Part shown: one piece after another, positions 1 through 17,345 of the stretch
How positions within the stretch are numbered: position 1 is the first letter of the stretch
Layout of the letters: each line of letters begins with the position of its first letter
Source: a virus
Lineage: Duplodnaviria > Heunggongvirae > Uroviricota > Caudoviricetes
Direction: 5' to 3' (one strand)
Length of the DNA stretch: 17,345 nucleotides
IMG/VR virus record: IMGVR_UViG_2713897073_000004
Notes under the pieces: model-generated
Database searches by the model: none
Told to the model about the DNA's origin: nothing
Seen by the model: only the letters and a program-made list of their open reading frames with translations
Position numbers and translations under genes: made by a program

Positions 1-153
1 ATGAAAAACATTGCAGCTATAAAACGTAATAACCGCAAGATTCACGCTCGTAAGTTCCTGTCTACGCCAGAGGGAAAAGCCTGGCTAGAGCGTAAACAGC
101 GAGAGAACGAAGAAAGAAAACTCCTTAGTGAGTTGAAATGGCTTAAGGATTGA
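1..153 (+). CDS. small hypothetical protein (50 aa), or the last 50 codons of a longer gene cut by the window edge
   Basis: ATG at position 1, open for 50 codons to TGA at 151-153 (MKNIAAIKRNNRKIHARKFLSTPEGKAWLERKQRENEERKLLSELKWLKD); basic and helical-looking; a strong hairpin follows 10 nt later. Absent from the ORF track because it is under 60 aa. Confidence 0.35.
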   Translation: MKNIAAIKRNNRKIHARKFLSTPEGKAWLERKQRENEERKLLSELKWLKD

Positions 154-162
154 ATCACCAGT

Positions 163-206
163 AGGCGCATAACACATCCAGCAATCAAAGATGTGTTTGT
201 GCGCCT
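163..206 (+). terminator. stem-loop after the first ORF; tentative intrinsic terminator
   Basis: AGGCGCATAACACATC (163-178), 11-nt loop, GATGTGTTTGTGCGCCT (190-206): about 16-bp imperfect inverted repeat starting 10 nt after the stop. The T-run (226-231) is 20 nt downstream rather than adjacent, so the terminator call is weak. Confidence 0.3.
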
Positions 207-703
207 GATAGTGAAATTATTAAAGTTTTTTAGTTAATGTAGCCATTGCATGAACGATGATCGCTAGTGAATCGATTTTATCTCGAGGGGTAAAATAGAT
301 GAGGTATATGATGGTAACAATTACAGCTAAAGTAATTGTGGTTCTGCAGGTTTTTAAAATGGATAAGATAAAGCGCATAGATACCCCCTATTGATTTAAC
401 AACAACAAGGTATCATTTATTTTTTATTGCATGCAATGTGCAAATTTTCACATATAATAGCTTACTATTCACTTTGCATGGTGTCAACAAGATGATGTGT
501 TGTTTTGTTTGATTTGTTCAAGATAATATTTCATTTTCTCATCTATATAACTTGTGTTTTAGATAATTTCACTAATTGTAAAAGTTACGTATTGCTTAAT
601 AGCTGCCTTTTTATCTGAAATCGGCGCAAACGTGATCAATGTTTAACGCGAAGATCAGCGGCGTCAGGTCCATGCAGCGACAATTCTCAAATATCAGGAG
701 GCA

Positions 704-1255
704 TTACGCTTCCTGCTCTTTCTTGATACGTTGCACCGTCTGTGTGCTGACACTGAAATCTTTTGCTACGCTCCGAATTGATCCACCATTCGCGAGAGCG
801 GCAGCAATTCCTGCTCGATCAATTGCTTTTCCATTACCACGTTTTGCTATACGCCCAGCGGCCTTAGCTGCCGCGATCCCTTCACGTTGACGCTCAAGCA
901 TCATTTCACGCTCCATTTGTGCCACTGCTGCAAGCACTGTGAGCATCATATTCCCTGCGGGAGAGTTCTTCCCTGTCTTAAAGTCTTCTTTATGGAAATG
1001 CACAGACACGCCGCGCTCTGTTAATTGCTCAACCGTTGCCAGAAGGTCGGCTGTATTACGACAAAGGCGATCAATACTATGGACGTGTAACACGTCACCC
1101 TCCCGCACATAGTTCATCATTGCCTCAAACTGTGGGCGCTGAGTGTTCTTGCCTGACGCTTTATCTTCAAAGACTTTATCAAGAGTTACTCCAGCTAATT
1201 GACGGTCTGTGTTTTGTTGCACAGTCGATACCCTAATGTATCCAATATTAGCCAT
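704..1255 (-). CDS. serine recombinase, resolvase/invertase family
   Basis: 185-codon minus-strand ORF. Probable start is the second ATG (1255, AAGGA about 8 nt upstream), giving MANIGYIRVSTVQQNTDRQ. N-terminal YIRVST motif with the nucleophilic serine, SIDRLCRN, AVAQMEREMMLERQREG core, and a C-terminal HTH (SIRSVAKDFSVSTQTVQRI). An alternative start at 1261 adds two residues. Confidence 0.88.
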   Translation of the reverse strand: MANIGYIRVSTVQQNTDRQLAGVTLDKVFEDKASGKNTQRPQFEAMMNYVREGDVLHVHSIDRLCRNTADLLATVEQLTERGVSVHFHKEDFKTGKNSPAGNMMLTVLAAVAQMEREMMLERQREGIAAAKAAGRIAKRGNGKAIDRAGIAAALANGGSIRSVAKDFSVSTQTVQRIKKEQEA

Positions 1256-1754
1256 TTTCATTTTCCTTCTGTGTTGATTTGTGTGTAGTGATTATTGATC
1301 GTGTTGATTAGGTGTGTAAAGGACTTTTTTCACTACGAAATTCGAAGGTTTTTAGTGTGGTGATTTAGCCTGCTTTATCACTACACGTCTTGCATGAGAA
1401 TCATGTAGTTACGTTTTGGTAAAATTAGCAAGCTATTAAATAGTGTGTTTATTTTGAAAAAATAATTTTTTGTTGCATTAAAGAAAACTTGTTCGACAAA
1501 TAATAGATTGATTTTTAATCAACAATTTCTGATAGTGCTCTGTAAGCCGCATTACATAAGGCTTTGCGAAAGTGATGTAAAAGTGAAGAAAGCTAACATT
1601 GCACTTTTTAAGCTACTTTTCATTGAATTTTTACGTAGAAATTACACAGGGATTAATCATCAATTAATCTTGAATTTAAGCCTGTTTTTTTAATTTTTGA
1701 TAGCAAGAAACACTTTTAGAAGATCATTGCACAGATGTTATGTGATAAATGGAT

Positions 1755-1878
1755 GTAACGATGGGTTACATTCAGCTATCTGAAATACTCTCTGTAAGAA
1801 ATTTGGTAGTAACGATATTACACATCGGTAGTAACGATACGTTACATCGGCAGATGATTGGTTGTAACGAAAGGTTAC
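1755..1878. repeat. cluster of four GTAAC-N5-GTTAC palindromic sites; candidate iterons or recombinase/regulator binding sites
   Basis: GTAACGATGGGTTAC (1755-1769), GTAACGATATTACAC (1809-1823, degenerate right half), GTAACGATACGTTAC (1831-1845, perfect), GTAACGAAAGGTTAC (1864-1878, perfect). Sites 2 and 3 sit inside a tandem 22-23-bp repeat GGTAGTAACGATA..TTACACATCGG. Centre-to-centre spacings are about 54, 22 and 33 bp. Confidence 0.6.
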
Positions 1879-2628
1879 ACAATAAGACTAACATCTATAA
1901 TACTAATAATAAAACTAACTATTAAACTATATAATATAATTCTTTTTATTTTTATAAGAATAATTATAGGGATACCCGTTAGGAAGTCTTCGAATATCCC
2001 TTAATCTATTGGCATTCGCCAGAACCTTGCACAAGTTAGAGTGTTAGTCGTTAGACTGCTTGTCATAACACATAGTTTTTGTTTGTTGATGTTAGTTAGT
2101 AGATCTATGTTCGCTAATACCGCTCACAACGAATATGTAATCTACTATGTGCAATAACCTTGTGTGCTACGCATTAGCGATGTTAGCACATAGACACAGA
2201 CAACAACCAACAACAAACAAAAAAGAATGGTTTTAGTAGTTGAAGGTTAAATAAGATTCTACCGCTTAAATCAAGCCGTAGGCGAGCTAAACGTATATAA
2301 GGTAGGGAAACACCTTAGCGGTAATAGATTAGCTCGTTATAGAGCTTCTGAGGAGCTTTACAGGTATTTTATAAGATGTCTGAAATCATAGTTTATCTAT
2401 CCACCATCTTTCCATCACCTGATAAATCAAAAATAAGCCCCTTAAATAAACCTCTGACGAGATAAACAGCCATTAGATAAGGCAATGTATTGCTTTTATC
2501 AAAACTTCGTTAGAACGCGTTTTAGAGCGTTTTAGACAATAATGAAGAATAGCACTACACAGGAGAGCACGAATTGCTAAGAAAAAATGTAAGTACATGA
2601 AAAAGATCAGATTTTTTATGAAAAGGTA

Positions 2629-2657
2629 TTGACAAACGTCTCTTTCTGTGCAATAAT
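2629..2657 (+). promoter_or_regulatory. sigma70-type promoter for the small-gene operon
   Basis: TTGACA (2629-2634), 17-nt spacer, AATAAT (2652-2657); consensus -35, 5/6 -10, optimal spacing; about 125 nt upstream of the first operon gene. Confidence 0.5.
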
Positions 2658-2781
2658 AGGTATTAGAGGGACAGGAATAGATTCTTATCCTCTAAATAAT
2701 TAAACCAATGCACCGCACTTTGAAGCCCAAGGCTTGCAAGGTGTTTTTTCTTTTAACCAAATAGAATAAGGAGGCTAATTA

Positions 2782-2958
2782 ATGAAATATTTTACTCCAC
2801 AGGATGTAGTAGAAGCCTGGAAACGTGGTGAGATCAACCGCTTTAAAGTAAGGATGTATAGAAACACCGCTCGCCGTTGTGGTTATCCAGAGCGTGAAAA
2901 ATGTTTTGACGATGCACTGAAAATTATTGATGAACTGCGTAAAGCTGAGAAAGAATAA
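2782..2958 (+). CDS. hypothetical small protein (58 aa), first gene of the AT-rich operon
   Basis: ATG 2782 preceded by AAGGAGG (2768-2774, 7-nt spacer); MKYFTPQDVVEAWKRGEINRFKVRMYRNTARRCGYPEREKCFDDALKIIDELRKAEKE, stop TAA 2956-2958. Not in the ORF track (under 60 aa). The minus-strand track ORF 2779-3012 is its antisense shadow. Confidence 0.6.
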   Translation: MKYFTPQDVVEAWKRGEINRFKVRMYRNTARRCGYPEREKCFDDALKIIDELRKAEKE

Positions 2959-2980
2959 TAGACAAGAGAAGGAGAAAACT

Positions 2981-3148
2981 ATGAGCGAAACCAAGAAACC
3001 AATTCCACGCACTTACCTACACGTTGACCCTGAAATTTTCAAGATTTTATTTTCTGAAGCCAAGAAAAGGCAAGTTATGGTCAGTGATTTGATGTTAGAA
3101 ATCATTACTGAAGCAGCAGAGAACATCAAACAAAAAAAGGGTAAGTGA
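2981..3148 (+). CDS. ribbon-helix-helix (CopG/Arc/MetJ-like) DNA-binding protein, 55 aa
   Basis: Start at the internal ATG 2981 of track ORF 2927-3148, with GAAGGAGA 5-6 nt upstream. MSETKKPIPRTYLHVDPEIFKILFSEAKKRQVMVSDLMLEIITEAAENIKQKKGK shows a beta-strand (RTYLHVD), helix A, short turn, helix B pattern typical of RHH proteins. Fold call is from pattern only. Confidence 0.5.
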   Translation: MSETKKPIPRTYLHVDPEIFKILFSEAKKRQVMVSDLMLEIITEAAENIKQKKGK

Positions 3149-3201
3149 TCCTCATTCACTTTAGTAGCGCATTAAGCGTGATTTATAAGGAGATAATTCT
3201 A

Positions 3202-3882
3202 ATGTCTAAAATTAAATTGATTCGTGAAAAACACCAGTATGTTGATAAACAAACAGGAGAAATTAAAGACCGAACTTTGAATATACCGCATTACTTTTGT
3301 GAGATTGAATTCATCTACTCCTCAAATATTGAGGATGGAAGAGCGAAGTTTAGTGCAGAAATGCAAAAATTATATTGCTATGTTTCAGATTGGGAGAAAT
3401 CAGGGGGGATATGTTTTGAAACACAAACGAAGTTAAGTAAGGTTTGTGGCTGTAGCCGTAAGACAGTTAATGAATTGATTGGTCTTATGATTAAAATCGG
3501 TCTTTTAGAAGAGGTCGGAGAACGAATCCCAAAACGTCCATTAAAATTACGTGCGCTACCTCTCACAGATGCACATATTACTCCCCCTAGAGAGTCATCA
3601 CTACCTGATCCTTCTGAGAAAGAAGACGAATCTAATGAAATATTGAATGTTTCCGAAATCATCCTTGAAGAAGAAACACAGGAATCAGCGTTCCCTGAGC
3701 GGCCCGAAATTTTTACTTGGCTTCTTTCCCTTGATAAGAAGAAACCACCGCACGAAGAAACAGAAGATTTTGTAAAACGTGTATTAGATTCAAAGAATAT
3801 CTATCTTGAGAAACAGGCTTTTCACGATCTGATAATATCTCTAAGAGAAAAAAGTGAAATATACGATTCGATACCCTTCTAG
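3202..3882 (+). CDS. winged-helix DNA-binding protein, HTH_36-like (replication-initiator/regulator type) with acidic C-terminal region
   Basis: Start at MSKIKLIRE (ATG 3202, AAGGAG 9 nt upstream); the track ORF starts earlier at 3145 with no RBS. KLYCYVSDWEKSGGICFETQTKLSKVCGCSRKTVNELIGLMIKIGLLEEV matches the HTH_36 pattern seen in phage/plasmid replication-initiation proteins. C-terminal half is E/D/P-rich. Confidence 0.55.
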   Translation: MSKIKLIREKHQYVDKQTGEIKDRTLNIPHYFCEIEFIYSSNIEDGRAKFSAEMQKLYCYVSDWEKSGGICFETQTKLSKVCGCSRKTVNELIGLMIKIGLLEEVGERIPKRPLKLRALPLTDAHITPPRESSLPDPSEKEDESNEILNVSEIILEEETQESAFPERPEIFTWLLSLDKKKPPHEETEDFVKRVLDSKNIYLEKQAFHDLIISLREKSEIYDSIPF

Positions 3883-3894
3883 GAGAATAAATAA

Positions 3895-4164
3895 ATGACT
3901 TATAACATCACTATAGGAAACAAAACTATTGAAATAACTGAAAGCGGATACAACATTTTAAAAGCTATTTTGGAAATAGAGTTTTCACCACCGACAGTGG
4001 TTAGCTTTTGCAGCTTAGGTTGCTACAGCACCCAACATGTGAACAATTGGTTAAGCCATTTTACATCGTTCGGTGTGCTGGATTATGAAGGGATTAACAG
4101 CACTACATTTCGTCTTTTGAAATTAAACAAAGATTTTGAATTGTTTATCACAAACAATCAATAA
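3895..4164 (+). CDS. hypothetical protein (89 aa)
   Basis: ATG 3895 with AGGAGA 8 nt upstream; 13 nt after the preceding stop; same strand and tight spacing as neighbours. Confidence 0.5.
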   Translation: MTYNITIGNKTIEITESGYNILKAILEIEFSPPTVVSFCSLGCYSTQHVNNWLSHFTSFGVLDYEGINSTTFRLLKLNKDFELFITNNQ

Positions 4165-4260
4165 CAACAGATCGGGCAATACATATGGCAAATGCATTTA
4201 TGGCGATATTCATCGTAACTATGGCATTCAGTTTTTATAATCCACATAAAAAGAGGGAAA

Positions 4261-4644
4261 ATGGGAAGAAAGAAAAAGAACAACTTAAAACGTATTGAAA
4301 AAAACAGTAATTTCAATTCAACAAGACAACGTCCACCGACACACACCAATAACGAAATTCCAGGGGAAGAGATAATCTTTATTCTTGAAACAGAATCCCC
4401 TGAATTAAGTGATCAAGAATTAGAAATAATCCAGTCAATGCCAGGCGTTTACTTTCGCCCAAGAACAAGGAAACAAACTATCATTTCTGATGGCACTCTG
4501 AAACGTTGGCAGCTTTTAGGGTTTAGCTCCTATCATCATTTTTTGGGATTTAACGCTTTCAATAATTGTGTAGGTGGTGCATCGGAAGTCGATCTGATGG
4601 CTCATTTAGAAGATACATTAGCTTCTAACAAACGTTCTAACTAA
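4261..4644 (+). CDS. hypothetical protein (127 aa), basic N-terminus
   Basis: ATG 4261 preceded by AAAAAGAGGGAAA; N-terminus MGRKKKNNLKRIEKN is highly basic. Confidence 0.55.
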   Translation: MGRKKKNNLKRIEKNSNFNSTRQRPPTHTNNEIPGEEIIFILETESPELSDQELEIIQSMPGVYFRPRTRKQTIISDGTLKRWQLLGFSSYHHFLGFNAFNNCVGGASEVDLMAHLEDTLASNKRSN

Positions 4645-4702
4645 TAAAAATGATGGGCGTATGTATAAGCGCCCAATGAAAATATTCAATAAAGGAAAAA
4701 TA

Positions 4703-4933
4703 ATGATTAACTATCAACTATTAGAAACAACATTTTTTAAAGAAGCAAAACAACTTGCAGAAGTGTTTATTTCACTGGCTGAACGAGCAAAAGAAGAAAA
4801 TGATTTTGCCTTGCTTGATGATGTGCTGGATGACATTGCAACCTATCGTATACCGCTACAGATTGCACTAAACAAGGCTAAACAGATTCAGCAAGAGATG
4901 GAATCAGCAGATCAAGGAGAGATTGCACAATGA
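4703..4933 (+). CDS. hypothetical helical protein (76 aa)
   Basis: Start taken at internal ATG 4703 (MINYQLLETTFF...), preceded by AAAGGAAAAA; the track ORF begins at 4661 with no RBS. Stop overlaps the next start (ATGA). Confidence 0.5.
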   Translation: MINYQLLETTFFKEAKQLAEVFISLAERAKEENDFALLDDVLDDIATYRIPLQIALNKAKQIQQEMESADQGEIAQ

Positions 4934-5241
4934 CAGACAACATTCTGGAAGTTATGGACACTCTTTCGGATCGGATGATCACCCTACAGACACGTATCAA
5001 TCAAGCCTATTCAGATTTATGCGATTACACGCTCTCTCAATGCGTAATTAGCTTAATGAAGGTGAATGTAAGCCTTGACGATTTTATCTCTCTGGTGAGC
5101 GATTTAGAGCAGCTATCTGAGGACGATGCCAAGATGTGCACTCAAACCATCACAGACACCGCCAGCACGTTAAAGGCTGCAAGTGAAGAGATTCAGCAAT
5201 TAGTAGATGATTTAGCAAAAAGTGCTATTTTCTCTAAATGA
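4930..5241 (+). CDS. hypothetical acidic helical protein (103 aa)
   Basis: ATG 4930 overlaps the upstream stop in ATGA (translational coupling); last gene of the AT-rich operon. Confidence 0.55.
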   Translation: MTDNILEVMDTLSDRMITLQTRINQAYSDLCDYTLSQCVISLMKVNVSLDDFISLVSDLEQLSEDDAKMCTQTITDTASTLKAASEEIQQLVDDLAKSAIFSK

Positions 5242-6205
5242 TAATGAAAATCATTTGCATTTATAATGATTTTGTTATATAATAATTTTAGGGGTAGATA
5301 AAAAGGTTTTGACTGGTGTTAATCCTTTTCCTGTCATAAATCCCTGCATATGGAAGGTGATAGCCTCAAGGGTTGAGTGGCATTAACCTCTAACAAATAT
5401 TACCTTCCATCTCTCAAGAAGTTTTAGAATAATCATAACTCCCTCTTTGATTGTTGATTGTTTCTACGTTGTGTTGATGAATGTTGTTAGGCATTGTGCT
5501 TAATTTTGATAAAAGCGGGTAGGTGTTATCTCCTTGCCCTTCTCGCTCTTATTTTTCATCTGTGCTTATCCTAAAGCTCCTTATTTTGTCCGAAAACATT
5601 AAAGAGCCTTACACTGATAGTTATATTTTATAACTATTTACTAACATCACTAAACTCATTATTTAATGACAGAAGTTAGTAACAGAATAATCTATTAAGT
5701 TGTTGTCAAAAACAATCATCTGCATAGCGTTAGCCGCAAGCAGAGAGAGTTTAACTAAGAATGGAAGTATTGATAAGTATACCAGTTTACAAAAAAGATT
5801 TTTTCTAAATTGCAAATTCTTTCCAAAGCGGTAGATTACTGTGGTGTAGTTAATCCCTATTAAAATTTAATCTGTGAGTAGATTGGAATAGTGATTCCTT
5901 AAAATCTGACTGGTGCATCCACACCATGAAAGATAGCGGTTTAGCCCACCGCAACCAGAATATCAGGTCTTAGTGATTCCAGTGGGGCAACTCCTAAGAG
6001 CCTTTCTTCTAAGATCTGATATTCACTCTTTAAGCATATCATCAAGTATATTTAAAAAGTGTATTTGCTGATATGTTTAATCCTCTTATAGTTTAACTTA
6101 TCAATTATGTAATTGCCCGCACGTTAAAGCCCCTTTGCTGGTCAGAATTAACCTCTTACGGCATTGGGGCTTTTTATTTGTCTGGCACTAACAGGAACGT
6201 TATTT

Positions 6206-6403
6206 ATGAAACAAGAAATGATTATCAGCAAAGACGGGGAAACGATGATTGTTAGTGATGAAAACCTCATTAAGGTTGCCGCACTGTTGGGAGTTACTCC
6301 TGAAAGTCTTCATTCTACCACTGCTCAATTATTTAAATCGGCTGATGCGGTTAGTCTTGCTGATGCCCTTAAATCTAAAATTAAACAACTGAAAGGAAAA
6401 TAA
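6206..6403 (+). CDS. hypothetical protein (65 aa), first gene of cargo operon
   Basis: Start taken at ATG 6206 (MKQEMIISKDGE...), with AGGAA about 9 nt upstream; the track start at 6164 lies inside a GC hairpin/T-run and lacks an RBS. Confidence 0.5.
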   Translation: MKQEMIISKDGETMIVSDENLIKVAALLGVTPESLHSTTAQLFKSADAVSLADALKSKIKQLKGK

Positions 6404-6407
6404 TCTT

Positions 6408-6791
6408 ATGGCTAACCCATATGGAAAATTAAAAGCAGTGAATGCGGATAATTCCCGTTCACGCTGTAAGGTAGTAGCTTACGCTGCTGATCCAGTGCTG
6501 CAAGATCGCCTCGTCAAACTGGCTTCACCTCTCACTGACGATCTTATTGTCGGGGCTTTGCTGAAAGCCGATGGCACCAAAGCAACAACCGCATCTGATA
6601 TTGCTCACGTAGTAGTTGAACCGGCTTATGAAGGACAGGAAAGCGTAGTGGTTGCACATCCTACTTTCGTTATTCTGGCTGAAGATGGGATTGAATTTAA
6701 CAGCATGGAAAAGGCAAGTGTTATTGCAAAACTGCAATCTCTCGGCTTTGTAATTGCTGGTTATGAAGAACTTGCGATCCCTACGACTTAA
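6408..6791 (+). CDS. hypothetical protein (127 aa)
   Basis: ATG 6408 with AAAGGAAAA upstream, 4 nt after the previous stop; codon usage is more balanced than in the AT-rich operon. Confidence 0.65.
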   Translation: MANPYGKLKAVNADNSRSRCKVVAYAADPVLQDRLVKLASPLTDDLIVGALLKADGTKATTASDIAHVVVEPAYEGQESVVVAHPTFVILAEDGIEFNSMEKASVIAKLQSLGFVIAGYEELAIPTT

Positions 6792-6805
6792 CAAGGAAAA
6801 TAATA

Positions 6806-7837
6806 ATGAATGATTTATCAACATATTTTGGCGTTAATACTGCGGTAGTAACTCCATTTGCTTATGAGAATGCACTTAATACCCTGATTACTAATCTCGA
6901 TCTGTTCGATGTGCAATATCATACAGAAAACAGCATTCTTCTTACCGACCTGATTGATCAGTTTGTGCAGGTAGCTGGGGAAACCTCGCCTTACACTCAA
7001 AGCAGCTGGAACGCCTCTAAACGTCAGGAATGGTCAAACAAACTTTTCCAGATGAAGCACGTCGGCAGTATTAACGCTGTTACTTCTCGTGACCTGGAAC
7101 AATACAGCCGCCAATATCCAAACCGTTCTGATGCTATGCTGGTAGCGGTTAATGATTTCTCTGAGGCTCATTACCGTTCACACGCAAACCGTGTTGAAGT
7201 GGATCTGATTACCGCGCTGCTGGGACTGAAAGTTGAATCTGAATATGCCGGACAAGGTGATCTCGACTTCCTCGACGGTCAGGCTAAAACCACGGTACCC
7301 GCTATCGACTTTGCATCGACTAGTGTTAACCCGTTCCTTGCTATTCGTAAAGCGGTGCGCTTACAGAGTGAAAAGCTGGGGTCTGGTCTTGCTGCAAAGC
7401 GAACTGGTGTAATTATCTTTGCTGCTGGCGCTGCTGCTGATGGTTTGTCATCTAACCCGCTGATCAGTGACATGGTGAAATATGCAGGTGATGCGAGTGC
7501 TACGGCCCTGTTTACCCGTATGGTTGATTCTAACCCAGCCTATGACTCTTTCCAGATTGGTGGGATCACTGTTATTGATGTGTCAATGTTTCCTGAGATT
7601 GTTGCTCACATCGGAGAGAACGGTTTCGCAATTGTTCCGGTAATGGATAAGTCGGCACAGTGTTACCAGCTTCATAGCGGCGTTGGTGTGCGTCATGCTG
7701 AGTTAGGTCAAGATGCCGTGTTACATCACCAATATCTAATCAAGGATGAATTCCAATTCCCATCTGTGGTTACTGAGACATCTTATCTGCCAGTAAACAA
7801 CATTCCGCAAGCTATCATCTTCGGATCTGCTGCGTAA
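6806..7837 (+). CDS. hypothetical protein (343 aa), no recognisable catalytic motif
   Basis: ATG 6806 with CAAGGAAAA upstream; long clean ORF 14 nt after the previous stop. No Walker, HUH or nuclease motif found by eye. Confidence 0.75.
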   Translation: MNDLSTYFGVNTAVVTPFAYENALNTLITNLDLFDVQYHTENSILLTDLIDQFVQVAGETSPYTQSSWNASKRQEWSNKLFQMKHVGSINAVTSRDLEQYSRQYPNRSDAMLVAVNDFSEAHYRSHANRVEVDLITALLGLKVESEYAGQGDLDFLDGQAKTTVPAIDFASTSVNPFLAIRKAVRLQSEKLGSGLAAKRTGVIIFAAGAAADGLSSNPLISDMVKYAGDASATALFTRMVDSNPAYDSFQIGGITVIDVSMFPEIVAHIGENGFAIVPVMDKSAQCYQLHSGVGVRHAELGQDAVLHHQYLIKDEFQFPSVVTETSYLPVNNIPQAIIFGSAA

Positions 7838-7977
7838 TAAAGCATTAATAGACGATTCCCCATAGGGGCAATAAGGTAAGGGATAATCATATAAGTAAAA
7901 TATGCGCTGTCTCTTGCCCTTATTTTTTTTCTACTGTCTACAGACCCAAATAAAAATATATATGTGAGAGAAAACCA

Positions 7978-8190
7978 ATGAACGCAGAAAATTCACAGGC
8001 ATTAATTCTTAAATCTGTAAAAGAACTGGCAGCTATTAGCGAGGAATCAGTTATAAACACATCGGCGCTTTGCCGCCTTTTAGAAATTGATGCAAATAAT
8101 GTGCGGCAGCGTGTGTTTCAGACTGGATGCAGCACTTTTGAAGCAATTGCATACTACTGTTCTAAAAACAATAACAAACAACAATTATAA
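7978..8190 (+). CDS. small putative HTH protein (70 aa)
   Basis: ATG 7978; segment NTSALCRLLEIDANNVRQRV looks like a helix-turn-helix; sits directly upstream of the 613-aa gene. Confidence 0.5.
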   Translation: MNAENSQALILKSVKELAAISEESVINTSALCRLLEIDANNVRQRVFQTGCSTFEAIAYYCSKNNNKQQL

Positions 8191-8208
8191 TGCAGGGAAA
8201 CTATTAGA

Positions 8209-10050
8209 ATGCTTGAAATTAATGCCGCACGTATCTCGAACGTTATAACATTTACGACCGACTCCAAAAGCTTACAGAAAGCTAAGAATGAAGTAGAAAA
8301 ACTTCGTAAACAAATGGCGGCGGTGAAAGATATAGAATTGCGTGTTAAGACACATAAACAATCAACCGCTAAAGCAAAAAAAGACGTAGACGATATTGCT
8401 AAAAAGCAAGCACAGGCAGATAAAGCCAATGCTAAAGCACAATTAGCCGCTCAACGTGTAGTTGCAAGAGAACAAAAAGCCCTGGCAGCACGGAAAGAGA
8501 AGGCTGAATTAAAGCTTTTAGACGTTGGAGCAAGCATTAGCGCATTGCACCGTCTTTCTGTAGCGGAACAATATAAAGCTATTGCACAGGCTAGAGAAAT
8601 TGCCCTCCAATATGAAAGAGGCGCTATTAGTCTGGCACGTATGAATAGCCAAATGAAACGCCTACAACAGCAACAACGTAAGATTAATGGCAATCGTAAC
8701 GCTCACGCTAAAGCCTATGCACCTGTTAAGGGTAGCGGGAGTATTGGCGGCGGTGCTGCGGCTGTTATGCTGGGCGGCTTAGGCGCTGGCGCTGCATATA
8801 TGGCTATGAGCAAAGCCTCTGAATTTGTTACTAACAGCTTTGCGAATGCTGAAACGCTGGGTGAATTGTATAGCCGTGCCAAGCTGGGCGGTGTAGACGT
8901 TAACCAGATGAACAATATTGAGCAATGGGCGTATAAAAACGGCGTTGATTCAATGATGGGCGAACAAGGTAAACGTAAGTATCTCGATCAGATGAAAGAT
9001 GTGCGTGAACGTGCAACCAAATCTTATGATGAAGCTGAATATGTAGTTGATAAGAAAACTGGTAAAGGAGAATGGAAGGGCGGCGATAGCGGCATCAATA
9101 CTTTAATGAATGAAGGATTCCTAACTAAAAAGGATCTAAAAGACTTTGCTGATAATCCGGCTGGTCTGGTTAGTAAAGCAGTTCAGGGAATGGTAGCTAA
9201 AGGCTATTCAGATGCACAAATCGGTAGTCGTCTGGAAGATCTGGCTGATGATTTGATGCTCACCTCTAAATACTGGACACGCTCCGCTAAAGAAGTGGAA
9301 CAATCAGCACGAGAACAACGAGAATCAGGGCGCTGGGTAACACAGGCACAACAGGAAAGCGTTATTAAATTCCGTGAACTGAATAATGCACTTAGTGGGC
9401 TTTCTGACTCACAAGGGATCGCCTTTGTTGATGGCTTTATGAAATCTCTTGATCCGAAAGTGATTGAAGAGTTTAAAAAGAGCATGGTTGCAATGCTGCC
9501 AATGTTTACCAAATTAGGCGAGGCTGTAGGTGGTCTGCTTAATGCGATCATGAAAACTATCAACTGGCTGATGAAAAACGACGAGAAGACGGCAGCTATT
9601 CAGAAGAATTTAGGTGATGCACCGCCACTATCTAACGAAGGAATGAAGCAGAATCTTTCTAATCTCACTCCTGATCAATATAAAGGCGCTGGCACCGGAA
9701 CAATTAAGCCAGATAACAGCAATTCCCTGGTTAACACTATTAAAAGCTGGTTTATGCCAGAAGAAACGGTAGGTGGGGCACAGGCTGTAAATCAATACAG
9801 TCTCGAAGGACAAAACATTGCAAATCTGAAACAGAGTGCAGCACAACAAGCTTTCAAGGCTCCTTCTTACACCTTTGCACCTGTTATTAACTTCAATCCA
9901 GAATTACAAGTAAATGCAGAAGTGCCGCTAACTATCGAATCAGACACCGGACGATTGAGCGAATTTATCGACTTCAAATCAAAGGCATCTTCCGCTGAGT
10001 TTAGCAAGCTATTAACGCTTGGTGTTATGTCAGGCGGGTCAACCTATTAA
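8209..10050 (+). CDS. large hypothetical protein (613 aa): N-terminal K/A/Q-rich coiled coil, glycine-zipper hydrophobic segment, large C-terminal domain
   Basis: ATG 8209 with AGGGAAA upstream. Residues about 20-165 are K/A/Q/E-rich heptad-like sequence; residues about 175-201 are GSGSIGGGAAAVMLGGLGAGAAYMAMS (nt about 8731-8811), a Gly/Ala-rich membrane-type segment; the remaining roughly 400 aa are mixed. Composition recalls tape-measure or pilot/ejection proteins, but no homology is established. Confidence 0.8.
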   Translation: MLEINAARISNVITFTTDSKSLQKAKNEVEKLRKQMAAVKDIELRVKTHKQSTAKAKKDVDDIAKKQAQADKANAKAQLAAQRVVAREQKALAARKEKAELKLLDVGASISALHRLSVAEQYKAIAQAREIALQYERGAISLARMNSQMKRLQQQQRKINGNRNAHAKAYAPVKGSGSIGGGAAAVMLGGLGAGAAYMAMSKASEFVTNSFANAETLGELYSRAKLGGVDVNQMNNIEQWAYKNGVDSMMGEQGKRKYLDQMKDVRERATKSYDEAEYVVDKKTGKGEWKGGDSGINTLMNEGFLTKKDLKDFADNPAGLVSKAVQGMVAKGYSDAQIGSRLEDLADDLMLTSKYWTRSAKEVEQSAREQRESGRWVTQAQQESVIKFRELNNALSGLSDSQGIAFVDGFMKSLDPKVIEEFKKSMVAMLPMFTKLGEAVGGLLNAIMKTINWLMKNDEKTAAIQKNLGDAPPLSNEGMKQNLSNLTPDQYKGAGTGTIKPDNSNSLVNTIKSWFMPEETVGGAQAVNQYSLEGQNIANLKQSAAQQAFKAPSYTFAPVINFNPELQVNAEVPLTIESDTGRLSEFIDFKSKASSAEFSKLLTLGVMSGGSTY

Positions 10051-10097
10051 TCATCACTGTGGGGCTGTTTAGCCCCCTTAAATAAGGATTACAAATT

Positions 10098-10775
10098 ATG
10101 GCAATGGGTCCGTTAACCATTGGTCGCCCGACTGAGGCGAAAATCAACAGCACAAGCAACGATAGCAACGGTAGAACAACTAAAGGGGGTAACGGCTTTG
10201 CGATCATTACCTCTAATCTCGGCAGTGGTGCAAATGCTGCTTACAATGACTACCAGGCATTATCATTTGATAGCGTGGAATCGACGAGAGTTAGCAGAAA
10301 TGCAGACGTTACAAGCTATGCTGTCGAATCAGGATCAGAAGTTAGTGATCATGTTCAAATACGGAATAACAAGTTCACATTACAAGGGCGTATCTCTGAA
10401 ACCGTATTGAAGCTCAATCCTGATATGATTAAGAATGCTGGAATTAACGGCAATCGACGTATGCTTATGCTTGAATACCTAAATCAGTTGATGGACAGTC
10501 GCCAACCTTTCCTACTTGTCACTGAGTTAAAAAATTATGACAACGTTGTGTTAGTTGGCATGTCTTACGCAGAAGAAGCAAGCGAAAGCCTATTGTTTAC
10601 TCTTGATTTTGAGCAAATCCGTCTTGTCTCTAAAGCAACTACAAGCGCAATTGCGGTAAAAACAGCACCAAATAAATCTGTAGGAGGCCAGGTTAAAATG
10701 CAGGTAAATACAACAGAACAGAAAAATCAAAAAAGCCCAGGGCAAGACGTTGTAACGCCAGTATTTAAACAATAG
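10098..10775 (+). CDS. hypothetical protein (225 aa), S/T/N/G-rich N-terminus
   Basis: ATG 10098 with AAGGA upstream; last gene of the cargo operon; the overlapping alternate-frame track ORF 10120-10410 is rejected. Confidence 0.7.
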   Translation: MAMGPLTIGRPTEAKINSTSNDSNGRTTKGGNGFAIITSNLGSGANAAYNDYQALSFDSVESTRVSRNADVTSYAVESGSEVSDHVQIRNNKFTLQGRISETVLKLNPDMIKNAGINGNRRMLMLEYLNQLMDSRQPFLLVTELKNYDNVVLVGMSYAEEASESLLFTLDFEQIRLVSKATTSAIAVKTAPNKSVGGQVKMQVNTTEQKNQKSPGQDVVTPVFKQ

Positions 10776-10816
10776 CCTTAAACGCCTATGAAACGCTCTG
10801 TAACGAGATAATCATA

Positions 10817-10848
10817 AAAGAGGCATCAGCCTATATTGAAGCCTCTTT
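10817..10848. terminator. hairpin between convergent genes; candidate bidirectional terminator
   Basis: AAAGAGGC (10817-10824), 16-nt loop, GCCTCTTT (10841-10848), between the cargo operon end (10775) and the integrase stop (10856); A/T-rich on both flanks. The loop is large, so stability is uncertain. Confidence 0.35.
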
Positions 10849-10855
10849 ATTACGT

Positions 10856-12133
10856 CTATAGCGTTGTTTTACGCCTTAAATTTGATTTTTTATTGATTGA
10901 TAAGCCTTTCTCTATTTCAGGATAGCGTAAAAGCTCAATATATTTTTTAAGCTCTACTGGAGAAGCTGCATTTTTGCTATATGTGCGGAATGTTTCTGTA
11001 TTGCCGCGTGTATGGCCCAGGAGAAGGGCGATCCTGTCTTCTGGAATTTGATTTCGATCAAGAAGCTGTGCTACTCCGTGTCTCAGAGAATGAAACACTT
11101 TCCTTTCTGTTCCCTTTTCCCCTAAAGCCTTTCGTTTAGCTCTTGTAAATCGTTGTGTATGCCACGTAGAGCGTTTACCGTCAGCACGCTCTGTAATGCT
11201 GGCGTGATAGAACAAAAAGCCATTGTGAGGCTTTTCACGAAGAGATAACACCAATGGAGTGATAAGGCTATGCACAGGCACAAGACGTGCCGCAGCTTTC
11301 GTTTTTCCCTGTGTGATTTCAAAACACAGCACACCTTCGATCTCTTTCACATCGTCTATTGTGAGACTTGCTATCTCATTGATCCGCATCCCTGTATATA
11401 AACCGATAAGACATAAAGCCGTCATTTCTTTGTTTTCTGCTGAATTACCGGAAAATACTTGCAACACCTGCAATAGCTCTTTGTTAGAAAATGCCTCGTA
11501 GCTCTCTCTACTTTGTGCCACATCAAGCCTATGCCCTCGCCAGGGGGAGAGCGCCCTTTCTGGCGCATCGTGGTAACGTGATGAAGCTAATTCCCATAGC
11601 TGGGCCATTGGGCTGATATAATTTGCAATTGATTGTTGTGAAAGAGTTTTTTGCATGTGTTCAATCCAGCCTGTAACAGTGGTGCGGCTTACATCTTGCA
11701 ATGCAATATCAGGCTTTTTACGGTAGGAGAGAAACATCTCTACCGCTTTTCTTGCCTTAGCTAAAGTGGCTGGCTTCTTCTTCGTGCTGTTAATTGTCAG
11801 GTAGATTTCAAGAATTTTAAGCAATGACGGACACGAAGACGCTGTATCTTGCATTCTGGTAGCTGTTTTGGCGTATTTAGCCTTACTGCGTAACAGTTCC
11901 AGCGTGTTTTCTATTGTGCTGTTTACAGGGGCAACACTCTCCCGTAAGCAATGGTATTCATCTGCAATCTGATCACGCTTTCTACGTGCAACACGAAGAT
12001 TACTTGTGTGCAGACTTCTGACAAACGTCCTTTTTCCTTCAAAAAAGGGCTGCATATACACAGGCAGCGTGATCCTTAAATAGTAGTTACCGTAAGAATC
12101 ACAGATTAAGTATTGGTTAGGCTTGTATCTCAT
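10856..12133 (-). CDS. tyrosine site-specific recombinase/integrase with DUF6538-like N-terminal domain
   Basis: Catalytic signature of tyrosine recombinases: TGMRINEIASL (Arg), VFHSLRHGVAQLL (HxxR), LLGHTRGNTETFRTYS (His...Tyr). N-terminus YLICDSYGNYYLRITLP...GKRTFVRSLHTSN fits the YYFRRR-type arm domain. Start placed at the internal ATG 12133 (GGAG 5 nt upstream); the track start at 12190 has no RBS. Confidence 0.85.
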   Translation of the reverse strand: MRYKPNQYLICDSYGNYYLRITLPVYMQPFFEGKRTFVRSLHTSNLRVARRKRDQIADEYHCLRESVAPVNSTIENTLELLRSKAKYAKTATRMQDTASSCPSLLKILEIYLTINSTKKKPATLAKARKAVEMFLSYRKKPDIALQDVSRTTVTGWIEHMQKTLSQQSIANYISPMAQLWELASSRYHDAPERALSPWRGHRLDVAQSRESYEAFSNKELLQVLQVFSGNSAENKEMTALCLIGLYTGMRINEIASLTIDDVKEIEGVLCFEITQGKTKAAARLVPVHSLITPLVLSLREKPHNGFLFYHASITERADGKRSTWHTQRFTRAKRKALGEKGTERKVFHSLRHGVAQLLDRNQIPEDRIALLLGHTRGNTETFRTYSKNAASPVELKKYIELLRYPEIEKGLSINKKSNLRRKTTL

Positions 12134-12310
12134 AAAATCTCCGGCTAAAGTGTCGGAGCGTTTGTAATGTGAAAATTGATTGTGACGCATAGAAAATGAT
12201 TATTTTTCTATAAGATTCAATCAATTAGTAATGGTCGTAGTGATGGCATTAACACGAGATTAATCGAGTGTTTTACTCCTATTATCGGCACCATTCAAAC
12301 ATCTCCCCAA

Positions 12311-12396
12311 GTCTACTAAAGTCTTTCAAAACCCCTTATAATCCACGTATTAAAGCCCCGTTCGTCTTTTGACGTCTACTAAAGTCCCTCAAAATC
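12311..12396. repeat. pair of 23-bp direct repeats between the two integrase genes; candidate att core or integrase arm sites
   Basis: GTCTACTAAAGTCTTTCAAAACC (12311-12333) and GTCTACTAAAGTCCCTCAAAATC (12374-12396): 20/23 identical, first 13 nt exact, 63 bp apart. Confidence 0.6.
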
Positions 12397-12458
12397 TACG
12401 GTCAGATGGGGGTACTTATGGGGGTATTTGCTGTTCGGTTTAGTGGAGGTACCCCCAA

Positions 12459-13673
12459 GTGAAACTCAATGCCCGTCAAATAGACACAGCCAAGCCAAAA
12501 GAGAAGGCTTACAAGCTGGCCGATGGTGGCGGTTTGTATCTCTTGGTAAAACCTAATGGAGGTAAATACTGGCGACTTAAATATCGTGTAGCAGGTAAAG
12601 AGAAGCTATTGGCACTAGGTGTGTATCCTGAGGTTACTCTAGCCGATGCTCGGGCAAAACGTGAAGATGCGAAAAGAGGTATCGCTGGTGGTATCGATCC
12701 GATGGAAGCGAAACGAGAGGAAAAGATTGCCCGGGAAACGCAGTTAAACAACACCTTCAAAGATATTGCCCTTGAGTGGCACAGCAGCAAATTAAAAAAA
12801 TGGTCTGCTGGTTATGCTTCAGACATCCTCGAAGCCTTCAACAAAGATGTGTTCCCTTACATTGGCAAAAAACCAATCGCCGAAATCAAACCACTTGAAC
12901 TTCTGAATGTGCTGCGGCGCATCGAGGGGCGCGGTGCGACAGAAAAAGCCAAAAAAGTGAGGCAGCGGTGCGGGGAAGTTTTCCGCTATGCAATAGTCAC
13001 TGGTCGCGCAGAGTATAACCCTGCACCAGACCTTACTAGCGCGATGCAAGGCCATGAATCTAATCATTACCCTTTCCTTACGACCAAAGAATTACCTGAT
13101 TTTTTCAAGGCATTATCCAGTTACTCAGGAAGCGCATTGGTTGTTATGGCGGCTCGCCTACTGATTATCACCGGCTTGCGAACTGGCGAACTACGTGGCG
13201 CATTATGGGATGAAATTGATTTCAACAAGGCTATATGGGAGATACCCGCTTCACGTATGAAAATGCGGCGGCCTCATATTGTGCCATTGTCTGAGCAGGC
13301 TCTTTCGCTTATTGGGAAGATTAGAGAAATAACAGGCAATTACCCTCTTATGTTTCCCGGGCGCAATGATCCAAGGAAAACAATGAGTGAGGCCAGCATA
13401 AACCAAGTGTTTAAGCGCATTGGCTACGCTGGACGTGTAACTGGTCATGGGTTCCGACACACTATGAGCACGATTTTGCATGAGCAGGGCTATAACACCG
13501 CGTGGATAGAAACGCAGCTCGCTCACGTTGATAAGAACTCAATTCGTGGCACATACAACCATGCGCAATATCTGGATGGACGGCGGGAGATGCTTCAATG
13601 GTATGCCGACTATATGGATTCTCTCGAGCATGGCGGAAATGTGGTGCATATGGTGTTTGAAAAACACGCATGA
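12459..13673 (+). CDS. int: P4-family tyrosine integrase
   Basis: GTG start 12459 with GGAGG 9 nt upstream. N-terminal arm-binding domain typical of P4-type integrases (AKPKEKAYKLADGGGLYLLVKPNGGKYWRLKYR), catalytic Arg (ITGLRTGELR), HxxR (GHGFRHTMST), and C-terminal LAHVDKNSIRGTYNHAQYLDGRREMLQWYADYMD with the catalytic Tyr. Confidence 0.92.
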   Translation: MKLNARQIDTAKPKEKAYKLADGGGLYLLVKPNGGKYWRLKYRVAGKEKLLALGVYPEVTLADARAKREDAKRGIAGGIDPMEAKREEKIARETQLNNTFKDIALEWHSSKLKKWSAGYASDILEAFNKDVFPYIGKKPIAEIKPLELLNVLRRIEGRGATEKAKKVRQRCGEVFRYAIVTGRAEYNPAPDLTSAMQGHESNHYPFLTTKELPDFFKALSSYSGSALVVMAARLLIITGLRTGELRGALWDEIDFNKAIWEIPASRMKMRRPHIVPLSEQALSLIGKIREITGNYPLMFPGRNDPRKTMSEASINQVFKRIGYAGRVTGHGFRHTMSTILHEQGYNTAWIETQLAHVDKNSIRGTYNHAQYLDGRREMLQWYADYMDSLEHGGNVVHMVFEKHA

Positions 13674-13980
13674 AACAACTGGACAAGTATACAGAGGTTT
13701 ACTAAAGTATAGGGGAGTAGATTGATAAAAACTCACAGAGGATTGCTATTTAACAGTTAGCCTTGGAGAAGGGCAATCGCTCTTTTATAAACGAAGGTGT
13801 ATTGAGCCTTCTACGCTGCTGAAAAGCGGAATGTTCTTTAACAGGCTTTGGCGCTGACAAAGCGCAATTGTTCTTTAAAACTACTGGATGTCACGCCTAA
13901 TAGCGTGATCCTGCCGAAATGCAGGGTAGCTCTACCCTTGTGGAGCAAACAAACCAAAACAATCTGACTATCTTTTATAA

Positions 13981-14013
13981 AAGACCGCAATATGTTTTTC
14001 ATATTGTGGTCTT
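13981..14013. promoter_or_regulatory. inverted repeat upstream of alpA; candidate operator
   Basis: AAGACCGCAATATG (13981-13994), TTTTT, CATATTGTGGTCTT (14000-14013): 14-bp arms, 13/14 complementary, about 90 bp upstream of the alpA start. A second palindrome GGGTAG-CT-CTACCC lies at 13924-13937. Confidence 0.4.
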
Positions 14014-14100
14014 TGGCGTATTCGACATTTGACGCAAATAAAACTCTCGCCATTCGTTGCAGGAGGGGGTTATTGCGTCATTAGTACAGGATATTAATAA

Positions 14101-14304
14101 ATGGCTAATTACAATTCATTAATTCGTCTCTCTGAAGTTCAAAGGCGAACTGGTTATAGCAAAGCATGGATTTATCGTCTTATTAGTCAGGGGAGGTTCC
14201 CTAAACAGGTAAAAATTGGAAGTCGGGCAATTGCTTTTGTTGAGTCTGAAATAGATGAATGGATTGAGAAGTGTATATTAGAATCTAGAGACGAGGTGGC
14301 CTGA
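14101..14304 (+). CDS. alpA: AlpA/Vis-family transcriptional regulator (excisionase-like HTH)
   Basis: 67 aa; LIRLSEVQRRTGYSKAWIYRLISQGRFPKQVKIGSRAIAFVESEIDEWI is the classic AlpA signature; positioned just downstream of a P4-type int, as in P4-like islands. Confidence 0.85.
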   Translation: MANYNSLIRLSEVQRRTGYSKAWIYRLISQGRFPKQVKIGSRAIAFVESEIDEWIEKCILESRDEVA

Positions 14305-14735
14305 TGGAAAAGAAAAACCGCCCATTACAGGCGGCTAATTCAGATATTCGCGTATCTGATGTTACGCCCCTGACAAAATCCCTTCAAGCACCAAAGCGCA
14401 CGCCGAAAAAGCATCGTGCCCGAGTCTATATGCTGCGTACTGGTATAGAGGGATGGACAGAAAATGACATTCTTCGCTACTGCCGTCTGTCTTCTGGTCG
14501 TAACTATGCAACAGAGTTAGAACGCCAGCTTGGAATCACTCTGGAGCGTATCGACGAAAAGAATCCTGATGGTATCGGAACACACCTTCGCTACCGTTTC
14601 TCCTGCCGTGGTGATGTTCTGAAAGTGATCACTCATGTTAACCATCTTGCGAACATAAATGATCACAACGGACTTTCTCAGCAGGAAATTGCCGACATTC
14701 TGAAACTCTACCCGGACGCGTTTAACGCCGCCTAA
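14304..14735 (+). CDS. hypothetical protein (143 aa)
   Basis: ATG 14304 overlaps the alpA stop (TGATG), indicating coupling; basic N-terminus (PKRTPKKHRAR); no motif recognised. Confidence 0.65.
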   Translation: MEKKNRPLQAANSDIRVSDVTPLTKSLQAPKRTPKKHRARVYMLRTGIEGWTENDILRYCRLSSGRNYATELERQLGITLERIDEKNPDGIGTHLRYRFSCRGDVLKVITHVNHLANINDHNGLSQQEIADILKLYPDAFNAA

Positions 14736-14747
14736 CGGAGACTAAAA

Positions 14748-15581
14748 ATGAACATCGAAAAAAGCAGATTAATTTCTGAGGCCGCCCCTCATCTGAACGC
14801 CTCTCTGGGCACAATTAACGGTAATGAATTTGCCGCAATTGTCCCGGTTATTTCTGGTCATATAGGCGGGCGTGAAACCAATATTGTTAGCGCAAAAGCG
14901 TTACACAAAGCGTTGGGCGTGGGAAAAGACTTCTCTACATGGATCACTGATCGCATCTCTGAATATGACTTCACCATTGGGCACGATTACTCAGTCCATA
15001 AAACAATTTCCCCAAATTTGGGGAAAAGCCCGAATGACGCGGCTTACAGCAAGATTAAGCAGTCTGGCAGACCCGGCAAAGACTATCTGTTAAGTGTCGG
15101 AATGGCGAAAGAACTGGCAATGATCGAACGCAATGATCAGGGTCGCGCTATCCGCCGTTATTTCATCCAGTGCGAGAAAGAATTACAGCGTAGCGTGCCT
15201 GAAATCGCCGCCCGCTATCGTCGCCAGCTAAAAGCCCGTATCAGTGCCGCAAACAACTTCAAGCCAATGTGCGATGCGCTGAATATGGCCCGTGCCGAGA
15301 TGGGGAAAACGACGCAGCAACACCACTACACAAACGAGAGCAATATGATTTCTCGTATCGTTCTTGGTGGGCTAACTGCTAAGCAGTGGGCGCGGATAAA
15401 TGGCTATTCTGGCGAACCTCGCGACCATATGAACGCAGAACAGCTTGAGCACCTCTCATATCTCGAAAGCACCAATATCACGTTAATTGATATGGGCATG
15501 GAATATGAGCAGCGCAAAGGAGAACTCACCCGCCTGTCGCAACGCTGGCTCGCCAAGCGTCTGGAGGCGGTCCATGTTTAA
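14748..15581 (+). CDS. putative antirepressor, AntA/AntB- or KilAC-like (277 aa)
   Basis: ATG 14748 with ACGGAG upstream. Segments FSTWITDRISEYDFTIGHDY and GKDYLLSVGMAKELAMIERNDQGRAIRRYFIQCE resemble phage antirepressor domains. Family assignment is from remembered motifs, not a search. Confidence 0.6.
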   Translation: MNIEKSRLISEAAPHLNASLGTINGNEFAAIVPVISGHIGGRETNIVSAKALHKALGVGKDFSTWITDRISEYDFTIGHDYSVHKTISPNLGKSPNDAAYSKIKQSGRPGKDYLLSVGMAKELAMIERNDQGRAIRRYFIQCEKELQRSVPEIAARYRRQLKARISAANNFKPMCDALNMARAEMGKTTQQHHYTNESNMISRIVLGGLTAKQWARINGYSGEPRDHMNAEQLEHLSYLESTNITLIDMGMEYEQRKGELTRLSQRWLAKRLEAVHV

Positions 15582-15756
15582 GCCGACAGGAACACCACAA
15601 CCTCAAAAACGCTACAAAGATGCCCACGGAGCACTCGTTACTGTCGAAAGCGTGTCTCACAACCGAGTGACGTTTTATCGCGACGGGTATCAATCGCCAT
15701 GCGTACAACCGCTGGCACGTTTCATGAAGGAGTTCGCGGAGGTTAACAAATGCTAA
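15574..15756 (+). CDS. hypothetical small protein (60 aa)
   Basis: Start taken at internal ATG 15574 (MFKPTGTPQPQKRYKDAHGALVTVESV...), which overlaps the AntA-like stop by 8 nt. The track ORF 15487-15756 extends upstream inside the preceding gene and is rejected as an N-terminal extension. Confidence 0.5.
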   Translation: MFKPTGTPQPQKRYKDAHGALVTVESVSHNRVTFYRDGYQSPCVQPLARFMKEFAEVNKC

Positions 15757-16382
15757 CCGCCCAGAAGAAGATATTTTCACTGGCTGGTATGTCGCCAAAA
15801 TCCAGCAATATGACAGCAAAGTCAGACATTAATACAGCAGATACAAGCAAAGTTTATCATTTGCTGGTGGTAGGAGCGGATGCCTTAACTATGTCAGAAA
15901 TTACGGTCGATGGTGTTAGCGTTGAGAAGGTCAGCGGCTATGCCAGAGAATTTCTGGTCGTAGATGACCTGTTCTGCTCGTGTAGTGACTCCACAAAAAC
16001 ATTCGTCCACGCGCGTGACGTTAACGAAATGAGCGCGATGTACTGTGCTTCTGGTTCTTCCAATAGTGAGTTTTCGGAGTCCATAAAAAAGAGCTTGCCG
16101 TTATGCGGCAACACGGTTTATGGTTATAAGGCACCTCATAAAACGGGTGCCGGGATTGGCGTCCTAAAAATTCTGAAGGCGACATATGACGCGCCGAGCG
16201 TCTTTTTTTATGTCGTAGGTCTGACTCACCCATTTTTTGGGCGTTGGTGTATAATCCAGCGCCTTTGTCAATCAATGGTGGCTCAGGCGGGGGCTTCTTC
16301 GGAAGCGCCGGTATCCATTCAGAGCCGGTTACGCCAACCCTGTCTGGGCTACCACCAGCGAAATTGGCGTTTCCGGTGGTAG
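15750..16382 (+). CDS. hypothetical protein; 3' boundary doubtful because the ORF runs through a terminator, a promoter and a structured RNA
   Basis: ATG 15750 overlaps the upstream stop (ATGCTAA), supporting a real 5' end. The last roughly 65 codons (from about 16188) overlap a GC hairpin plus T7 run, a TATAAT box and a stem-loop-rich region, and translate to low-plausibility sequence ([17 protein letters not shown]...RNWRFRW). Confidence 0.4.
16188..16209 (+). terminator. intrinsic terminator-like hairpin plus T-run
   Basis: GACGC (16188-16192), loop GCCGA, GCGTC (16198-16202), then TTTTTTT (16203-16209). Short GC-rich stem directly followed by seven T. Confidence 0.5.
16250..16255 (+). 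promoter_or_regulatory. candidate -10 element (TATAAT) for the leader RNA and downstream operon
   Basis: Perfect TATAAT at 16250-16255, about 40 nt after the terminator T-run; no good -35 hexamer at 16-18 bp spacing, so the promoter call is weak. Confidence 0.3.
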
Positions 16383-16393
16383 CGTAACCTGCT
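16276..16393 (+). ncRNA. candidate structured leader or antisense-type regulatory RNA (C4/CI-like immunity RNA or attenuator)
   Basis: GGCTTC-TTCG-GAAGC hairpin (16293-16306); TGGTGG (16276-16281) can pair with CCACCA (16352-16357), while CTACCACC (16349-16356) can alternatively pair with GGTGGTAG (16375-16382); AGCCGGTTACGC (16323-16334) is 11/12 complementary to GCGTAACCTGCT (16382-16393), which lies 8 nt upstream of the GGAGG of the next gene. Confidence 0.35.
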
Positions 16394-16412
16394 ATCTGAA
16401 GGAGGCTGCCAC

Positions 16413-16607
16413 ATGCTGGCTACTACCCCTACCCAAAAAACGCAATTTATCTGGATTATCGCCGCAGTTCGCCGCGATTGCCCGACAATTACCGCCAAAA
16501 TTCATCATATTGCTGCCGAGTCTGAACGCGATGCTCGCCGTTCTCTGGTGCGCGATCACGTCTGCTTTTTTGCTGGTCGTATCCGCATGGAGGTGGCACA
16601 TGATTAA
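16413..16607 (+). CDS. hypothetical small protein (64 aa)
   Basis: ATG 16413 with GGAGG 7 nt upstream; first gene after the structured leader. Confidence 0.6.
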   Translation: MLATTPTQKTQFIWIIAAVRRDCPTITAKIHHIAAESERDARRSLVRDHVCFFAGRIRMEVAHD

Positions 16608-16818
16608 AACCTACGATGTGCATATGGATCCCCTCGAACGCACAAGCCAGATCATCACACTGACAGAAGTGATTAACGACATTCTGGTGAGCAACTCTCC
16701 CTCACGAGACGAAAGACTGAAGGCGTTACTCGCGATATTGGATCTCGCCGTTCGTGACGTTCATTTCCTGCTGGAAGGTGGCGAAATGCCAGTAAAAACG
16801 GGGGCAACCAATGAATAA
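16600..16818 (+). CDS. hypothetical small protein (72 aa)
   Basis: Start at internal ATG 16600 (MIKTYDVHMDPLERT...), with GGAGG 16588-16592 upstream; overlaps the previous stop by 8 nt. The track ORF begins at 16510 inside the upstream gene. Confidence 0.6.
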   Translation: MIKTYDVHMDPLERTSQIITLTEVINDILVSNSPSRDERLKALLAILDLAVRDVHFLLEGGEMPVKTGATNE

Positions 16819-17005
16819 CTCAATTAATACCCCTCGCCTTACGTCCGCACTTCAATTAATCGAGCAAGCAGCGGCTGTCCTGGTTGCTGTCAGTCTTTCG
16901 GCTGAAGAAATGGACGCTGCTGATGTCGTGGATGCGATTAAAGCGTGCTCATCTTTGGTTAACGATGCCCGTGCAGAGCTGGTAATTCTTGGTGGTGAAA
17001 AATGA
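16811..17005 (+). CDS. hypothetical small protein (64 aa)
   Basis: ATG 16811 overlaps the upstream stop by 8 nt; alanine-rich helical sequence. Confidence 0.6.
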   Translation: MNNSINTPRLTSALQLIEQAAAVLVAVSLSAEEMDAADVVDAIKACSSLVNDARAELVILGGEK

Positions 17006-17265
17006 ATATCAACTTAATTTATCGTCATCCGTGTGAGCTGGAAATTGAATCATTGCTGGGGCGCGAAGAGCCATATCCAGACACATTCACTCCCGCAGAT
17101 TGCGCGACTGAACGGCTTACCAGAGCGCGCACAGGTCTGGTTCATGTGATGAATGAGATTATTCCCTCGGTGGGAGGGGAACAGGCGACAGTAATCAATA
17201 GCTGGCTACAAAAAGTTACCTCCCTGATAGATATCAGTTTAATCGATGTGGAGAGTGCGAAATGA
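17002..17265 (+). CDS. hypothetical protein (87 aa)
   Basis: ATG 17002 overlaps the upstream stop (ATGA). Confidence 0.6.
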   Translation: MNINLIYRHPCELEIESLLGREEPYPDTFTPADCATERLTRARTGLVHVMNEIIPSVGGEQATVINSWLQKVTSLIDISLIDVESAK

Positions 17266-17345
17266 CCAACATCCAGCTCATTGAAGCGCAATGTCGCATC
17301 GAACAGGTTCAGACTGTTTTAGGGTTCTGGCTTGAAGGGGCCAGC
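17262..17345 (+). CDS. hypothetical protein, 5' fragment (continues beyond window)
   Basis: ATG 17262 overlaps the upstream stop (ATGA); open to the window end (MTNIQLIEAQCRIEQVQTVLGFWLEGAS...). Confidence 0.5.
   Translation, partial: MTNIQLIEAQCRIEQVQTVLGFWLEGAS

Follow-up and report, generated by a model that had tools for sequence, protein, structure and literature searches.

Positions 1748 to 1968 of the window (the whole 17,345-nucleotide stretch of DNA analyzed here) are probably an iteron replication origin of a 10- to 12-kb, tRNA-integrating E. coli island, bound by the island's own initiator, which is encoded at 3202 to 3882. Three elements that characterize an iteron-type (theta) origin are present: same-oriented repeats spaced at approximately whole helical turns, an adjoining AT-rich element, and a nearby initiator gene of the matching type. 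The window is E. coli DNA (positions 1300 to 2800 are 99.9% identical to NZ_AP045764), and the repeats sit within a 1.5-kb noncoding stretch, 1262 to 2781. The features discussed below are as follows.

1748-1770, plus strand: iteron 1 (distal), AATGGATGTAACGATGGGTTACA; exact GTAAC-N5-GTTAC core at 1755-1769, conserved across type A loci
1802-1824, plus strand: degenerate iteron (site start 1809), GTAACGATATTACA; chimera of two ancestral sites
1824-1846, plus strand: iteron, ATCGGTAGTAACGATACGTTACA; exact core at 1831-1845, the same in all type A loci examined and on both backbones
1857-1879, plus strand: proximal iteron, ATTGGTTGTAACGAAAGGTTACA; exact core at 1864-1878, abutting the AT-rich block
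1880-1968: AT-rich block, putative DNA unwinding element; 89 bp, 12% GC, directly after the last repeat
2629-2657, plus strand: promoter-like site upstream of the initiator operon, TTGACA-17-AATAAT with TG, 11 of 12 matches; a consensus match only
3202-3882, plus strand: putative initiator gene, 226 aa, HTH_36; N-terminal winged helix, linker, acidic stretch, helical C-domain, and ...YDSIPF tip

The repeats and the adjoining AT-rich block

A preliminary description of this DNA reported three perfect or near-perfect palindromes and one degenerate palindrome at spacings of about 54, 22, and 33 bp, and our measurements agree. GTAAC-N5-GTTAC is matched exactly from 1755, 1831, and 1864, and the degenerate site starts at 1809, giving start-to-start spacings of 54, 22, and 33; a repeat finder returned the same array as four 23-nt units. 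Across 1748 to 1879, the order is AATGGATGTAACGATGGGTTACA … TTTGGTAGTAACGATATTACACA / ATCGGTAGTAACGATACGTTACA … ATTGGTTGTAACGAAAGGTTACA. When one mismatch was allowed, the sole further match to the motif in the 17,345 bases was at 12623 and was unrelated. Shuffled windows (dinucleotide preserving, n = 200) contained a mean of 0.35 motif matches, and 4 matches were reached in 0 of 200. The preliminary description named a similar density of the motif across the genome as part of what would speak against its proposal; all 72 exact sites in 668 kb of fetched DNA, three of them being reverse-strand copies of the same sites, fall within this origin context.

The repeat unit is 23 nt long and asymmetric (T-G-G-W-W-GTAACGA-NNN-GTTACA). 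Ten distinct exact copies in related loci gave the consensus T-G-G-W-W-GTAACGA-NNN-GTTACA-Y, in which neither the half-sites nor the GA that follows the first of them varies, unlike the three central bases. All type A units in the window are oriented along the plus strand; being directional and same oriented, they form a set of direct repeats, with an internal dyad in every unit. Neighboring iterons, spaced near multiples of ~11 bp, are roughly in phase, as the preliminary description had proposed. The outermost sites of the window, however, are 109 bp apart, which at 10.5 bp per turn puts them ~137 degrees out of phase, so that the further proposal that a bound protein would lie entirely on one face of the DNA holds only approximately. 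Relatives of the window have five iterons, spaced 54, 33, 22, and 33. Where the window has its degenerate iteron, five loci (L002, L003, L011, L012, and L037) have two separate sites 33 bp apart. The degenerate iteron joins the left half of one site to the right half of the next: a deletion between two GTAACGAT words has removed 33 bp.

Duplex stability in the 17-kb window is lowest over the 80 nt beginning at 1889, inside the AT-rich block that follows the last repeat (nearest-neighbor dG of -75 kcal/mol versus a mean of -106 ± 7.5). In related loci, each array type adjoins such a block on the block's upstream side. No DnaA box was found within 1262 to 2781 when we searched for TTATCCACA-like sequences with at most one mismatch and for TTWTNCACA, and there was one IHF-like match, at 1501. 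Just to the right of the AT-rich block, at 1969 to 2000, is a hairpin (GGGATA-N20-TATCCC) that is kept in most relatives; it is cleanly missing from L005, L009, and L010 and is therefore probably dispensable. Farther along, between the putative origin and the operon, positions 2050 to 2370 (plus strand) form a structured noncoding stretch. It includes a long hairpin with arms at 2076 to 2097 and 2202 to 2223 and a terminator-like hairpin at 2340 to 2360 followed by a T run, and its RNA minimum free energy is -84.7, compared to -69.8 ± 4.75 in shuffles (z = -3.1). This stretch could be a noncoding RNA or an origin-activating transcript. An Rfam scan of the whole window gave no matches in 1262 to 2781, the structured stretch included; the only confident matches were isrK and C4, in the neighboring element described below.

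Pairing of arrays with N-domains

We compared 74 loci, 16 from diverse E. coli and 58 from viral, metagenome, and genome collections; these 58 were retrieved with a pair of short anchor sequences that lie downstream of the AT-rich block. In the 74 loci, a cassette immediately precedes the AT-rich block and holds one of at least five unrelated semipalindromic direct-repeat arrays. The arrays of the other types have a repeat period of ~22 to 23 bp (examples are GGTAGGTCACTGTGAGCTA, CCTAGGAAATGAGTTCC, CCCCCACAGAATTCTGTTAC, and CCCCTATCAAGTCTGATAC). The types of repeat are listed here.

Type A: GTAACGA-N3-GTTACA, the array of the window
Type B: GGGGGTAGGTCACTGTGAGCTA
Type B2: GGGGGTCGGTCACGATGAC
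Type C: CCTAGGAAATGAGTTCC
Type D: CCCCTATCAAGTCTGATACC
Type Dp: CCCCCACAGAATTCTGTTAC

The type of the array nearest the AT-rich block was the type of the N-terminal domain (N-domain) of the HTH_36 protein in 57 of the 57 loci in which both could be read, with no mismatches, although the loci are related by descent and this figure therefore overstates the number of independent events. The pairs were A with A (12 loci), B with B (14), C with C (10), and Dp with Dp (15); in addition, five C arrays go with C2 proteins, which are 89% identical to C, and one B2 array pairs with a divergent B protein whose differences are clustered in the predicted recognition helix and wing. Distinct contexts among the 57 loci numbered 5 for A, 13 for B, 5 for C, and 4 for Dp. 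For all four main types (A, B, C, and Dp), correct pairing was seen on two backbones. Between the backbones (window versus second-backbone loci), the AT-rich block gives little or no BLAST match, and the C-terminal coding region aligns over just 38 to 71 nt at 84 to 95% identity; type A N-domain DNA is 96 to 98% identical between them. The preliminary description had offered three candidate binders, and the pairing on two backbones favors the HTH_36 Rep-like protein, with the repeats as iterons of an origin. Among 5,426 complete E. coli genomes, 75 have the type A N-domain and 76 have the AT-rich block with the two proximal type A iterons attached to it. The co-variation proves that array and N-domain are partners, not that replication is the purpose of the partnership.

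Some loci are more elaborate. Seven (L013, L017, L033, L044, L057, L069, and L072) have composite origins, with at least two tandem "array plus AT-rich block" units or with strings of relic arrays, which in L017 run in the order A-B-Dp-D-C-B. In composite loci, the protein type is always that of the last array. Non-A islands on the second backbone have one to three perfect type A sites, iteron 1 included, upstream of their other arrays; these sites are either recent relics or elements with a second role. Relic arrays might, for example, permit cross-replication by the initiator of a coresident island. We also considered whether distinct specificities exist to prevent clashes between coresident islands. 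As a strict rule, this idea was unsupported: the type A N-domain occurs three times in at least one genome.

The putative initiator and comparable systems

The winged-helix domain at the N terminus of the putative initiator comprises about residues 1 to 118 (DNA positions 3202 to 3555). N-domains of different types (~90 to 118 residues) share only 19 to 24% identity and are joined by a conserved linker, ALPLTDAHITPP, to a C-terminal part that occurs in three forms and varies independently of the N-domain. All 12 sampled family proteins matched Pfam HTH_36, the window protein falling just below the curated cutoff, and none of the 12 matched Pfam Phage_rep_O or RepA_N (PF06970) at an E value of ≤1. 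Matches to PHROGs were weak (5e-6 to 8e-3) and, one generic DNA-binding family excepted, were to replication initiators, O-like proteins (1.5e-4 to 3e-3), and DnaD-like loaders. A PDB sequence search returned spurious designed-repeat proteins only. Homologs are confined to Escherichia and Shigella, where their annotation goes no further than HTH protein or transcriptional regulator; a scan of species-representative genomes with an alignment of the initiator found two loci only.

An AlphaFold2 model, built on a 23-sequence alignment, predicts an N-terminal beta-hairpin and winged helix (pLDDT of 78 to 91), a disordered acidic stretch at residues 131 to 165, a small three-helix C-domain, and a disordered tip. 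When this model was searched with Foldseek, the longest alignments were to the N-domains of staphylococcal plasmid RepA proteins; DnaD N-domains were also among the matches, and generic winged-helix regulators (MarR and ArsR) were close behind. Against predicted viral structures there were 43 matches at an E value of ≤0.001, and those with a functional name were all replication initiators or replisome organizers. The predicted fold is thus initiator-like, but as evidence for a lambda O-like or RepA_N-like identity, the model is suggestive only. At their C termini, after the disordered acidic stretch, all initiator-like proteins end in …IYDSIPF, …IYDSLPF, or …(E/D)DFDIPF (3862 to 3882 in the window, with the same observation in L002 to L074). 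The C-terminal hexapeptide of SSB, DDDIPF, is conserved and binds DnaG and other partners (PMC5872125). The tip of the initiator resembles this hexapeptide and may recruit SSB-interacting host proteins.

The overall layout is shared with lambda-type and RepA_N-type origins and with the rep-ori modules of SaPIs and PICIs. The lambda origin is not known to contain DnaA boxes; the N-terminal half of lambda O binds ori and its C-terminal half contacts a partner protein; and the lambdoid phages lambda, 434, phi80, and 82 have differing origin specificities. The lambda ori and the putative island origin share an arrangement of four to six repeats with an internal dyad, bound by the initiator in lambda and presumptively so in the island, followed by an AT-rich tract, which is unwound in lambda. 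Lambda O and the island initiator likewise both have two modules, with a specificity pairing that differs between related elements. On the other hand, the lambda origin is inside the O gene, whereas the island origin (1748 to 1968) would lie 1.3 kb upstream of the initiator gene (3202 to 3882); moreover, the island initiator has no Phage_rep_O match at an E value of ≤1, and no P-like helicase loader gene was found. In vitro, lambda requires no iterons other than the pair closest to its AT-rich tract (PMC7466680), which parallels the rule seen in the islands that it is the proximal array that matches the initiator.

The iterons of RepA_N systems are semipalindromic direct repeats (PMC7145576), and the island has a comparable feature in TGTAAC-N5-GTTACA, set inside a directional 23-nt unit. 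Compared with the RepA_N proteins (RepA of the Vibrio cholerae PLE satellite and RepA of staphylococcal pSK41/pTZ2162), however, the island initiator has no Pfam match, and the similarity is at the level of the fold and modest. The PLE RepA is not known to work without its helper. The iterons of the island converge on a 5-bp spacer, whereas those of RepA_N systems have a poly-A tract, and the host is Escherichia, in contrast with the Vibrio cholerae and staphylococcal hosts of RepA_N systems. From the sequences, membership of the initiator in either the lambda O or the RepA_N family is not supported.

Like the SaPIs and PICIs, the island is chromosomal and has an integrase, iterons beside an AT-rich region, and initiator/origin pairs that are specific to individual islands. 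Ubeda et al. reportedly described, in 2007 to 2008, SaPI origins made up of iterons beside an AT-rich region, with island-specific initiator/origin pairs. The SaPIs encode a helicase as their Rep, and pri-rep genes are found in E. coli PICIs, whereas the island initiator is a small winged-helix protein without a recognizable enzymatic domain. With iteron plasmids (pSC101, R6K, F, P1, and RK2), the island shares direct repeats of ~22-bp period beside an unwinding element (a putative one in the island) and a winged-helix Rep. The Rep proteins of iteron plasmids contain a pair of winged-helix domains and in most cases depend on DnaA boxes; in contrast, 1262 to 2781 of the island yielded no DnaA box.

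The island and the alternative readings

Island-like sequence was present in 734 of the 5,426 complete E. coli genomes, nearly always in the chromosome, and a single genome had as many as five matching places. In other genomes, the island sites are beside tRNA-Thr (thrW), tRNA-Leu, or tRNA-Gly. Apart from the initiator gene, the window contains the following island genes.

704-1261, minus strand: serine recombinase, resolvase/invertase type with HTH
2782-2958, plus strand: 58-aa protein
2981-3148, plus strand: 55-aa protein (putative RHH)
Between 3882 and 6806, plus strand: several small unknown proteins
6806-7837, plus strand: weak capsid-like protein (phrog_29, 2.6e-4)
8209-10050, plus strand: tape-measure-like protein (phrog_16051, 2.9e-32)
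10098-10775, plus strand: Dit-like protein (PF21821, 1.8e-27)
10856-12190, minus strand: tyrosine integrase

No helicase, primase, or loader gene was recognized among the island proteins with NCBIfam, Pfam, and PHROGs. With its capsid- and tail-like genes and its integrase (within 6408 to 12190), an apparent origin and initiator of its own, and several tRNA sites, the island looks like an undescribed phage-satellite-type element and not like a decayed prophage. Searches with 1300 to 2800 gave no matches in a phage collection and two in a plasmid collection, both of them E. coli records and one of them 4.9 Mb in size. Metagenome contigs of ~12.6 kb, tested for a circular (episomal) form, had no terminal overlap and break at the tRNA-Thr repeat. 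Our literature searches (thrW satellite; CP4-6/intF/yagL; iterons in PICIs) found no description of the element. After the island, the window contains a second, different mobile element (12459 to 17345), with these features.

12459-13673: P4-type integrase
14748-15581: AntA-domain protein
15750-16382: Ash-family protein
16131-16208: isrK antisense RNA (Rfam)
16271-16359: C4 antisense RNA (Rfam)

The repeats could instead be an operator array, with the HTH protein acting as a transcription regulator, either a repressor or an activator, of a promoter in the AT-rich region (1874 to 1901) that reads into 2050 to 2370 and having no role in replication. We regard this as unlikely, although several observations are compatible with it. 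The right arm of the proximal iteron, GTTACA, is also a -35-like hexamer, and a promoter-like GTTACA-16-TATAAT at 1874 to 1901 overlaps this last repeat, so that a regulatory role is possible, as well as or instead of a replicative one. In addition, the generic winged-helix regulators MarR and ArsR are close structural neighbors of the protein, PGAP names it "transcriptional regulator," and the co-variation of arrays and N-domains fits an operator equally well. However, shuffles gave promoter-like matches at least as often as this region did, and the relatives of the HTH protein point to replication. The regulatory and replication roles of the repeats are not mutually exclusive.

The two other binders named in the preliminary description fared less well. 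If the repeats were accessory (res-type) or crossover sites of the serine recombinase, their grouping as palindromic sites would be typical of res, and the gene for a resolvase/invertase-type recombinase with an HTH, at 704 to 1261 on the minus strand, is indeed ~490 bp to the left. Nevertheless, we consider this highly improbable: an identical recombinase, WP_001273868, accompanies type A (L003), type B (L006), and type C (L007) arrays, L004, L005, and L008 have arrays but no annotated recombinase, and the sites do not adjoin the gene but lie at least 490 bp from it. Intact in the window, the recombinase gene is interrupted in the closest complete genome, the 99.9%-identical NZ_AP045764 (L001, 18067 to 19956), by an IS4-like element, ISVsa5, and is thus dispensable for upkeep of the island in the chromosome. 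It is just as improbable that the repeats are operators for the 55-aa protein, taken in the preliminary description for an RHH protein, or for the 58-aa protein at the start of the operon. Binding to phased palindromes is common among small DNA-binding proteins, and both genes are nearby, but the same proteins go with different arrays. WP_000005054, a 55-aa protein, is found alongside type A (L003) and type B (L005 and L006) arrays, and the 55-aa protein WP_000005056 and the 58-aa protein WP_021543225 each accompany both A and B arrays. Furthermore, the type C loci L007, L009, and L010 lack the 55-aa gene, and neither an RHH nor any other domain was detected in either protein with NCBIfam, Pfam, and PHROGs. 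Judged by these associations, neither the small proteins nor the recombinase is the specificity partner of the arrays. A chance cluster or a coding remnant has a negligible probability. A 58-aa open reading frame (1749 to 1925) does overlap the repeats, but we rejected it as a gene: no coding sequence is annotated there in the annotated genome records examined, and in relatives its slot is filled by unrelated arrays of differing length. The invariant half-sites with variable spacers, and a count of sites that no shuffled window attained, also argue against this explanation.

For the iteron origin, we infer binding by the initiator, unwinding, factor recruitment, and, indeed, replication of the island at all. 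Initiator dimers would bind the phased semipalindromic units via the N-terminal winged-helix domain, a step for which co-variation provides indirect but strong support. By analogy with lambda O and RepA_N systems, the assembled nucleoprotein complex would then strain and open the adjoining ~90-bp, 12% GC block, and the C-terminal domain and tail would bring in replisome-loading factors, either the host's or those of a helper phage. Specificity would be modular, the N-domain and the iteron array being exchanged together between islands to give at least five groups, of which the window represents type A. The kind of origin is itself ordinary; the exchange of N-domain and iterons among close relatives is its most interesting aspect.

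A more ambitious proposal, which we put forward tentatively and consider doubtful as a whole, is that these islands constitute an undescribed satellite-like family of Escherichia. Its initiator would be RepA_N-like, a type rare in Gram-negative bacteria, and would load the replisome through a tip that mimics the SSB tail (…DSIPF or …DFDIPF versus DDDIPF); there would be at least five orthogonal, swapped cassettes, and the composite origins would answer to several initiators.

Under the origin reading, a 1.5-kb intergenic region that looked "empty" would contain an origin, and a protein that annotation calls only an HTH protein or transcriptional regulator would be its initiator. The natural swaps of N-domain and iterons on otherwise similar backbones offer a system for studying how a winged-helix initiator reads its site, and the same swapped pairs may be usable for building orthogonal replicons. 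For the biology of these elements, the findings suggest that small islands with tail-like genes may replicate after excision, as phage satellites do.

Follow-up and report, generated by a model that had tools for sequence, protein, structure and literature searches.

The closest described relatives of the locus analyzed here are the phage satellites of Barth et al. 2023 (PMC10448857), a family that was already predicted there together with its Odn-like nucleases. The precedent for such nucleases comes from Vibrio cholerae, in which PLE, a satellite of a lytic myovirus, has an initiator of the RepA_N fold, semi-palindromic iterons in a non-coding region and exchangeable RepA-ori modules, and in which the phage ICP1 encodes Odn, a RepA DNA-binding domain joined to a T5orf172 nuclease (PMC7145576, PMC8263062). 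The window, i.e. the whole stretch of 17,345 nt that was analyzed, is Escherichia coli DNA at thrW, whose bases ~1-12294 form an att-flanked island containing a resolvase gene, the operon g1-g7 (2782-5241), a second operon and a tyrosine integrase gene, followed by a P4-like satellite. This island is of the same type as the elements in the part of Barth et al. 2023 available to us: ~13 kb, att-flanked at a tRNA gene, with a tyrosine integrase, a RepA whose RepA_N domain can be exchanged, and genes for decoration, capsid, tape-measure and baseplate proteins that fall short of a full phage set. It carries the RepA allele that matches the phage Inny, and does not differ in kind from the satellites in that part of the paper.

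The seven-gene operon is therefore not a new kind of system but a member of an already predicted family, and since the family was predicted in 2023, what is gained here is detail, not discovery. We consider it highly probable that it is the early replication-and-control operon of a ~13 kb integrative phage satellite at thrW that exploits phi92/phAPEC8-like lytic phages (Stephanstirmvirinae). In the available part of Barth et al. 2023, we did not find an iteron or ori assignment, covariation of iterons with RepA alleles, the SSB-like [IL]PF tip at the C-terminus of RepA, the leader terminator or the shared small g2 gene.

The att-flanked island at thrW

The island outside the early operon contains the following features.

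704-1261, minus strand: small serine recombinase (resolvase family), 185 aa, Pfam Resolvase E 1e-38, divergent from the operon
6206-10775, plus strand: second (structural) operon encoding a 65-aa protein, a decoration-like protein (127 aa), a major capsid protein (343 aa), a 70-aa protein, a tape-measure protein (TMP) and a Dit protein
10856-12190, minus strand: tyrosine integrase, DUF6538 + Phage_integrase, 425 aa from the RefSeq start
12275-12294, no strand: attR, 20-bp copy of the tRNA-Thr (thrW) 3' end, marking the right-hand boundary of the satellite

The attR sequence, ACTCCTATTATCGGCACCAT, exactly repeats the end of the tRNA as found in locus L002. Related islands occupy tRNA-Thr or tRNA-Gly sites and differ in their integrases. 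The 12-13 kb layout is found at several att sites and also in a second lineage that has diverged (type-2 islands), in which the resolvase is 62% identical. PLE uses a large serine recombinase, whereas the window island has a tyrosine integrase in addition to the resolvase; moreover, unlike PLE, it has genes for capsid, tape-measure and Dit proteins of its own. The protein searches returned no protein named as from Vibrio, and no sequence homology to PLE emerged.

The tape-measure (613 aa; phrog_16051, E 2.9e-32) and Dit/baseplate (225 aa; Dit_like, E 1.8e-27) proteins are 30% and 48% identical, respectively, to the products of adjacent Inny genes, and the gene order is syntenic. The window's capsid protein matches the major head family phrog_29 weakly (E 2.6e-4); its positional counterpart in type-2 islands (342 aa) matches Pfam Phage_cap_E, although the two share only 18.6% identity (E 0.18). 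No relative of the capsid protein was found in the genome contigs, and tblastn against phages gave no match. The island resembles cf-PICIs in having major capsid and decoration genes of its own, but has tape-measure and Dit genes instead of the remaining cf-PICI set: terminase, portal, protease, head-tail adaptor, AlpA and Pri-Rep had no match among the island ORFs scanned with Pfam and PHROGs. The same contrast with cf-PICIs was drawn by Barth et al. 2023 (PMC10448857).

Iterons and the proposed g3 initiator

Upstream of the operon, the island contains a cluster of palindromic repeats, which was compared with the third gene of the operon.

1755-1878, no strand: four semi-palindromic iterons GTAACG-N4-GTTAC (starts 1755, 1809, 1831 and 1864), candidate sites for origin binding by g3
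1879-1970, no strand: AT-rich stretch adjoining the iterons, possible site of unwinding, conserved after each iteron cassette
3202-3882, plus strand: g3, 226 aa, predicted RepA-type initiator

Six strand-matches to the iteron were observed against 0.13 expected, and the iteron spacings are 54, 22 and 33 nt. Four alleles of the g3 N-domain correspond to four repeat cassettes in 14/14 loci, which are not independent lineages. Only the iteron block and the g3 N-domain block, 1.3 kb apart, are swapped; the DNA between them is 80-100% identical, and the segment from the resolvase start codon to ~1640 is 90-100% identical across islands with differing iterons. An earlier note on this DNA had named the palindromes together with the resolvase. 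Because they are swapped jointly with the g3 N-domain while the resolvase side is conserved, we assign them to g3, and a role as res sites was ruled out. Semi-palindromic cognate iterons of a RepA_N-type initiator are thus identified by sequence and covariation, with binding by g3 as the prediction.

The g3 protein consists of a variable winged-helix N-domain (~aa 1-125), an acidic disordered linker (131-165) and a helical C-domain ending in ...YDSIPF. It matches replication-initiator PHROGs, and its N-domain has the RepA_N/DnaD-NTD fold with 4RO3 as the best fold match. The earlier description of g3 as a winged-helix DNA-binding type with an acidic tail holds; its HTH_36 match in Pfam (E 1.3e-4, 22.1 bits) lies under the 25-bit cut-off. 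No match to Pfam RepA_N (PF06970) was obtained at E up to 1, and PDB sequence searches with g3 and with a g3 profile gave nothing significant. In this g3 differs from the staphylococcal RepA_N initiators (pSK41, pTZ2162; PDB 4PTA, 4PT7, 5KBJ), which moreover reside on plasmids, whereas g3 belongs to an integrative satellite of a Gram-negative host; by BLASTP, PLE RepA shows no primary-sequence similarity to these staphylococcal proteins either.

We propose that g3 is the RepA-type initiator of the satellite, whose winged-helix N-domain would bind the four phased iterons at 1755-1878, and that the iteron region beside the AT-rich stretch, itself a putative unwinding region judging from its composition and conservation, would be the origin. 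The earlier suggestion of a replication module linked to the palindromes is upheld as regards replication and iterons; the plasmid type has to be replaced by an integrative phage satellite. An alternative is that the module is purely regulatory, with g3 as a transcription regulator and the repeats as operator or enhancer sites for the resolvase or the operon. We regard the regulatory alternative as unlikely.

As for how the proposed initiator might act, its C-domain was recovered in 6 clusters in total by an HMMER search among 1.84 billion representatives, and is therefore an orphan domain that offers no functional clue. The three unrelated C-domain types of satellite RepAs all end in an acidic [IL]PF-COOH (YDSIPF, EDFDIPF and DDFDIPF), resembling the SSB-Ct of E. 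coli (DDDIPF). Since the C-termini end in this SSB-like manner, the origin-bound protein could recruit DnaG, PriA, Pol III chi or their phage equivalents; for the acidic linker and the C-domain with its SSB-like ...D-x-I-P-F tip, we propose more generally a role in recruiting replication proteins. Among the Inny proteins, a screen for an SSB-like IPF tail gave no convincing candidate.

Copies of the g3 N-domain and of g2 in lytic phages

The lytic phages Inny, Muut, Mt1B1_P17 and BI-EHEC, as well as metagenomic phages, encode proteins in which two DNA-binding domains precede T5orf172; these coliphage nucleases share with Odn the fusion of a RepA DNA-binding domain to T5orf172, but unlike Odn carry two such domains each. 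Their first domains are 85-98% identical (BLASTP) to island alleles A, E and C, reaching 99% for Muut against some chromosomal proteins, and the second domain is 88-90% identical to island allele D. The second RepA_N domain was said by Barth et al. 2023 (PMC10448857) to be without a satellite cognate, and allele D was not found as its cognate in the available part of that paper. Inny carries the window's own g3 N-domain allele in the first domain of its RepA_N-T5orf172 gene: the DNA is 95% identical to Inny over 625 bp, indicating recent exchange, and the proteins are 87% identical over 140 aa. The phages also carry g2, directly upstream of the nuclease gene (90-94% identity to proteins of Inny, Muut and metagenomic relatives, or 91-95% in an alignment).

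Helper phages would thus counter the satellite with nucleases bearing copies of its own DNA-binding domains, and cleavage of the satellite origin by these nucleases is predicted. Such targeting would explain the joint swapping of g3 N-domain and iterons. None of the four iteron types is present in the whole Inny genome; its GGAAAT..TTCC matches are unrelated intergenic hairpins, and regulatory k-mers common to the island non-coding regions and Inny did not rise above controls. More speculatively, the initiator might act by mimicking the tail of host SSB, the nucleases might have two specificities, each DNA-binding domain being directed at one type of satellite replicon (the first at A/C/E, the second at D), and the phage copy of g2 might add regulation to this arms race as a second level; taken jointly, we offer these three proposals only tentatively.

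The GC content of Inny (37.4%) is also close to that of the operon (36.8%), which in turn lies below those of the next operon (42.9%), the right-hand block (47.6%) and the flanking core genes (55-60%). These values bear out the earlier view of the operon as foreign AT-rich DNA, and the match to the presumed helper would explain its AT-richness without invoking H-NS.

Alternatively, the island might be what remains of a decaying prophage, and the operon an early region that no longer has a function. The phage-like structural genes would fit such an origin, as would the IS insertions seen in islands and the deletion by which, in many of them, g3 is fused and g4 and g5 are lost, so that part of the satellite family is indeed decaying. 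However, the phages to which it is related have lytic growth and genomes of about 147 kb, and the Inny annotation has no integrase; the compact architecture is repeated at several att sites with differing integrases and again in the diverged lineage; all seven ORFs are intact in the window; and the 95% nucleotide identity to Inny points to recent exchange. We therefore consider a remnant very improbable.

If the satellite reading is right, the locus is an E. coli counterpart of PLE-ICP1, in which the satellite and the origin-directed nuclease of the phage would each push the other to diversify. Both E. coli and these coliphages lend themselves to laboratory work, and a mapped origin, an initiator with defined alleles and a predicted nuclease target would open the arms race to direct tests. 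It may also matter for phage therapy, for which Stephanstirmvirinae are candidates: matches to the operon region, mostly partial, occur in 588/5426 complete E. coli genomes.

The probable early operon and its leader

Seven plus-strand ORFs, all starting with ATG and preceded by a purine-rich SD sequence 5-10 nt upstream, occupy 2782-5241, and the same seven genes are annotated by RefSeq in an E. coli locus that is 99.7% identical, which confirms the gene set proposed earlier. Overlapping stop and start codons, claimed for the operon at large, are present only at g6/g7 (ATGA); the other intergenic gaps are 12-96 nt.

2629-2657, plus strand: sigma-70 promoter with extended -10, TTGACA-17-TGcAATAAT, 11/12 matches plus TG
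2663-2754, plus strand: leader RNA (118-nt leader) with a 5' hairpin (2663-2695) and an intrinsic-terminator hairpin (2715-2744) with U-tract to 2754, by folding
2782-2958, plus strand: g1, 58 aa, basic, core gene of the satellite family
2981-3148, plus strand: g2, 55 aa, RHH-like small protein
3895-4164, plus strand: g4, 89 aa, core gene, weakly conserved
4261-4644, plus strand: g5, 127 aa, basic N-terminus, core gene
4703-4933, plus strand: g6, 76 aa, acidic, helical, accessory; alternative ATG at 4661
4930-5241, plus strand: g7, 103 aa, acidic, helical, accessory

The strong promoter expected at the head of the operon was indeed found, outside the coordinates that the earlier note had given for the operon. 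No other site in a scan of 1200-6500 scored as high, and 13 related loci share its -35 hexamer without change; promoter-like sites in general are no more frequent in the region than expected (13 observed, 18.8 expected). The earlier note mentions neither hairpin of the leader. Since the intrinsic terminator (2715-2754) sits between this promoter and g1, transcripts starting at 2629-2657 would have to read through it before any gene is reached. Its stem shows no difference among 8 diverse loci, whereas the loops vary; compensatory substitutions were not found in the covariation test, which gave conservation plus one paired A/U deletion. An Rfam scan gave no match in the island, leader included, and returned only C4 and isrK, both in the neighbouring P4-like element.

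When all seven proteins were compared with Pfam, PHROGs, NCBIfam and PADLOC, a signal was obtained for g3 alone. The possibility that the operon is a plasmid-type maintenance (partition or toxin-antitoxin) or anti-phage defence module, for which one could cite the small acidic or basic proteins, the RHH-like g2, the mobile island and the frequency of host protection among satellites, is very hard to sustain, as no partition (ParA/ParB included), toxin-antitoxin or defence family rose above noise in Pfam, NCBIfam and PADLOC and only two plasmid records matched, one of them chromosome-sized at 4.9 Mb. The defence option of the earlier note is accordingly very improbable too.

We take g2 to be the likely repressor of the operon. 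Its reading as RHH is retained for the strand-helix-helix pattern, read off the sequence, but not as regards significant profile support: a Pfam match is absent, and a PDB search with the g2 profile gave nothing significant, with an antitoxin at E 0.79. The positional equivalent of g2 in allele-D islands matches FitA-like RHH only at E 0.089.

The other five products had been called unassignable, and g1 and g4-g7 indeed match no functional family. We take g1, g4 and g5 as conserved core genes: g1 has 64% identity to type-2 islands, g4 has 22% identity (E 3e-6) to a 92-aa protein at the same position in a type-2 island, and g5 has 30% identity (E 1e-16) to its type-2 homologue. Pfam matches of g4 were all sub-threshold. 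The 56 relatives of g5, of which the named ones are all from E. coli or Enterobacteriaceae, bear no functional name, and its AF2 model was poor (pLDDT 58) and unfit for structure search. The remaining two, g6 and g7, would be exchangeable accessories, perhaps for interference with the helper, and have no homologue in type-2 islands. The database matches of g7 (Pfam, NCBIfam, PADLOC) are coiled-coil noise, and RefSeq names such as 'transporter' are unsupported. In the case of g6, two unrelated alleles exist, and the identity profile shows the block 4710-4950 as swapped.

The seven-gene operon and its leader

The AT-rich operon of seven small genes described in the earlier note was confirmed with small corrections, as seven ORFs, each beginning with ATG behind an SD-like motif, occupy 2782-5241 and the RefSeq annotation of a 99.7%-identical E. 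coli chromosome has the same seven genes.

Genes of the operon
2782-2958, + strand, g1, 58 aa
2981-3148, + strand, g2, 55 aa
3202-3882, + strand, g3, 226 aa
3895-4164, + strand, g4, 89 aa
4261-4644, + strand, g5, 127 aa
4703-4933, + strand, g6, 76 aa
4930-5241, + strand, g7, 103 aa

The claim of dense packing with SD sequences held, except that stop and start codons overlap solely in the g6/g7 pair (gaps from g1 through g7: 22, 53, 12, 96, 58 and −4 nt). The strong heading promoter was likewise recovered as the top promoter-like site in a scan of 1200-6500 (2629-2657, TTGACA-17-AATAAT with a TG extension), whose −35 hexamer is unchanged across 13 related loci, and the operon is more AT-rich than its surroundings, as had been stated (GC 36.8%, against 42.9% in the second operon, 47.6% in the right-hand block and 55-60% in flanking core genes). 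The 118-nt leader is predicted to fold into a 5′ hairpin (2663-2695) and a second hairpin of 13 bp followed by a U-tract (2715-2754), the latter being a predicted intrinsic terminator of textbook form. Its stem is the same in 8 diverse loci with varying loops, and one A and its partner U are jointly missing in 2 loci; since no compensatory substitutions occurred in the stem among the loci compared, the terminator is supported by conservation, not covariation. Rfam gave no match at this position.

Homologues of g1 (64%), g4 (22%, E 3e-6) and g5 (30%, E 1e-16) are present in a sister lineage of diverged islands, so these are regarded as core genes. Neither g6 nor g7 has a homologue there, and g6 comes in two unrelated alleles. 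None of g1, g4, g5, g6 and g7 matched a family in the scans run, and the g5 structure model was unusable. RefSeq names of g7 homologues ('transporter', 'ABC transporter ATPase') were discarded, as family scans gave them no support.

A probable satellite island with ties to lytic phages

The window comes from the E. coli thrW/proA site, and a single island spans bases 1 to about 12294.

Features of the island
704-1261, − strand, small serine recombinase (resolvase)
1.5 kb of non-coding DNA between the small serine recombinase and the seven-gene operon
5242-6205, 0.96-kb non-coding region between the seven-gene operon and the second operon
6206-10775, second operon, between the 0.96-kb non-coding DNA and the integrase
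10856-12190, − strand, tyrosine integrase
12275-12294, 20-bp copy of the tRNA-Thr 3′ end

Islands of this architecture also lie at tRNA-Gly and elsewhere, where they have different integrases. Of 5426 complete E. coli genomes, 588 match the operon region, for the most part over only some of its length; in 30 genomes a match spans 80% or more of the region.

Among the products of the second operon are a tape-measure protein (phrog_16051, E 2.9e-32), a Dit-like protein (Pfam E 1.8e-27) and a protein of 343 aa that weakly matches a major head protein; in the sister lineage, the 342-aa protein at this position matches Pfam Phage_cap_E, although identity between the two is as low as 18.6% (E 0.18). 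The operon was found to lack genes for portal, terminase, protease, sheath and tube. By megablast against phage records, the window matched Inny and Muut, lytic 147-kb phages (Justusliebigvirus, Stephanstirmvirinae), with 95% identity to Inny over 2969-3593, a segment covering g2 and codons 1-130 of g3. When the whole Inny genome was compared with the island proteins, homologues of the tape-measure (30% identity, E 4.5e-24) and Dit (48%, E 1.5e-55) proteins were found as adjacent genes, and the island 127-aa/343-aa gene pair parallels the decoration/major-head pair of Inny, both phage pairs lying within 53462-63069 (L017). A prophage remnant of such phages was rejected because they are lytic. 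The GC content of Inny (37.4%) is the same as that of the operon, so that a helper-like base composition would explain the AT-richness more simply than the H-NS silencing suggested earlier.

The proposal of a plasmid- or island-type replication and maintenance module proved partly right: judged from sequence, the seven-gene module would serve replication, within a phage satellite rather than a plasmid; maintenance was unsupported, as was the alternative of a defence module.

At the left end, two small ORFs (1-153, +; 220-378, −) are hypothetical proteins in RefSeq, and the cargo there differs between islands (e.g. a YecR lipoprotein in the related locus L003). A 22-nt inverted repeat (2076-2097/2202-2223, 86% complementary) brackets a stretch where all other islands are longer by about 200 bases with many short repeats (gtgcaataacc, gcgctgtgcgc); the 2076-2223 stretch might serve in packaging or regulation. 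The 5242-6205 region contains promoter-like sites (5238-5283), a variable block (about 5774-5848) and a 16-nt inverted repeat (5958-5973/6009-6024), and no motif common to it and Inny was found. The duplicated thrW att site also carries a second, P4-like satellite in tandem (12459-17345); it encodes an integrase, AlpA, Ash and an AntA-type protein, and matches two RNAs above Rfam gathering scores (isrK, 16131-16208; C4 antisense RNA, 16271-16359).

The g3 initiator candidate and its putative iterons

In the alignment of g3 from related islands, a variable N-domain is joined to a conserved C-domain by a hinge (LTDAHITPP), itself conserved, and an acidic stretch. PHROG matches of the N-domain were replication initiators without exception (best phrog_270, E 5e-6). 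In the AF2 model (mean pLDDT 67.7; N-domain about 70-90), a disordered linker (131-165) connects a winged helix to a helical C-domain, and RepA_N entries were among its top Foldseek matches, with weak E-values. The best fold match, 4RO3, is the N-terminal domain of RepA, the initiator of the Vibrio cholerae satellite PLE (PMC7145576). g3 is read as a modular initiator-type protein. The winged helix and acidic tail of the earlier note stand, but its HTH_36 match fell below the Pfam cut-off. A RefSeq name of g3 variants, 'LexA family transcriptional regulator', is without support from family scans.

The motif GTAACG-N4-GTTAC gave 6 strand-matches (0.13 expected by chance), all within 1755-1878, with start spacings of 54, 22 and 33 nt when one degenerate copy at 1809 is counted, corresponding to about 11-bp phasing. 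At 13 other island loci, a different cassette stands between conserved flanks. Although the 14 loci are not independent lineages, the repeat cassette tracks the g3 N-domain allele in 14/14 of them, across recombinant backgrounds.

Repeat cassettes and g3 N-domain alleles
Allele A (the window): GTAACG...GTTAC palindromes, 3 loci
Allele B: GGTAGGTCACTGTGAGCTAGG, 1 locus
Allele C: CCCCACAGAAnnCTGTTA, 7 loci
Allele D: AGGAAATGAGTTCC, 3 loci

The identity profile from resolvase to g6 showed two discrete exchanged blocks, 1734-1874 and about 3176-3543 (from ~2920, thus including g2, in allele-D islands), separated by 1.3 kb that is mostly 80-100% identical except for an indel at 2148; a third block (4710-4950) is g6. 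A conserved AT-rich stretch (1879-1970) adjoins the repeats, and covarying iterons beside such DNA have the layout of an iteron origin, at which g3 would bind. The earlier note had linked the phased palindromes with the resolvase in a replication module; they are better read as g3 iterons, and res sites were ruled out because the resolvase-side sequence is constant whichever cassette is present. Just upstream of the resolvase gene (1262-1400), short repeats include GTGTTGATT twice and an inverted pair (gtgtagtgat ~1283, atcactacac ~1378), which are better res-site candidates than the 1755-1878 palindromes.

RepA C-domains fall into at least three types without recognisable sequence similarity (types 1 vs 2, blastp E 8.4; type 3 set apart by eye), joined at one shared hinge. 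All end in an acidic [IL]PF-COOH (...IYDSIPF, ...YEDFDIPF, ...EEDDFDIPF), and P225 and F226 of g3 are nearly invariant. As these tips resemble the E. coli SSB terminus DDDIPF, which binds its partner proteins (PMC5872125), g3 might recruit SSB-client proteins through its tip. A frequent four-gene operon variant (L008, L010, L011 and L012; g3 at 7936-8496) lacks g4 and g5 and has the g3 C-domain fused to a foreign, g6-like tail, with the [IL]PF tip gone; such copies are probably decayed and replication-dead.

g2 shows a strand-helix-helix pattern, with no significant profile match for the RHH fold named in the earlier note; it is, with low confidence, a likely repressor. Two types of g2 occur (41-47% identical to each other); each is found in islands as well as in phages, and their distribution does not follow the RepA allele. 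At this position, allele-D islands contain a third ORF of 42 codons (raw translation; no called gene). The g2 ribosome-binding region AGGAGAAAACTATG (2967-2983) occurs 5 times in Inny, which suggests that a g2/DNA-binding-domain segment passed from phage to satellite or was shaped by phage-type translation signals.

Phage nucleases carrying g3-type domains

Adjoining the g2 copy, Inny and Muut encode proteins that combine two HTH_36 domains with a C-terminal T5orf172/MUG113 (GIY-YIG-type) domain (phrog_681 endonuclease, E 4e-18).

First domains of the phage nucleases
Inny: allele A (the window's), 87% over 140 aa
Muut: allele E, found in a sister lineage of islands, 88-99%
Mt1B1_P17, BI-EHEC and metagenomic ~150-kb contigs: allele C, 85-98%

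The second domain of all these nucleases is 88-90% identical to allele D. The architecture is that of Odn of phage ICP1, a PLE RepA_N domain fused to T5orf172 that cuts the PLE origin at iterons and is evaded by PLE through exchange of the RepA-ori module (PMC8263062). A search of the Inny genome allowing up to 3 mismatches found none of the four iteron types.

Barth, Dunham & Seed 2023 found chromosomal RepA genes matching phage nuclease domains and described, by bioinformatics only, 224 ~13-kb att-flanked putative satellites in E. coli and relatives, with integrase, decoration, capsid, tape-measure and baseplate genes and a modular RepA (PMC10448857). The window belongs to this Inny-matched type, so the kind of element has been known since that prediction and the novelty here is low. 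The Figure 8 legend of that paper gives the second nuclease domain as without detectable homology to repA genes of cognate satellites. In the parts of the paper available, we found neither a satellite cognate for this domain nor the iteron position and its covariation with the RepA allele, the small g2 gene common to phage and satellite, the leader terminator or the C-terminal [IL]PF tip (PMC10448857); these additions are modest, and all are predictions.

A hairpin, GGCGGGAAATGGTTTCCCGCC, recurs between genes in a small-gene region of Inny (L018; 127797, 130682, 131563 and 133871) and is unrelated to the satellite iterons. In two metagenomic phage contigs (L023, L024), the nuclease locus is a few genes away from a gene that matches Pfam CapR, whose name derives from a PLE protein; this may be another trace of phage-satellite exchange.

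Follow-up and report, generated by a model that had tools for sequence, protein, structure and literature searches.

The ORF-free stretch at positions 5242–6205 of the DNA analysed here (17,345 nucleotides, referred to as the window) most likely encodes a non-coding RNA that is long and tightly folded, with a promoter at one end and a terminator at the other. On balance, we favour the view that it controls the late operon (capsid and tail-tip genes), as a terminator-gated leader, of a small, phage-like and apparently so far undescribed genomic island. Carriers of this island account for approx. 5% of complete E. coli genomes, including those of O104:H4 and APEC O1:K1:H7, and are found among many other enterobacteria, and the RefSeq annotation contains nothing within the ORF-free stretch.

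The island (approx. 13 kb) is inserted beside a tRNA-Thr gene (thrW), near proA; its genes and the features of the ORF-free stretch (referred to as the gap) are listed in Table 1. The same 964 bases were detected in 282 of 5426 complete E. coli genomes (84–99.9% identity, almost always in the chromosome), and no annotated features lie under the matched stretch among the matches listed. Literature searches returned no description of either the island or the RNA. The genes downstream of the gap, which had been labelled a cargo operon in the preliminary description, are actually a capsid and tail-tip gene cluster. No portal or terminase was recognised in the island, although a capsid gene is present. 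The Dit-like protein shares 53% identity with proteins of virulent phages of approx. 150 kb (Phapecoctavirus and Justusliebigvirus), whereas tblastn revealed no relative of the capsid protein among 50,697 phage records. The different kinship of these two proteins suggests a satellite-like lifestyle of the island, and the kin of the Dit-like protein point to possible helpers.

Table 1. Predicted features of the gap and genes of the island and its surroundings (coordinates are those of the window)
Feature	Position	Strand	Details
Resolvase gene	704-1261	-	
Gene-poor stretch	after resolvase gene		1.5 kb, in island
Early operon			58-aa and 55-aa genes, HTH/replication-initiator-like protein, four small proteins ending with p103
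p103 gene	4930-5241		last early gene; stop codon directly before gap promoter
Predicted sigma-70 promoter	5254-5283	+	-35 TTTGCA 5254-5259, 18-nt spacer, -10 TATAAT 5278-5283; 10/12
Palindrome-like TATAAT-GATTTT-GTTATA	5262-5279		inside promoter spacer; candidate operator
Predicted untranslated structured transcript	5290-6179	+	~890 nt (889 nt for 5290-6178)
5'-terminal hairpin	5290-5345	+	z -2.56; holds GGUKUUAGCUGGYGUUAAUCCUU
13-bp hairpin with inner stem	5350-5410	+	z -4.36
Candidate internal terminator T1 (tentative)	5514-5556	+	hairpin AGCGGG...CUCGCU (5514-5547), then CUUAUUUUU
Three-hairpin module (P1-P3)	5904-6027	+	
P1	5904-5907/5931-5934 plus 5911-5915/5922-5926	+	loop CAUCCA
P2	5936-5940/5948-5952	+	
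P3	5958-5973/6009-6024	+	16-bp stem; inner stem 5984-5988/6000-6004; loop AACUCCUAAGA 5989-5999
Imperfect 24-bp hairpin	6030-6080	+	-21.1 kcal/mol, z -9.47 (6028-6084)
Candidate intrinsic terminator T2	6126-6179	+	stem AAAGCCCC 6126-6133 / GGGGCUUU 6166-6173, structured 32-nt loop, U-tract UUUUUAUUU
Palindrome TAAC-AGGAAC-GTTA	6189-6202		candidate second operator; 10 nt past U-tract, overlaps RBS of 65-aa gene
Operon after gap	6206-10775	+	begins with 65-aa gene at ATG 6206
127-aa gene	after 65-aa gene	+	gpD position
343-aa major capsid protein gene	6806-7837	+	lambda gpE-like; relatives carry Pfam Phage_cap_E
70-aa gene	downstream of capsid gene and ~7870-7930 hairpin	+	
613-aa protein gene	after 70-aa gene	+	matches tape-measure PHROG
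Dit-like tail protein gene	10098-10775	+	
Tyrosine integrase gene	10856-12190	-	
Second island	from 12459		P4-type integrase, AlpA, AntA, Ash

The earlier observation that neither strand has an ORF of at least 60 aa was borne out for positions 5242–6163, where the longest start-to-stop ORF comprises 50 aa; the listed ORF at 6164–6403 is the 65-aa gene extended upstream to a TTG, and RefSeq starts this gene at ATG 6206. Stop codons occur in all six frames of the stretch (18–29 per approx. 321 codons), and its longest stop-to-stop frame (67 codons) is close to the value obtained for shuffled sequences (69.6 ± 15), which means that the lack of ORFs is the expectation for non-coding DNA of that composition. 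The length of the stretch, previously called unusual, is therefore unusual in comparison with the gene-dense surroundings, but not with shuffled sequences of the same composition. In the tblastn search, the ORFs that relatives in other genera carry at the corresponding place showed no translated similarity to the gap, and its ten longest frames gave no credible match in Pfam or PHROGs. Among ten E. coli alleles the variable columns were distributed over the three codon positions as 14/14/18, i.e. with no 3-base periodicity, and only 5 of 29 indels had a length that was a multiple of three.

The Rfam search proposed in the preliminary description matched no family. Nothing credible was found over the gap with Rfam 15, either at the gathering score or at E up to 10, and the best match, to a nematode snoRNA, was at chance level (26.2 bits versus a gathering score of 48). 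There was no gathering-score match in the gap to GOLLD, ROOL, OLE, HEARO, group I/II introns, riboswitches, RNase P or tmRNA, and a separate scan for tRNA and tmRNA was also negative. The only Rfam matches of the window, isrK and C4 (16131–16359), are located in the neighbouring second island. In blastn searches the gap matched two E. coli records among plasmids and none among phages.

Of the functions originally considered for this stretch, an operon promoter with its leader fits best, since a predicted promoter is located at the 5' end of the gap and a predicted terminator ends 27 nt upstream of ATG 6206, the start of the first gene of the operon. The promoter, found right after the p103 stop codon, has the −35 and −10 hexamers and the spacing (16–18 nt) typical of sigma-70 promoters (TTTGCA-18-TATAAT), and the transcription start is predicted near A5290. 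On the + strand of region 2500–10900 only two sites match at least 10 of the 12 consensus positions (2629–2657 and 5238/5254–5283). Between 5283 and 10219 this strand carries no other promoter-like site of at least 9/12, and the operon is thus without a promoter-like site of its own. The −35 hexamer of the gap promoter is invariant and the −10 hexamer is kept in nine of ten E. coli alleles. In the gaps of the relatives (whose lineages are given L numbers), TTGACA/TTGACT-N17/18-TAnnAT was present at the same end in every case, with 10–11 of 12 matches in L006, L021, L022 and L028.

Both ends of the gap carry palindromes. An exact TAAC-N4-8-GTTA is present in the promoter spacer of L020, L021, L004, L006, L009, L011, L028, L029 and L030, and its right half partly overlaps the extended −10 (TGnTA). 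By our count, a second palindrome, [T/A]AAC-N6/7-GTTA, is located 8–12 nt past the terminator in 12 of 15 lineages, with a distance of 22 nt in L026, and its spacer has the length of that in the promoter palindrome of the same lineage. In L006 and L011 the two palindromes are the only exact matches in approx. 13 kb. The paired palindromes may be operators of a dimeric DNA-binding protein.

The hairpin AAAGCCCC/GGGGCTTT with a T-run, noticed initially, is present at 6126–6133/6166–6173 and is followed by TTTTTATTT up to position 6179. This candidate terminator (T2) consists of a G+C-rich hairpin and an immediate U-run on the transcribed strand, as is characteristic of intrinsic terminators, and its predicted fold has an energy of −23.0 kcal/mol (z −4.35). 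Its 32-nt loop is unusually large, and a terminator scan with a loop limit of ≤8 missed T2 in the window. Compensatory replacement of the T2 stem with the pairing kept was seen among the alleles (AAATCCCCC/GGGGGATTT; AAAUCCCCC/GGGGGAUUU for AAAGCCCC/GGGGCUUU), and one allele has a weak U-tract (ATTTATTAAATT). In the relatives, canonical terminators were found at the T2 position by the scan in L006, L022 and L028 and by eye in the other relatives. The scan showed the gap to be bounded by a promoter and terminator pair in these three lineages and revealed the promoter in L021, and inspection by eye gave the pair in the remaining relatives.

The tentative internal terminator T1 (−14.5 kcal/mol, z −2.83) escaped the scan in the window, which did report a terminator-like element at the aligned site of L021 (2788–2809). 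Termination at T1 would possibly generate a short RNA of approx. 265 nt. The small RNA suggested in the preliminary description is partly supported, in that a non-coding RNA is predicted, but one of approx. 890 nt beside this possible short form. An exact lambda boxA octamer (CGCTCTTA) at approx. 5545 varies among the alleles; the 3' arm and U-tract of T1 provide a better explanation of it.

A similar arrangement precedes the early operon, where a promoter (2629–2657, 11/12) is followed by a hairpin, a terminator (2715–2750) and the first gene at 2782. The early operon of the Citrobacter lineage L006 is organised alike, with a promoter at 5644–5673 and then a 12-bp terminator at 5711–5739. Another terminator-like hairpin (approx. 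7870–7930) is located 3' of the capsid gene. One gene array therefore contains four predicted co-directional terminators, which points to antitermination as the control principle.

Folding of the stretch, also proposed at the outset, revealed a strong structure beyond chance. The + strand RNA of 5290–6178 has a minimum free energy of −247.6 kcal/mol, compared with −193.9 ± 6.5 for shuffled sequences (z −8.24), and none of 20 shuffles was as stable. The complement of this region gave −217.7 (z −3.05), and two coding controls of the same length gave −204.3 (4350–5238; z −0.28) and −233.3 (6206–7094; z −1.86). In the gaps of 10 relatives the z values of the + strand fold ranged from −3.7 to −10.1, and the + strand was more stable than its complement in 10 of 11 lineages.

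The individual hairpins could be located precisely. The inverted repeat reported at approx. 5350–5400 (ATGGAAGGT...ACCTTCCAT) is formed by ATGGAAGGTGATA/TATTACCTTCCAT at 5350–5362/5398–5410, and the hairpin GGTG-CATCCA-CACC (approx. 5913–5926) has its stem at 5911–5915/5922–5926 and its loop at 5916–5921. In addition to the three hairpins already described there are two larger ones, at 5958–6024 and 6030–6080. The P3 region folds with a z of −4.28 (5955–6027). In the hairpin at 6030–6080 the non-Watson-Crick positions are, according to our reading, mostly G.U on the + strand; this hairpin is replaced by a different one in the L003/L005/L018 allele and in L021. The motif held by the 5'-terminal hairpin is common to the window and the divergent E. 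coli lineage L021/L004. In the latter, the outer stem of the 13-bp hairpin is swapped for GAAAGCGGGG/CCUCGCUUUC, and the inner CCUCAAGGG and UCUAAC are kept (as judged by eye).

In the 3' half of the gap whole stems are swapped between E. coli alleles, with the pairing kept and the loops unchanged. Around the loop CAUCCA, GGUG/CACC is replaced by UGUUG/CAGCA or CGAUG/CAUUG in other alleles; GCGGU/ACCGC is changed to GCGAU/AUCGC in another allele; and the 16-bp stem GAAUAUCAGGUCUUAG/CUAAGAUCUGAUAUUC is exchanged for GAAUAGAUAUUCCUGA/UCAGGAGUAUCUAUUC or AAUAACAGG.../...CCUGUUAUU, with the loop YUCCUAAG conserved. A covariance model of this region (R1: 5904–6027, 4 helices, 30 pairs) recovered all E. 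coli alleles as well as L021/L004, and had no match in other genera. In the R1 alignment, which was fitted to the model and contains only 3–4 independent alleles, 98.8% of the cells are paired and 15 of the 30 pairs show changes on both sides, compared with 29–47% of cells paired and at most two pairs changed on both sides in slid controls. The helices of R1 contain 16 G.U cells on the + strand versus 4 unpaired cells. An independent alignment of the Cronobacter, Buttiauxella and Enterobacter sequences yielded 40 consensus pairs, with compensatory changes in 13 of them. The first approx. 520 nt are near-invariant among the E. coli copies, which reflects recent common ancestry and is not by itself a sign of selection, since the island is a mosaic, most of whose length is 97–100% identical between these copies, with replaced patches.

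A k-mer search for universal motifs in the gaps revealed AT-rich words that were no commoner than in shuffled sequences, and a single k-mer that stood out, TCCTAAG, in 6 of 10 lineages (a composition-corrected estimate). The corresponding loop motif YCCUAAG recurs in L021, L006, L010, L022, L028 and L029, always in the 3' part of the gap, and in Enterobacter an additional terminator-like hairpin carries it in its loop.

Relatives of the capsid protein (41–56% identity) were identified in Citrobacter, Buttiauxella, Kosakonia, Phytobacter, Scandinavium, Raoultella, Klebsiella, Cronobacter and Enterobacter, and in further E. coli lineages. Wherever the upstream sequence was sufficient (about ten other enterobacterial genera), an ORF-free gap of 380–960 nt was found in the equivalent position, flanked by the p103 family and the 65-aa family in most of the genera compared. 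Outside E. coli the DNA of the gap no longer shows similarity to the window. The layout is nevertheless kept: a promoter, 0.4–0.9 kb of ORF-free structured RNA, a terminator, a small ORF, a gene in the gpD position and a lambda gpE-like capsid gene. The gap of the relatives ends with a canonical terminator 35–90 nt upstream of the small ORF.

From this anatomy we infer the following course of events. The strong sigma-70 promoter directly past the stop codon of the last early gene would drive synthesis of an untranslated + strand RNA in the form of a chain of stable hairpins, and transcription would be halted at T2, perhaps earlier at T1. As the operon has no promoter of its own, such a halt would keep RNA polymerase from the capsid genes, blocking polymerase that started at 5290 as well as that coming from the early genes. 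Expression of the capsid genes would then proceed by override of the terminators by a processive antiterminator or, alternatively, upon loss of a repressor or roadblock at the palindromes in the promoter spacer and past the terminator. The release factor might be supplied by a helper phage or by the island itself; since the early operon also appears to be locked, an external source of this factor is conceivable. If the reading as a gated leader is right, the stretch would be the master switch of the capsid genes of the island and would represent an RNA family missing from Rfam. The stretch could serve as a handle for asking how the island senses a helper phage. The dense folding may shield the untranslated RNA from Rho and nucleases, and the conserved loops YCCUAAG and CAUCCA may be presented to a partner.

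Late gene control in lambdoid phages is based on the promoter pR', the qut site, the 6S RNA, the terminator tR' and antitermination by Q, with a leader of approx. 0.2 kb. The arrangement expected of a Q-dependent late leader, a promoter and terminator(s) upstream of promoter-less late genes, is found in the island. As in pR'-6S-tR', the promoter is located directly past the last early gene and the predicted non-coding RNA ends at a terminator before promoter-less late genes. The likeness to the lambda late region extends to the presence of further terminators downstream and to the gated lambda gpE-like capsid gene, preceded by a gene in the gpD position. There are also clear differences. The island leader is longer (0.4–0.9 kb versus approx. 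0.2 kb) and has much more structure, none of the proteins of the island, including the one encoded beside the promoter, can be recognised as a member of the Q family, and, unlike in lambda, the early operon has the same kind of gate. The island also differs in having a palindrome in the promoter spacer and past the terminator. A Q-dependent leader would carry a Q-binding element and a −10-like pause signal within the first approx. 25 transcribed bases; here the spacer palindrome is present, and inspection of the relatives showed no consistent TAnnnT past the start that would qualify as a sigma-dependent pause element.

Silencing by premature termination within a structured untranslated leader is known from P4 immunity (PLE leader, CI RNA) and from the C4 RNA of P1/P7 (RF01695). 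The leader of the island resembles these systems in being structured, untranslated and placed behind an apparently constitutive promoter, and by analogy it may silence by premature termination. The C4 and P4 CI covariance models (RF01695, clan CL00128) gave no match in 5100–6350 even at E up to 10, and the C4 match at 16271–16359 belongs to the neighbouring island. Moreover, unlike in P4/C4, no repeated antisense/target boxes were found in the gap, and the gated genes encode capsid and not replication proteins. The put RNAs of HK022 act in cis: two stem-loops bind RNA polymerase and make it resistant to termination. The two hairpins at 5290–5410, right past the predicted start and upstream of the terminators, are similarly placed, which is a resemblance only. 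A put-like leader element would bypass the terminators constitutively, and control would then have to lie at the promoter.

The main competitor of the gated leader is a stand-alone large non-coding RNA, which might, for example, act on a helper phage or on proteins of the island, or provide a scaffold or a decoy; that it precedes the capsid operon would then be secondary. We regard this as possible, but unlikely. Such an RNA would account for the strong predicted promoter and the terminator of its own, for a length and stability that far exceed the needs of a terminator gate, and for loop motifs conserved over swapped stems. The precedent is provided by the most abundant transcripts of phage ICP1 (approx. 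800 nt, from an ORF-less gap of approx. 1 kb) and of the satellite PLE, which are non-coding and of unknown role (PMC7567579). With GOLLD, ROOL, the ICP1 RNA and the PLE IIR transcript the island RNA shares a size of several hundred nt, the lack of ORFs, a phage-like element as carrier and predicted strong expression. It differs in matching neither GOLLD and ROOL nor any other Rfam family, evolves fast and is composed of simple hairpins, and nothing points to a complex conserved core. Its sequence and length (380–960 nt, not alignable) change fast between genera, unlike those of RNAs with a fixed tertiary fold. Furthermore, complementarity of the leader to the 14 translation starts of the island was no better than that of control 35-mers, and the terminator always lies directly before an operon that is itself without a promoter.

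The terminator-gated leader remains our preferred reading. Against it speak the lack of a recognised antiterminator family among the proteins of the island, the large loop of T2 and its weak U-tract in one allele, the failure of the scan to call T1 in the window, and the small number of independent lineages behind the covariation. A further reservation concerns the RNA. As the early leader demonstrates that a gate needs less than 100 nt, a conserved structure of 0.4–0.9 kb goes beyond gating alone, and this excess length, together with the conserved loops, would be compatible with an additional role of the RNA. No described family includes this RNA, and there is a modest chance that it is more than a variant of a regulatory leader. 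A bolder version of this idea, which we consider rather doubtful, is that it is the first representative of a novel class of large (0.4–0.9 kb) structured RNAs that do more than terminate transcription and are confined to a so far undescribed family of capsid-encoding, satellite-like islands in Enterobacteriaceae. In that case the loops YCCUAAG and CAUCCA might recruit a factor of the helper or of the island that makes RNA polymerase terminator-resistant, so that one antitermination signal would unlock all operons of the island; alternatively, the RNA might act in trans on the helper.

It is improbable that the gap acts at the DNA level, as a cis site such as pac/cos, a replication origin, a single-strand initiation site or a target of resolvase/integrase recombination. 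Its location just upstream of the head genes recalls that of lambda cos, which lies upstream of the head genes, and TAAC-N6-GTTA is present at both ends. Moreover, GGGGGCGACCT in L021/L004 appears to resemble lambda cosN, GGGCGGCGACCT. The pairing, however, is strand-biased, as revealed by the G.U pairs and the greater stability of the + strand described above, and such a bias would be needless for double-stranded sites. The gap shows no blastn similarity to any phage and has the same orientation in all copies, with no sign of inversion. The origin suggested earlier is likewise not supported inside the stretch, where pairing favours one strand and no iterons were found, the sole tandem repeat being (TTGATTG)x2.3; an iteron-plus-AT-rich pattern, a candidate origin, is situated outside the gap, at 1755–1960.

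A functionless AT-rich spacer with chance hairpins is very improbable. The GC content of the stretch (0.30–0.38) is like that of much of the island and promoter-like hexamers are common in AT-rich DNA, but neither the stability relative to shuffled sequences, nor the compensatory replacement of stems, nor the layout conserved across genera would be expected of such a spacer. Decayed genes, listed among the initial options, are hardly credible: apart from the general expectation that gene-free stretches of islands are often wreckage, and one extra 70-aa gene before the gap in L021/L004/L020, nothing speaks for pseudogene remnants, and the tests of translated similarity, Pfam/PHROGs matches, periodicity and indels were all negative, stops occur in every frame, and about ten genera retain the gap in this position.

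We also compared the two leaders of the island and searched its proteins for a regulator. A paralogous relationship between the early leader (2655–2728) and the 3' end of the late leader (6055–6132) was rejected, as the alignment score (39) equalled the mean of shuffled sequences (38.9). No 5' motif common to the early and late leaders of the relatives was found, and TCGAATCAC occurs once per locus. In searches of Pfam and PHROGs none of the proteins of the island was recognised as Q, N, AlpA or a member of any other known family of antiterminators, and a profile of the 65-aa family matched only designed helical repeats among PDB sequences. The best antiterminator candidate is p127a, with a basic N-terminus that is unstructured in a low-confidence, unusable model (pLDDT 55.9). 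The p103 protein is acidic, with a pI of 4.1.

The segment 6064-6088, comprising the 3′ arm of hairpin 6030-6080 plus the subsequent AAUCCUCUUA, recurs with 72% identity at 6134-6158, within the large loop of the predicted intrinsic terminator T2. Each of the two copies is also able to pair with 6217-6235, which lies within the opening codons of the 65-aa gene; alternative pairings linking termination to translation are conceivable.

In three E. coli copies of the island, L003 (9996-11624), L005 and L018, comparison with window 6000-7800 revealed that the 65-aa, gpD-position and capsid genes have been exchanged for another module, whose DNA identity to the window version is only approx. 45-55%, whereas the flanking leader (the structured stretch ahead of the capsid operon) and tail genes are still 96-99% identical. 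The junction of this exchange falls close to window 6030, in the leader's 3′ part.

The region preceding the early operon (2629-2781) appears, judged from its sequence, to be a miniature of the proposed late-operon lock (see the table). An equivalent layout was found in the early operon of the Citrobacter relative L006, with a predicted promoter at 5644-5673 and a predicted terminator at 5711-5739. p127a, a small protein of the early operon in the window, belongs to a family whose N-terminus (MGRKKKNNLKRIEK...) is basic and conserved, with a further basic patch (VYFRPRTRK); the N-terminal approx. 40 residues are unstructured in a low-confidence predicted model (pLDDT 55.9). We consider p127a a candidate nucleic-acid-binding protein.

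Features of the island and of the second island
Feature	Position	Remarks
Palindrome GTAAC-N5-GTTAC	1755-1770, 1830-1846, 1863-1879
Incomplete copy of the palindrome	1808-1823
Very AT-rich run	1890-1960	after the palindromes
Early-operon promoter-like TTGACA-17-AATAAT	within 2629-2781	11/12, with TG
Early-operon leader hairpin	2663-2695
Early-operon terminator (predicted)	2715-2744	then UUUUUU
SD, then ATG	ATG at 2782	3′ of the early-operon terminator
p127a	4261-4644
Terminator-like hairpin with eight-U run	~7870-7930	immediately 3′ of the capsid gene, ahead of the 70-aa, tape-measure-like and Dit-like genes
P4-type integrase	12459-13673	second island
AlpA	14101-14304	second island
AntA-domain protein	14748-15581	second island
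Ash-family protein	15750-16382	second island
isrK	16131-16208	second island; 59.9 bits
C4 antisense RNA	16271-16359	second island; 76.2 bits

The second gene-poor stretch of the island, 1262-2781, lacks an annotated gene, and its palindromes and AT-rich run look like an iteron-type replication origin, of which the HTH/initiator-like protein (3202-3882) could be the partner. The resolvase gene (704-1261) is intact in the window; in the 99.9%-identical copy L001 (strain 23CRST007), the corresponding locus at 7986-9875 has it split by an ISVsa5 insertion.

Besides a gpD-position gene, region 6206-10775 carries genes for a lambda gpE-like capsid protein, for a tape-measure-like protein and for a Dit-like one, the last with 53% identity to proteins of virulent Phapecoctavirus and Justusliebigvirus phages (~150 kb). 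The capsid protein had no tblastn match among 50,697 phage records, and none of the island proteins could be recognised as a portal, protease or terminase. The island may be a member of an undescribed phage-satellite family. The entire intergenic piece following the capsid gene gave a fold z-score of just −0.97.

Arranged in tandem with the capsid-encoding island is a second one (12459-17345), in which the isrK and C4 antisense RNA matches both lie within or overlap the Ash-family ORF.

Follow-up and report, generated by a model that had tools for sequence, protein, structure and literature searches.

Virus head and tail genes on a ~13-kb mobile island of Escherichia coli, a candidate phage satellite

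Results

Six genes in two units

The window, i.e. the whole stretch of 17,345 nucleotides that was analysed, contains six ORFs on the same strand (65, 127, 343, 70, 613 and 225 aa, Table 1), facing a convergent tyrosine integrase gene. This arrangement, given in a preliminary description made from the letters alone, was confirmed by the ORF listing, and the same six CDS are annotated by RefSeq in near-identical E. coli genomes. The spacer upstream (5242-6205), reported there as non-coding, is indeed free of ORFs of 60 aa or more. The preliminary description also spoke of a compact operon. All six genes do share a strand, but a terminator-like hairpin splits them. Given this hairpin and its U-run after the capsid gene, and a second terminator-like hairpin preceding the first gene, we describe the block as a head unit (65/127/343) and a tail unit (70/613/225) rather than as one seamless operon.

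Table 1. Features of the locus (positions in the window).
Feature	Position	Strand	Basis or remark
Serine recombinase (invertase/resolvase type)	704..1261	-	Left end of the element; PF00239 E 1e-38, phrog_125 E 1.9e-62
Putative winged-helix replication initiator	3145..3882	+	HTH_36 E 1.5e-4; PHROG replication-initiator families down to E 6e-6
Terminator-like hairpin AAAGCCCC...GGGGCUUU, then U-rich run	6126..6173	+	-24.2 kcal/mol, z -4.0
Palindromic box TAACAGGAACGTTA	6189..6202	+	Between the 6126..6173 hairpin and the ribosome-binding site
65-aa small protein	6206..6403	+	First gene of head unit; positional homologue in 53/55 loci; counted from ATG (TTG extension from 6164, 79 aa)
127-aa putative cement/decoration protein, phi92 gp123 counterpart	6408..6791	+	Position, size, weak comparisons
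343-aa HK97-fold major capsid protein, lambda gpE / phi92 gp124 type	6806..7837	+	PF03864 homologues, fold, profile
Hairpin (7870-7924) and U8 after capsid gene	7870..7932	+	Fold; head/tail unit boundary
70-aa small protein, helix-turn-helix-like	7978..8190	+	First gene of tail unit; kept in at least 43/55 loci
613-aa tape measure protein, phi92 gp134 counterpart	8209..10050	+	Profile and PDB-sequence matches
225-aa tail-tube initiator, Dit-like, phi92 gp135 counterpart	10098..10775	+	Profile and PDB-sequence matches
Hairpin between convergent tube-initiator and integrase genes	10817..10848	.	-19.9 kcal/mol, z -3.3
Tyrosine integrase (DUF6538, SAM-like and catalytic domains)	10856..12190	-	PF00589 E 3.2e-17, PF20172 E 3.6e-9
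attR, 20-bp copy of tRNA-Thr (thrW) 3' end	12275..12294	+	Doubles as attL of the next island

Conservation of the gene neighbourhood, a check proposed in the preliminary description, was found: 55 independent loci of E. coli, Klebsiella, Citrobacter, Raoultella, Yersinia and other Enterobacterales share this architecture, in the conserved order UP>DECO>MCP>MID>TMP>(DIT)>INT. The six genes are thus the conserved core of the element across family loci, and not accessory cargo as had been proposed. Of 10 family loci compared, 8 have a hairpin and T-run equivalent to the one directly upstream of the first gene, in the same place; in L015 this was not clear. Boxes of the form AACA-N4-7-GTTA occupy the position of the palindromic box in L007, L008/L011/L013, L009 and L012; this box is a possible operator or helper-responsive site. 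Terminator-like hairpins 3' of the capsid gene were found in most family members as well as in phage PHB05, and the recombination breakpoint between the two units falls at this hairpin. The hairpin between the convergent tube-initiator and integrase genes is likely a bidirectional terminator.

The head unit

The gene order of the module is that of the late region of Stephanstirmvirinae myoviruses (phi92, phAPEC8), the presumed helpers, in which gp114, decoration (130 aa) and capsid (333 aa) genes are followed, further on, by those for a 57-aa protein, the tape measure (660 aa) and the tube initiator (238 aa). The 343-aa gene product is a major capsid protein of the HK97 fold. Its homologues carry PF03864, and hhalign against the PHB05 capsid protein gave a probability of 81% over 229 columns. 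Structure prediction followed by Foldseek, also suggested in the preliminary description, yielded an AF2 model (pTM 0.66) matching the capsid proteins of ICP1, PhiTE, Bas63 and lambda (E 6e-12), with ICP1 as the best structural match and the cf-PICI EcCI2 capsid (9gyi) also among the matches. By tblastn, the capsid protein of the window had no match in 50,697 phage records, whereas that of the Yersinia member matched 157 of these records, all of Stephanstirmvirinae type, 152 with a coverage of at least 80%. In the phage-collection search, the capsid link to this subfamily therefore holds only via the Yersinia member. The window protein is only ~22-25% identical to that of the helper, which weakens the case for its presumed co-assembly with helper portal and scaffold.

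The 127-aa gene adjoins the capsid gene in all 55 loci, and its product is close in size to the helper decoration protein (127 vs 130 aa). Matches were weak, with phrog_2680 (E 0.068) and Phi92_gp123 (E 0.98) as well as in two hhalign comparisons (E 0.0042 and 0.0016), and all four agree on one register; the structure model (pLDDT 43) was unusable. On this weak evidence, the protein is probably a cement/decoration protein.

The 65-aa protein gave no significant match when compared directly with gp114. The Yersinia member has at this position a gene that matches phrog_2970 (E 1.2e-15) and is 40% identical to the N-terminal 90 aa of helper gp114 (E 7e-13); by its sequence, it is a fragment of gp114. 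In the phage, the gp114 gene lies immediately upstream of the decoration gene. Tentatively, the 65-aa protein may be a scaffold-derived assembly factor.

The tail unit

The tape-measure-like composition noticed earlier in the 613-aa protein was borne out by matches to phrog_16051 (E 2.9e-32) and Phi92_gp134 (E 6.6e-21). The protein aligns collinearly with PHB05 gp126 along most of its length, the C-terminal match being weak, and both have an N-terminal MLEIN..ITFT motif. Among the 50,697 records, the sole phage matches of the tape measure searches were a same-sized set of 134 records, dominated by the Stephanstirmvirinae type. Identity to known phages is 23-40%, the Raoultella and Yersinia proteins being very distant from them, and lengths are 591-634 aa in the element family vs 660 aa in the helper. 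These matches identify the 613-aa product as a full-length tape measure protein.

The 225-aa product, which matches PF21821 (E 1.8e-27) and Phi92_gp135 (E 4.2e-53), is likewise identified as a tail-tube initiator. It is 49-65% identical to Phapecoctavirus/Justusliebigvirus proteins, with 49-53% for the one encoded immediately downstream of the tape measure gene, and is present in 33 of the 55 loci, about one third lacking it. The 70-aa product looks like a helix-turn-helix protein, family members giving weak matches to Sigma70_r4_2 (5/9) and HTH_17 (3/9); it has no similarity to the helper small ORF gp125 or to gp110.

Altogether, the late region of phi92 (gp123, gp124, gp134 and gp135) encodes homologous proteins in the same order as the element. 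The match is clear for tube initiator and tape measure, is made by profile and fold for the capsid, and is tentative for the cement protein; the roles of the phi92 proteins come from its cryo-EM structure (PMC13450770). The preliminary description had called the six proteins unassignable and would have regarded the system as described if all of them fell in a known morphogenesis module. Three are clearly assignable and one tentatively, so that four of six are placed, and the carrier element was not found in the literature searched. The guesses made there from sizes, a decoration and major-capsid pair within a minimal phage-structural module, are backed by profile, PDB-sequence and fold evidence, only tentatively for the decoration protein. 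We conclude that, in the six genes, a ~13-kb mobile island of E. coli carries a reduced set of parts for virus heads and tails.

The ~13-kb element, its family and selection

The 3' end of tRNA-Thr (thrW) is the integration site of the element. The direct repeat ACTCCTATTATCGGCACCAT is found in L001 at the thrW 3' end and again after the integrase, and has 1 match in the window vs 0 expected by chance. The thrW / CP4-6 region, in which the element lies, is known for cryptic prophage debris. An integrase lies at the corresponding position in 48 of the 55 loci. The replication module is present but variable, other members having at the initiator position either a DUF6945 wHTH protein or an SF2 helicase of 490 aa, and a ~185-aa tyrosine recombinase replaces the serine recombinase in Klebsiella, Raoultella and Yersinia members. 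Since the family is found at several different chromosomal sites in many genera, it must have moved horizontally.

Relative to the L016 copy (96.7% identical), dN/dS was 0.28, 0.00, 0.25, 0.11, 0.20 and 0.07 for the 65-, 127-, 343-, 70-, 613- and 225-aa genes respectively: all six are under purifying selection. Head and tail units reassort, as some loci combine a ~100% identical capsid with a tape measure only 25-30% identical, and others show the reverse. Some copies are IS-disrupted or have a split tape measure gene.

Compared with Stephanstirmvirinae, the element has only 4-5 of ~25 structural genes, strongly diverged, and an integrase, which these virulent phages lack. Homologues of helper portal, TerL, sheath, tube, TAC and hub were found in 0/55 loci. 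No portal, terminase, protease, tube, sheath, baseplate or lysis gene was seen in the element or within 10 kb; Pfam/PHROG/NCBIfam scans of the element gave no protease-, connector- or TerS-like protein, and a search there for a TerS-like protein and for pac/cos similarity to the helper found neither. None of 80 metagenome loci was a circular or element-length contig, and IMG/VR matches to the element are provirus calls from genomes. PADLOC, applied to just the 65- and 70-aa proteins of the module and to a set of upstream genes, gave one weak ZorA-like match (E 0.0072), for a 103-aa ORF at 4930-5241, and zero hits otherwise, which speaks against the dedicated defence or effector system initially considered.

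Discussion

We favour, with a probability of about 0.6, the view that the six genes serve a ~13-kb integrative satellite as its virion-hijacking module, its helpers being most likely virulent Stephanstirmvirinae myoviruses. The module comprises an HK97 capsid and probable cement pair, a tape measure and tube initiator pair, and two small conserved proteins. A satellite of this kind was not found in the literature searched.

The closest parallel is the PLE of Vibrio cholerae, also a small integrative island parasitising, as this element would, a virulent myovirus (~125-150 kb, T=13 head). TAC, TMP (582 vs 677 aa) and baseplate hub are encoded by PLE itself; they are 20-41% identical to those of ICP1 and incorporated into chimeric tails, whose sheath, tube, baseplate and fibres come from the helper (PMC11838301). 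Our element similarly has its own, shorter tape measure (23-33%) and a baseplate-core protein, the tube initiator (49-65%), and would take the same remaining parts from its helper. PLE uses the helper capsid protein, resized by the external scaffold TcaP (PMC10945586), whereas this element has its own capsid protein and a probable cement protein. The host family is another one, and a tail assembly chaperone homologue is found in 0/55 loci. The integrase is a tyrosine recombinase, that of PLE a large serine recombinase. The cf-PICIs of Enterobacteria resemble the element in size and in encoding an HK97-fold capsid protein themselves, and form small capsids, as it might. Work of the Penades laboratory reportedly credits them with a complete head module (portal, protease, connectors, TerS), only tails being stolen, from temperate helpers. 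They are set apart, by description, from this element, which has no detectable helper-type portal and, in the Pfam/PHROG/NCBIfam scans, no protease-, connector- or TerS-like protein, has tail-core genes, and points to virulent helpers. Finally, EPIPs (Extracellular Prophage-Inducing Particles) of Mycolicibacterium are satellites that reportedly also encode major capsid and tape measure proteins, together with a scaffold, and alter tail length (PMC12822802). Compared by description, they differ in carrying TerS, head-tail adaptor, stopper and serine integrase as well, and in being extracellular particles that induce a prophage in actinobacteria.

An unlikely alternative is that the island is purely defensive and itself unpackaged, its structural copies being dominant-negative decoys that poison Stephanstirmvirinae head and tail assembly. 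In favour of this, the element carries diverged versions of helper assembly proteins and showed no packaging function; islands and satellites are also known to interfere with tail assembly (PMC11364771; Rta of PLE11, PMC11838301). Yet a full-length capsid and cement pair under purifying selection exceeds what a decoy needs, as does a full-length tape measure with a helper-like N-terminus. The integrase, att sites and replication module, the horizontal movement and the PADLOC result for the two small proteins, with its single weak upstream match, argue in the same direction.

It is quite doubtful that the helper is a different, unsampled phage, such as a temperate relative, the Stephanstirmvirinae similarity reflecting shared ancestry and not current parasitism. 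The lack of any tblastn match for the window capsid and the distance of the tape measures, above all those of Raoultella and Yersinia, would fit. The tube initiator identities do not, nor does the restriction of Yersinia-type capsid matches to Stephanstirmvirinae and their dominance among tape measure matches; moreover, PLE-to-ICP1 identities are equally low.

The preliminary description had also considered a remnant. That the genes are decaying leftovers of a prophage, or of phage DNA once captured, and have no present function is very improbable. The insertion region is rich in debris and some copies are damaged, but dN/dS is low (0.00-0.28) for every one of the six genes. Across genera, 55 loci retain one non-contiguous selection of helper-type genes in unchanged order. 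The related phages lack an integrase and are virulent, and head and tail units are exchanged as intact blocks. A helper-free minimal virus or gene-transfer-agent-like particle producer, suggested by capsid and tail-core proteins encoded in only ~13 kb, can practically be dismissed given the head, tail and lysis genes listed above as missing from the element and the surrounding 10 kb.

For the satellite that we favour, helper infection would trigger excision and replication of the element. Expression of the head unit would then build a small shell on the portal, scaffold and protease of the helper (about T=3-4, to suit ~13 kb of DNA), which the helper terminase would fill. The presumed helpers, of phi92 / phAPEC8 type, are phages of ~148 kb with T=13 heads. 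Helper baseplate, tube, sheath and fibres would assemble around the element's tape measure and tube initiator into chimeric contractile tails, ~7 nm shorter than those of the helper given the tape measure lengths. The element would spread and the helper suffer interference, by analogy with PLE and ICP1, for which both outcomes were demonstrated experimentally; here, interference is likely a by-product. The best reading is that the element represents a new satellite family whose helpers are virulent myoviruses, by which it would be mobilised.

Organisation of the module and selection on its genes

The preliminary description had placed here, downstream of a non-coding stretch, a compact operon of six same-strand ORFs, seen as unassignable cargo and possibly an undescribed defence system. 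All six ORFs were found with the sizes reported (see table), and the spacer upstream of them (5242-6205) is indeed ORF-poor. The window comes from an E. coli chromosome. RefSeq copies that are 96-100% identical to it carry all six CDS as well, five annotated as 'hypothetical' and one as 'phage baseplate protein'. Relative to a 96.7%-identical copy, dN/dS was 0.00-0.28 for all six genes, and we therefore consider them real and under selection. Three terminator-like hairpins were detected by folding, and they divide the block into a head unit (65-, 127- and 343-aa genes) and a tail unit (70-, 613- and 225-aa genes). The same-strand arrangement thus stands, but the operon is not seamless.

The alternative guess made in the same description, a structural module with a decoration and capsid pair and a tape measure, turned out to be right, on the basis of profile, PDB-sequence and fold matches. 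The cargo or defence framing was not right. Of the checks suggested there, profile searches gave a Pfam match for the 225-aa protein and a PHROG match for the 613-aa protein, structure prediction and Foldseek gave a capsid match for the 343-aa protein, and the gene set recurs across the 55 loci surveyed. That the module genes are homologues of Stephanstirmvirinae head and tail proteins is hardly in doubt.

Features of the window and of related loci
Feature	Position	Strand	Remarks
Serine recombinase, Hin/Gin-type invertase	704-1261	-	left end of the element
Putative winged-helix replication initiator	3145-3882		weak wHTH/replication-initiator matches
Terminator-like hairpin	6126-6173		directly upstream of 65-aa gene; folding
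65-aa gene	6206-6403	+	ORF
127-aa gene	6408-6791	+	ORF
343-aa gene	6806-7837	+	ORF
Terminator-like hairpin, then U8	7870-7924		3' of 343-aa gene; folding
70-aa gene	7978-8190	+	ORF
613-aa gene	8209-10050	+	ORF
225-aa gene	10098-10775	+	ORF
Terminator-like hairpin	10817-10848		between 225-aa gene and integrase; folding
Tyrosine integrase	10856-12190	-	ORF, convergent to the module
Second integrative element	12295-17345		in tandem at the duplicated thrW att site
Integrase of second element	12459-13673
isrK RNA	16131-16208		second element
C4 antisense RNA	16271-16359		second element
~185-aa tyrosine recombinase, locus L004	3835-4395
~185-aa tyrosine recombinase, locus L014	3332-3898
~185-aa tyrosine recombinase, locus L015	4130-4678

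Tail-unit proteins

The 225-aa protein matched Pfam Dit_like (PF21821) with an E value of 1.8e-27 (96.4 bits, for a gathering cut-off of 24.2) and the solved phi92 tube initiator gp135 with 4e-53. It is 49-53% identical to the product of the Phapecoctavirus/Justusliebigvirus gene lying directly downstream of the tape measure gene, and is a predicted tail-tube initiator of the Dit_like family.

For the 613-aa protein, matches were obtained to phrog_16051 (tape measure, E 2.9e-32) and to phi92 gp134 (E 7e-21). It is collinear with gp126 of phage PHB05 over most of its length, with a weak match at the C terminus, and the N-terminal MLEIN..ITFT is kept between the two; a hydrophobic Gly/Ala segment, GGGAAAVMLGGLGAGAAY, is visible in its sequence. 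We assign it, by homology, as a tape measure protein of the Stephanstirmvirinae type (phrog_16051). Tape measures of the family are 591-634 aa long, with one exception, and the phage counterparts 660-662 aa. We also asked whether the tape measure stays closer to that of the helper in elements devoid of a tube initiator; the trend was weak and overlapping (median 217 vs 165 bits) and is not used as evidence.

The 70-aa protein gave weak helix-turn-helix matches only; no relation to helper gp125 or gp110 and no match among PDB sequences were found.

Head-unit proteins

Relatives of the 343-aa protein form just 17 clusters among 5.8 billion proteins, and all those that are named come from Enterobacterales chromosomes. 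Seven homologues have a precomputed assignment to PF03864, the capsid family of lambda gpE; the protein itself scores under the Pfam threshold. Its AF2 model (pTM 0.66) retrieved with Foldseek the HK97-fold capsid proteins of ICP1, PhiTE, Bas63 and lambda, at a probability of 1.0 and a best E value of 6e-12, and the PHB05 capsid protein aligned with its profile over 229 columns (probability 81%). From sequence and model together, it is predicted to be an HK97-fold major capsid protein of the lambda gpE type. An N-arm motif, NLxLFxxxxH, is common to this protein and the helper capsid protein; we had considered it as a sign of helper interaction, and dropped it as specific evidence because it is clade-wide.

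The 127-aa protein has the position and size of phi92 gp123. Four weak comparisons fell in a single alignment register, and profile-profile comparison (hhalign) with 13 helper decoration proteins was weak (E 0.0016, probability 16%). No Pfam match was found, the phi92-type decoration family, of beta-tulip fold, being PF26074. We regard it, from synteny and size, as probably a cement (decoration) protein, an assignment kept tentative because the AF2 model, built on a shallow alignment, was unusable (pLDDT 42.7).

No database match was found for the 65-aa protein, and its family compared with helper gp114 by hhalign gave nothing significant. The Yersinia member has here a gene whose product is 40% identical to gp114 (E 7e-13) and also matches phrog_2970. 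This product is clearly a fragment of gp114, and no other member shows a clear relation to it. In the helper phage, the gp114 gene is directly upstream of the decoration gene; from this position and its coiled-coil composition, gp114 is likely a scaffold or a protease.

Relation to Stephanstirmvirinae phages

In Justusliebigvirus PHB05 and Phapecoctavirus anhysbys, the late genes are ordered as follows: TerL, portal, gp113, gp114, decoration (130 aa), capsid (333 aa), neck proteins, sheath, tube, chaperone, a 57-aa ORF, tape measure (660 aa), tube initiator (238 aa), hub, spike, wedges and fibres. In the island the succession is the same, but counterparts are present only of decoration, capsid, tape measure and tube initiator (plus the gp114 fragment). 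In phi92, cryo-EM has shown that gp124 builds a T=13 shell cemented by gp123 trimers, that a gp134 trimer fills the tube, and that a gp135 hexamer sitting on the hub starts it (PMC13450770).

When three different tape measures of the family were searched against a collection of 50,697 phage records, each matched 134; the breakdown by organism was the same every time, Stephanstirmvirinae being dominant. With the Yersinia-type capsid protein, 157 records of Stephanstirmvirinae type were matched in this collection, and for 152 the coverage was at least 80%. The capsid protein of the window is too diverged and gave no tblastn match there. Six records of 143-151 kb labelled 'Campylobacter phage' (MG065639, MG065645, MG065650, MG065656, MG065689 and MG065690) have capsid, tape measure or tube-initiator genes matching those of E. 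coli phages of Stephanstirmvirinae type; for the A135 record the match is at a weaker, rV5-like level. The host labels of these records may be wrong.

The carrying element

The 3' end of thrW (tRNA-Thr) is copied as a 20-bp direct repeat at 12275-12294, and in strain E66 another copy is found ~620 bp beyond the left end of the window; the two bound an element of ~13 kb. Besides the module, integrase, recombinase and putative replication initiator, it contains several small conserved ORFs and two long ORF-poor regions. Pfam, PHROG and NCBIfam scans of its ORFs gave no portal, terminase, protease, sheath, tube, baseplate wedge or lysis match. Concerning excised or packaged copies, the IMG/VR matches are provirus calls, and none of 80 metagenome loci was circular.

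At the left end, elements of Klebsiella, Raoultella and Yersinia have a ~185-aa tyrosine recombinase in the place of the serine recombinase of the E. coli elements. The replacement is non-homologous and suggests a shared role, which could be multimer resolution or a DNA switch. No convincing inverted repeats flank the left-end recombinase; an invertible switch for the serine enzyme was dropped, as the only candidate was a weak 19-nt inverted repeat not kept in L007, another locus of the family.

A 127-aa protein encoded at 4261-4644, with a very basic N terminus, is kept in six other family members. It had no match in Pfam, PHROG, PADLOC or PDB sequences, and is a candidate for an unassigned role in the satellite, for instance in packaging specificity or in sensing the helper. 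PADLOC returned nothing for the 65- and 70-aa proteins and, for eight other ORFs of the element, a single weak ZorA-like match (E 0.0072).

Non-coding regions

No credible Rfam family was found in 1200-6300. No DNA similarity of the non-coding regions to any phage was found, and consequently no shared pac or cos site or promoter was detected; neither a packaging signal nor a TerS was identified in the element. The ORF-poor segment 1262-2781 (1.5 kb) is 83-90% identical to L007. Its conservation exceeds that of the structural genes, as the capsid, decoration and small proteins of L007 are only 44-71% identical to those of the window. It includes an AT-rich zone (GC 0.30) with four iteron-like repeats, GGwwGTAACGA..TTACA, at 1751, 1805, 1827 and 1860 (within 1751-1880). 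The segment is a candidate for an origin or a regulatory region.

Just upstream of the first module gene lies a palindrome, TAACAGGAACGTTA (6189-6202), and a comparable box precedes the first gene in five other family members. Its half-sites TAAC/GTTA are also found in the cores of the iteron-like repeats (1756-1877); one DNA-binding protein might recognise both. The terminator-like hairpin and conserved palindromic box upstream of the head unit suggest that expression may be gated. In the 960-bp spacer, the sole part conserved in L007 is 5887-6034 (71.5%), which includes a long hairpin at 5958-6024 with a 16-bp perfect-looking stem (GAATATCAGGTCTTAG/CTAAGATCTGATATTC) and no Rfam match.

Distribution, reassortment and neighbouring islands

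Related elements were found at different chromosomal sites in Klebsiella, Citrobacter, Raoultella, Phytobacter, Buttiauxella, Kosakonia, Scandinavium and Yersinia. Among the 55 loci with enough flanking sequence, decoration was present in all, tape measure in 54, the upstream small gene (65-aa position) in 53, the integrase in 48, the middle small gene (70-aa position) in at least 43 and the tube initiator in 33. Homologues of the helper portal, TerL, sheath, tube, TAC or hub were found in none. Replication modules vary among members, with a wHTH protein (DUF6945 in some) or an SF2 helicase. In E. coli, at least part of the module is present in 560 of 5,426 complete genomes (~10%), including the O104:H4 outbreak lineage.

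Head and tail units reassort. In eight loci the capsid protein is ~100% identical to that of the window and the tape measure only 25-30%, and two show the reverse, a tape measure near the window's with a diverged capsid protein. In E. coli E66 (14340-16970 of that locus), the head genes share 99% identity with the window, but the tail unit belongs to another allele. The E66 tape measure, split into ORFs of 205 and 427 aa, is only 37% identical, and the tube initiator is 53% identical to that of the window and up to 65% to Phapecoctavirus proteins.

A second integrative element follows in tandem. After its integrase, the E66 annotation gives an HTH regulator, a PM1773-family protein, an AntA/AntB antirepressor, DUF4222 and an Ash-family protein, and in E66 it continues with a TOPRIM/DUF927 primase. 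This is a P4-like satellite; two different satellites would therefore be stacked at one tRNA. In two other loci, one of them the 96.7%-identical copy, the element is not directly beside thrW. There it makes up the right-hand end of a bigger composite region and adjoins the yagP pseudogene and paoD. In K-12, this is the position of the right end of the cryptic prophage CP4-6. The K-12 genes yagL, yagM, yagN and intF might be remnants of a related element.

A probable satellite of virulent myoviruses

The element has its own integrase and att sites, and its virion and packaging gene set is incomplete, as in the 55 family loci. Since a complete set is missing, it would depend on a helper. Integrase, att sites, a putative replication module, a selective subset of helper-type virion genes under purifying selection and the absence of the remaining virion and packaging genes together fit a phage satellite. 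We conclude, with a probability of roughly 60%, that the element is a satellite which uses its head and tail genes to hijack Stephanstirmvirinae phages.

A pure decoy function in defence is the strongest alternative, and may coexist with piracy; it accounts less well for the mobility of the element and for protein pairs that are full-length and conserved together. It is also possible that the helper is an unsampled phage, in line with the low identities to known phages, although tube initiators of the family reach 65% identity to Phapecoctavirus proteins. A decaying remnant is contradicted by purifying selection and the conserved, selective gene set, and an autonomous virus or GTA by the missing genes.

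The element would work like a satellite, but fits none of the named satellite families considered. The cf-PICI head module comprises a capsid protein with portal, protease, connectors and TerS, whereas the element has only the capsid and the probable cement protein. Unlike in P4-like satellites, no Sid, Psu, Delta, alpha primase or CI RNA was found in the element (1-12294), and, as regards PICI and PICMI, the Pfam, PHROG and NCBIfam scans gave no TerS or primase-type protein. Mycobacterial EPIPs likewise combine a capsid protein and a tape measure on a satellite, but carry TerS and connectors (PMC12822802).

As an experimental precedent, the Vibrio cholerae satellite PLE serves best; its helper, ICP1, is a virulent T=13 myovirus. 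PLE encodes a chaperone, a baseplate hub and a tape measure (582 aa, against 677 aa in ICP1) that are 20-41% identical to those of ICP1 and replace them in chimeric, shorter tails, letting PLE escape its own inhibitor of the helper tape measure (PMC11838301). The element has a tape measure and a baseplate-core gene related to those of the helper, and their products may be incorporated into particles in the same way. From PLE it differs in its Enterobacterales hosts, in its tyrosine integrase, not of PLE type (PLE being compared by description only), and in encoding its own capsid protein, where PLE resizes the helper capsid with the external scaffold TcaP.

We infer that the element would act likewise. 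Its tape measure and tube initiator would replace the helper gp134 and gp135 counterparts in otherwise stolen contractile tails, shorter by ~7 nm (613 vs 660 aa at ~1.5-1.6 Å per residue). Its capsid and cement proteins would form a small shell for the ~13-kb genome: with capacity proportional to T^1.5 and scaled from 148 kb at T=13, we estimate ~16 kb at T=3 and ~25 kb at T=4. Portal, scaffold/protease and terminase would come from the helper.

cf-PICIs use their own heads and stolen tails, and PLE stolen heads and chimeric tails; a double substitution, of capsid lattice and tail core, would lie between. No description of a Stephanstirmvirinae satellite, or of an element with such a gene set, was found in the literature searched (subscription journals being outside its coverage). 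The element would thus define a new satellite family with a hybrid strategy, own shell plus own tail core, an earlier description being possible. That it is a new Enterobacterales family applying this double substitution to therapy-relevant virulent Stephanstirmvirinae seems to us an even bet.

If true, this would provide a tractable E. coli counterpart of the PLE-ICP1 pair, that is, a satellite of a virulent phage, and extend the recent finding of satellite-encoded tape measure proteins. Whether a satellite that brings no portal can still substitute its own capsid lattice would become apparent, and the way in which capsid size and portal incorporation are specified could be tested directly. 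Stephanstirmvirinae (phi92, phAPEC8 and ESCO-type phages) are often isolated for use against E. coli and Klebsiella in therapy and biocontrol, and a resident satellite could lower their efficacy and exploit them for gene transfer.

Follow-up and report, generated by a model that had tools for sequence, protein, structure and literature searches.

The 613-aa protein encoded at positions 8209-10050 of the window, the whole stretch of 17,345 nucleotides analysed here, belongs by its sequence to the gp134 family, the tape measure proteins (TMPs) of contractile tails like those of phi92 and phAPEC8. Its gene, we infer, resides not in a phage but in an island at thrW that would act as a satellite of virulent myoviruses of the Stephanstirmvirinae (phi92, phAPEC8, inny). 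The probability that the gene provides a satellite tape measure for chimeric tails of the phi92/phAPEC8 type, carried by an undescribed satellite island of E. coli, is put at roughly 60%. If this reading is true, the reprogramming of phage tails by a satellite TMP, which has so far been shown only for the PLE, would extend to E. coli and Klebsiella, and its targets would include phi92, phAPEC8 and their relatives, a group under study for phage therapy.

The tape measure protein

The open reading frame lies on the plus strand, with its ATG at 8209 and the stop codon included at 10050, and RefSeq has the same frame in an identical copy of the sequence. The first-pass annotation had described a 613-aa product with a coiled-coil N-terminal part, a hydrophobic segment and about 400 aa of further sequence; the layout is confirmed here, with a long helical N-terminal region and about 410 residues after the segment. 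For its function it had offered a tape measure, a pilot/ejection protein or a membrane toxin, of which only the tape measure is retained, based on the homology to gp134 and to PHROG 16051. A profile comparison with tape measure families, which it had suggested, matched the family profile of the TMP to phi92 gp134 (PDB 21vq, Phi92_gp134) with an E-value of 6.2e-94. The protein also matches PHROG 16051 (E 2.9e-32 over aa 154-611) and, by BLASTP, gp105 of phage inny (E 6e-27, in pieces spanning aa 1-33 and 84-612). Identity to phage TMPs amounts to 26-30%, with a length of 613 aa against the 659 aa of the phi92 protein.

Three regions are conserved with the phage TMPs. The N-terminal motif MLEIN..I.N.VTF.VD..SL..AK (aa 1-33; 8209-8307) is common to phage TMPs and is 45% identical to aa 1-33 of inny gp105. 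The most conserved central region (GVDS...KDVRER...WKGGD..., aa 229-455; 8893-9573) shows about 30% identity to phage TMPs. At the conserved C-terminal end (aa 566-613; 9904-10047), the motif ...RLS.[FY]IDF....AS...F...LTL...G.S aligns with the C-termini of phage TMPs, and the alignment with its invariant columns makes this end the counterpart of residues 631-656 of phi92 gp134. In the phi92 virion, gp134 has been modelled as a trimeric TMP, with residues 631-656 resolved inside the baseplate (PMC13450770).

Composition, heptad score and AlphaFold2 helices indicate an extended, K/A/Q-rich helical region at aa 19-162 (8263-8694). Residues 20-165 consist of 19% A, 15% K, 11% Q, 9% L, 8% R and 6% E, and only three Pro or Gly are present within residues 1-170. 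The secondary structure predicted by AlphaFold2 is largely helical, with helices at 19-111, 118-136 and 142-162 (pLDDT about 55-81, a moderate confidence for aa 19-162), while the model as a whole is poor with a mean pLDDT of 44 and unsuitable for fold search. Residues 20-165 had earlier been called K/A/Q/E-rich with heptad character; the richness in K/A/Q and the helicity stand, and our own, crude heptad score is 0.5-0.6 over residues 1-100 and does not exceed 0.35 beyond them.

The helical region is followed by a Gly/Ala-rich, uncharged hydrophobic segment at aa 174-201 (8728-8811). Its residues 174-200, GSGSIGGGAAAVMLGGLGAGAAYMAMS, hold the hydrophobicity peak of the TMP (Kyte-Doolittle 1.41 in a 19-residue window), and residues 175-201 form a run of 27 residues without a charge that is rich in small-xxx-small spacings, as had been noticed at first pass. 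One uncharged hydrophobic run alone would not be very unlikely by chance, and the segment is judged real because its position is conserved throughout the family: in 35 of the 39 members, phage and element alike, the most hydrophobic window lies at the equivalent position. In those 35 it is composed of 42-74% Gly, Ala and Ser, and most of them also lack charges over 18 or more residues in a row at this place. As a score of 1.41 falls below the classical threshold of 1.6 for transmembrane helices, insertion of the segment into a membrane is a step that we infer. A segment of this kind after a long helical region would also suit a membrane-targeting toxin or a pilot/ejection protein unrelated to tail length. 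Such a function is scarcely credible, since the same segment is present in the phage TMPs of the gp134 family, the homology to gp134 spans the whole length of the protein, and no similarity to a pilot protein, colicin or other toxin was found in Pfam, PHROGs, NCBIfam, PADLOC or the PDB; in the Pfam, NCBIfam and PADLOC libraries the TMP has no match at all.

The gene block and its island

The TMP gene had been thought to occur without an obvious tail gene set, which is correct for sheath, tube, chaperone, hub, wedge and fibre genes but not for the next gene (10098-10775, plus strand), which encodes a 225-aa Dit-like tail tube initiator homologous to phi92 gp135. This protein matches Pfam PF21821 with an E-value of 1.8e-27 and Phi92_gp135 in the PDB with 4.2e-53, other tube initiators matching more weakly, and is 48-53% identical to the phage proteins. 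In phi92, gp135 is the hexameric tube initiator (PMC13450770). The order of TMP and tube initiator is that of the phages, so that the island resembles the gp134/gp135 pair of phi92 in gene order as well as in the N-terminus, hydrophobic segment, central region and C-terminus of the TMP. The phi92-type phages differ in having chaperone, tube and sheath genes, none of which lies near the TMP gene of the island, and in phi92 the TMP gene belongs to a virulent phage of 148 kb, here to a chromosomal, integrase-bearing island of 12.9 kb.

Upstream on the same strand lies a gene for an HK97-fold major capsid protein of the lambda gpE type (343 aa; 6806-7837). As tblastn against phages gave no match for this gene, its identity rests on PF03864, which is carried by homologues, on a fold search (AlphaFold2 model with pTM 0.65; Foldseek matches to phage capsid proteins with E down to 1e-11) and on hhalign with the major capsid protein of inny (81%). 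It is preceded by a conserved 127-aa protein (6408-6791, plus strand; dN/dS 0.19) in the place and size range of a phage cement protein, as seen from synteny with inny gp95/gp96; no significant sequence similarity was found for it, and the cement-protein label is positional only. A conserved 65-aa protein of the structural block (6206-6403, plus strand) has orthologues in the relatives L010, L014 and L015. Directly upstream of the TMP gene, and in the same position in all lineages, a small conserved HTH-like protein of 70 aa is encoded (7978-8190, plus strand), with sub-threshold matches to HTH domains only. A role of this protein as tail chaperone was rejected, as hhalign with the phage chaperone gave a probability of 0.2%.

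Within the structural region of the presumed helper, the island has counterparts only for the capsid protein, the TMP and the tube initiator. No portal, terminase, tube, sheath, chaperone, hub, wedge or fibre gene was found on it, nor a small terminase or a recognisable packaging site, and the P22 pac sequence is absent from the window. Genes of this block are annotated as ‘hypothetical protein’, ‘flotillin’, ‘TolA’ or ‘SPFH’, labels that the present reading would replace with a function.

The island measures about 12.9 kb (figures range from about 12.4 to 12.9 kb) and lies at the tRNA-Thr gene thrW in E. coli, with 19-bp thrW repeats at both ends. The repeat at the right end, attR (12275-12293), corresponds to the 3' end of the tRNA gene. 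In K-12, thrW is occupied by the cryptic prophage CP4-6. The tyrosine integrase of the island (10856-12190, minus strand) combines DUF6538 and Phage_integrase domains, an architecture also found in the Klebsiella relatives, and a serine recombinase of the resolvase/invertase family (704-1261, minus strand) is annotated as ‘recombinase family protein’. A 226-aa protein (3202-3882, plus strand) resembles HTH_36 and replication-initiator proteins, with matches to replication-initiator PHROGs and a Pfam HTH_36 match below its cut-off. A cluster of about five iteron-like repeats (GTAACGA...TTACA; 1744-1880), located in a non-coding region of 33% GC, is a candidate origin or operator. Another non-coding motif (618-700) has a match of about 80% identity in non-coding DNA of some 60 Phapecoctavirus-like genomes. 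Its suspected place in a terminal repeat or at a pac site of the phages found no confirmation, the end redundancy of the Schickermooser record being only 329 bp long and overlapping the motif in part. P4-like satellites carry psu/sid/delta, alpA and primase genes, and none of these P4-type genes was found in positions 1-12293 of the window. From 12303 onward, the window contains a separate, P4-like island.

Relatives, selection and virulent phages

About 11% of the complete E. coli genomes have relatives of the island, which occur also in Klebsiella/Raoultella; E. coli strains 23CRST007 and E2 are examples of carriers. At about one in nine E. coli genomes, the island could affect the multiplication of phi92- and phAPEC8-like phages on clinical strains. 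The compact gene order is kept in all these bacteria and in other genera. Repeats of a tRNA 3' end flank a related island of 12.36 kb. The Klebsiella-type islands have no tube initiator, which is therefore not essential to the satellite scheme. The L014 contig was considered as a free circle and rejected, as the overlap of its ends is the 3' end of a tRNA gene, the result to be expected from an assembler when an island is integrated between att repeats.

Relatives without an integrase, on the other hand, were found in independent assemblies as circles of 13.66 and 13.82 kb that carry their own helicase-type replication protein. These circular forms could be plain plasmids; they were found neither in PLSDB nor as plasmids among complete E. 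coli genomes. Integrase-less circles of 13.7 kb with a replication protein of their own would fit a plasmid-like element that uses its capsid and TMP homologues independently of phages, for instance in a particle of its own or a tailocin-like device. This is very unlikely, given that no form of the element has tube, sheath, portal, terminase or lysis genes, which implies that no particle could be made without a helper, and that the circular form is missing from finished plasmids.

An exhaustive search for the TMP family gave only 70 representatives. Element TMPs are 613-621 aa long in both known lineages, which share about 27-30% identity, while TMPs of the phage-type clade have 634-668 aa, or 634-659 aa for the clade with phage inny. 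The near-constant length of the element TMPs at such low identity speaks indirectly for a TMP that sits as a trimer in the tube lumen and sets tail length. The dN/dS of the TMP gene is 0.15, with the lowest value of 0.058 over aa 206-455, and the neighbouring genes range from 0.11 to 0.26; by these ratios, all five structural genes are under purifying selection. This speaks against a prophage remnant, in which the genes would survive without present function from a formerly complete, temperate phage related to the phi92-like ones. The location at the CP4-6 site would be in keeping with such an origin, as would the copies of the island that are interrupted by insertion sequences, but intact 613-aa proteins are encoded on many contigs, the compact gene order recurs in several genera and the same block occurs on circular replicons. 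In addition, no temperate phage with the gene block was found among 50,697 phage records, in which the matches are large virulent myoviruses. A mere remnant is thus highly improbable. The IMG/VR matches are prophage-style calls from isolate genomes and not virome particles, and the scan of these calls gave no packaging evidence.

The phage homologues of the virion genes on the island belong to strictly virulent phages of about 147 kb. A stretch of 625 bp of the island is 95% identical to phage inny, where it encodes the DNA-binding end of a nuclease that is built like Odn of ICP1. At the protein level, the N-terminal 130 aa of the 226-aa Rep-like protein are 87% identical to inny gp184. From these sequences, gp184 is a chimeric nuclease that appears to be aimed at the island.

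A satellite model for chimeric tails

Chances are about even that the island represents an undescribed satellite family, widespread in E. coli, Klebsiella and relatives, which exploits phi92/phAPEC8-like myoviruses by bringing its own small-capsid shell and tail core and reprogramming both the head and the tail of the helper, while the phages counter it with an Odn-like nuclease against the satellite origin. The tail core of this family would consist of the tape measure, joined in E. coli only by the tube initiator. In the literature searched, which includes few subscription journals, no description was found of the island or of any satellite of Stephanstirmvirinae or Vequintavirinae.

If the protein behaves as in phi92, three copies of the TMP would reside inside the tail tube, with the C-terminus docked in the core of the baseplate under the hexameric tube initiator. 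On phage infection, the TMP and tube initiator of the island would seed tails on helper baseplates, using the tube and sheath of the helper, and these chimeric tails would be joined to small capsids made of the island capsid protein. The tails could be about 1-2 tube rings shorter than those of the helper, which count 24 rings in phi92. This shortening is uncertain because the deficit of 46 aa falls partly in a Pro/Gly-rich linker, present in phi92-type phage TMPs and missing from the island TMP, that may not contribute to ruler length. After contraction the TMP would be expelled, and its Gly/Ala-rich segment probably helps to form the route of the DNA across the envelope. Having its own TMP may, as suggested by the PLE, allow tails to form while tail assembly of the helper is inhibited, or may avoid blocks to DNA entry. 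If the model is true, the island would be a new route of gene transfer, and E. coli together with BASEL-type or Danish wastewater phages could serve as a tractable system to study what need a satellite has for a TMP of its own and how this is selected over that of the helper.

The same genes might instead serve mainly against phages, with the homologues of TMP, tube initiator and capsid protein acting as dominant-negative decoys that lead to defective tails and heads without transfer of the island. Tail assembly is known to be attacked through the TMP by the defences Tab, Tai and Rta, it is precisely the assembly-nucleating proteins of which the island has diverged copies, and a phage nuclease seemingly aimed at the island would be consistent with any element that harms phages. 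A mere poison, however, would need neither the termini nor the central region nor the overall length of the TMP, all of which are conserved; the integrase, the replication module and the conserved size of 12.4-13.8 kb are those of transferable satellites, and there is no PADLOC match. A purely defensive role is accordingly considered unlikely, and as interference and transfer coexist in known satellites, it overlaps in part with the satellite model more than it is a true alternative to it.

The satellite tape measure proposed here has its closest parallel in the PLE, satellites of the virulent Vibrio cholerae myovirus ICP1 that encode their own TMP, a chaperone and sometimes a hub protein (PMC12987554), and form chimeric tails shortened by 10 nm (Nature 2026, PMC12987554). 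Both are small elements whose TMP is diverged and shorter than that of the helper, a presumed one in the case of the island, and which also carry a protein of the baseplate core. In both, the helper has a chimeric nuclease with the DNA-binding domain of a satellite Rep protein, namely Odn in the ICP1/PLE pair and gp184 in the inny/island pair. The PLE have their own tail chaperone, of which the island has none, and their baseplate partner is a hub, whereas that of the island is a tube initiator. Furthermore, the PLE remodel the coat protein of ICP1 with the scaffold TcaP, while the island brings a capsid protein of its own. The bacteria and phages involved are different.

Other satellites share single features with the island. 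The cf-PICIs encode a full head module of capsid protein, portal, protease/scaffold, connectors and small terminase. Like the island, they are chromosomal islands of Enterobacteria with an HK97-fold capsid protein of their own, but of the head module only the capsid protein was found on the island. Putative tmp genes have been reported for some cf-PICIs (PMC12987554, Extended Data Fig. 10). Ccm of SaPIbov5 is a satellite homologue of the major capsid protein of the helper and works together with it (PMC8569155), a likeness that concerns the capsid gene of the island and not its TMP. A TMP gene and altered tail length are also described for the EPIP satellites of Mycolicibacterium (bioRxiv 2025, PMC12822802), which differ from the island in their siphovirus-type helpers, much longer and variable tails, another gene set and a serine integrase.

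Tape measure protein and tube initiator

The open reading frame at 8209-10050 (+), noted in the first-pass annotation, is real and encodes a 613-aa protein; it is also present in RefSeq, in an identical copy of the region. Its product is almost certainly a tape measure protein (TMP). A Pfam search with it gave no match, and PHROGs family 16051 (“tail length tape measure protein”) matches it with an E-value of 2.9e-32. The phage relatives found by tblastn are all about 30% identical and come nearly all from myoviruses of about 145-150 kb of E. coli, Klebsiella and relatives; those which are annotated carry the label tape measure protein. The homolog in phage inny (Justusliebigvirus) is gp105 (659 aa), whose gene follows those for sheath, tube, and chaperone and precedes the baseplate genes. 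BLASTP aligns residues 1-33 (45% identical) and 84-612 with gp105, so that the C-terminus, the central region, and the hydrophobic segment all fall within the aligned parts. When the element proteins are combined in a profile, it matches PDB chain 21vq_V (Phi92_gp134) with E 6.2e-94. In phi92, gp134 is the trimeric TMP, with residues 631-656 resolved within the baseplate, gp135 is the hexameric tube initiator, and 24 tube/sheath rings make up the tail (PMC13450770). Next to the TMP gene on its downstream side, 10098-10775 encodes a protein with the Pfam domain Dit_like that matches Phi92_gp135 (E 4.2e-53), its weaker profile matches being other tube initiators. The PHROG assignment, the phage gene order, and the gp134/gp135 matches together identify the pair as TMP and tube initiator. 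The 613-aa protein is a member of the gp134 family and by itself an ordinary TMP homolog.

The earlier interpretation, which had offered tape measure proteins, pilot or ejection proteins, and membrane-targeting toxins side by side, is partly supported: PHROG 16051 and the Phi92_gp134 homology single out the first, and for the others no match turned up in Pfam, PHROGs, NCBIfam, PADLOC, or PDB. The same annotation saw no obvious tail gene set, which holds for tube, sheath, chaperone, hub, wedge, and fibre genes, none of which were found among the island genes (nor were portal, terminase, protease, connector, or lysis genes), but not for the tube initiator gene adjoining the TMP gene.

The architecture described there is confirmed. 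In residues 20-165 the prevalent amino acids are A, K, Q, L, R, and E, and Pro and Gly are nearly absent. AlphaFold2 places helices at 19-111, 118-136, and 142-162 with moderate confidence in a model that is poor as a whole (mean pLDDT 44). The hydrophobic segment GSGSIGGGAAAVMLGGLGAGAAYMAMS lies at residues 174-200 inside a 27-residue uncharged run and is the most hydrophobic window of the TMP, with a Kyte-Doolittle score of 1.41. It may insert into a membrane; its score is below the classical transmembrane threshold of 1.6. In 35 of 39 relatives hydrophobicity likewise peaks at the equivalent position, in a segment of the same kind, which makes it a conserved feature rather than a product of chance.

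An island at thrW with its own capsid protein

The TMP gene resides on an integrative island of about 12.9 kb at the tRNA-Thr gene thrW, and the window begins about 600 bp inside it. The left part holds a Rep-like HTH protein, small orphan genes, an iteron-like repeat cluster, and a serine recombinase, while the right end is formed by a tyrosine integrase and a 19-bp copy of the thrW 3' end (12275-12293). In strain E2, a 12.4-kb island between thrW and yagP is bracketed by the identical 19-bp repeat. The iteron-like cluster (1744-1880; about five copies of GTAACGA...TTACA) lies upstream of the Rep-like gene within a 1.5-kb non-coding region of 33% GC. In K-12 (292322-297096), the integrase gene intF adjoins yagP at the same locus, at the right end of the cryptic prophage CP4-6; the cargo there differs (yagK-yagN), with no DNA similarity to the window by megablast.

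Upstream of the TMP gene lies the gene of a 343-aa capsid protein, whose relatives of 41-48% identity have PF03864 (lambda gpE-type capsid protein). A model of the 343-aa protein (pTM 0.65) resembles HK97-fold capsid proteins, with E-values down to 1e-11, and hhalign (81%) points to a remote relationship with the capsid protein of inny. A 127-aa protein gene sits where phages have the cement protein, an assignment by position only, as no similarity to the phage cement protein could be demonstrated. Between capsid and TMP genes, an HTH-like 70-aa protein (7978-8190) is conserved in every lineage at 62-70 aa, with counterparts in the same interval of the circular form (L010:9166-9366) and of Klebsiella-type islands (L014:8920-9111, L015:11143-11331). 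Comparison with the tail chaperone led to the rejection of that role; a protein of this size at this position is reminiscent of small regulators, of DNA binders like the small terminase, or of the 80-aa Rta of PLE11.

A P4-like island (12303-17345) follows in tandem. It contains a P4-type integrase (12459-13673), an AntA antirepressor, an Ash-family protein, a C4 antisense RNA (16271-16359), and an isrK RNA (16131-16208). As it stands at the same thrW-derived att repeat, two different satellite-like elements are adjacent here. Within its Ash-family reading frame, 102 bp (15898-15999) share 89% identity with the beginning of P22 gene 3 (small terminase), where one P22 record annotates the pac site; a search of the window for the P22 pac sequence gave no match.

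Three forms of the island

Of 5,426 complete E. coli genomes, 614-628 contain island relatives, and 139 have most of the island. The majority of listed clusters, from E. coli, E. albertii, and Shigella, have an intact TMP of 613-615 aa. The island appears to be a common, unannotated, satellite-like TMP carrier. In Klebsiella, Raoultella, and other genera, islands keep the same order of small protein, 125-aa protein, capsid protein, small protein, 615-621-aa TMP, and integrase, without a tube initiator gene; one measures 12.36 kb between its tRNA repeats. Islands of this type include L014 (L014:3002-3670) and L015-L017. L014 has in addition a Dam methylase and another integrase-like gene, which is short. 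With 36.5% identity to the TMP of inny and 27% to that of the E. coli island, its TMP is nearer to the phage protein.

A third form lacks the integrase and is represented by circles of 13.66 and 13.82 kb with different break points from independent samples (L010, 13,846 nt; L011, 13,685 nt; L013; also L012). Its replication protein is of the helicase type (492 aa, P-loop/helicase-like, ending in an HTH), and directly after the tube initiator stands a superinfection-immunity-like gene (PF14373); this form was found neither in PLSDB nor as a plasmid among complete E. coli genomes. A comparison of the window with this form gives dN/dS values of 0.15 (TMP) and 0.11-0.26 (other structural genes), indicating purifying selection. 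The capsid gene is only 56% identical between the window and L010 and the TMP 88%; judged by sequence, the structural block is mosaic. The first 35 TMP codons (8209-8313 against L010:9385-9489) have a dN of 0.35 with saturated dS, compared with a dN of 0.03-0.20 in the rest of the gene, so that the gene start is far more diverged than the remainder.

The TMP family has only 70 members at E <= 0.001 among 1.84 billion representative proteins. In a simple tree, most of whose representatives are unassigned as to phage or element origin, the Klebsiella-type proteins (615-621 aa) are sister to the clade that includes inny, whose members measure 634-659 aa and mostly have a Pro/Gly-rich linker; the E. 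coli-type TMPs (599-622 aa) form a separate clade. The two element types are almost equal in length despite about 27-30% identity, which is consistent with a ruler function.

Presumed helper phages and a possible chimeric tail

All virion-gene homologs of the island come from virulent Stephanstirmvirinae and related phages, the presumed helpers. We give a probability of about 0.6 to an explanation in which the island is a satellite of such a phage and its TMP and tube initiator would nucleate tails from helper parts. These tails would be slightly shorter than those of the helper, the 46-aa difference corresponding, at 1.5 Å per residue, to about 7 nm (1-2 of 24 rings), although part of it falls in a linker that may contribute nothing to the ruler. 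A role in DNA delivery is conceivable for the hydrophobic segment. Direct precedent comes from the PLE satellites of the Vibrio cholerae phage ICP1, which encode their own TMP, chaperone, and sometimes hub protein; these replace those of ICP1 in PLE particles, and tails are 10 nm shorter for a TMP 95 aa shorter (PMC12987554). PLE11 encodes an 80-aa inhibitor of the helper TMP, and putative tmp genes in other satellites have been remarked on (PMC12987554); mycobacterial satellites with a TMP are reported in a preprint. In contrast to PLE, the island has its own capsid protein, lacks a chaperone, and pairs its TMP with a tube initiator. As far as tested it does not count as a relative of PLE, nor does it fit the cf-PICI or P4-like types. 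A literature search of incomplete coverage found no published description of this island, so its novelty is not proven.

The island also shows signs of an arms race with coliphages that are being explored for therapy. Positions 2969-3593 are 95% identical in DNA to inny and take in the N-terminal 130 aa of the Rep-like protein, which share 87% identity with the N-terminal end of inny gp184 (L002:3233-4336; MN850601 119446-120549). To this part gp184 adds another HTH domain and then a nuclease domain (PHROG “endonuclease”, E 3.9e-18; Pfam MUG113, GIY-YIG-related, at its cut-off). Among 50,697 phage records, such a gene is complete only in inny and partial in muut. ICP1 Odn, an origin-directed nuclease against PLE, bears the DNA-binding domain of the PLE replication protein (PMC8263062), and gp184 has the same architecture of satellite-Rep DNA-binding domain plus nuclease. 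By this analogy gp184 is possibly an anti-satellite nuclease, with the iteron-like cluster as candidate replication origin and candidate target.

The non-coding stretch 618-700 is about 80% identical to unannotated non-coding sequence of about 60 Phapecoctavirus-like genomes and may be a signal, taken over from the helper, for packaging, replication, or regulation. No tie to a phage genome end could be established for this motif. Its phage counterpart often lies near the start or end of the record, and a core of about 30 nt is present again in L010, of the circular form, and in L014, of the Klebsiella type.

Follow-up and report, generated by a model that had tools for sequence, protein, structure and literature searches.

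A copy of the thrW 3' end between two divergent integrase genes of Escherichia coli points to a tandem array of two integrative elements

Results

Two divergent integrase genes and the spacer between them

The analysed stretch of DNA, referred to as the window at its full length of 17,345 nucleotides, contains two genes for tyrosine recombinases that are transcribed away from each other. The sequence to the left of their junction is called element A and the sequence to the right element B. The following features were assigned at the junction:

10856..12133, minus strand: integrase A, a DUF6538-type tyrosine recombinase of 425 aa (Pfam, catalytic motifs)
12134..12274: A-side spacer, right arm of the attachment site of A with the leader and promoter region of integrase A
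12275..12294, plus strand: shared attachment core, a repeat of the thrW 3' end consisting of ACTCCTATTATCGGCACCA plus T, i.e. ACTCCTATTATCGGCACCAT
12295..12458: B-side spacer, arm of the attachment site of B with the leader of integrase B
12459..13673, plus strand: integrase B, a P4-type tyrosine recombinase of 404 aa with a GTG start (Pfam)

The minus-strand open reading frame extends from 10856 to 12190 and contains the Pfam domains DUF6538 (36.6 bits at a cut-off of 27), Phage_int_SAM_5 and Phage_integrase (63.3 bits). According to RefSeq integrase A starts at 12133, and a GGAG is located 8 nt upstream of that ATG. Its catalytic motifs read TGMR, HSLRH, LGH and RTY. The GTG start of integrase B is preceded by GGAGG, and its domains Arm-DNA-bind_3 (DUF4102), Phage_int_M and Phage_integrase represent the P4-type architecture, with Pfam E-values of 1e-28, 1e-34 and 2e-26 that all clear the curated cut-offs. 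With 301 bits against the NCBIfam model PRK09692, which has a cut-off of 434, integrase B is related to this specific model and not a member of it. Both proteins are full length and keep the R...HxxR...H...Y catalytic motifs, and they share about 23% identity in the catalytic domain only. The initial annotation had described a DUF6538-type integrase on the minus strand and a P4-type integrase on the plus strand that diverge from one intergenic region of 325 bp. Pfam and the RefSeq start confirm coordinates, orientation and families, and the gene ends at 12133 and 12459 leave exactly these 325 bp (12134-12458) as spacer.

It had also been stated that the window is free of tRNA-like sequence throughout. 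Neither ARAGORN nor Rfam detected a complete tRNA in the window, and to this extent the statement stands. However, positions 12275-12293 inside the spacer (ACTCCTATTATCGGCACCA) match the final 19 nt of tRNA-Thr(CGU), encoded by thrW, without a mismatch and span the tRNA from the end of the T-loop through the 3' strand of the acceptor to CCA. Identity with thrW extends by one further base to the T at 12294, which results in a 20-nt repeat (ACTCCTATTATCGGCACCAT). Chance matches to the thrW 3' end were obtained in none of 200 shuffles. The distance from integrase A to this core, the right-hand repeat of element A, is 141 bp, and integrase B lies 165 bp from it.

The two arms of the spacer differ in their repeats. 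On the A side (12134-12274), which travels with A to a plasmid site and to a junction with the chromosomal backbone, there is an imperfect 23-nt inverted repeat (12174-12196 and 12204-12226). On the B side a 21-nt sequence occurs twice in direct orientation (12311-12331 and 12374-12394), a 12-mer is repeated in tandem (12406-12429), and an inverted repeat (12402-12415 and 12449-12462) overlaps the GTG start of integrase B. Core and B-side spacer show no visible difference from the spacer between thrW and the integrase gene in strain 99-3165, and in diverged variants of the B-side spacer the motif GTCTAYTNAAGT is conserved at both positions. The repeats of the B arm are putative arm-type integrase binding sites, and it is plausible that integrase B is autoregulated via these repeats. 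A consensus scan of the spacer for sigma-70 consensus promoters detected none.

Position of the intact thrW gene

Since the scans of the window had revealed no complete tRNA, the tRNA was sought in related genomes. The window derives from the proA-thrW locus of the E. coli chromosome, and thrW is a frequent hot spot of integration (PMC7545054). Strain E66 is 99.3% identical to the window across the junction (10800-14800). It has the order proA, tRNA-Thr(CGU), a block A of about 13 kb that ends in the DUF6538 integrase, the core, the P4-type integrase and a block B of about 17 kb, a degenerate core and the backbone, which after the array consists of a fragment of a LysR-family gene followed by paoD. 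In the near-identical E. coli strains E66 and GPEC1186, about 605 bp separate the intact thrW gene on the left from the base that corresponds to window position 1. The window thus starts to the right of the tRNA, whose seemingly anomalous lack is an artefact of this start.

A search of the flanks beyond the window for the tRNA and its partial 3' repeat had been proposed. When made in related genomes, it recovered thrW and the repeats, one of which is contained in the window. E66 has three core copies in direct orientation: one in the tRNA, the exact 19 nt between A and B, and a degenerate one at the right end of B. The latter reads TTCCTATTATC-GCACCATT, with one base deleted and two substitutions, and with such a degenerate core at its right B may be fixed in place in E66. 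The backbone that follows the third copy has the same sequence as the one following the core in genomes with other occupants. For the source of the window, thrW and the right end of B, both outside the window, are inferred from genomes that are 95-99.9% identical.

Independent occurrence of elements A and B

A comparison with genomes that lack one or both blocks had been suggested as a means to define the insertion boundaries. Genomes that lack one block place the boundaries at the core, with breakpoints at 12275 and about 12303, and each block is found alone. Strain 99-3165 carries B and no A. Here thrW abuts integrase B, the match to the window begins exactly at 12275, and from this position to 17345 both sequences are collinear with 99.1% identity. 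B was found directly beside thrW in many genomes, and the view that P4-type integrases adjoin the 3' end of a tRNA gene applies to this locus, with 165 bp between the integrase gene and thrW in 99-3165 and many further genomes. Strain 23CRST012 carries A and no B: its copy of A is 99.9% identical to that of the window, and on the right only the core separates it from the backbone. A tRNA-Thr fragment of 46 nt on the left of A was left behind by a further element. In GPEC1186 the order is thrW, A, core, a truncated P4-type integrase, a MarR gene and vat. A is bounded by core repeats in E66, 23CRST012 and GPEC1186, the flanking repeats are exact, and the ends of A are identical wherever it occurs.

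For a census of the junction, an 801-bp probe was compared with 5,426 complete E. coli genomes. The junction was spanned in 70 genomes. Many other genomes matched on the A side only, with matches that stop at about 12303, or on the B side only, with matches that begin at 12275 next to an annotated tRNA-Thr. When both integrase genes were used as probe, the intact head-to-head pair was present in 15 of the 5,426 genomes, seven of which are O104:H4 including outbreak strains. In dozens more genomes integrase A faces a truncated 'Arm DNA-binding' pseudogene. Element A itself was at least 80% complete in 85 of the 5,426 genomes. The cargo downstream of the P4-type integrase in O104:H4 differs both from that of the window and from that of E66.

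Gene content of element A

The window contains all of element A except its left-most part. The following features were assigned to it in addition to integrase A:

1..12274: element A, integrative, about 13 kb, 39.5% GC, located in the thrW 3' end; all but the left-most 605 bp or so
704..1261, minus strand: serine recombinase of the resolvase/invertase type near the left end of A (Pfam Resolvase, E 1e-38; phrog_125 DNA invertase, E 2e-62)
3145..3882, plus strand: winged-helix HTH_36 protein that resembles replication initiators (weak match to Pfam HTH_36; PHROG replication-initiator families, E 6e-6)
6408..6791, plus strand: 127-aa protein, candidate for a capsid cement or decoration protein (directly upstream of the capsid gene, like the 130-aa gp123 of phi92)
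6806..7837, plus strand: predicted HK97-fold major capsid protein of 343 aa (PF03864 matches of the family, AF2 model)
8209..10050, plus strand: tape-measure protein homologue of 613 aa (phrog_16051, E 3e-32; phi92 gp134, E 7e-21)
10098..10775, plus strand: tail tube initiator (Dit-like) homologue of 225 aa (Pfam Dit_like, E 2e-27; phi92 gp135, E 4e-53)

We assign the 343-aa protein as a probable HK97-fold capsid protein because members of its family match a capsid family and because the predicted fold matches known capsids. PF03864 Phage_cap_E, the lambda-E-type capsid family, is matched by nine of 13 family members, and the AF2 model, which is of moderate confidence (pLDDT 63, pTM 0.66), matches the capsids of ICP1, PhiTE, Sf14 and lambda with a best E-value of 6e-12. 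Direct searches with the protein against phages, Pfam and NCBIfam gave no match, and comparison with phi92 gp124 was not significant with either single sequences or profiles. Direct similarity to the capsids of phi92 and phage inny is limited to an N-arm motif. In a scan of viral contigs, the capsid family was found only in predictions of prophage type (20-58 kb, mostly from isolate genomes), which have no bearing on packaging. The 127-aa protein encoded upstream may be a cement or decoration protein, a weak suggestion given that its match to phi92 gp123 (E 0.98) is not significant.

Two further proteins match tail proteins of phages. The 613-aa protein aligns end to end with the tape-measure protein of inny, and the best 25 of 134 homologues in phages all come from myophages of about 140-155 kb, mostly of Escherichia and Klebsiella; the genus names Justusliebigvirus and Phapecoctavirus occur among the 134. 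The 225-aa protein is about 53% identical to proteins of phAPEC8-like phages, and for both proteins nearly all of the best homologues in phages belong to myophages of the phi92/phAPEC8 type. In phi92, gp134 and gp135 have the roles of tape measure and tube initiator, respectively (PMC13450770). The homologues of capsid, tape measure and tube initiator in A are arranged as in phages. No portal, protease or terminase was detected in A.

The likely start of the initiator-like HTH_36 protein is the methionine of MSKIKL at 3202, and as candidate iterons A offers only one 22-nt tandem repeat at 1805-1848. Window positions 2969-3593 are 95% identical at the DNA level to the Justusliebigvirus phage inny, and the N-terminal 140 aa of the initiator-like protein share 87% identity with gp184 of inny, the only one of 50,697 phage records with this domain. 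In gp184 this part is followed by another HTH_36 domain and, at the C-terminus, by an endonuclease domain (phrog_681, E 4e-18; Pfam MUG113 at the cut-off).

Element A at a secondary plasmid site

On the IncF conjugative plasmid pEND_Eco19019-1, A alone is inserted in the sopC repeats next to sopAB. The left junction of plasmid and A reads ggtcccACTCATATT/ATCGGCACCAtcaag (also written ACTCATATT/ATCGGCACCA) and the right junction of A and plasmid gttttACTCCTATT/gttagtctg (also written ACTCCTATT/gttagtctg). The plasmid site has only ACTCNTATT in common with the core, and the mismatched fifth base stays with the parental side, which is why the exchange is placed within the TATT at 12280-12283. These junctions show a reciprocal exchange, as is characteristic of site-specific recombination at a secondary site. 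Integrase A is the only tyrosine recombinase that was carried with A to the plasmid, which indirectly supports the idea that A can move by integrase A alone. The same design is seen in a Klebsiella relative of A, a 12.7-kb element at tRNA-Gly(CCC) with a 21-bp repeat of the tRNA 3' end and a DUF6538 integrase that is located 91 bp from the right-hand repeat and transcribed inward. The tRNA-Thr of phage inny was considered as an alternative target of A and discarded, as its 3' end is unrelated to the core.

Gene content of element B

The window covers the first 5 kb or so of element B, for which the following features were assigned in addition to integrase B:

12295..17345: element B, about 17 kb in total, 47.5% GC
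14101-14304: AlpA
14304-14735: PM1773-family protein
14748-15581: AntA
15750-16382: Ash-family protein
16131-16208: isrK RNA
16271-16359: C4 RNA (C4-type antisense)

Beyond the window, in strain E66, B contains an Icd-like gene and a DUF927/TOPRIM primase gene. Element B also carries genes annotated as P22-type ejection proteins and an approximately 100-bp copy of P22 gene 3. A P22 pac site had been considered for B, but a search with up to three mismatches found no exact copy, and next to the gene 3 fragment there is only a degenerate pac-like site with 15 of 22 positions shared. By its gene content B appears to be a satellite-type island of the P4/PICI kind. It has a P4-type integrase next to a tRNA, AlpA, Ash, a C4-type RNA, an Icd-like protein and a primase in common with P4-like satellites and Gram-negative PICIs, whereas psu, sid and delta genes were not seen.

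Discussion

The spacer between the two integrase genes very probably marks the point where two independent integrative elements, inserted in tandem into the thrW 3' end, adjoin. Tandem insertion was among the explanations offered in the initial annotation, and it agrees with the thrW 3' repeat between the blocks and with the occurrence of each block alone elsewhere. Head-to-head integrase genes need not indicate an unusual element. The core at 12275-12294 serves as attR of A and at the same time as attL of B. Each element has its integrase gene beside its own attachment site and transcribes it inward; this gene is located at the right, tRNA-distal end of A and at the left, tRNA-proximal end of B, as is usual for P4-type islands. 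Where A lies between the tRNA and B, the integrase genes diverge with one core between them. The same product could arise if A entered the tRNA-proximal site of a resident B or if B entered the distal site of a resident A.

Other histories of the junction would have to account for the same observations. A and B could form one composite element with two integrases, one of them captured, that moves as a unit of about 30 kb. The recurrence of the junction in 70 complete genomes and of the intact pair in 15 would agree with such a unit, as would the three core copies in direct orientation, the outer pair of which could in principle release A and B together. However, a core repeat lies exactly between the blocks, each block is found without the other and ends at that core, and the B-type cargo next to A varies, with E66 and O104:H4 differing downstream of the integrase. 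Furthermore, the GC contents of A (39.5%) and B (47.5%) are 8 points apart. The capture of a second integrase by one element, as suggested earlier, is also at odds with the presence of A alone in a plasmid and of A next to the backbone in 23CRST012, and we consider the composite very improbable. Still less credit can be given to a nested insertion of A inside B or of B inside A, which would have interrupted the recipient. It had likewise been suggested, and one element landing just upstream of the integrase gene of the other could indeed give head-to-head genes. Yet A is located between the tRNA and an unchanged B, which from 12275 to the end of the window is collinear with A-less 99-3165 at 99.1% identity including the whole spacer up to the tRNA core, the ends of A are constant wherever A is found, and no B sequence occurs to the left of A.

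A frozen relic without present recombination, in which both blocks are decayed remnants and the integrases fossils, would be unlikely, though it deserves more weight than the two preceding scenarios. The right-hand core of B is degenerate in E66, many genomes of the B2 lineage carry only a truncated P4-type integrase next to A, and copies of A often contain IS insertions. On the other hand, both integrases of the window are full length with intact catalytic motifs, the flanking repeats of A are exact, A recently reached a plasmid by a clean site-specific event, and A is 99.9% identical between the window and 23CRST012 although its neighbour in the latter is the backbone and not B. Within the tandem array, both elements are presumably still mobile, and each integrase probably acts only on its own element. 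Cross-reaction of the two integrases may occur, because A and B use the same core.

For element A, we tentatively propose an identity that may well turn out to be wrong and to which we give somewhat less than an even chance: A could represent an unrecognised satellite family of Enterobacteriaceae of about 13 kb that parasitises virulent phi92/phAPEC8-like myophages (Stephanstirmvirinae). Such a satellite would supply its own capsid, tape measure, tube initiator and perhaps cement protein and depend on the helper for the remaining parts of the virion. Among these phages, at least inny may have responded with a chimeric nuclease of the Odn kind, built on the DNA-binding domain of A. In Odn of phage ICP1, a DNA-binding domain of the satellite is fused to a nuclease. 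The combination of the DNA-binding domain of A with an endonuclease domain in inny gp184 resembles this arrangement and, by analogy, would fit a conflict between satellite and helper. The match to inny concerns one phage and could also be a simple relic of recombination. A literature search of incomplete coverage returned nothing relevant on DUF6538 or on a satellite of phAPEC8, phi92 or Stephanstirmvirinae phages.

Among known satellites, A is reminiscent of PLE of Vibrio cholerae with its phage ICP1 and of capsid-forming PICIs (cf-PICIs): it integrates, is about 13 kb long and encodes a putative replication initiator together with homologues of virion proteins from a lineage of virulent myophages. 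PLE is not known to encode a capsid protein of its own. The cf-PICIs have a full set of capsid and packaging genes and are not known to carry tail genes. A differs from both by its predicted combination of capsid, tape-measure, tube-initiator and possibly cement genes. Should A prove to parasitise virulent phages of the phi92 type, E. coli would have its own counterpart to PLE and ICP1, which would matter for therapy with phages of the phAPEC8/phi92 type. Under the same premise, the 'vat island' and the thrW island of O104:H4 would contain a hidden satellite.

Irrespective of the nature of A, the arrangement itself is an ordinary tandem array with a textbook mechanism, and its junction is present in many sequenced genomes, intensively studied outbreak strains among them. 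Where integrase genes stand head to head without a visible tRNA, short tRNA-derived cores that remain unseen by tRNA finders can resolve tandem arrays. The analysis also sets exact boundaries for two thrW islands of pathogenic lineages, namely O104:H4 and vat-carrying APEC/UPEC. Three unrelated integrase families (IntF, P4-type and DUF6538-type) compete for thrW, two of them via the same core of 19-20 nt.

The closest precedent at this locus is found in Shigella flexneri, where phage SfI was shown by experiment to enter attL of resident SfX at thrW and thereby create a tandem array (PMC3306764). That array and the one in the window share the proA-thrW locus, the use of the tRNA 3' end, att cores between the elements and at the outer ends, and elements with their own integrases. 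The window array differs from SfI and SfX in its two families of tyrosine recombinases that use a near-identical core of 19-20 nt, and in the opposite placement of the integrase genes, which makes them divergent. The cryptic prophage CP4-6 of E. coli K-12 shares its tRNA target and its backbone flank (ttaaaatcaaagagttacccc) with the array of A and B. Its integrase gene is located at the tRNA-distal end and directed inward, like that of element A. However, its integrase IntF belongs to a third family with about 24-25% identity to integrases A and B in local alignments over 72-152 aa, and its repeat of about 47 nt reaches into the anticodon arm, compared with 19-20 nt in the array of A and B.

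A vat (vacuolating autotransporter) island at thrW of APEC and UPEC was reportedly described by Parreira and Gyles in 2003. The junction of the GPEC1186 type with vat corresponds to the known vat island (PMC6592367). PAI-APECO1-thrW of APEC has a size of 20 kb and a GC content of 41% (PMC7545054), and from size, GC content and locus we infer that the vat island includes A. The vat island of GPEC1186 has A and the core in common with the window, but its right-hand partner has decayed to a truncated P4-type integrase, whereas the right-hand partner in the window is an intact satellite-like element with a full-length integrase and not a remnant next to vat.

Element A, the left block of about 13 kb with the DUF6538-type integrase, carries genes homologous to those for four virion proteins of phi92/phAPEC8-like virulent myophages, and the phage gene order is kept. 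The features of element A in the window are:

704-1261, minus strand: serine invertase/resolvase of the Hin/Pin type, near the left end
1805-1848: tandem 22-nt repeat GGTAGTAACGATATTACACATC, two copies, in an AT-rich non-coding stretch
within 6408-10775: possible cement protein, 127 aa
within 6408-10775: HK97-fold capsid protein, 343 aa
within 6408-10775: tape-measure protein, 613 aa
within 6408-10775: tube initiator, 225 aa, about 53% identical to the myophage protein

Neither a portal nor a protease or terminase could be detected in element A, and this integrative element may be an unrecognised satellite. Its structural genes are about 95% identical between strains, while segments near the regulator/initiator region have been swapped; compared with three other loci (L001, L003, L004), element A is mosaic at window 254-602, 1761-2148 and 3195-3551. 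RefSeq labels for the gene in the regulator/initiator region vary between HTH-domain, 'LexA family' and 'transcriptional regulator'. The tandem repeat is a candidate iteron or origin. A Klebsiella relative (L008) has five 26-nt iterons (5159-5292), and a short Phage_integrase fragment where element A has the serine invertase/resolvase. For this enzyme of element A, neither an obvious invertible segment nor an obvious target could be recognised.

The lytic phage inny (MN850601.1 119446-120781; L006 2501-3836) shares 95% DNA identity with window 2969-3593. Its gp184 and the initiator-like protein of element A have a DNA-binding domain in common (87% amino acid identity over 140 aa), which among 50,697 phage records was found in inny only. 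In gp184 this domain forms a fusion with another HTH_36 domain and with an endonuclease domain. ICP1 Odn is an anti-satellite nuclease, and its domain layout is similar to that of gp184.

Element B, the right block of about 17 kb with the P4-type integrase, carries two adjacent RNAs that both overlap its Ash-family ORF:

16131-16208: isrK RNA (Rfam, 59.9 bits)
16271-16359: C4 antisense RNA (Rfam, 76.2 bits)

The pair looks like an immunity RNA module of the P1/P7/P4 type. Window 15898-15999 matches P22 gene 3 (small terminase) at 89% identity, over the portion of that gene next to the pac site. It is inverted relative to the genes of element B, and the pac site itself is conserved at 15/22 positions only. 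Together with the P22-type ejection protein genes annotated by RefSeq in element B of strain E66, outside the window, this stretch hints at a link of element B to P22-like phages.

Element A was also found on a conjugative IncF plasmid, where it is inserted into the sopC centromere repeats:

L005 (NZ_CP126938.1) 3376-3394 and 20451-20470: positions of this insertion of element A

This is a secondary site that has ACTCNTATT in common with the core repeat of the tRNA gene thrW. With this insertion element A has gained a conjugative vehicle, and partition of the plasmid may be disturbed. At thrW itself, at least three unrelated integrase families are in use, with differing repeat lengths (L003 8335-8394; L013 4706-4755). 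The repeats left by elements A and B comprise 19-20 nt of the tRNA, whereas IntF of the cryptic prophage CP4-6, like the element left of A in strain 23CRST012, leaves a fragment of 46-47 nt.

Follow-up and report, generated by a model that had tools for sequence, protein, structure and literature searches.

The binding sites of a recombination directionality factor (RDF, or excisionase) have a recognisable hallmark: direct repeats one helical turn apart, which the protein binds cooperatively and with bending of the DNA. Two described systems are particularly useful for reading the locus studied here. In KplE1, Int and TorI both repress int, and it is the promoter-proximal block of TorI sites that mediates the repression of intS. 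In P4, the AlpA-family protein Vis binds attP, as seen by EMSA and footprinting, bends it and is needed for excision. Both Int and Vis of P4 repress Pint, and a high-affinity IHF site has been reported in the P4 int regulatory region. Cali et al., in 2004, reportedly saw Vis footprint two boxes ('Box I and Box II') between int and the core.

A much closer relative is EcCIMP1 of Escherichia coli MP1. According to its published account, excision and circularisation need the canonical alpA as well as the integrase, deletion of alpA abolishes both processes, and an alpA reporter fragment (-449 to +50) displays positive autoregulation (PMC11773190). The boundaries of EcCIMP1 have been sequenced, and within the passages covered only a 10-bp core repeat, TCCTATTATC, is defined, with neither arm sites nor AlpA boxes (PMC11773190). 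We found no AlpA footprint for an EcCIMP1-type island in the published literature. What the papers on Shewanella CP4So report is H-NS bound at the promoter of alpA, and not sites for AlpA.

Here we investigate an attL site of this kind in a stretch of 17,345 nucleotides, the whole of which is referred to as the window. A preliminary description of the window had singled out two 23-bp direct repeats next to an integrase start. Are these repeats att cores, stacked by successive insertions? Are they the arm-type sites of the integrase? Or, do they bind another protein, encoded by the host or by the island itself?

The 23-bp repeats, the thrW locus and the att core

Repeat 1 (GTCTACTAAAGTCTTTCAAAACC, 12311–12333) and repeat 2 (GTCTACTAAAGTCCCTCAAAATC, 12374–12396) are read directly from the plus strand. 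They are identical at 20 of 23 positions and start 63 bp apart, as first described. When the 268-bp intergenic region was shuffled 2000 times with its dinucleotides preserved, pairs of 23-mers no more than 100 bp apart were at most 18/23 alike and none reached 20/23, in agreement with the original judgement that a chance occurrence is very unlikely. The repeat pair is real and far beyond chance. The preliminary description had also suggested looking for further copies, including at the far ends of both elements. A search with up to three mismatches returned none in the window or in a 36-kb homologous locus, L001, which contains the entire right-hand element and covers its far end; the chance expectation is 0.

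The repeats are located between two tyrosine recombinase genes at a hot spot for islands in E. coli, the thrW (tRNA-Thr) site that follows proA. In strain E66, which is 99.4% identical across the junction, thrW is followed by a 13-kb element ending in a minus-strand recombinase and then by a second element with a plus-strand integrase, alpA, antA, ash and a TOPRIM/DUF927 primase. The thrW location, between proA and the yagU-side genes, and the gene order int-alpA-antA-ash-primase match those of EcCIMP1. The right-hand integrase (12459–13673, plus strand, GTG start) has the Pfam domains Arm-DNA-bind_3, Phage_int_M and Phage_integrase. It is identical to IntS_1 of EcCIMP1 at 403 of 404 positions and about 49% identical to the Sf6/IntS-type integrases. 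Further to the right, alpA (14101–14304, plus strand; Pfam Phage_AlpA, E = 7e-20) encodes a winged-helix excisionase/regulator of 67 amino acids (WP_000035054.1), which is our candidate for the protein that binds in the attL arm. It is identical to EcCIMP1 AlpA at 67/67 positions, and its PDB matches are an AlpA-family protein (8c3t) and, weakly, TorI (1z4h). The attL site is the same as that of E. coli MP1 except for two spacer bases. Judged by sequence identity, the right-hand element is an EcCIMP1-type phage-inducible chromosomal island, because Int, AlpA and attL agree to this degree and the integration is at thrW.

The window itself yielded no tRNA in a tRNA scan, the real thrW being about 0.8 kb beyond its left edge. 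It does contain a 19-bp copy of the tRNA-Thr (thrW) 3' end, ACTCCTATTATCGGCACCA, at 12275–12293 on the plus strand. This copy is identical to the corresponding end of the real thrW in L001, and the tRNA similarity stops upstream of 12275. The 19-bp core serves both elements, the left one as attR and the right one as attL, and the published EcCIMP1 repeat TCCTATTATC falls inside it. The right-hand element ends in a degenerate copy of the core (CCTATTATCG-CACCA; L001 35158–35176).

Several features of this site would suit repeats that are stacked or remnant att cores, or the duplication scar of a tandem insertion. Islands do stand in tandem here, the duplicated thrW end is 18 bp upstream of repeat 1, and MP1 has tandem arrays at thrW. 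However, the duplicated thrW segment comprises 12275–12293 only and has nothing in common with the repeats, and equivalent boxes are present at eight different tRNA targets. The attL adjoins an intact tRNA gene in E. coli MP1, where it is near-identical, and in Escherichia sp. L005. Both have the repeats in the absence of the left-hand element, which refutes the reading as cores or scar and leaves its probability next to nil. The repeats are therefore a property of the island attL, and not, as had been described, of the junction between two integrases.

The left-hand island (window 1–12274, L001 5059–18126) places 13 kb between the real thrW and the satellite. At its right end is the DUF6538 and Phage_integrase tyrosine recombinase (Pfam; 10856–12190, minus strand, RefSeq-annotated start 12132), and E66 has a serine-recombinase-family gene in this island. 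It also encodes a Dit-like tail or baseplate protein and large ORFs without a Pfam match. A query including the junction was at least 80% covered in only 71 of 1343 matching E. coli genomes. Just upstream of the RefSeq start of the recombinase is an inverted repeat (12174–12196 and 12204–12226; 23 nt, 78% complementary, 7-nt gap), a possible operator or arm of the left-hand element's own att site. Additionally, a tandem 22-bp repeat (GGTAGTAACGATATTACACATC + GGTAGTAACGATACGTTACATC, 1805–1848), which looks like an iteron or operator, is found amid several GTAACnnnnnGTTAC inverted motifs (1750–1880). On the satellite side, Rfam matches above the gathering score to isrK (16131–16208, plus strand, 59.9 bits) and C4 antisense RNA (16271–16359, plus strand, 76.2 bits) are inside or adjoin the ash-family gene, and this region is presumably the satellite's immunity RNA module.

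Organisation of the attL arm

The repeats are parts of two larger boxes, each comprised of three hexamers (RTCTAY) in direct repeat at a 10-bp phase. Box A (12301–12326, plus strand) has ATCTCC at 12301, GTCTAC at 12311 and GTCTTT at 12321. Box B (12374–12399, plus strand) has GTCTAC at 12374, GTCCCT at 12384 and ATCTAC at 12394. Repeat 1 is made up of the second and third hexamers of box A plus CAAAACC. Repeat 2 is made up of the first and second hexamers of box B plus an A-rich link, and spans most of that box. The 63-bp start spacing would correspond to about six helical turns. When the window and the whole 36-kb L001 were scanned for phased triplets, using a matrix built from other loci only, box B scored highest (23.2) and box A second (18.5), whereas the maxima in shuffled sequence averaged 10.4 and did not go above 18.5.

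We compared 79 related Enterobacterales loci, which are related to one another phylogenetically and have Int identities of 61–98%. Together with P4 they use eight target tRNAs: Thr, Arg-tct, Arg-cct, Gly, SeC, Ser, Phe and, in P4, Leu. In 67 of 68 loci, 113–115 bp separate the tRNA CCA from the first arm repeat, and the same layout at fixed spacing recurs in about 70 related attL sites and in P4. Across 42 non-redundant relatives the arm holds two islands of conservation, which are boxes A and B, the latter being the strongest in the arm, and the spacer between them is variable. The conservation in homologous junctions that one would look for is thus seen in the boxes. In most relatives, box A and box B are only 11–14/23 alike. 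The phased hexamer, and not the whole 23-mer, is therefore the conserved unit. In the nearest relatives of the window the whole 23-mers are 17–21/23 alike, with both boxes changing together. For example, the second hexamer starts with GTC in both boxes of the window, with GTT in both boxes of L007, L008 and L013, and with GTA in both boxes of L006. Of the exact phased pairs of each locus's own hexamer class counted over 1.34 Mb, 47 fall in attL, 24 are in the stretch between int and alpA and 3 are in other places; by rough arithmetic from motif frequency, about 3 in total would be expected by chance.

Between the boxes, at 12340–12352 on the plus strand, AATCCACGTATTA matches WATCAANNNNTTR at 12 of 13 positions as read from the sequence. 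This may be an IHF site, as a weak inference.

The arm ends in a different kind of repeat. Two tandem 12-mers, ATGGGGGTACTT and ATGGGGGTATTT (12406–12429, plus strand), contain GGGGGTA and are probable Int arm-type sites P'1 and P'2. An inverted probable arm-type site (12450–12456, minus strand; TACCCCC on the plus strand) adjoins the RBS GGAGG (12445–12449) and the GTG start. Nearly all relatives have the 12-bp period of the arm repeats, and an inverted copy adjoining the start codon is also found in relatives, P4 and KplE1. A tandem GGGGGTA pair is present just inside attR as well, both in L001 (35078–35096) and in MP1. In the five relatives with attR in the retrieved DNA, attL and the attR arm agree in motif class, which is GGGGGTA, GGGGGCA or TGTATAG. 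An RNA hairpin of GGGGGUA with UACCCCC over the int RBS was no better than in shuffles (z = -1.0). GGGGGTA occurs in addition at L001 7460 and 7482, without a counterpart at the corresponding position of the window.

The class of arm motif follows the N-terminal 90 residues of Int. L017 and L018–L020 have the C-terminal part of Int in common (82–83% identity to the window) and identical hexamer boxes. From L017 to L018–L020, identity to the window in the N-terminal part declines from 78% to 64–66% and the arm motif changes from GGGGGTA to GGGGGCA. This is an apparent module swap of the 200 bp upstream of int and Int residues 1–90. In the loci of the TGTATAG class, N-terminal identity to the window is 44–58%. 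Because the GGGGGTA repeats occur on both arms, match the P4 and KplE1 arm sites and track the Int N-terminal domain, it is probably they, rather than the 23-mers, that are the arm-type sites.

Could the 23-mers nevertheless be bound by the integrase N-terminal domain, as the preliminary description had suggested? They are in the attL arm next to int, and heterobivalent integrases use repeated arm sites. However, the GGGGGTA 12-mers already fill this role, being present on both arms and matching the P4 arm repeats and the KplE1 P' sites, and neither 23-mers nor hexamer boxes were seen in the attR arms checked. No hexamer boxes were found near attR in L001, in the attR arms of L024 and L072 (read by eye) or inside the island boundary in MP1. 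The core of the hexamer is TCTA or TCAA, uniform over all positions of both boxes within a locus, and this class does not follow Int. It is polyphyletic in the Int tree, in which thrW-TCAA integrases are 69–71% identical to thrW-TCTA integrases and only 61–63% identical to selC-TCAA integrases. The hexamers are also untouched by the swap of N-terminal domain and arm motif between L017 and L018–L020, which argues against Int as the protein that binds them. We regard the arm-type reading of the 23-mers as very unlikely. What stands of the earlier proposal is that the repeats are integrase-adjacent, putative recombination-related protein-binding DNA in an att arm; they are neither cores nor, probably, Int arm sites.

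Box A of another attL (TTCTAACGTCTCCCCAAGTCTACTCAAGTATTTAAAAACC) is found on the minus strand of the MP1 locus (L085 15660–15730) directly after the attR core of EcCIMP1, and a truncated integrase pseudogene comes next. What the EcCIMP1 paper calls the 'adjacent island' is therefore a decayed tandem member of the same integrase/attL family.

The protein that would bind the hexamers

Host bending proteins are part of all such intasomes, and an IHF-like site is present between the boxes. The repeats might therefore be suspected of binding a nucleoid protein of the host (IHF, Fis or H-NS), or of being simply bent A-tract DNA. However, the motif (TCTA, TCAA or TCCG) varies within the same host species and at the same tRNA. 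Among thrW islands within E. coli/Shigella, for example, the window and Shigella L027 differ in class, and such a difference at one site in one species argues against a host factor. Nor do the hexamers fit the IHF consensus, and direct phasing at 10 bp fits head-to-tail binding of monomers. We rejected this reading as highly improbable because the hexamer class varies within one species at one site.

The architecture instead resembles that of RDF boxes. The direct repeats are about one helical turn (10–11 bp) apart. The boxes (12301–12399) are placed between the core (12275–12293) and the arm-type sites (12406–12456), on one arm only. Additionally, the element encodes a small winged-helix RDF required for excision, given that its AlpA is identical to that of EcCIMP1.

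The hexamer class also follows the type of AlpA, with one exception. TCTA loci encode a type-1 AlpA with a conserved RRTGYSKAWIYRL helix-turn-helix and 56–81% identity to the AlpA of the window. TCAA loci, in two separate Int clades, encode a TorI-like type-2 AlpA (DKWIYKL...GRMSRW). The type-2 alpA adjoins int in the thrW clade and is at the far island end in L075 and L077 of the selC group. The exception is L012 (Leclercia sp., 9800–10000 and 12423–12794), which has a type-2 AlpA together with TCTA in box B and a CT-rich stretch in place of box A. This may be a recombinant or decaying island. Because of L012, and because many of the loci, which are phylogenetically related, have no alpA detected within the retrieved DNA, the association is suggestive and not proven.

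Some other regulator, from the island or from the helper phage, might use the boxes as operators controlling the int promoter or assembly of the intasome. The hexamers are clearly element-specific and conserved, the mismatch in L012 and the loci without detected alpA leave room for such a protein, and the islands encode further DNA-binding proteins: AntA, Ash and PerC. On the other hand, in most loci alpA alone among the other element genes was recovered beside int (in L075 and L077 it is close to the far end), two Int clades show the hexamer class going with the type of AlpA, and the homologous KplE1 boxes bind the RDF. We consider another regulator unlikely.

The 23-bp repeats are best read as belonging to paired AlpA excisionase boxes in attL, like the KplE1 TorI sites and those of P4 Vis, that may also act on the int promoter. 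We would give this reading a probability of roughly 0.6. The assignment to AlpA draws on position, phasing, homology of architecture and co-variation.

In the mechanism that we propose, a helper phage would induce alpA. Monomers of AlpA would bind the six phased hexamers cooperatively and bend the arm, jointly with IHF at 12340–12352, and Int, held on the arm-type sites by its N-terminal domains, would reach the core sites, leading to attL x attR excision. With box B over the probable -35 element of int and the first arm-type site over the -10 element, AlpA and Int might also damp int transcription, as in KplE1 and P4. Box B overlaps the place where the family has TTGAAA, which is a candidate -35, and where P4 has TTGAAA-18 bp-CATAAT. 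The first arm site covers TACATT or CATAAT in the relatives and P4. In the window the equivalent promoter hexamers (TCAAAA, 18 bp, TACTTA) are poor, and a scan of 12100–12560 for the σ70 consensus returned no promoter. The promoter is thus placed by position only. The regulatory half is the weakest part of the proposal and may not apply here, since in the PICI EcCICFT073 AlpA left int promoter activity unchanged.

A hairpin between int and alpA (13983–14011) has a 12-bp stem (GACCGCAATATG tttttc ATATTGTGGTC) with a run of A on one side and a run of T on the other, and resembles a bidirectional terminator. If so, the alpA promoter would be in the last 90 bp, or alpA would depend on read-through.

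The third-best triplet in the window and L001 is a degenerate inverted block just after the int stop (13697–13722, minus strand; ATCTAC-tccc-CTATAC-ttta-GTAAAC). Its score of 16.0 is within the range of the shuffles. In 19 relatives, an exact GTCTACnnnnGTCTAC pair is present on the minus strand about 30 nt past the stop, in each case +1246 from the int start (L005 11246–11261). The attL boxes and this block together bracket the int gene, and the block falls within the -449 to +50 alpA reporter fragment of EcCIMP1. Directly downstream of the hexamer block in L005 (11276–11343, plus strand) is a match to the Rfam family RF02996, 'int-alpA RNA' (46.7 bits, E = 3.5e-8). The conserved GGCTATGTCTAGGCTGATCCCCGAAAACCCGTACACC of this region recurs in many relatives and is absent from the window, where 12150–14150 had no match to an Rfam family even at E = 1.

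Is there, then, a readable AlpA code, with RTCTAY for type 1, RTCAAY for type 2 and rTCCg for P4 Vis, and is int bracketed by AlpA sites, the post-int block being next to the int-alpA RNA motif in many relatives? We consider this possible but doubtful. If true, a single protein may turn on the alpA operon and at the same time loop out or insulate int, so that excision is coupled to induction. We found no description in the literature of int bracketed by AlpA sites.

Comparison with lambda, P4, KplE1 and EcCIMP1

What results is an attL map for a recently characterised EcCIMP1-type satellite: core, two putative AlpA boxes, an IHF-like site and three probable arm-type Int sites. With it comes a predicted AlpA motif across about 70 enterobacterial islands at eight tRNA genes. 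Both can be used in annotating island boundaries in thrW tandem arrays and in designing excision and AlpA-binding experiments. The conserved block after int adds to the value of the map. No new mechanism is involved, as the design has already been worked out for KplE1 and P4.

The general resemblance extends to lambda Xis at X1-X1.5-X2, 186 Apl and P2 Cox. These too are small winged-helix proteins on direct repeats one helical turn apart; they bind cooperatively, with bending, on one att arm, and their sites often double as promoter operators. However, their proteins and motifs are unrelated in sequence to those seen here, and lambda has a single block on the int-distal P arm, whereas there are two int-proximal blocks here.

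P4 is much closer in layout. It has a tRNA-derived core, an arm of about 114 bp in which two groups of phased hexamers surround an IHF-type site, two arm repeats of 12 bp in tandem and an inverted one where int starts. Its other arm has a further tandem pair. The GenBank record of P4 annotates 12-mers of the GGGGGCA type as 'attP arm sequence repeats', at positions equivalent to those of GGGGGTA. The P4 hexamers, ATCCGA and GTCCAA in one group and GTCTTC, GTCCGT and ATCCGG in the other, resemble the mapped TorI sites. In contrast, the P4 proteins are only about 39% (Int) and 37% (Vis) identical to those of the window, the hexamers are rTCCg and not RTCTAY, the arm motif is GGGGGCA and not GGGGGTA, and the target is leuX rather than thrW. 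P4 is also a P2-dependent satellite with another gene set.

The attL of KplE1/CPS-53 has the same order of parts: core, TorI block I1-2, TorI block I3-5 (at a phase of about 10 bp) next to the -35 element, and IntS arm-type sites over the -10 element and up to the ATG. The TorI sites are on attL only. The Int of the window is about 49% identical to the IntS-type integrase group, and its AlpA is a weak sequence match to TorI. The differences are in the TorI motifs (GTTCG, GATCG and GTCCG), the IntS motif (GGGTAAAA) and the target, argW. Also, torI is at the far end of the prophage and not next to int, and KplE1 is a P22/HK620-like prophage rather than a satellite.

EcCIMP1 of E. coli MP1 (ISME J 2025, PMC11773190) is essentially the same element with the same attL, also at thrW. 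The difference is one of context: EcCIMP1 adjoins the intact tRNA gene in MP1, whereas in the present locus a second island of 13 kb intervenes.

Follow-up and report, generated by a model that had tools for sequence, protein, structure and literature searches.

Near the end of the window (the whole stretch of DNA analysed here, 17,345 nucleotides, with E. coli as its host) a run of small genes is preceded by a leader for which RefSeq holds no RNA gene annotation, the stretch being labelled "ash family protein" and sometimes marked as a pseudogene. An earlier note, made from the sequence alone, had compared this leader with the processed antisense immunity RNAs of P1 (C4) and P4 (CI), which pair near the next ribosome-binding site. 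The leader and the gene behind it very probably make up an IsrK(seqA)-C4(CI)-kil immunity switch of the P4 type, carried by a P4-like satellite prophage of E. coli. The elements of the switch, their homology to P4, the RNA structures and a three-way covariation of the pairing boxes were all observed in this analysis, and the comparison made in the earlier note is supported by the Rfam matches, the P4 homology and the box covariation. RNase P processing, Rho-dependent premature termination (timm) in response to CI and escape by translation would be expected here by analogy with P4 and P1. The type of system is already well described and a standard Rfam scan suffices to detect the locus; to our knowledge, the specificity boxes of this particular member have so far been uncharacterised.

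Genomic setting

The region 15700-17345 is 99.6% identical to many complete E. coli genomes, which carry an allele without an inserted A present in the window at 16317 (A16317). A match to this region was obtained in 1207 of 5426 complete genomes, with at least 80% of the queried 1646 nt present in 477 of the 5426. The gene content is that of a satellite, with an integrase and AlpA inside the window and a primase known from near-identical relatives (Table 1). The gene with its start codon at 16413 is kil/icd-like, and translation of the regulated operon begins with it. It is followed by small ORFs with overlapping stop and start codons, as the earlier note had described, and in the near-identical relatives L001 and L110 this chain leads, beyond the point where the window ends, to a primase-helicase or DUF5906 gene. 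Domain searches of the coupled downstream ORFs revealed no Ant domain, and the icd-ant order of P1 was not encountered. A tRNA search identified no tRNA gene within the window, which is therefore without a visible tRNA-gene attachment site.

Table 1. Positions of the genes, RNAs, helices and pairing boxes discussed in the text.
Feature	Position	Strand	Evidence and remarks
Tyrosine integrase	12459-13673		Pfam/domain match
AlpA gene	14101-14304		Domain match
AntA-domain gene	14748-15581		Domain match; upstream of the eta-like ORF
DUF4222 gene	Between alpA and the eta-like ORF
Eta-like ORF	15750-16382	+	Stops at TAG 16380-16382; same frame as kil; contains the internal promoter, IsrK and C4
PLE-homologous promoter (putative)	-35 TTGCCG 16095-16100; 18-nt spacer; -10 TATGGT 16119-16124	+	Alignment; function predicted
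IsrK/seqA-like leader RNA	16131-16208	+	Rfam RF01394, 59.9 bits (threshold 50), E = 7e-11, model positions 1-77 of 77
a1 box, TTGGCGT	16156-16162	+	Loop of IsrK hairpin 2; complements a'
b1 box, TCTGAAGG	16172-16179	+	Single-stranded in IsrK; complements b'
Intrinsic terminator of IsrK	Stem GACGC/GCGTC 16188-16202; T7 16203-16209	+	Terminator scan
Spacer hairpin, GGCGTTGG/CCAGCGCC	16240-16247 with 16256-16263	+	Loop TGTATAAT
C4/CI antisense RNA	16271-16359	+	Rfam RF01695, 76.2 bits (gathering score 45), E = 1.1e-13, model positions 1-87 of 87
C4 closing stem	16276-16292 with 16338-16354	+	Followed by CCA 16355-16357
C4 hairpin 1 (UUCG)	16293-16306	+	GCUUC-UUCG-GAAGC
C4 hairpin 2	16307-16329	+
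b' box, CCaUUCAGA (CCAUUCAGA)	16315-16323	+	Loop of C4 hairpin 2
a' box, ACGCCAA	16331-16337	+	Unpaired C4 junction
a2 box, TTGGCGT	16364-16370	+	Family-wide downstream target of a'
Alternative-stem strand, GGTGGTAGC	16375-16383	+	Complements the C4 3' strand GCTACCACC (16348-16356); alternative stem of the earlier note
Extra complementarity, GCGTAACCTGCT	16382-16393	+	11/12 to C4 16323-16334 (AGCCGGTTACGC); site of the earlier note
b2 box, TCTGAAGG	16395-16402	+	Overlaps the kil Shine-Dalgarno AGGAGG 16400-16405
kil/icd-like gene, 64 aa	16413-16607	+	NCBIfam phage_ICD_like, E = 3.9e-20; P4 Kil, 42% identity, E = 7e-10
Coupled small ORFs	16600-16818, 16811-17005, 17002-17265 and another from 17262	+	Overlapping stop/start codons

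IsrK and C4 in the leader

The Rfam scan that the earlier note had proposed returned full-length matches to two RNA families, IsrK and, downstream of it, C4, both above their gathering scores. Over 290 nt the leader folds at -125.2 kcal/mol (z = -5.4), and taken as a whole these features far exceed what chance would produce. C4 was identified in all 18 of the loci sampled, and IsrK reached the threshold in 13 of these 18.

For comparison, 107 stretches were collected from one-genome-per-species contigs using a 20-nt pattern taken from the C4 5' strand, which biases the sample toward P4-type scaffolds; nearly all of the loci are from Enterobacterales, with a few MAGs labelled otherwise. L048, from a Chloroflexia MAG, was discarded because it lacks C4 despite matching the pattern, and L005 and L044 could not be parsed. 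In L044, C4 hairpin 2 has been lost. A total of 101 non-redundant loci were parsed, including the window, L001 and P4, and pairs were counted on alignments of 95 loci and, without gaps, of 32 loci. Covariation in homologous loci, another of the checks suggested in the earlier note, was found in these alignments both for the helices of C4 and IsrK and for the pairings between the boxes.

Across the 95 loci the cells are paired almost throughout in the C4 closing stem (99.5%), hairpin 1 (99.8%) and hairpin 2 (99.4%), with compensatory changes in four of the five pairs of hairpin 1, the UUCG-tetraloop hairpin that the earlier note had recognised. For the closing stem, covariation carries no information, since its 5' strand was used to select the loci. 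The complementarity between TGGTGG (16276-16281) and CCACCA (16352-16357), read in the earlier note as one of two mutually exclusive stems, is present in the sequence, but the conserved register of the closing stem lies 3 nt away from it. The competing stem, formed by CTACCACC (16349-16356) with GGTGGTAG (16375-16382), proved both complementary and conserved, with 95.7% of cells paired and both of the changed positions compensated in 20 loci of the P4 clade, and in transcripts that have yet to be processed it could act as a rival to the closing stem. C4 has a tRNA-like acceptor stem followed by CCA, features consistent with excision by RNase P, as would be predicted from P4 and P1.

In IsrK, hairpin 1 shows compensatory changes in four of its seven pairs (gapless 32-locus alignment). 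The GC hairpin and T7 tract interpreted in the earlier note as a terminator are indeed present; they form the 3' end of the IsrK/seqA-like RNA and do not belong to the upstream gene. Just 5' of the IsrK start lies a conserved putative promoter that aligns with TTGCCT/TATAGT of P4, the PLE promoter. The consensus of its -10 element is TATAGT, in which T, A and the final T are invariant among the 32 loci.

Pairing boxes and their covariation

The C4 scaffold is nearly constant among the loci, and the hypervariable positions are the loop of hairpin 2, which holds the b' box (46 variants), and the junction, which holds the a' box (21 types). These occur in 60 combinations of a' and b' types among approximately 100 species-level genomes. 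The complements of both boxes are found at fixed positions, with a1 and b1 located inside IsrK and 16 nt apart, a2 about 9 nt past C4 and b2 about 40 nt past it. In a few genomes with several copies, read by eye, no two elements of the same genome have both boxes in common.

An exact complement of at least 7 nt to the cognate C4 box was present for a1 in 95%, a2 in 95%, b1 in 77% and b2 in 85% of the 101 loci, as compared with 7-11% for non-cognate pairs. On the 95-locus alignment the a'-a2 pairing was retained in 99.2% of cells, with six of seven pairs changed on both sides, and the b'-b2 pairing in 93.3%, with eight of nine pairs changed on both sides, so that jointly 14 of the 16 pairs are compensatory; controls in which the boxes were slid gave only 33-47% of cells paired. 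The upstream boxes behaved in the same manner in the 32-locus alignment, where a1-a' was paired in 100% of cells (five of six pairs changed on both sides) and b1-b' in 99.6% (six of eight), giving 11 compensatory pairs of 14.

The earlier note had pointed instead to an 11/12 complementarity close to the next Shine-Dalgarno sequence (Table 1). This complementarity exists, and its score was reached by only seven of 2000 shuffles of the leader, but it is specific to a lineage: an exact 8-nt complement at this position is restricted to the window and L001, a Raoultella locus (L016) has 10/12 at the same position as read by eye, and no full match of this type was found in other genera that share the a' box of the window, L028 having a partial, bulged one. 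The site was rejected as the primary target in favour of the conserved a2 and b2 boxes, which are the family-wide targets, and was kept as a possible additional contact of the lineage, one that may extend the b'-b2 duplex.

The eta-like ORF

The ORF that overlaps both RNAs corresponds to eta of P4. In P4, the ATG of eta overlaps the alpA homologue at its stop codon, and the frame continues into kil; the ORF of the window likewise spans the promoter and the equivalents of seqA and CI but, unlike the continuous P4 eta, stops at TAG 16380. According to the account in PMC10111431 that cites Forti 1999, the constitutive promoter, seqA and CI all lie within P4 eta, Kil is a shortened form of Eta, and translation of eta from a late promoter upstream prevents termination. 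Translation of the ORF 15750-16382 had been named in the earlier note as a finding that would refute the RNA. It would not, given that P4 eta is translated across seqA and CI from late transcripts (PMC10111431); by analogy, translation of the eta-like ORF would be part of the system and not evidence against the RNA.

The frame of eta is free of stops across IsrK and C4 in 72 of the 101 loci. In 53 of the 101, unlike in the window, it runs on in frame into kil. These counts, together with the correspondence to P4 eta (PMC10111431), led to revision of the view that the "Ash" ORF is a purely spurious translation of RNA genes. That idea had arisen from the mapping of the Pfam Phage_ASH match, which covers residues 124-192 of the ORF (nt 16119-16325), onto IsrK and half of C4, and from the missing codon periodicity.

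Comparison with known immunity systems

In published work on P4-like prophages, IsrK has already been equated with seqA and C4 with CI (PMC3632133; PMC4825925). The immunity region of P4 is the closest match to the locus, with 16177-16434 aligning at 75% DNA identity to P4 8347-8646, and in the same Rfam comparison P4 itself scores 74.9 bits for CI, 60.8 bits for IsrK in the seqA region and 44.1 bits for c4-a1b1. The two share the order of elements (PLE, seqA, cI, seqC, kil), a PLE-like promoter, three copies of the a and b boxes, the position of b2 on the Shine-Dalgarno sequence of the Kil homologue (42% identity), and an eta-like ORF spanning the RNAs. Also shared are an integrase and an AlpA/Vis-type gene, with a primase found downstream in relatives of the window. 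They differ in the boxes, where a' is UUCUCAC in P4 and ACGCCAA here and b' is CCUGUGAA in P4 and CC(A)UUCAGA here, and neither box agrees in any of its three copies (GTGAGAA and TTCACAGG in P4), as would be expected of a different immunity specificity. As both boxes differ, cross-immunity with P4 is not expected. In addition, the spacer between IsrK and C4 is 45 nt shorter in the window than in P4 and holds another hairpin, the eta-like ORF is split from kil by a stop codon, and genes with an AntA domain and DUF4222 are located between alpA and eta.

The immI region of P1 and P7 belongs to the same Rfam family, C4. There too, the boxes in the loop and the junction have their partners, a2 and b2, at the ribosome-binding site of an Icd-type gene whose translation is coupled to that of the genes downstream, and further copies, a1 and b1, lie upstream. 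The IsrK part has matches in P1-like phages at approximately 80% identity. In P1, however, the product under control is the antirepressor Ant, whereas the AntA-domain gene of the window is located upstream of the controlled operon and not in it, and the operon leads to replication functions. A third relative is the isrK-orf45-anrP locus of Salmonella Gifsy-1 (IsrK, STnc1160), which shares with the window an intrinsic terminator of IsrK and complementarity of IsrK to the downstream RNA and which shows, as predicted for the window, partial read-through of this terminator and a processed RNA of ~80 nt beyond it (PMC4825925). It differs in being part of a lambdoid prophage with the antirepressor downstream, and the effect shown there is activation by IsrK in trans.

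Proposed mechanism

The arrangement of the elements suggests the following sequence of events. Transcription would begin at about 16131 from the promoter at 16095-16124, inside the eta-like ORF, and the first 78 nt of the transcript would form the IsrK/seqA module, which contains a1 and b1 and ends in the intrinsic terminator. Read-through across the spacer hairpin would extend the transcript into C4 (~16276-16357), and this tRNA-like cloverleaf ending in CCA would, by analogy with P4 and P1, be excised to give a small, stable RNA. In trans, C4 would then pair through a' with a2 and through b' with b2, with b2 covering the ribosome-binding site of the kil/icd-like gene. With kil untranslated, the coupled downstream genes would be neither translated nor fully transcribed and the element would remain quiescent. 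The a1 and b1 boxes in IsrK would provide a second, upstream target of C4, and free IsrK may titrate C4. Late transcripts from upstream, translated through the region as the eta-like ORF, would be predicted to escape the block.

The allele carried by the window

Relative to the closest genome, the window has five substitutions (15967-15972 and 16001) as well as A16317, inserted in the b' loop and absent from that genome. Searches of viral and metagenome collections did not find the exact A16317 allele; the canonical allele was found in 13 viral contigs. The insertion could be either a mutation private to the window or an error of sequencing. With it, b' pairs contiguously over 6 nt next to a bulge, as against 8-9 nt otherwise, so that repression is possibly weaker or lost here. 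The insertion also shifts the eta-like frame, which then ends at the stop TAG 16380-16382.

Alternative explanations

It is conceivable that C4 has a promoter of its own or that the region is simply a gene. The earlier note described a perfect TATAAT promoter after the terminator, and the hexamer is indeed present (16250-16255), 20 nt 5' of the C4 closing stem, with -10-like hexamers (TATACT, TATGCT) near the same position in some relatives. It is nevertheless unlikely to act as an independent promoter and constitutive source of C4: the promoter scan found no acceptable -35 partner for it, the TATAAT form is restricted to loci from E. coli and Raoultella, and it forms part of the loop of the spacer hairpin, which is present in the minimum-energy fold and in which 91% of cells are paired and six of eight pairs are changed on both sides (32 loci). 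As both arms of this hairpin covary, the spacer appears to be transcribed from upstream and to act as RNA. P4 CI is processed from PLE transcripts. The TATAAT was therefore set aside as the main reading, given its missing -35, its place in a covarying hairpin loop and its poor conservation; the C4 promoter is probably not this element but the PLE-homologous one upstream of IsrK. A more radical alternative holds that the region merely codes for a protein (Ash/Eta) and that the RNA matches are by-products of conserved coding sequence, for which the open frame across IsrK and C4 in 72 of the 101 loci and the Phage_ASH match to the translation could be cited. This is extremely improbable. No frame is open across IsrK and C4 in 24 of the 101 loci, and the entropies by codon position in this interval (0.454, 0.462 and 0.482) show no excess of variation at the third position, from which it follows that conservation across IsrK-C4 is driven by the RNAs. 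Moreover, compensatory changes are found in four helices and four intermolecular box pairings, and P4 itself has an established RNA function side by side with eta (PMC10111431).

The remaining alternatives accept the RNAs but assign them another role. In one, the main logic is activation of the Gifsy-1 IsrK type, in which the C4 region would fold in cis against IsrK and so keep the read-through transcript from being translated, a short IsrK would open the ribosome-binding site of the first ORF in trans, and C4 would be mainly a cis structure rather than a trans repressor. The full-length IsrK match and the complementarity of a1 and b1 to C4 would fit such a model, and Gifsy-1 IsrK does activate translation of orf45 and anrP in trans, with a processed ~80-nt RNA 3' of IsrK (PMC4825925). 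The context here is that of a P4-like satellite (integrase, AlpA, kil and primase), not a lambdoid antirepressor operon, and a2 and b2, which overlap the Shine-Dalgarno sequence, covary as strongly as a1 and b1, something for which a model with an activator only has no need. It is thus doubtful that activation is the main logic, although activation by IsrK and trans repression by C4 are not mutually exclusive. The allele of the window could alternatively be read as a sign that the locus is a decayed, non-functional remnant, with A16317 and the stop between the eta-like ORF and kil marking a dead immunity system. Neither the closest E. coli genome nor the viral and metagenome collections have the A16317 allele, and in one relative the ORF is annotated in RefSeq as a pseudogene. 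However, no other element is damaged, the allele that lacks the insertion is common at 99.6% identity (at least 80% of the queried 1646 nt in 477 complete E. coli genomes), and the six contiguous pairs plus two past the bulge, the 7-nt a box and the extra 11/12 contact may still suffice; the extra base may also simply be an error in the sequence. Decay is accordingly judged very unlikely. Conversely, the two C4 boxes might form a combinatorial immunity barcode across P4-like satellites, with the window allele a functional variant of specificity or strength and the satellite partly derepressed or re-targeted. This is a rather improbable reading; if true, the bulged b', the extra 11/12 contact and the uncoupled eta-like ORF would be traits of the variant and not defects.

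Implications

Taken together, these data favour a P4-type switch with C4 acting in trans on kil, and the locus leaves the current understanding of the mechanism unchanged. What RefSeq labels "ash family protein" is a stretch that contains a promoter, two regulatory RNAs and their targets. It is at this C4/kil locus that the satellite, in a prophage element widespread in E. coli, is held silent or not, and the box sequences predict mutual immunity among satellites.

A One-nucleotide Insertion in the b' Loop of C4

Comparison of the window with the closest E. coli genome revealed a single extra A at 16317, located in the b' loop of the antisense RNA C4. The best 15 E. coli matches to the 1646-nt query were each 1645 nt long, consistent with the same one-nucleotide difference, and the A16317 allele was found in none of the viral or metagenome collections searched. 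The insertion weakens pairing of the b' box, and it also cuts off the eta-like ORF, which spans both IsrK and C4, at a TAG at 16380. Within 35 nt in the N-terminal portion of this ORF, a cluster of five substitutions (15967-15972 and 16001) also sets the window apart from the closest genome.

In RefSeq, the stretch corresponding to 15750-16382 is labeled only as "ash family protein" in the related loci L001, L110, and L111, with no ncRNA listed there. The protein so named is 355 amino acids long in some genomes and annotated as a pseudogene in another, and positions 1-65 of the Pfam Phage_ASH model correspond to translated IsrK and the 5' half of C4.

Conserved Helices and Neighboring Elements

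Two helices were identified around C4. The loop of the upstream hairpin is moderately conserved (TTTCTATG / TGTATAAT). The alternative helix takes in, on its C4 side, the CC of CCA, and within the P4 clade it shows compensation at both changed positions.

Features identified around C4 and farther left in the window
Feature	Position	Strand	Remarks
Resolvase	704-1261	-	
Dit-like tail protein	10098-10775		
Tyrosine integrase gene	10856-12190	-	
Tyrosine integrase gene	12459-13673	+	
Covarying hairpin	16240-16263		Lies between IsrK terminator and C4 in the subfamily whose spacer measures 62 nt
Conserved alternative helix	16348-16356 with 16375-16383		C4 3' strand with downstream GGTGGTAGC

The back-to-back arrangement of the two integrase genes, together with the resolvase and the Dit-like tail protein in the left 12 kb, suggests that a second mobile element adjoins the satellite. 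No tRNA gene was found in the window. Among the related loci, the Rfam RNA int-alpA lies near the immunity locus of L016, and the RNAs STAXI and EFASI near those of L024, L026, and L055; none of the three reached the Rfam threshold in the window.

Variation among Related Immunity Loci

The C4 5'-strand pattern was also present in three MAG contigs (L033, L048, and L063) whose MAGs bear the labels Clostridiales, Bacillota, or Chloroflexia, L048 being the Chloroflexia one. The C4 sequences on the Clostridiales- and Bacillota-labeled contigs are of the P4 type, and both contigs probably represent enterobacterial DNA that was binned in error. In a Chimaeribacter locus (L044), C4 has a deletion of hairpin 2 and the b' box.

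Across the related loci (L003-L109) the a and b boxes are combinatorially shuffled, with 21 a types and 46 b loops occurring in 60 combinations. Where one genome holds several copies, as in Rahnella sp. S5-11 (L014, L015, and L079) and Ewingella americana E4 (L029, L051, and L072), the copies in the few genomes compared by eye are unlike in at least one box.
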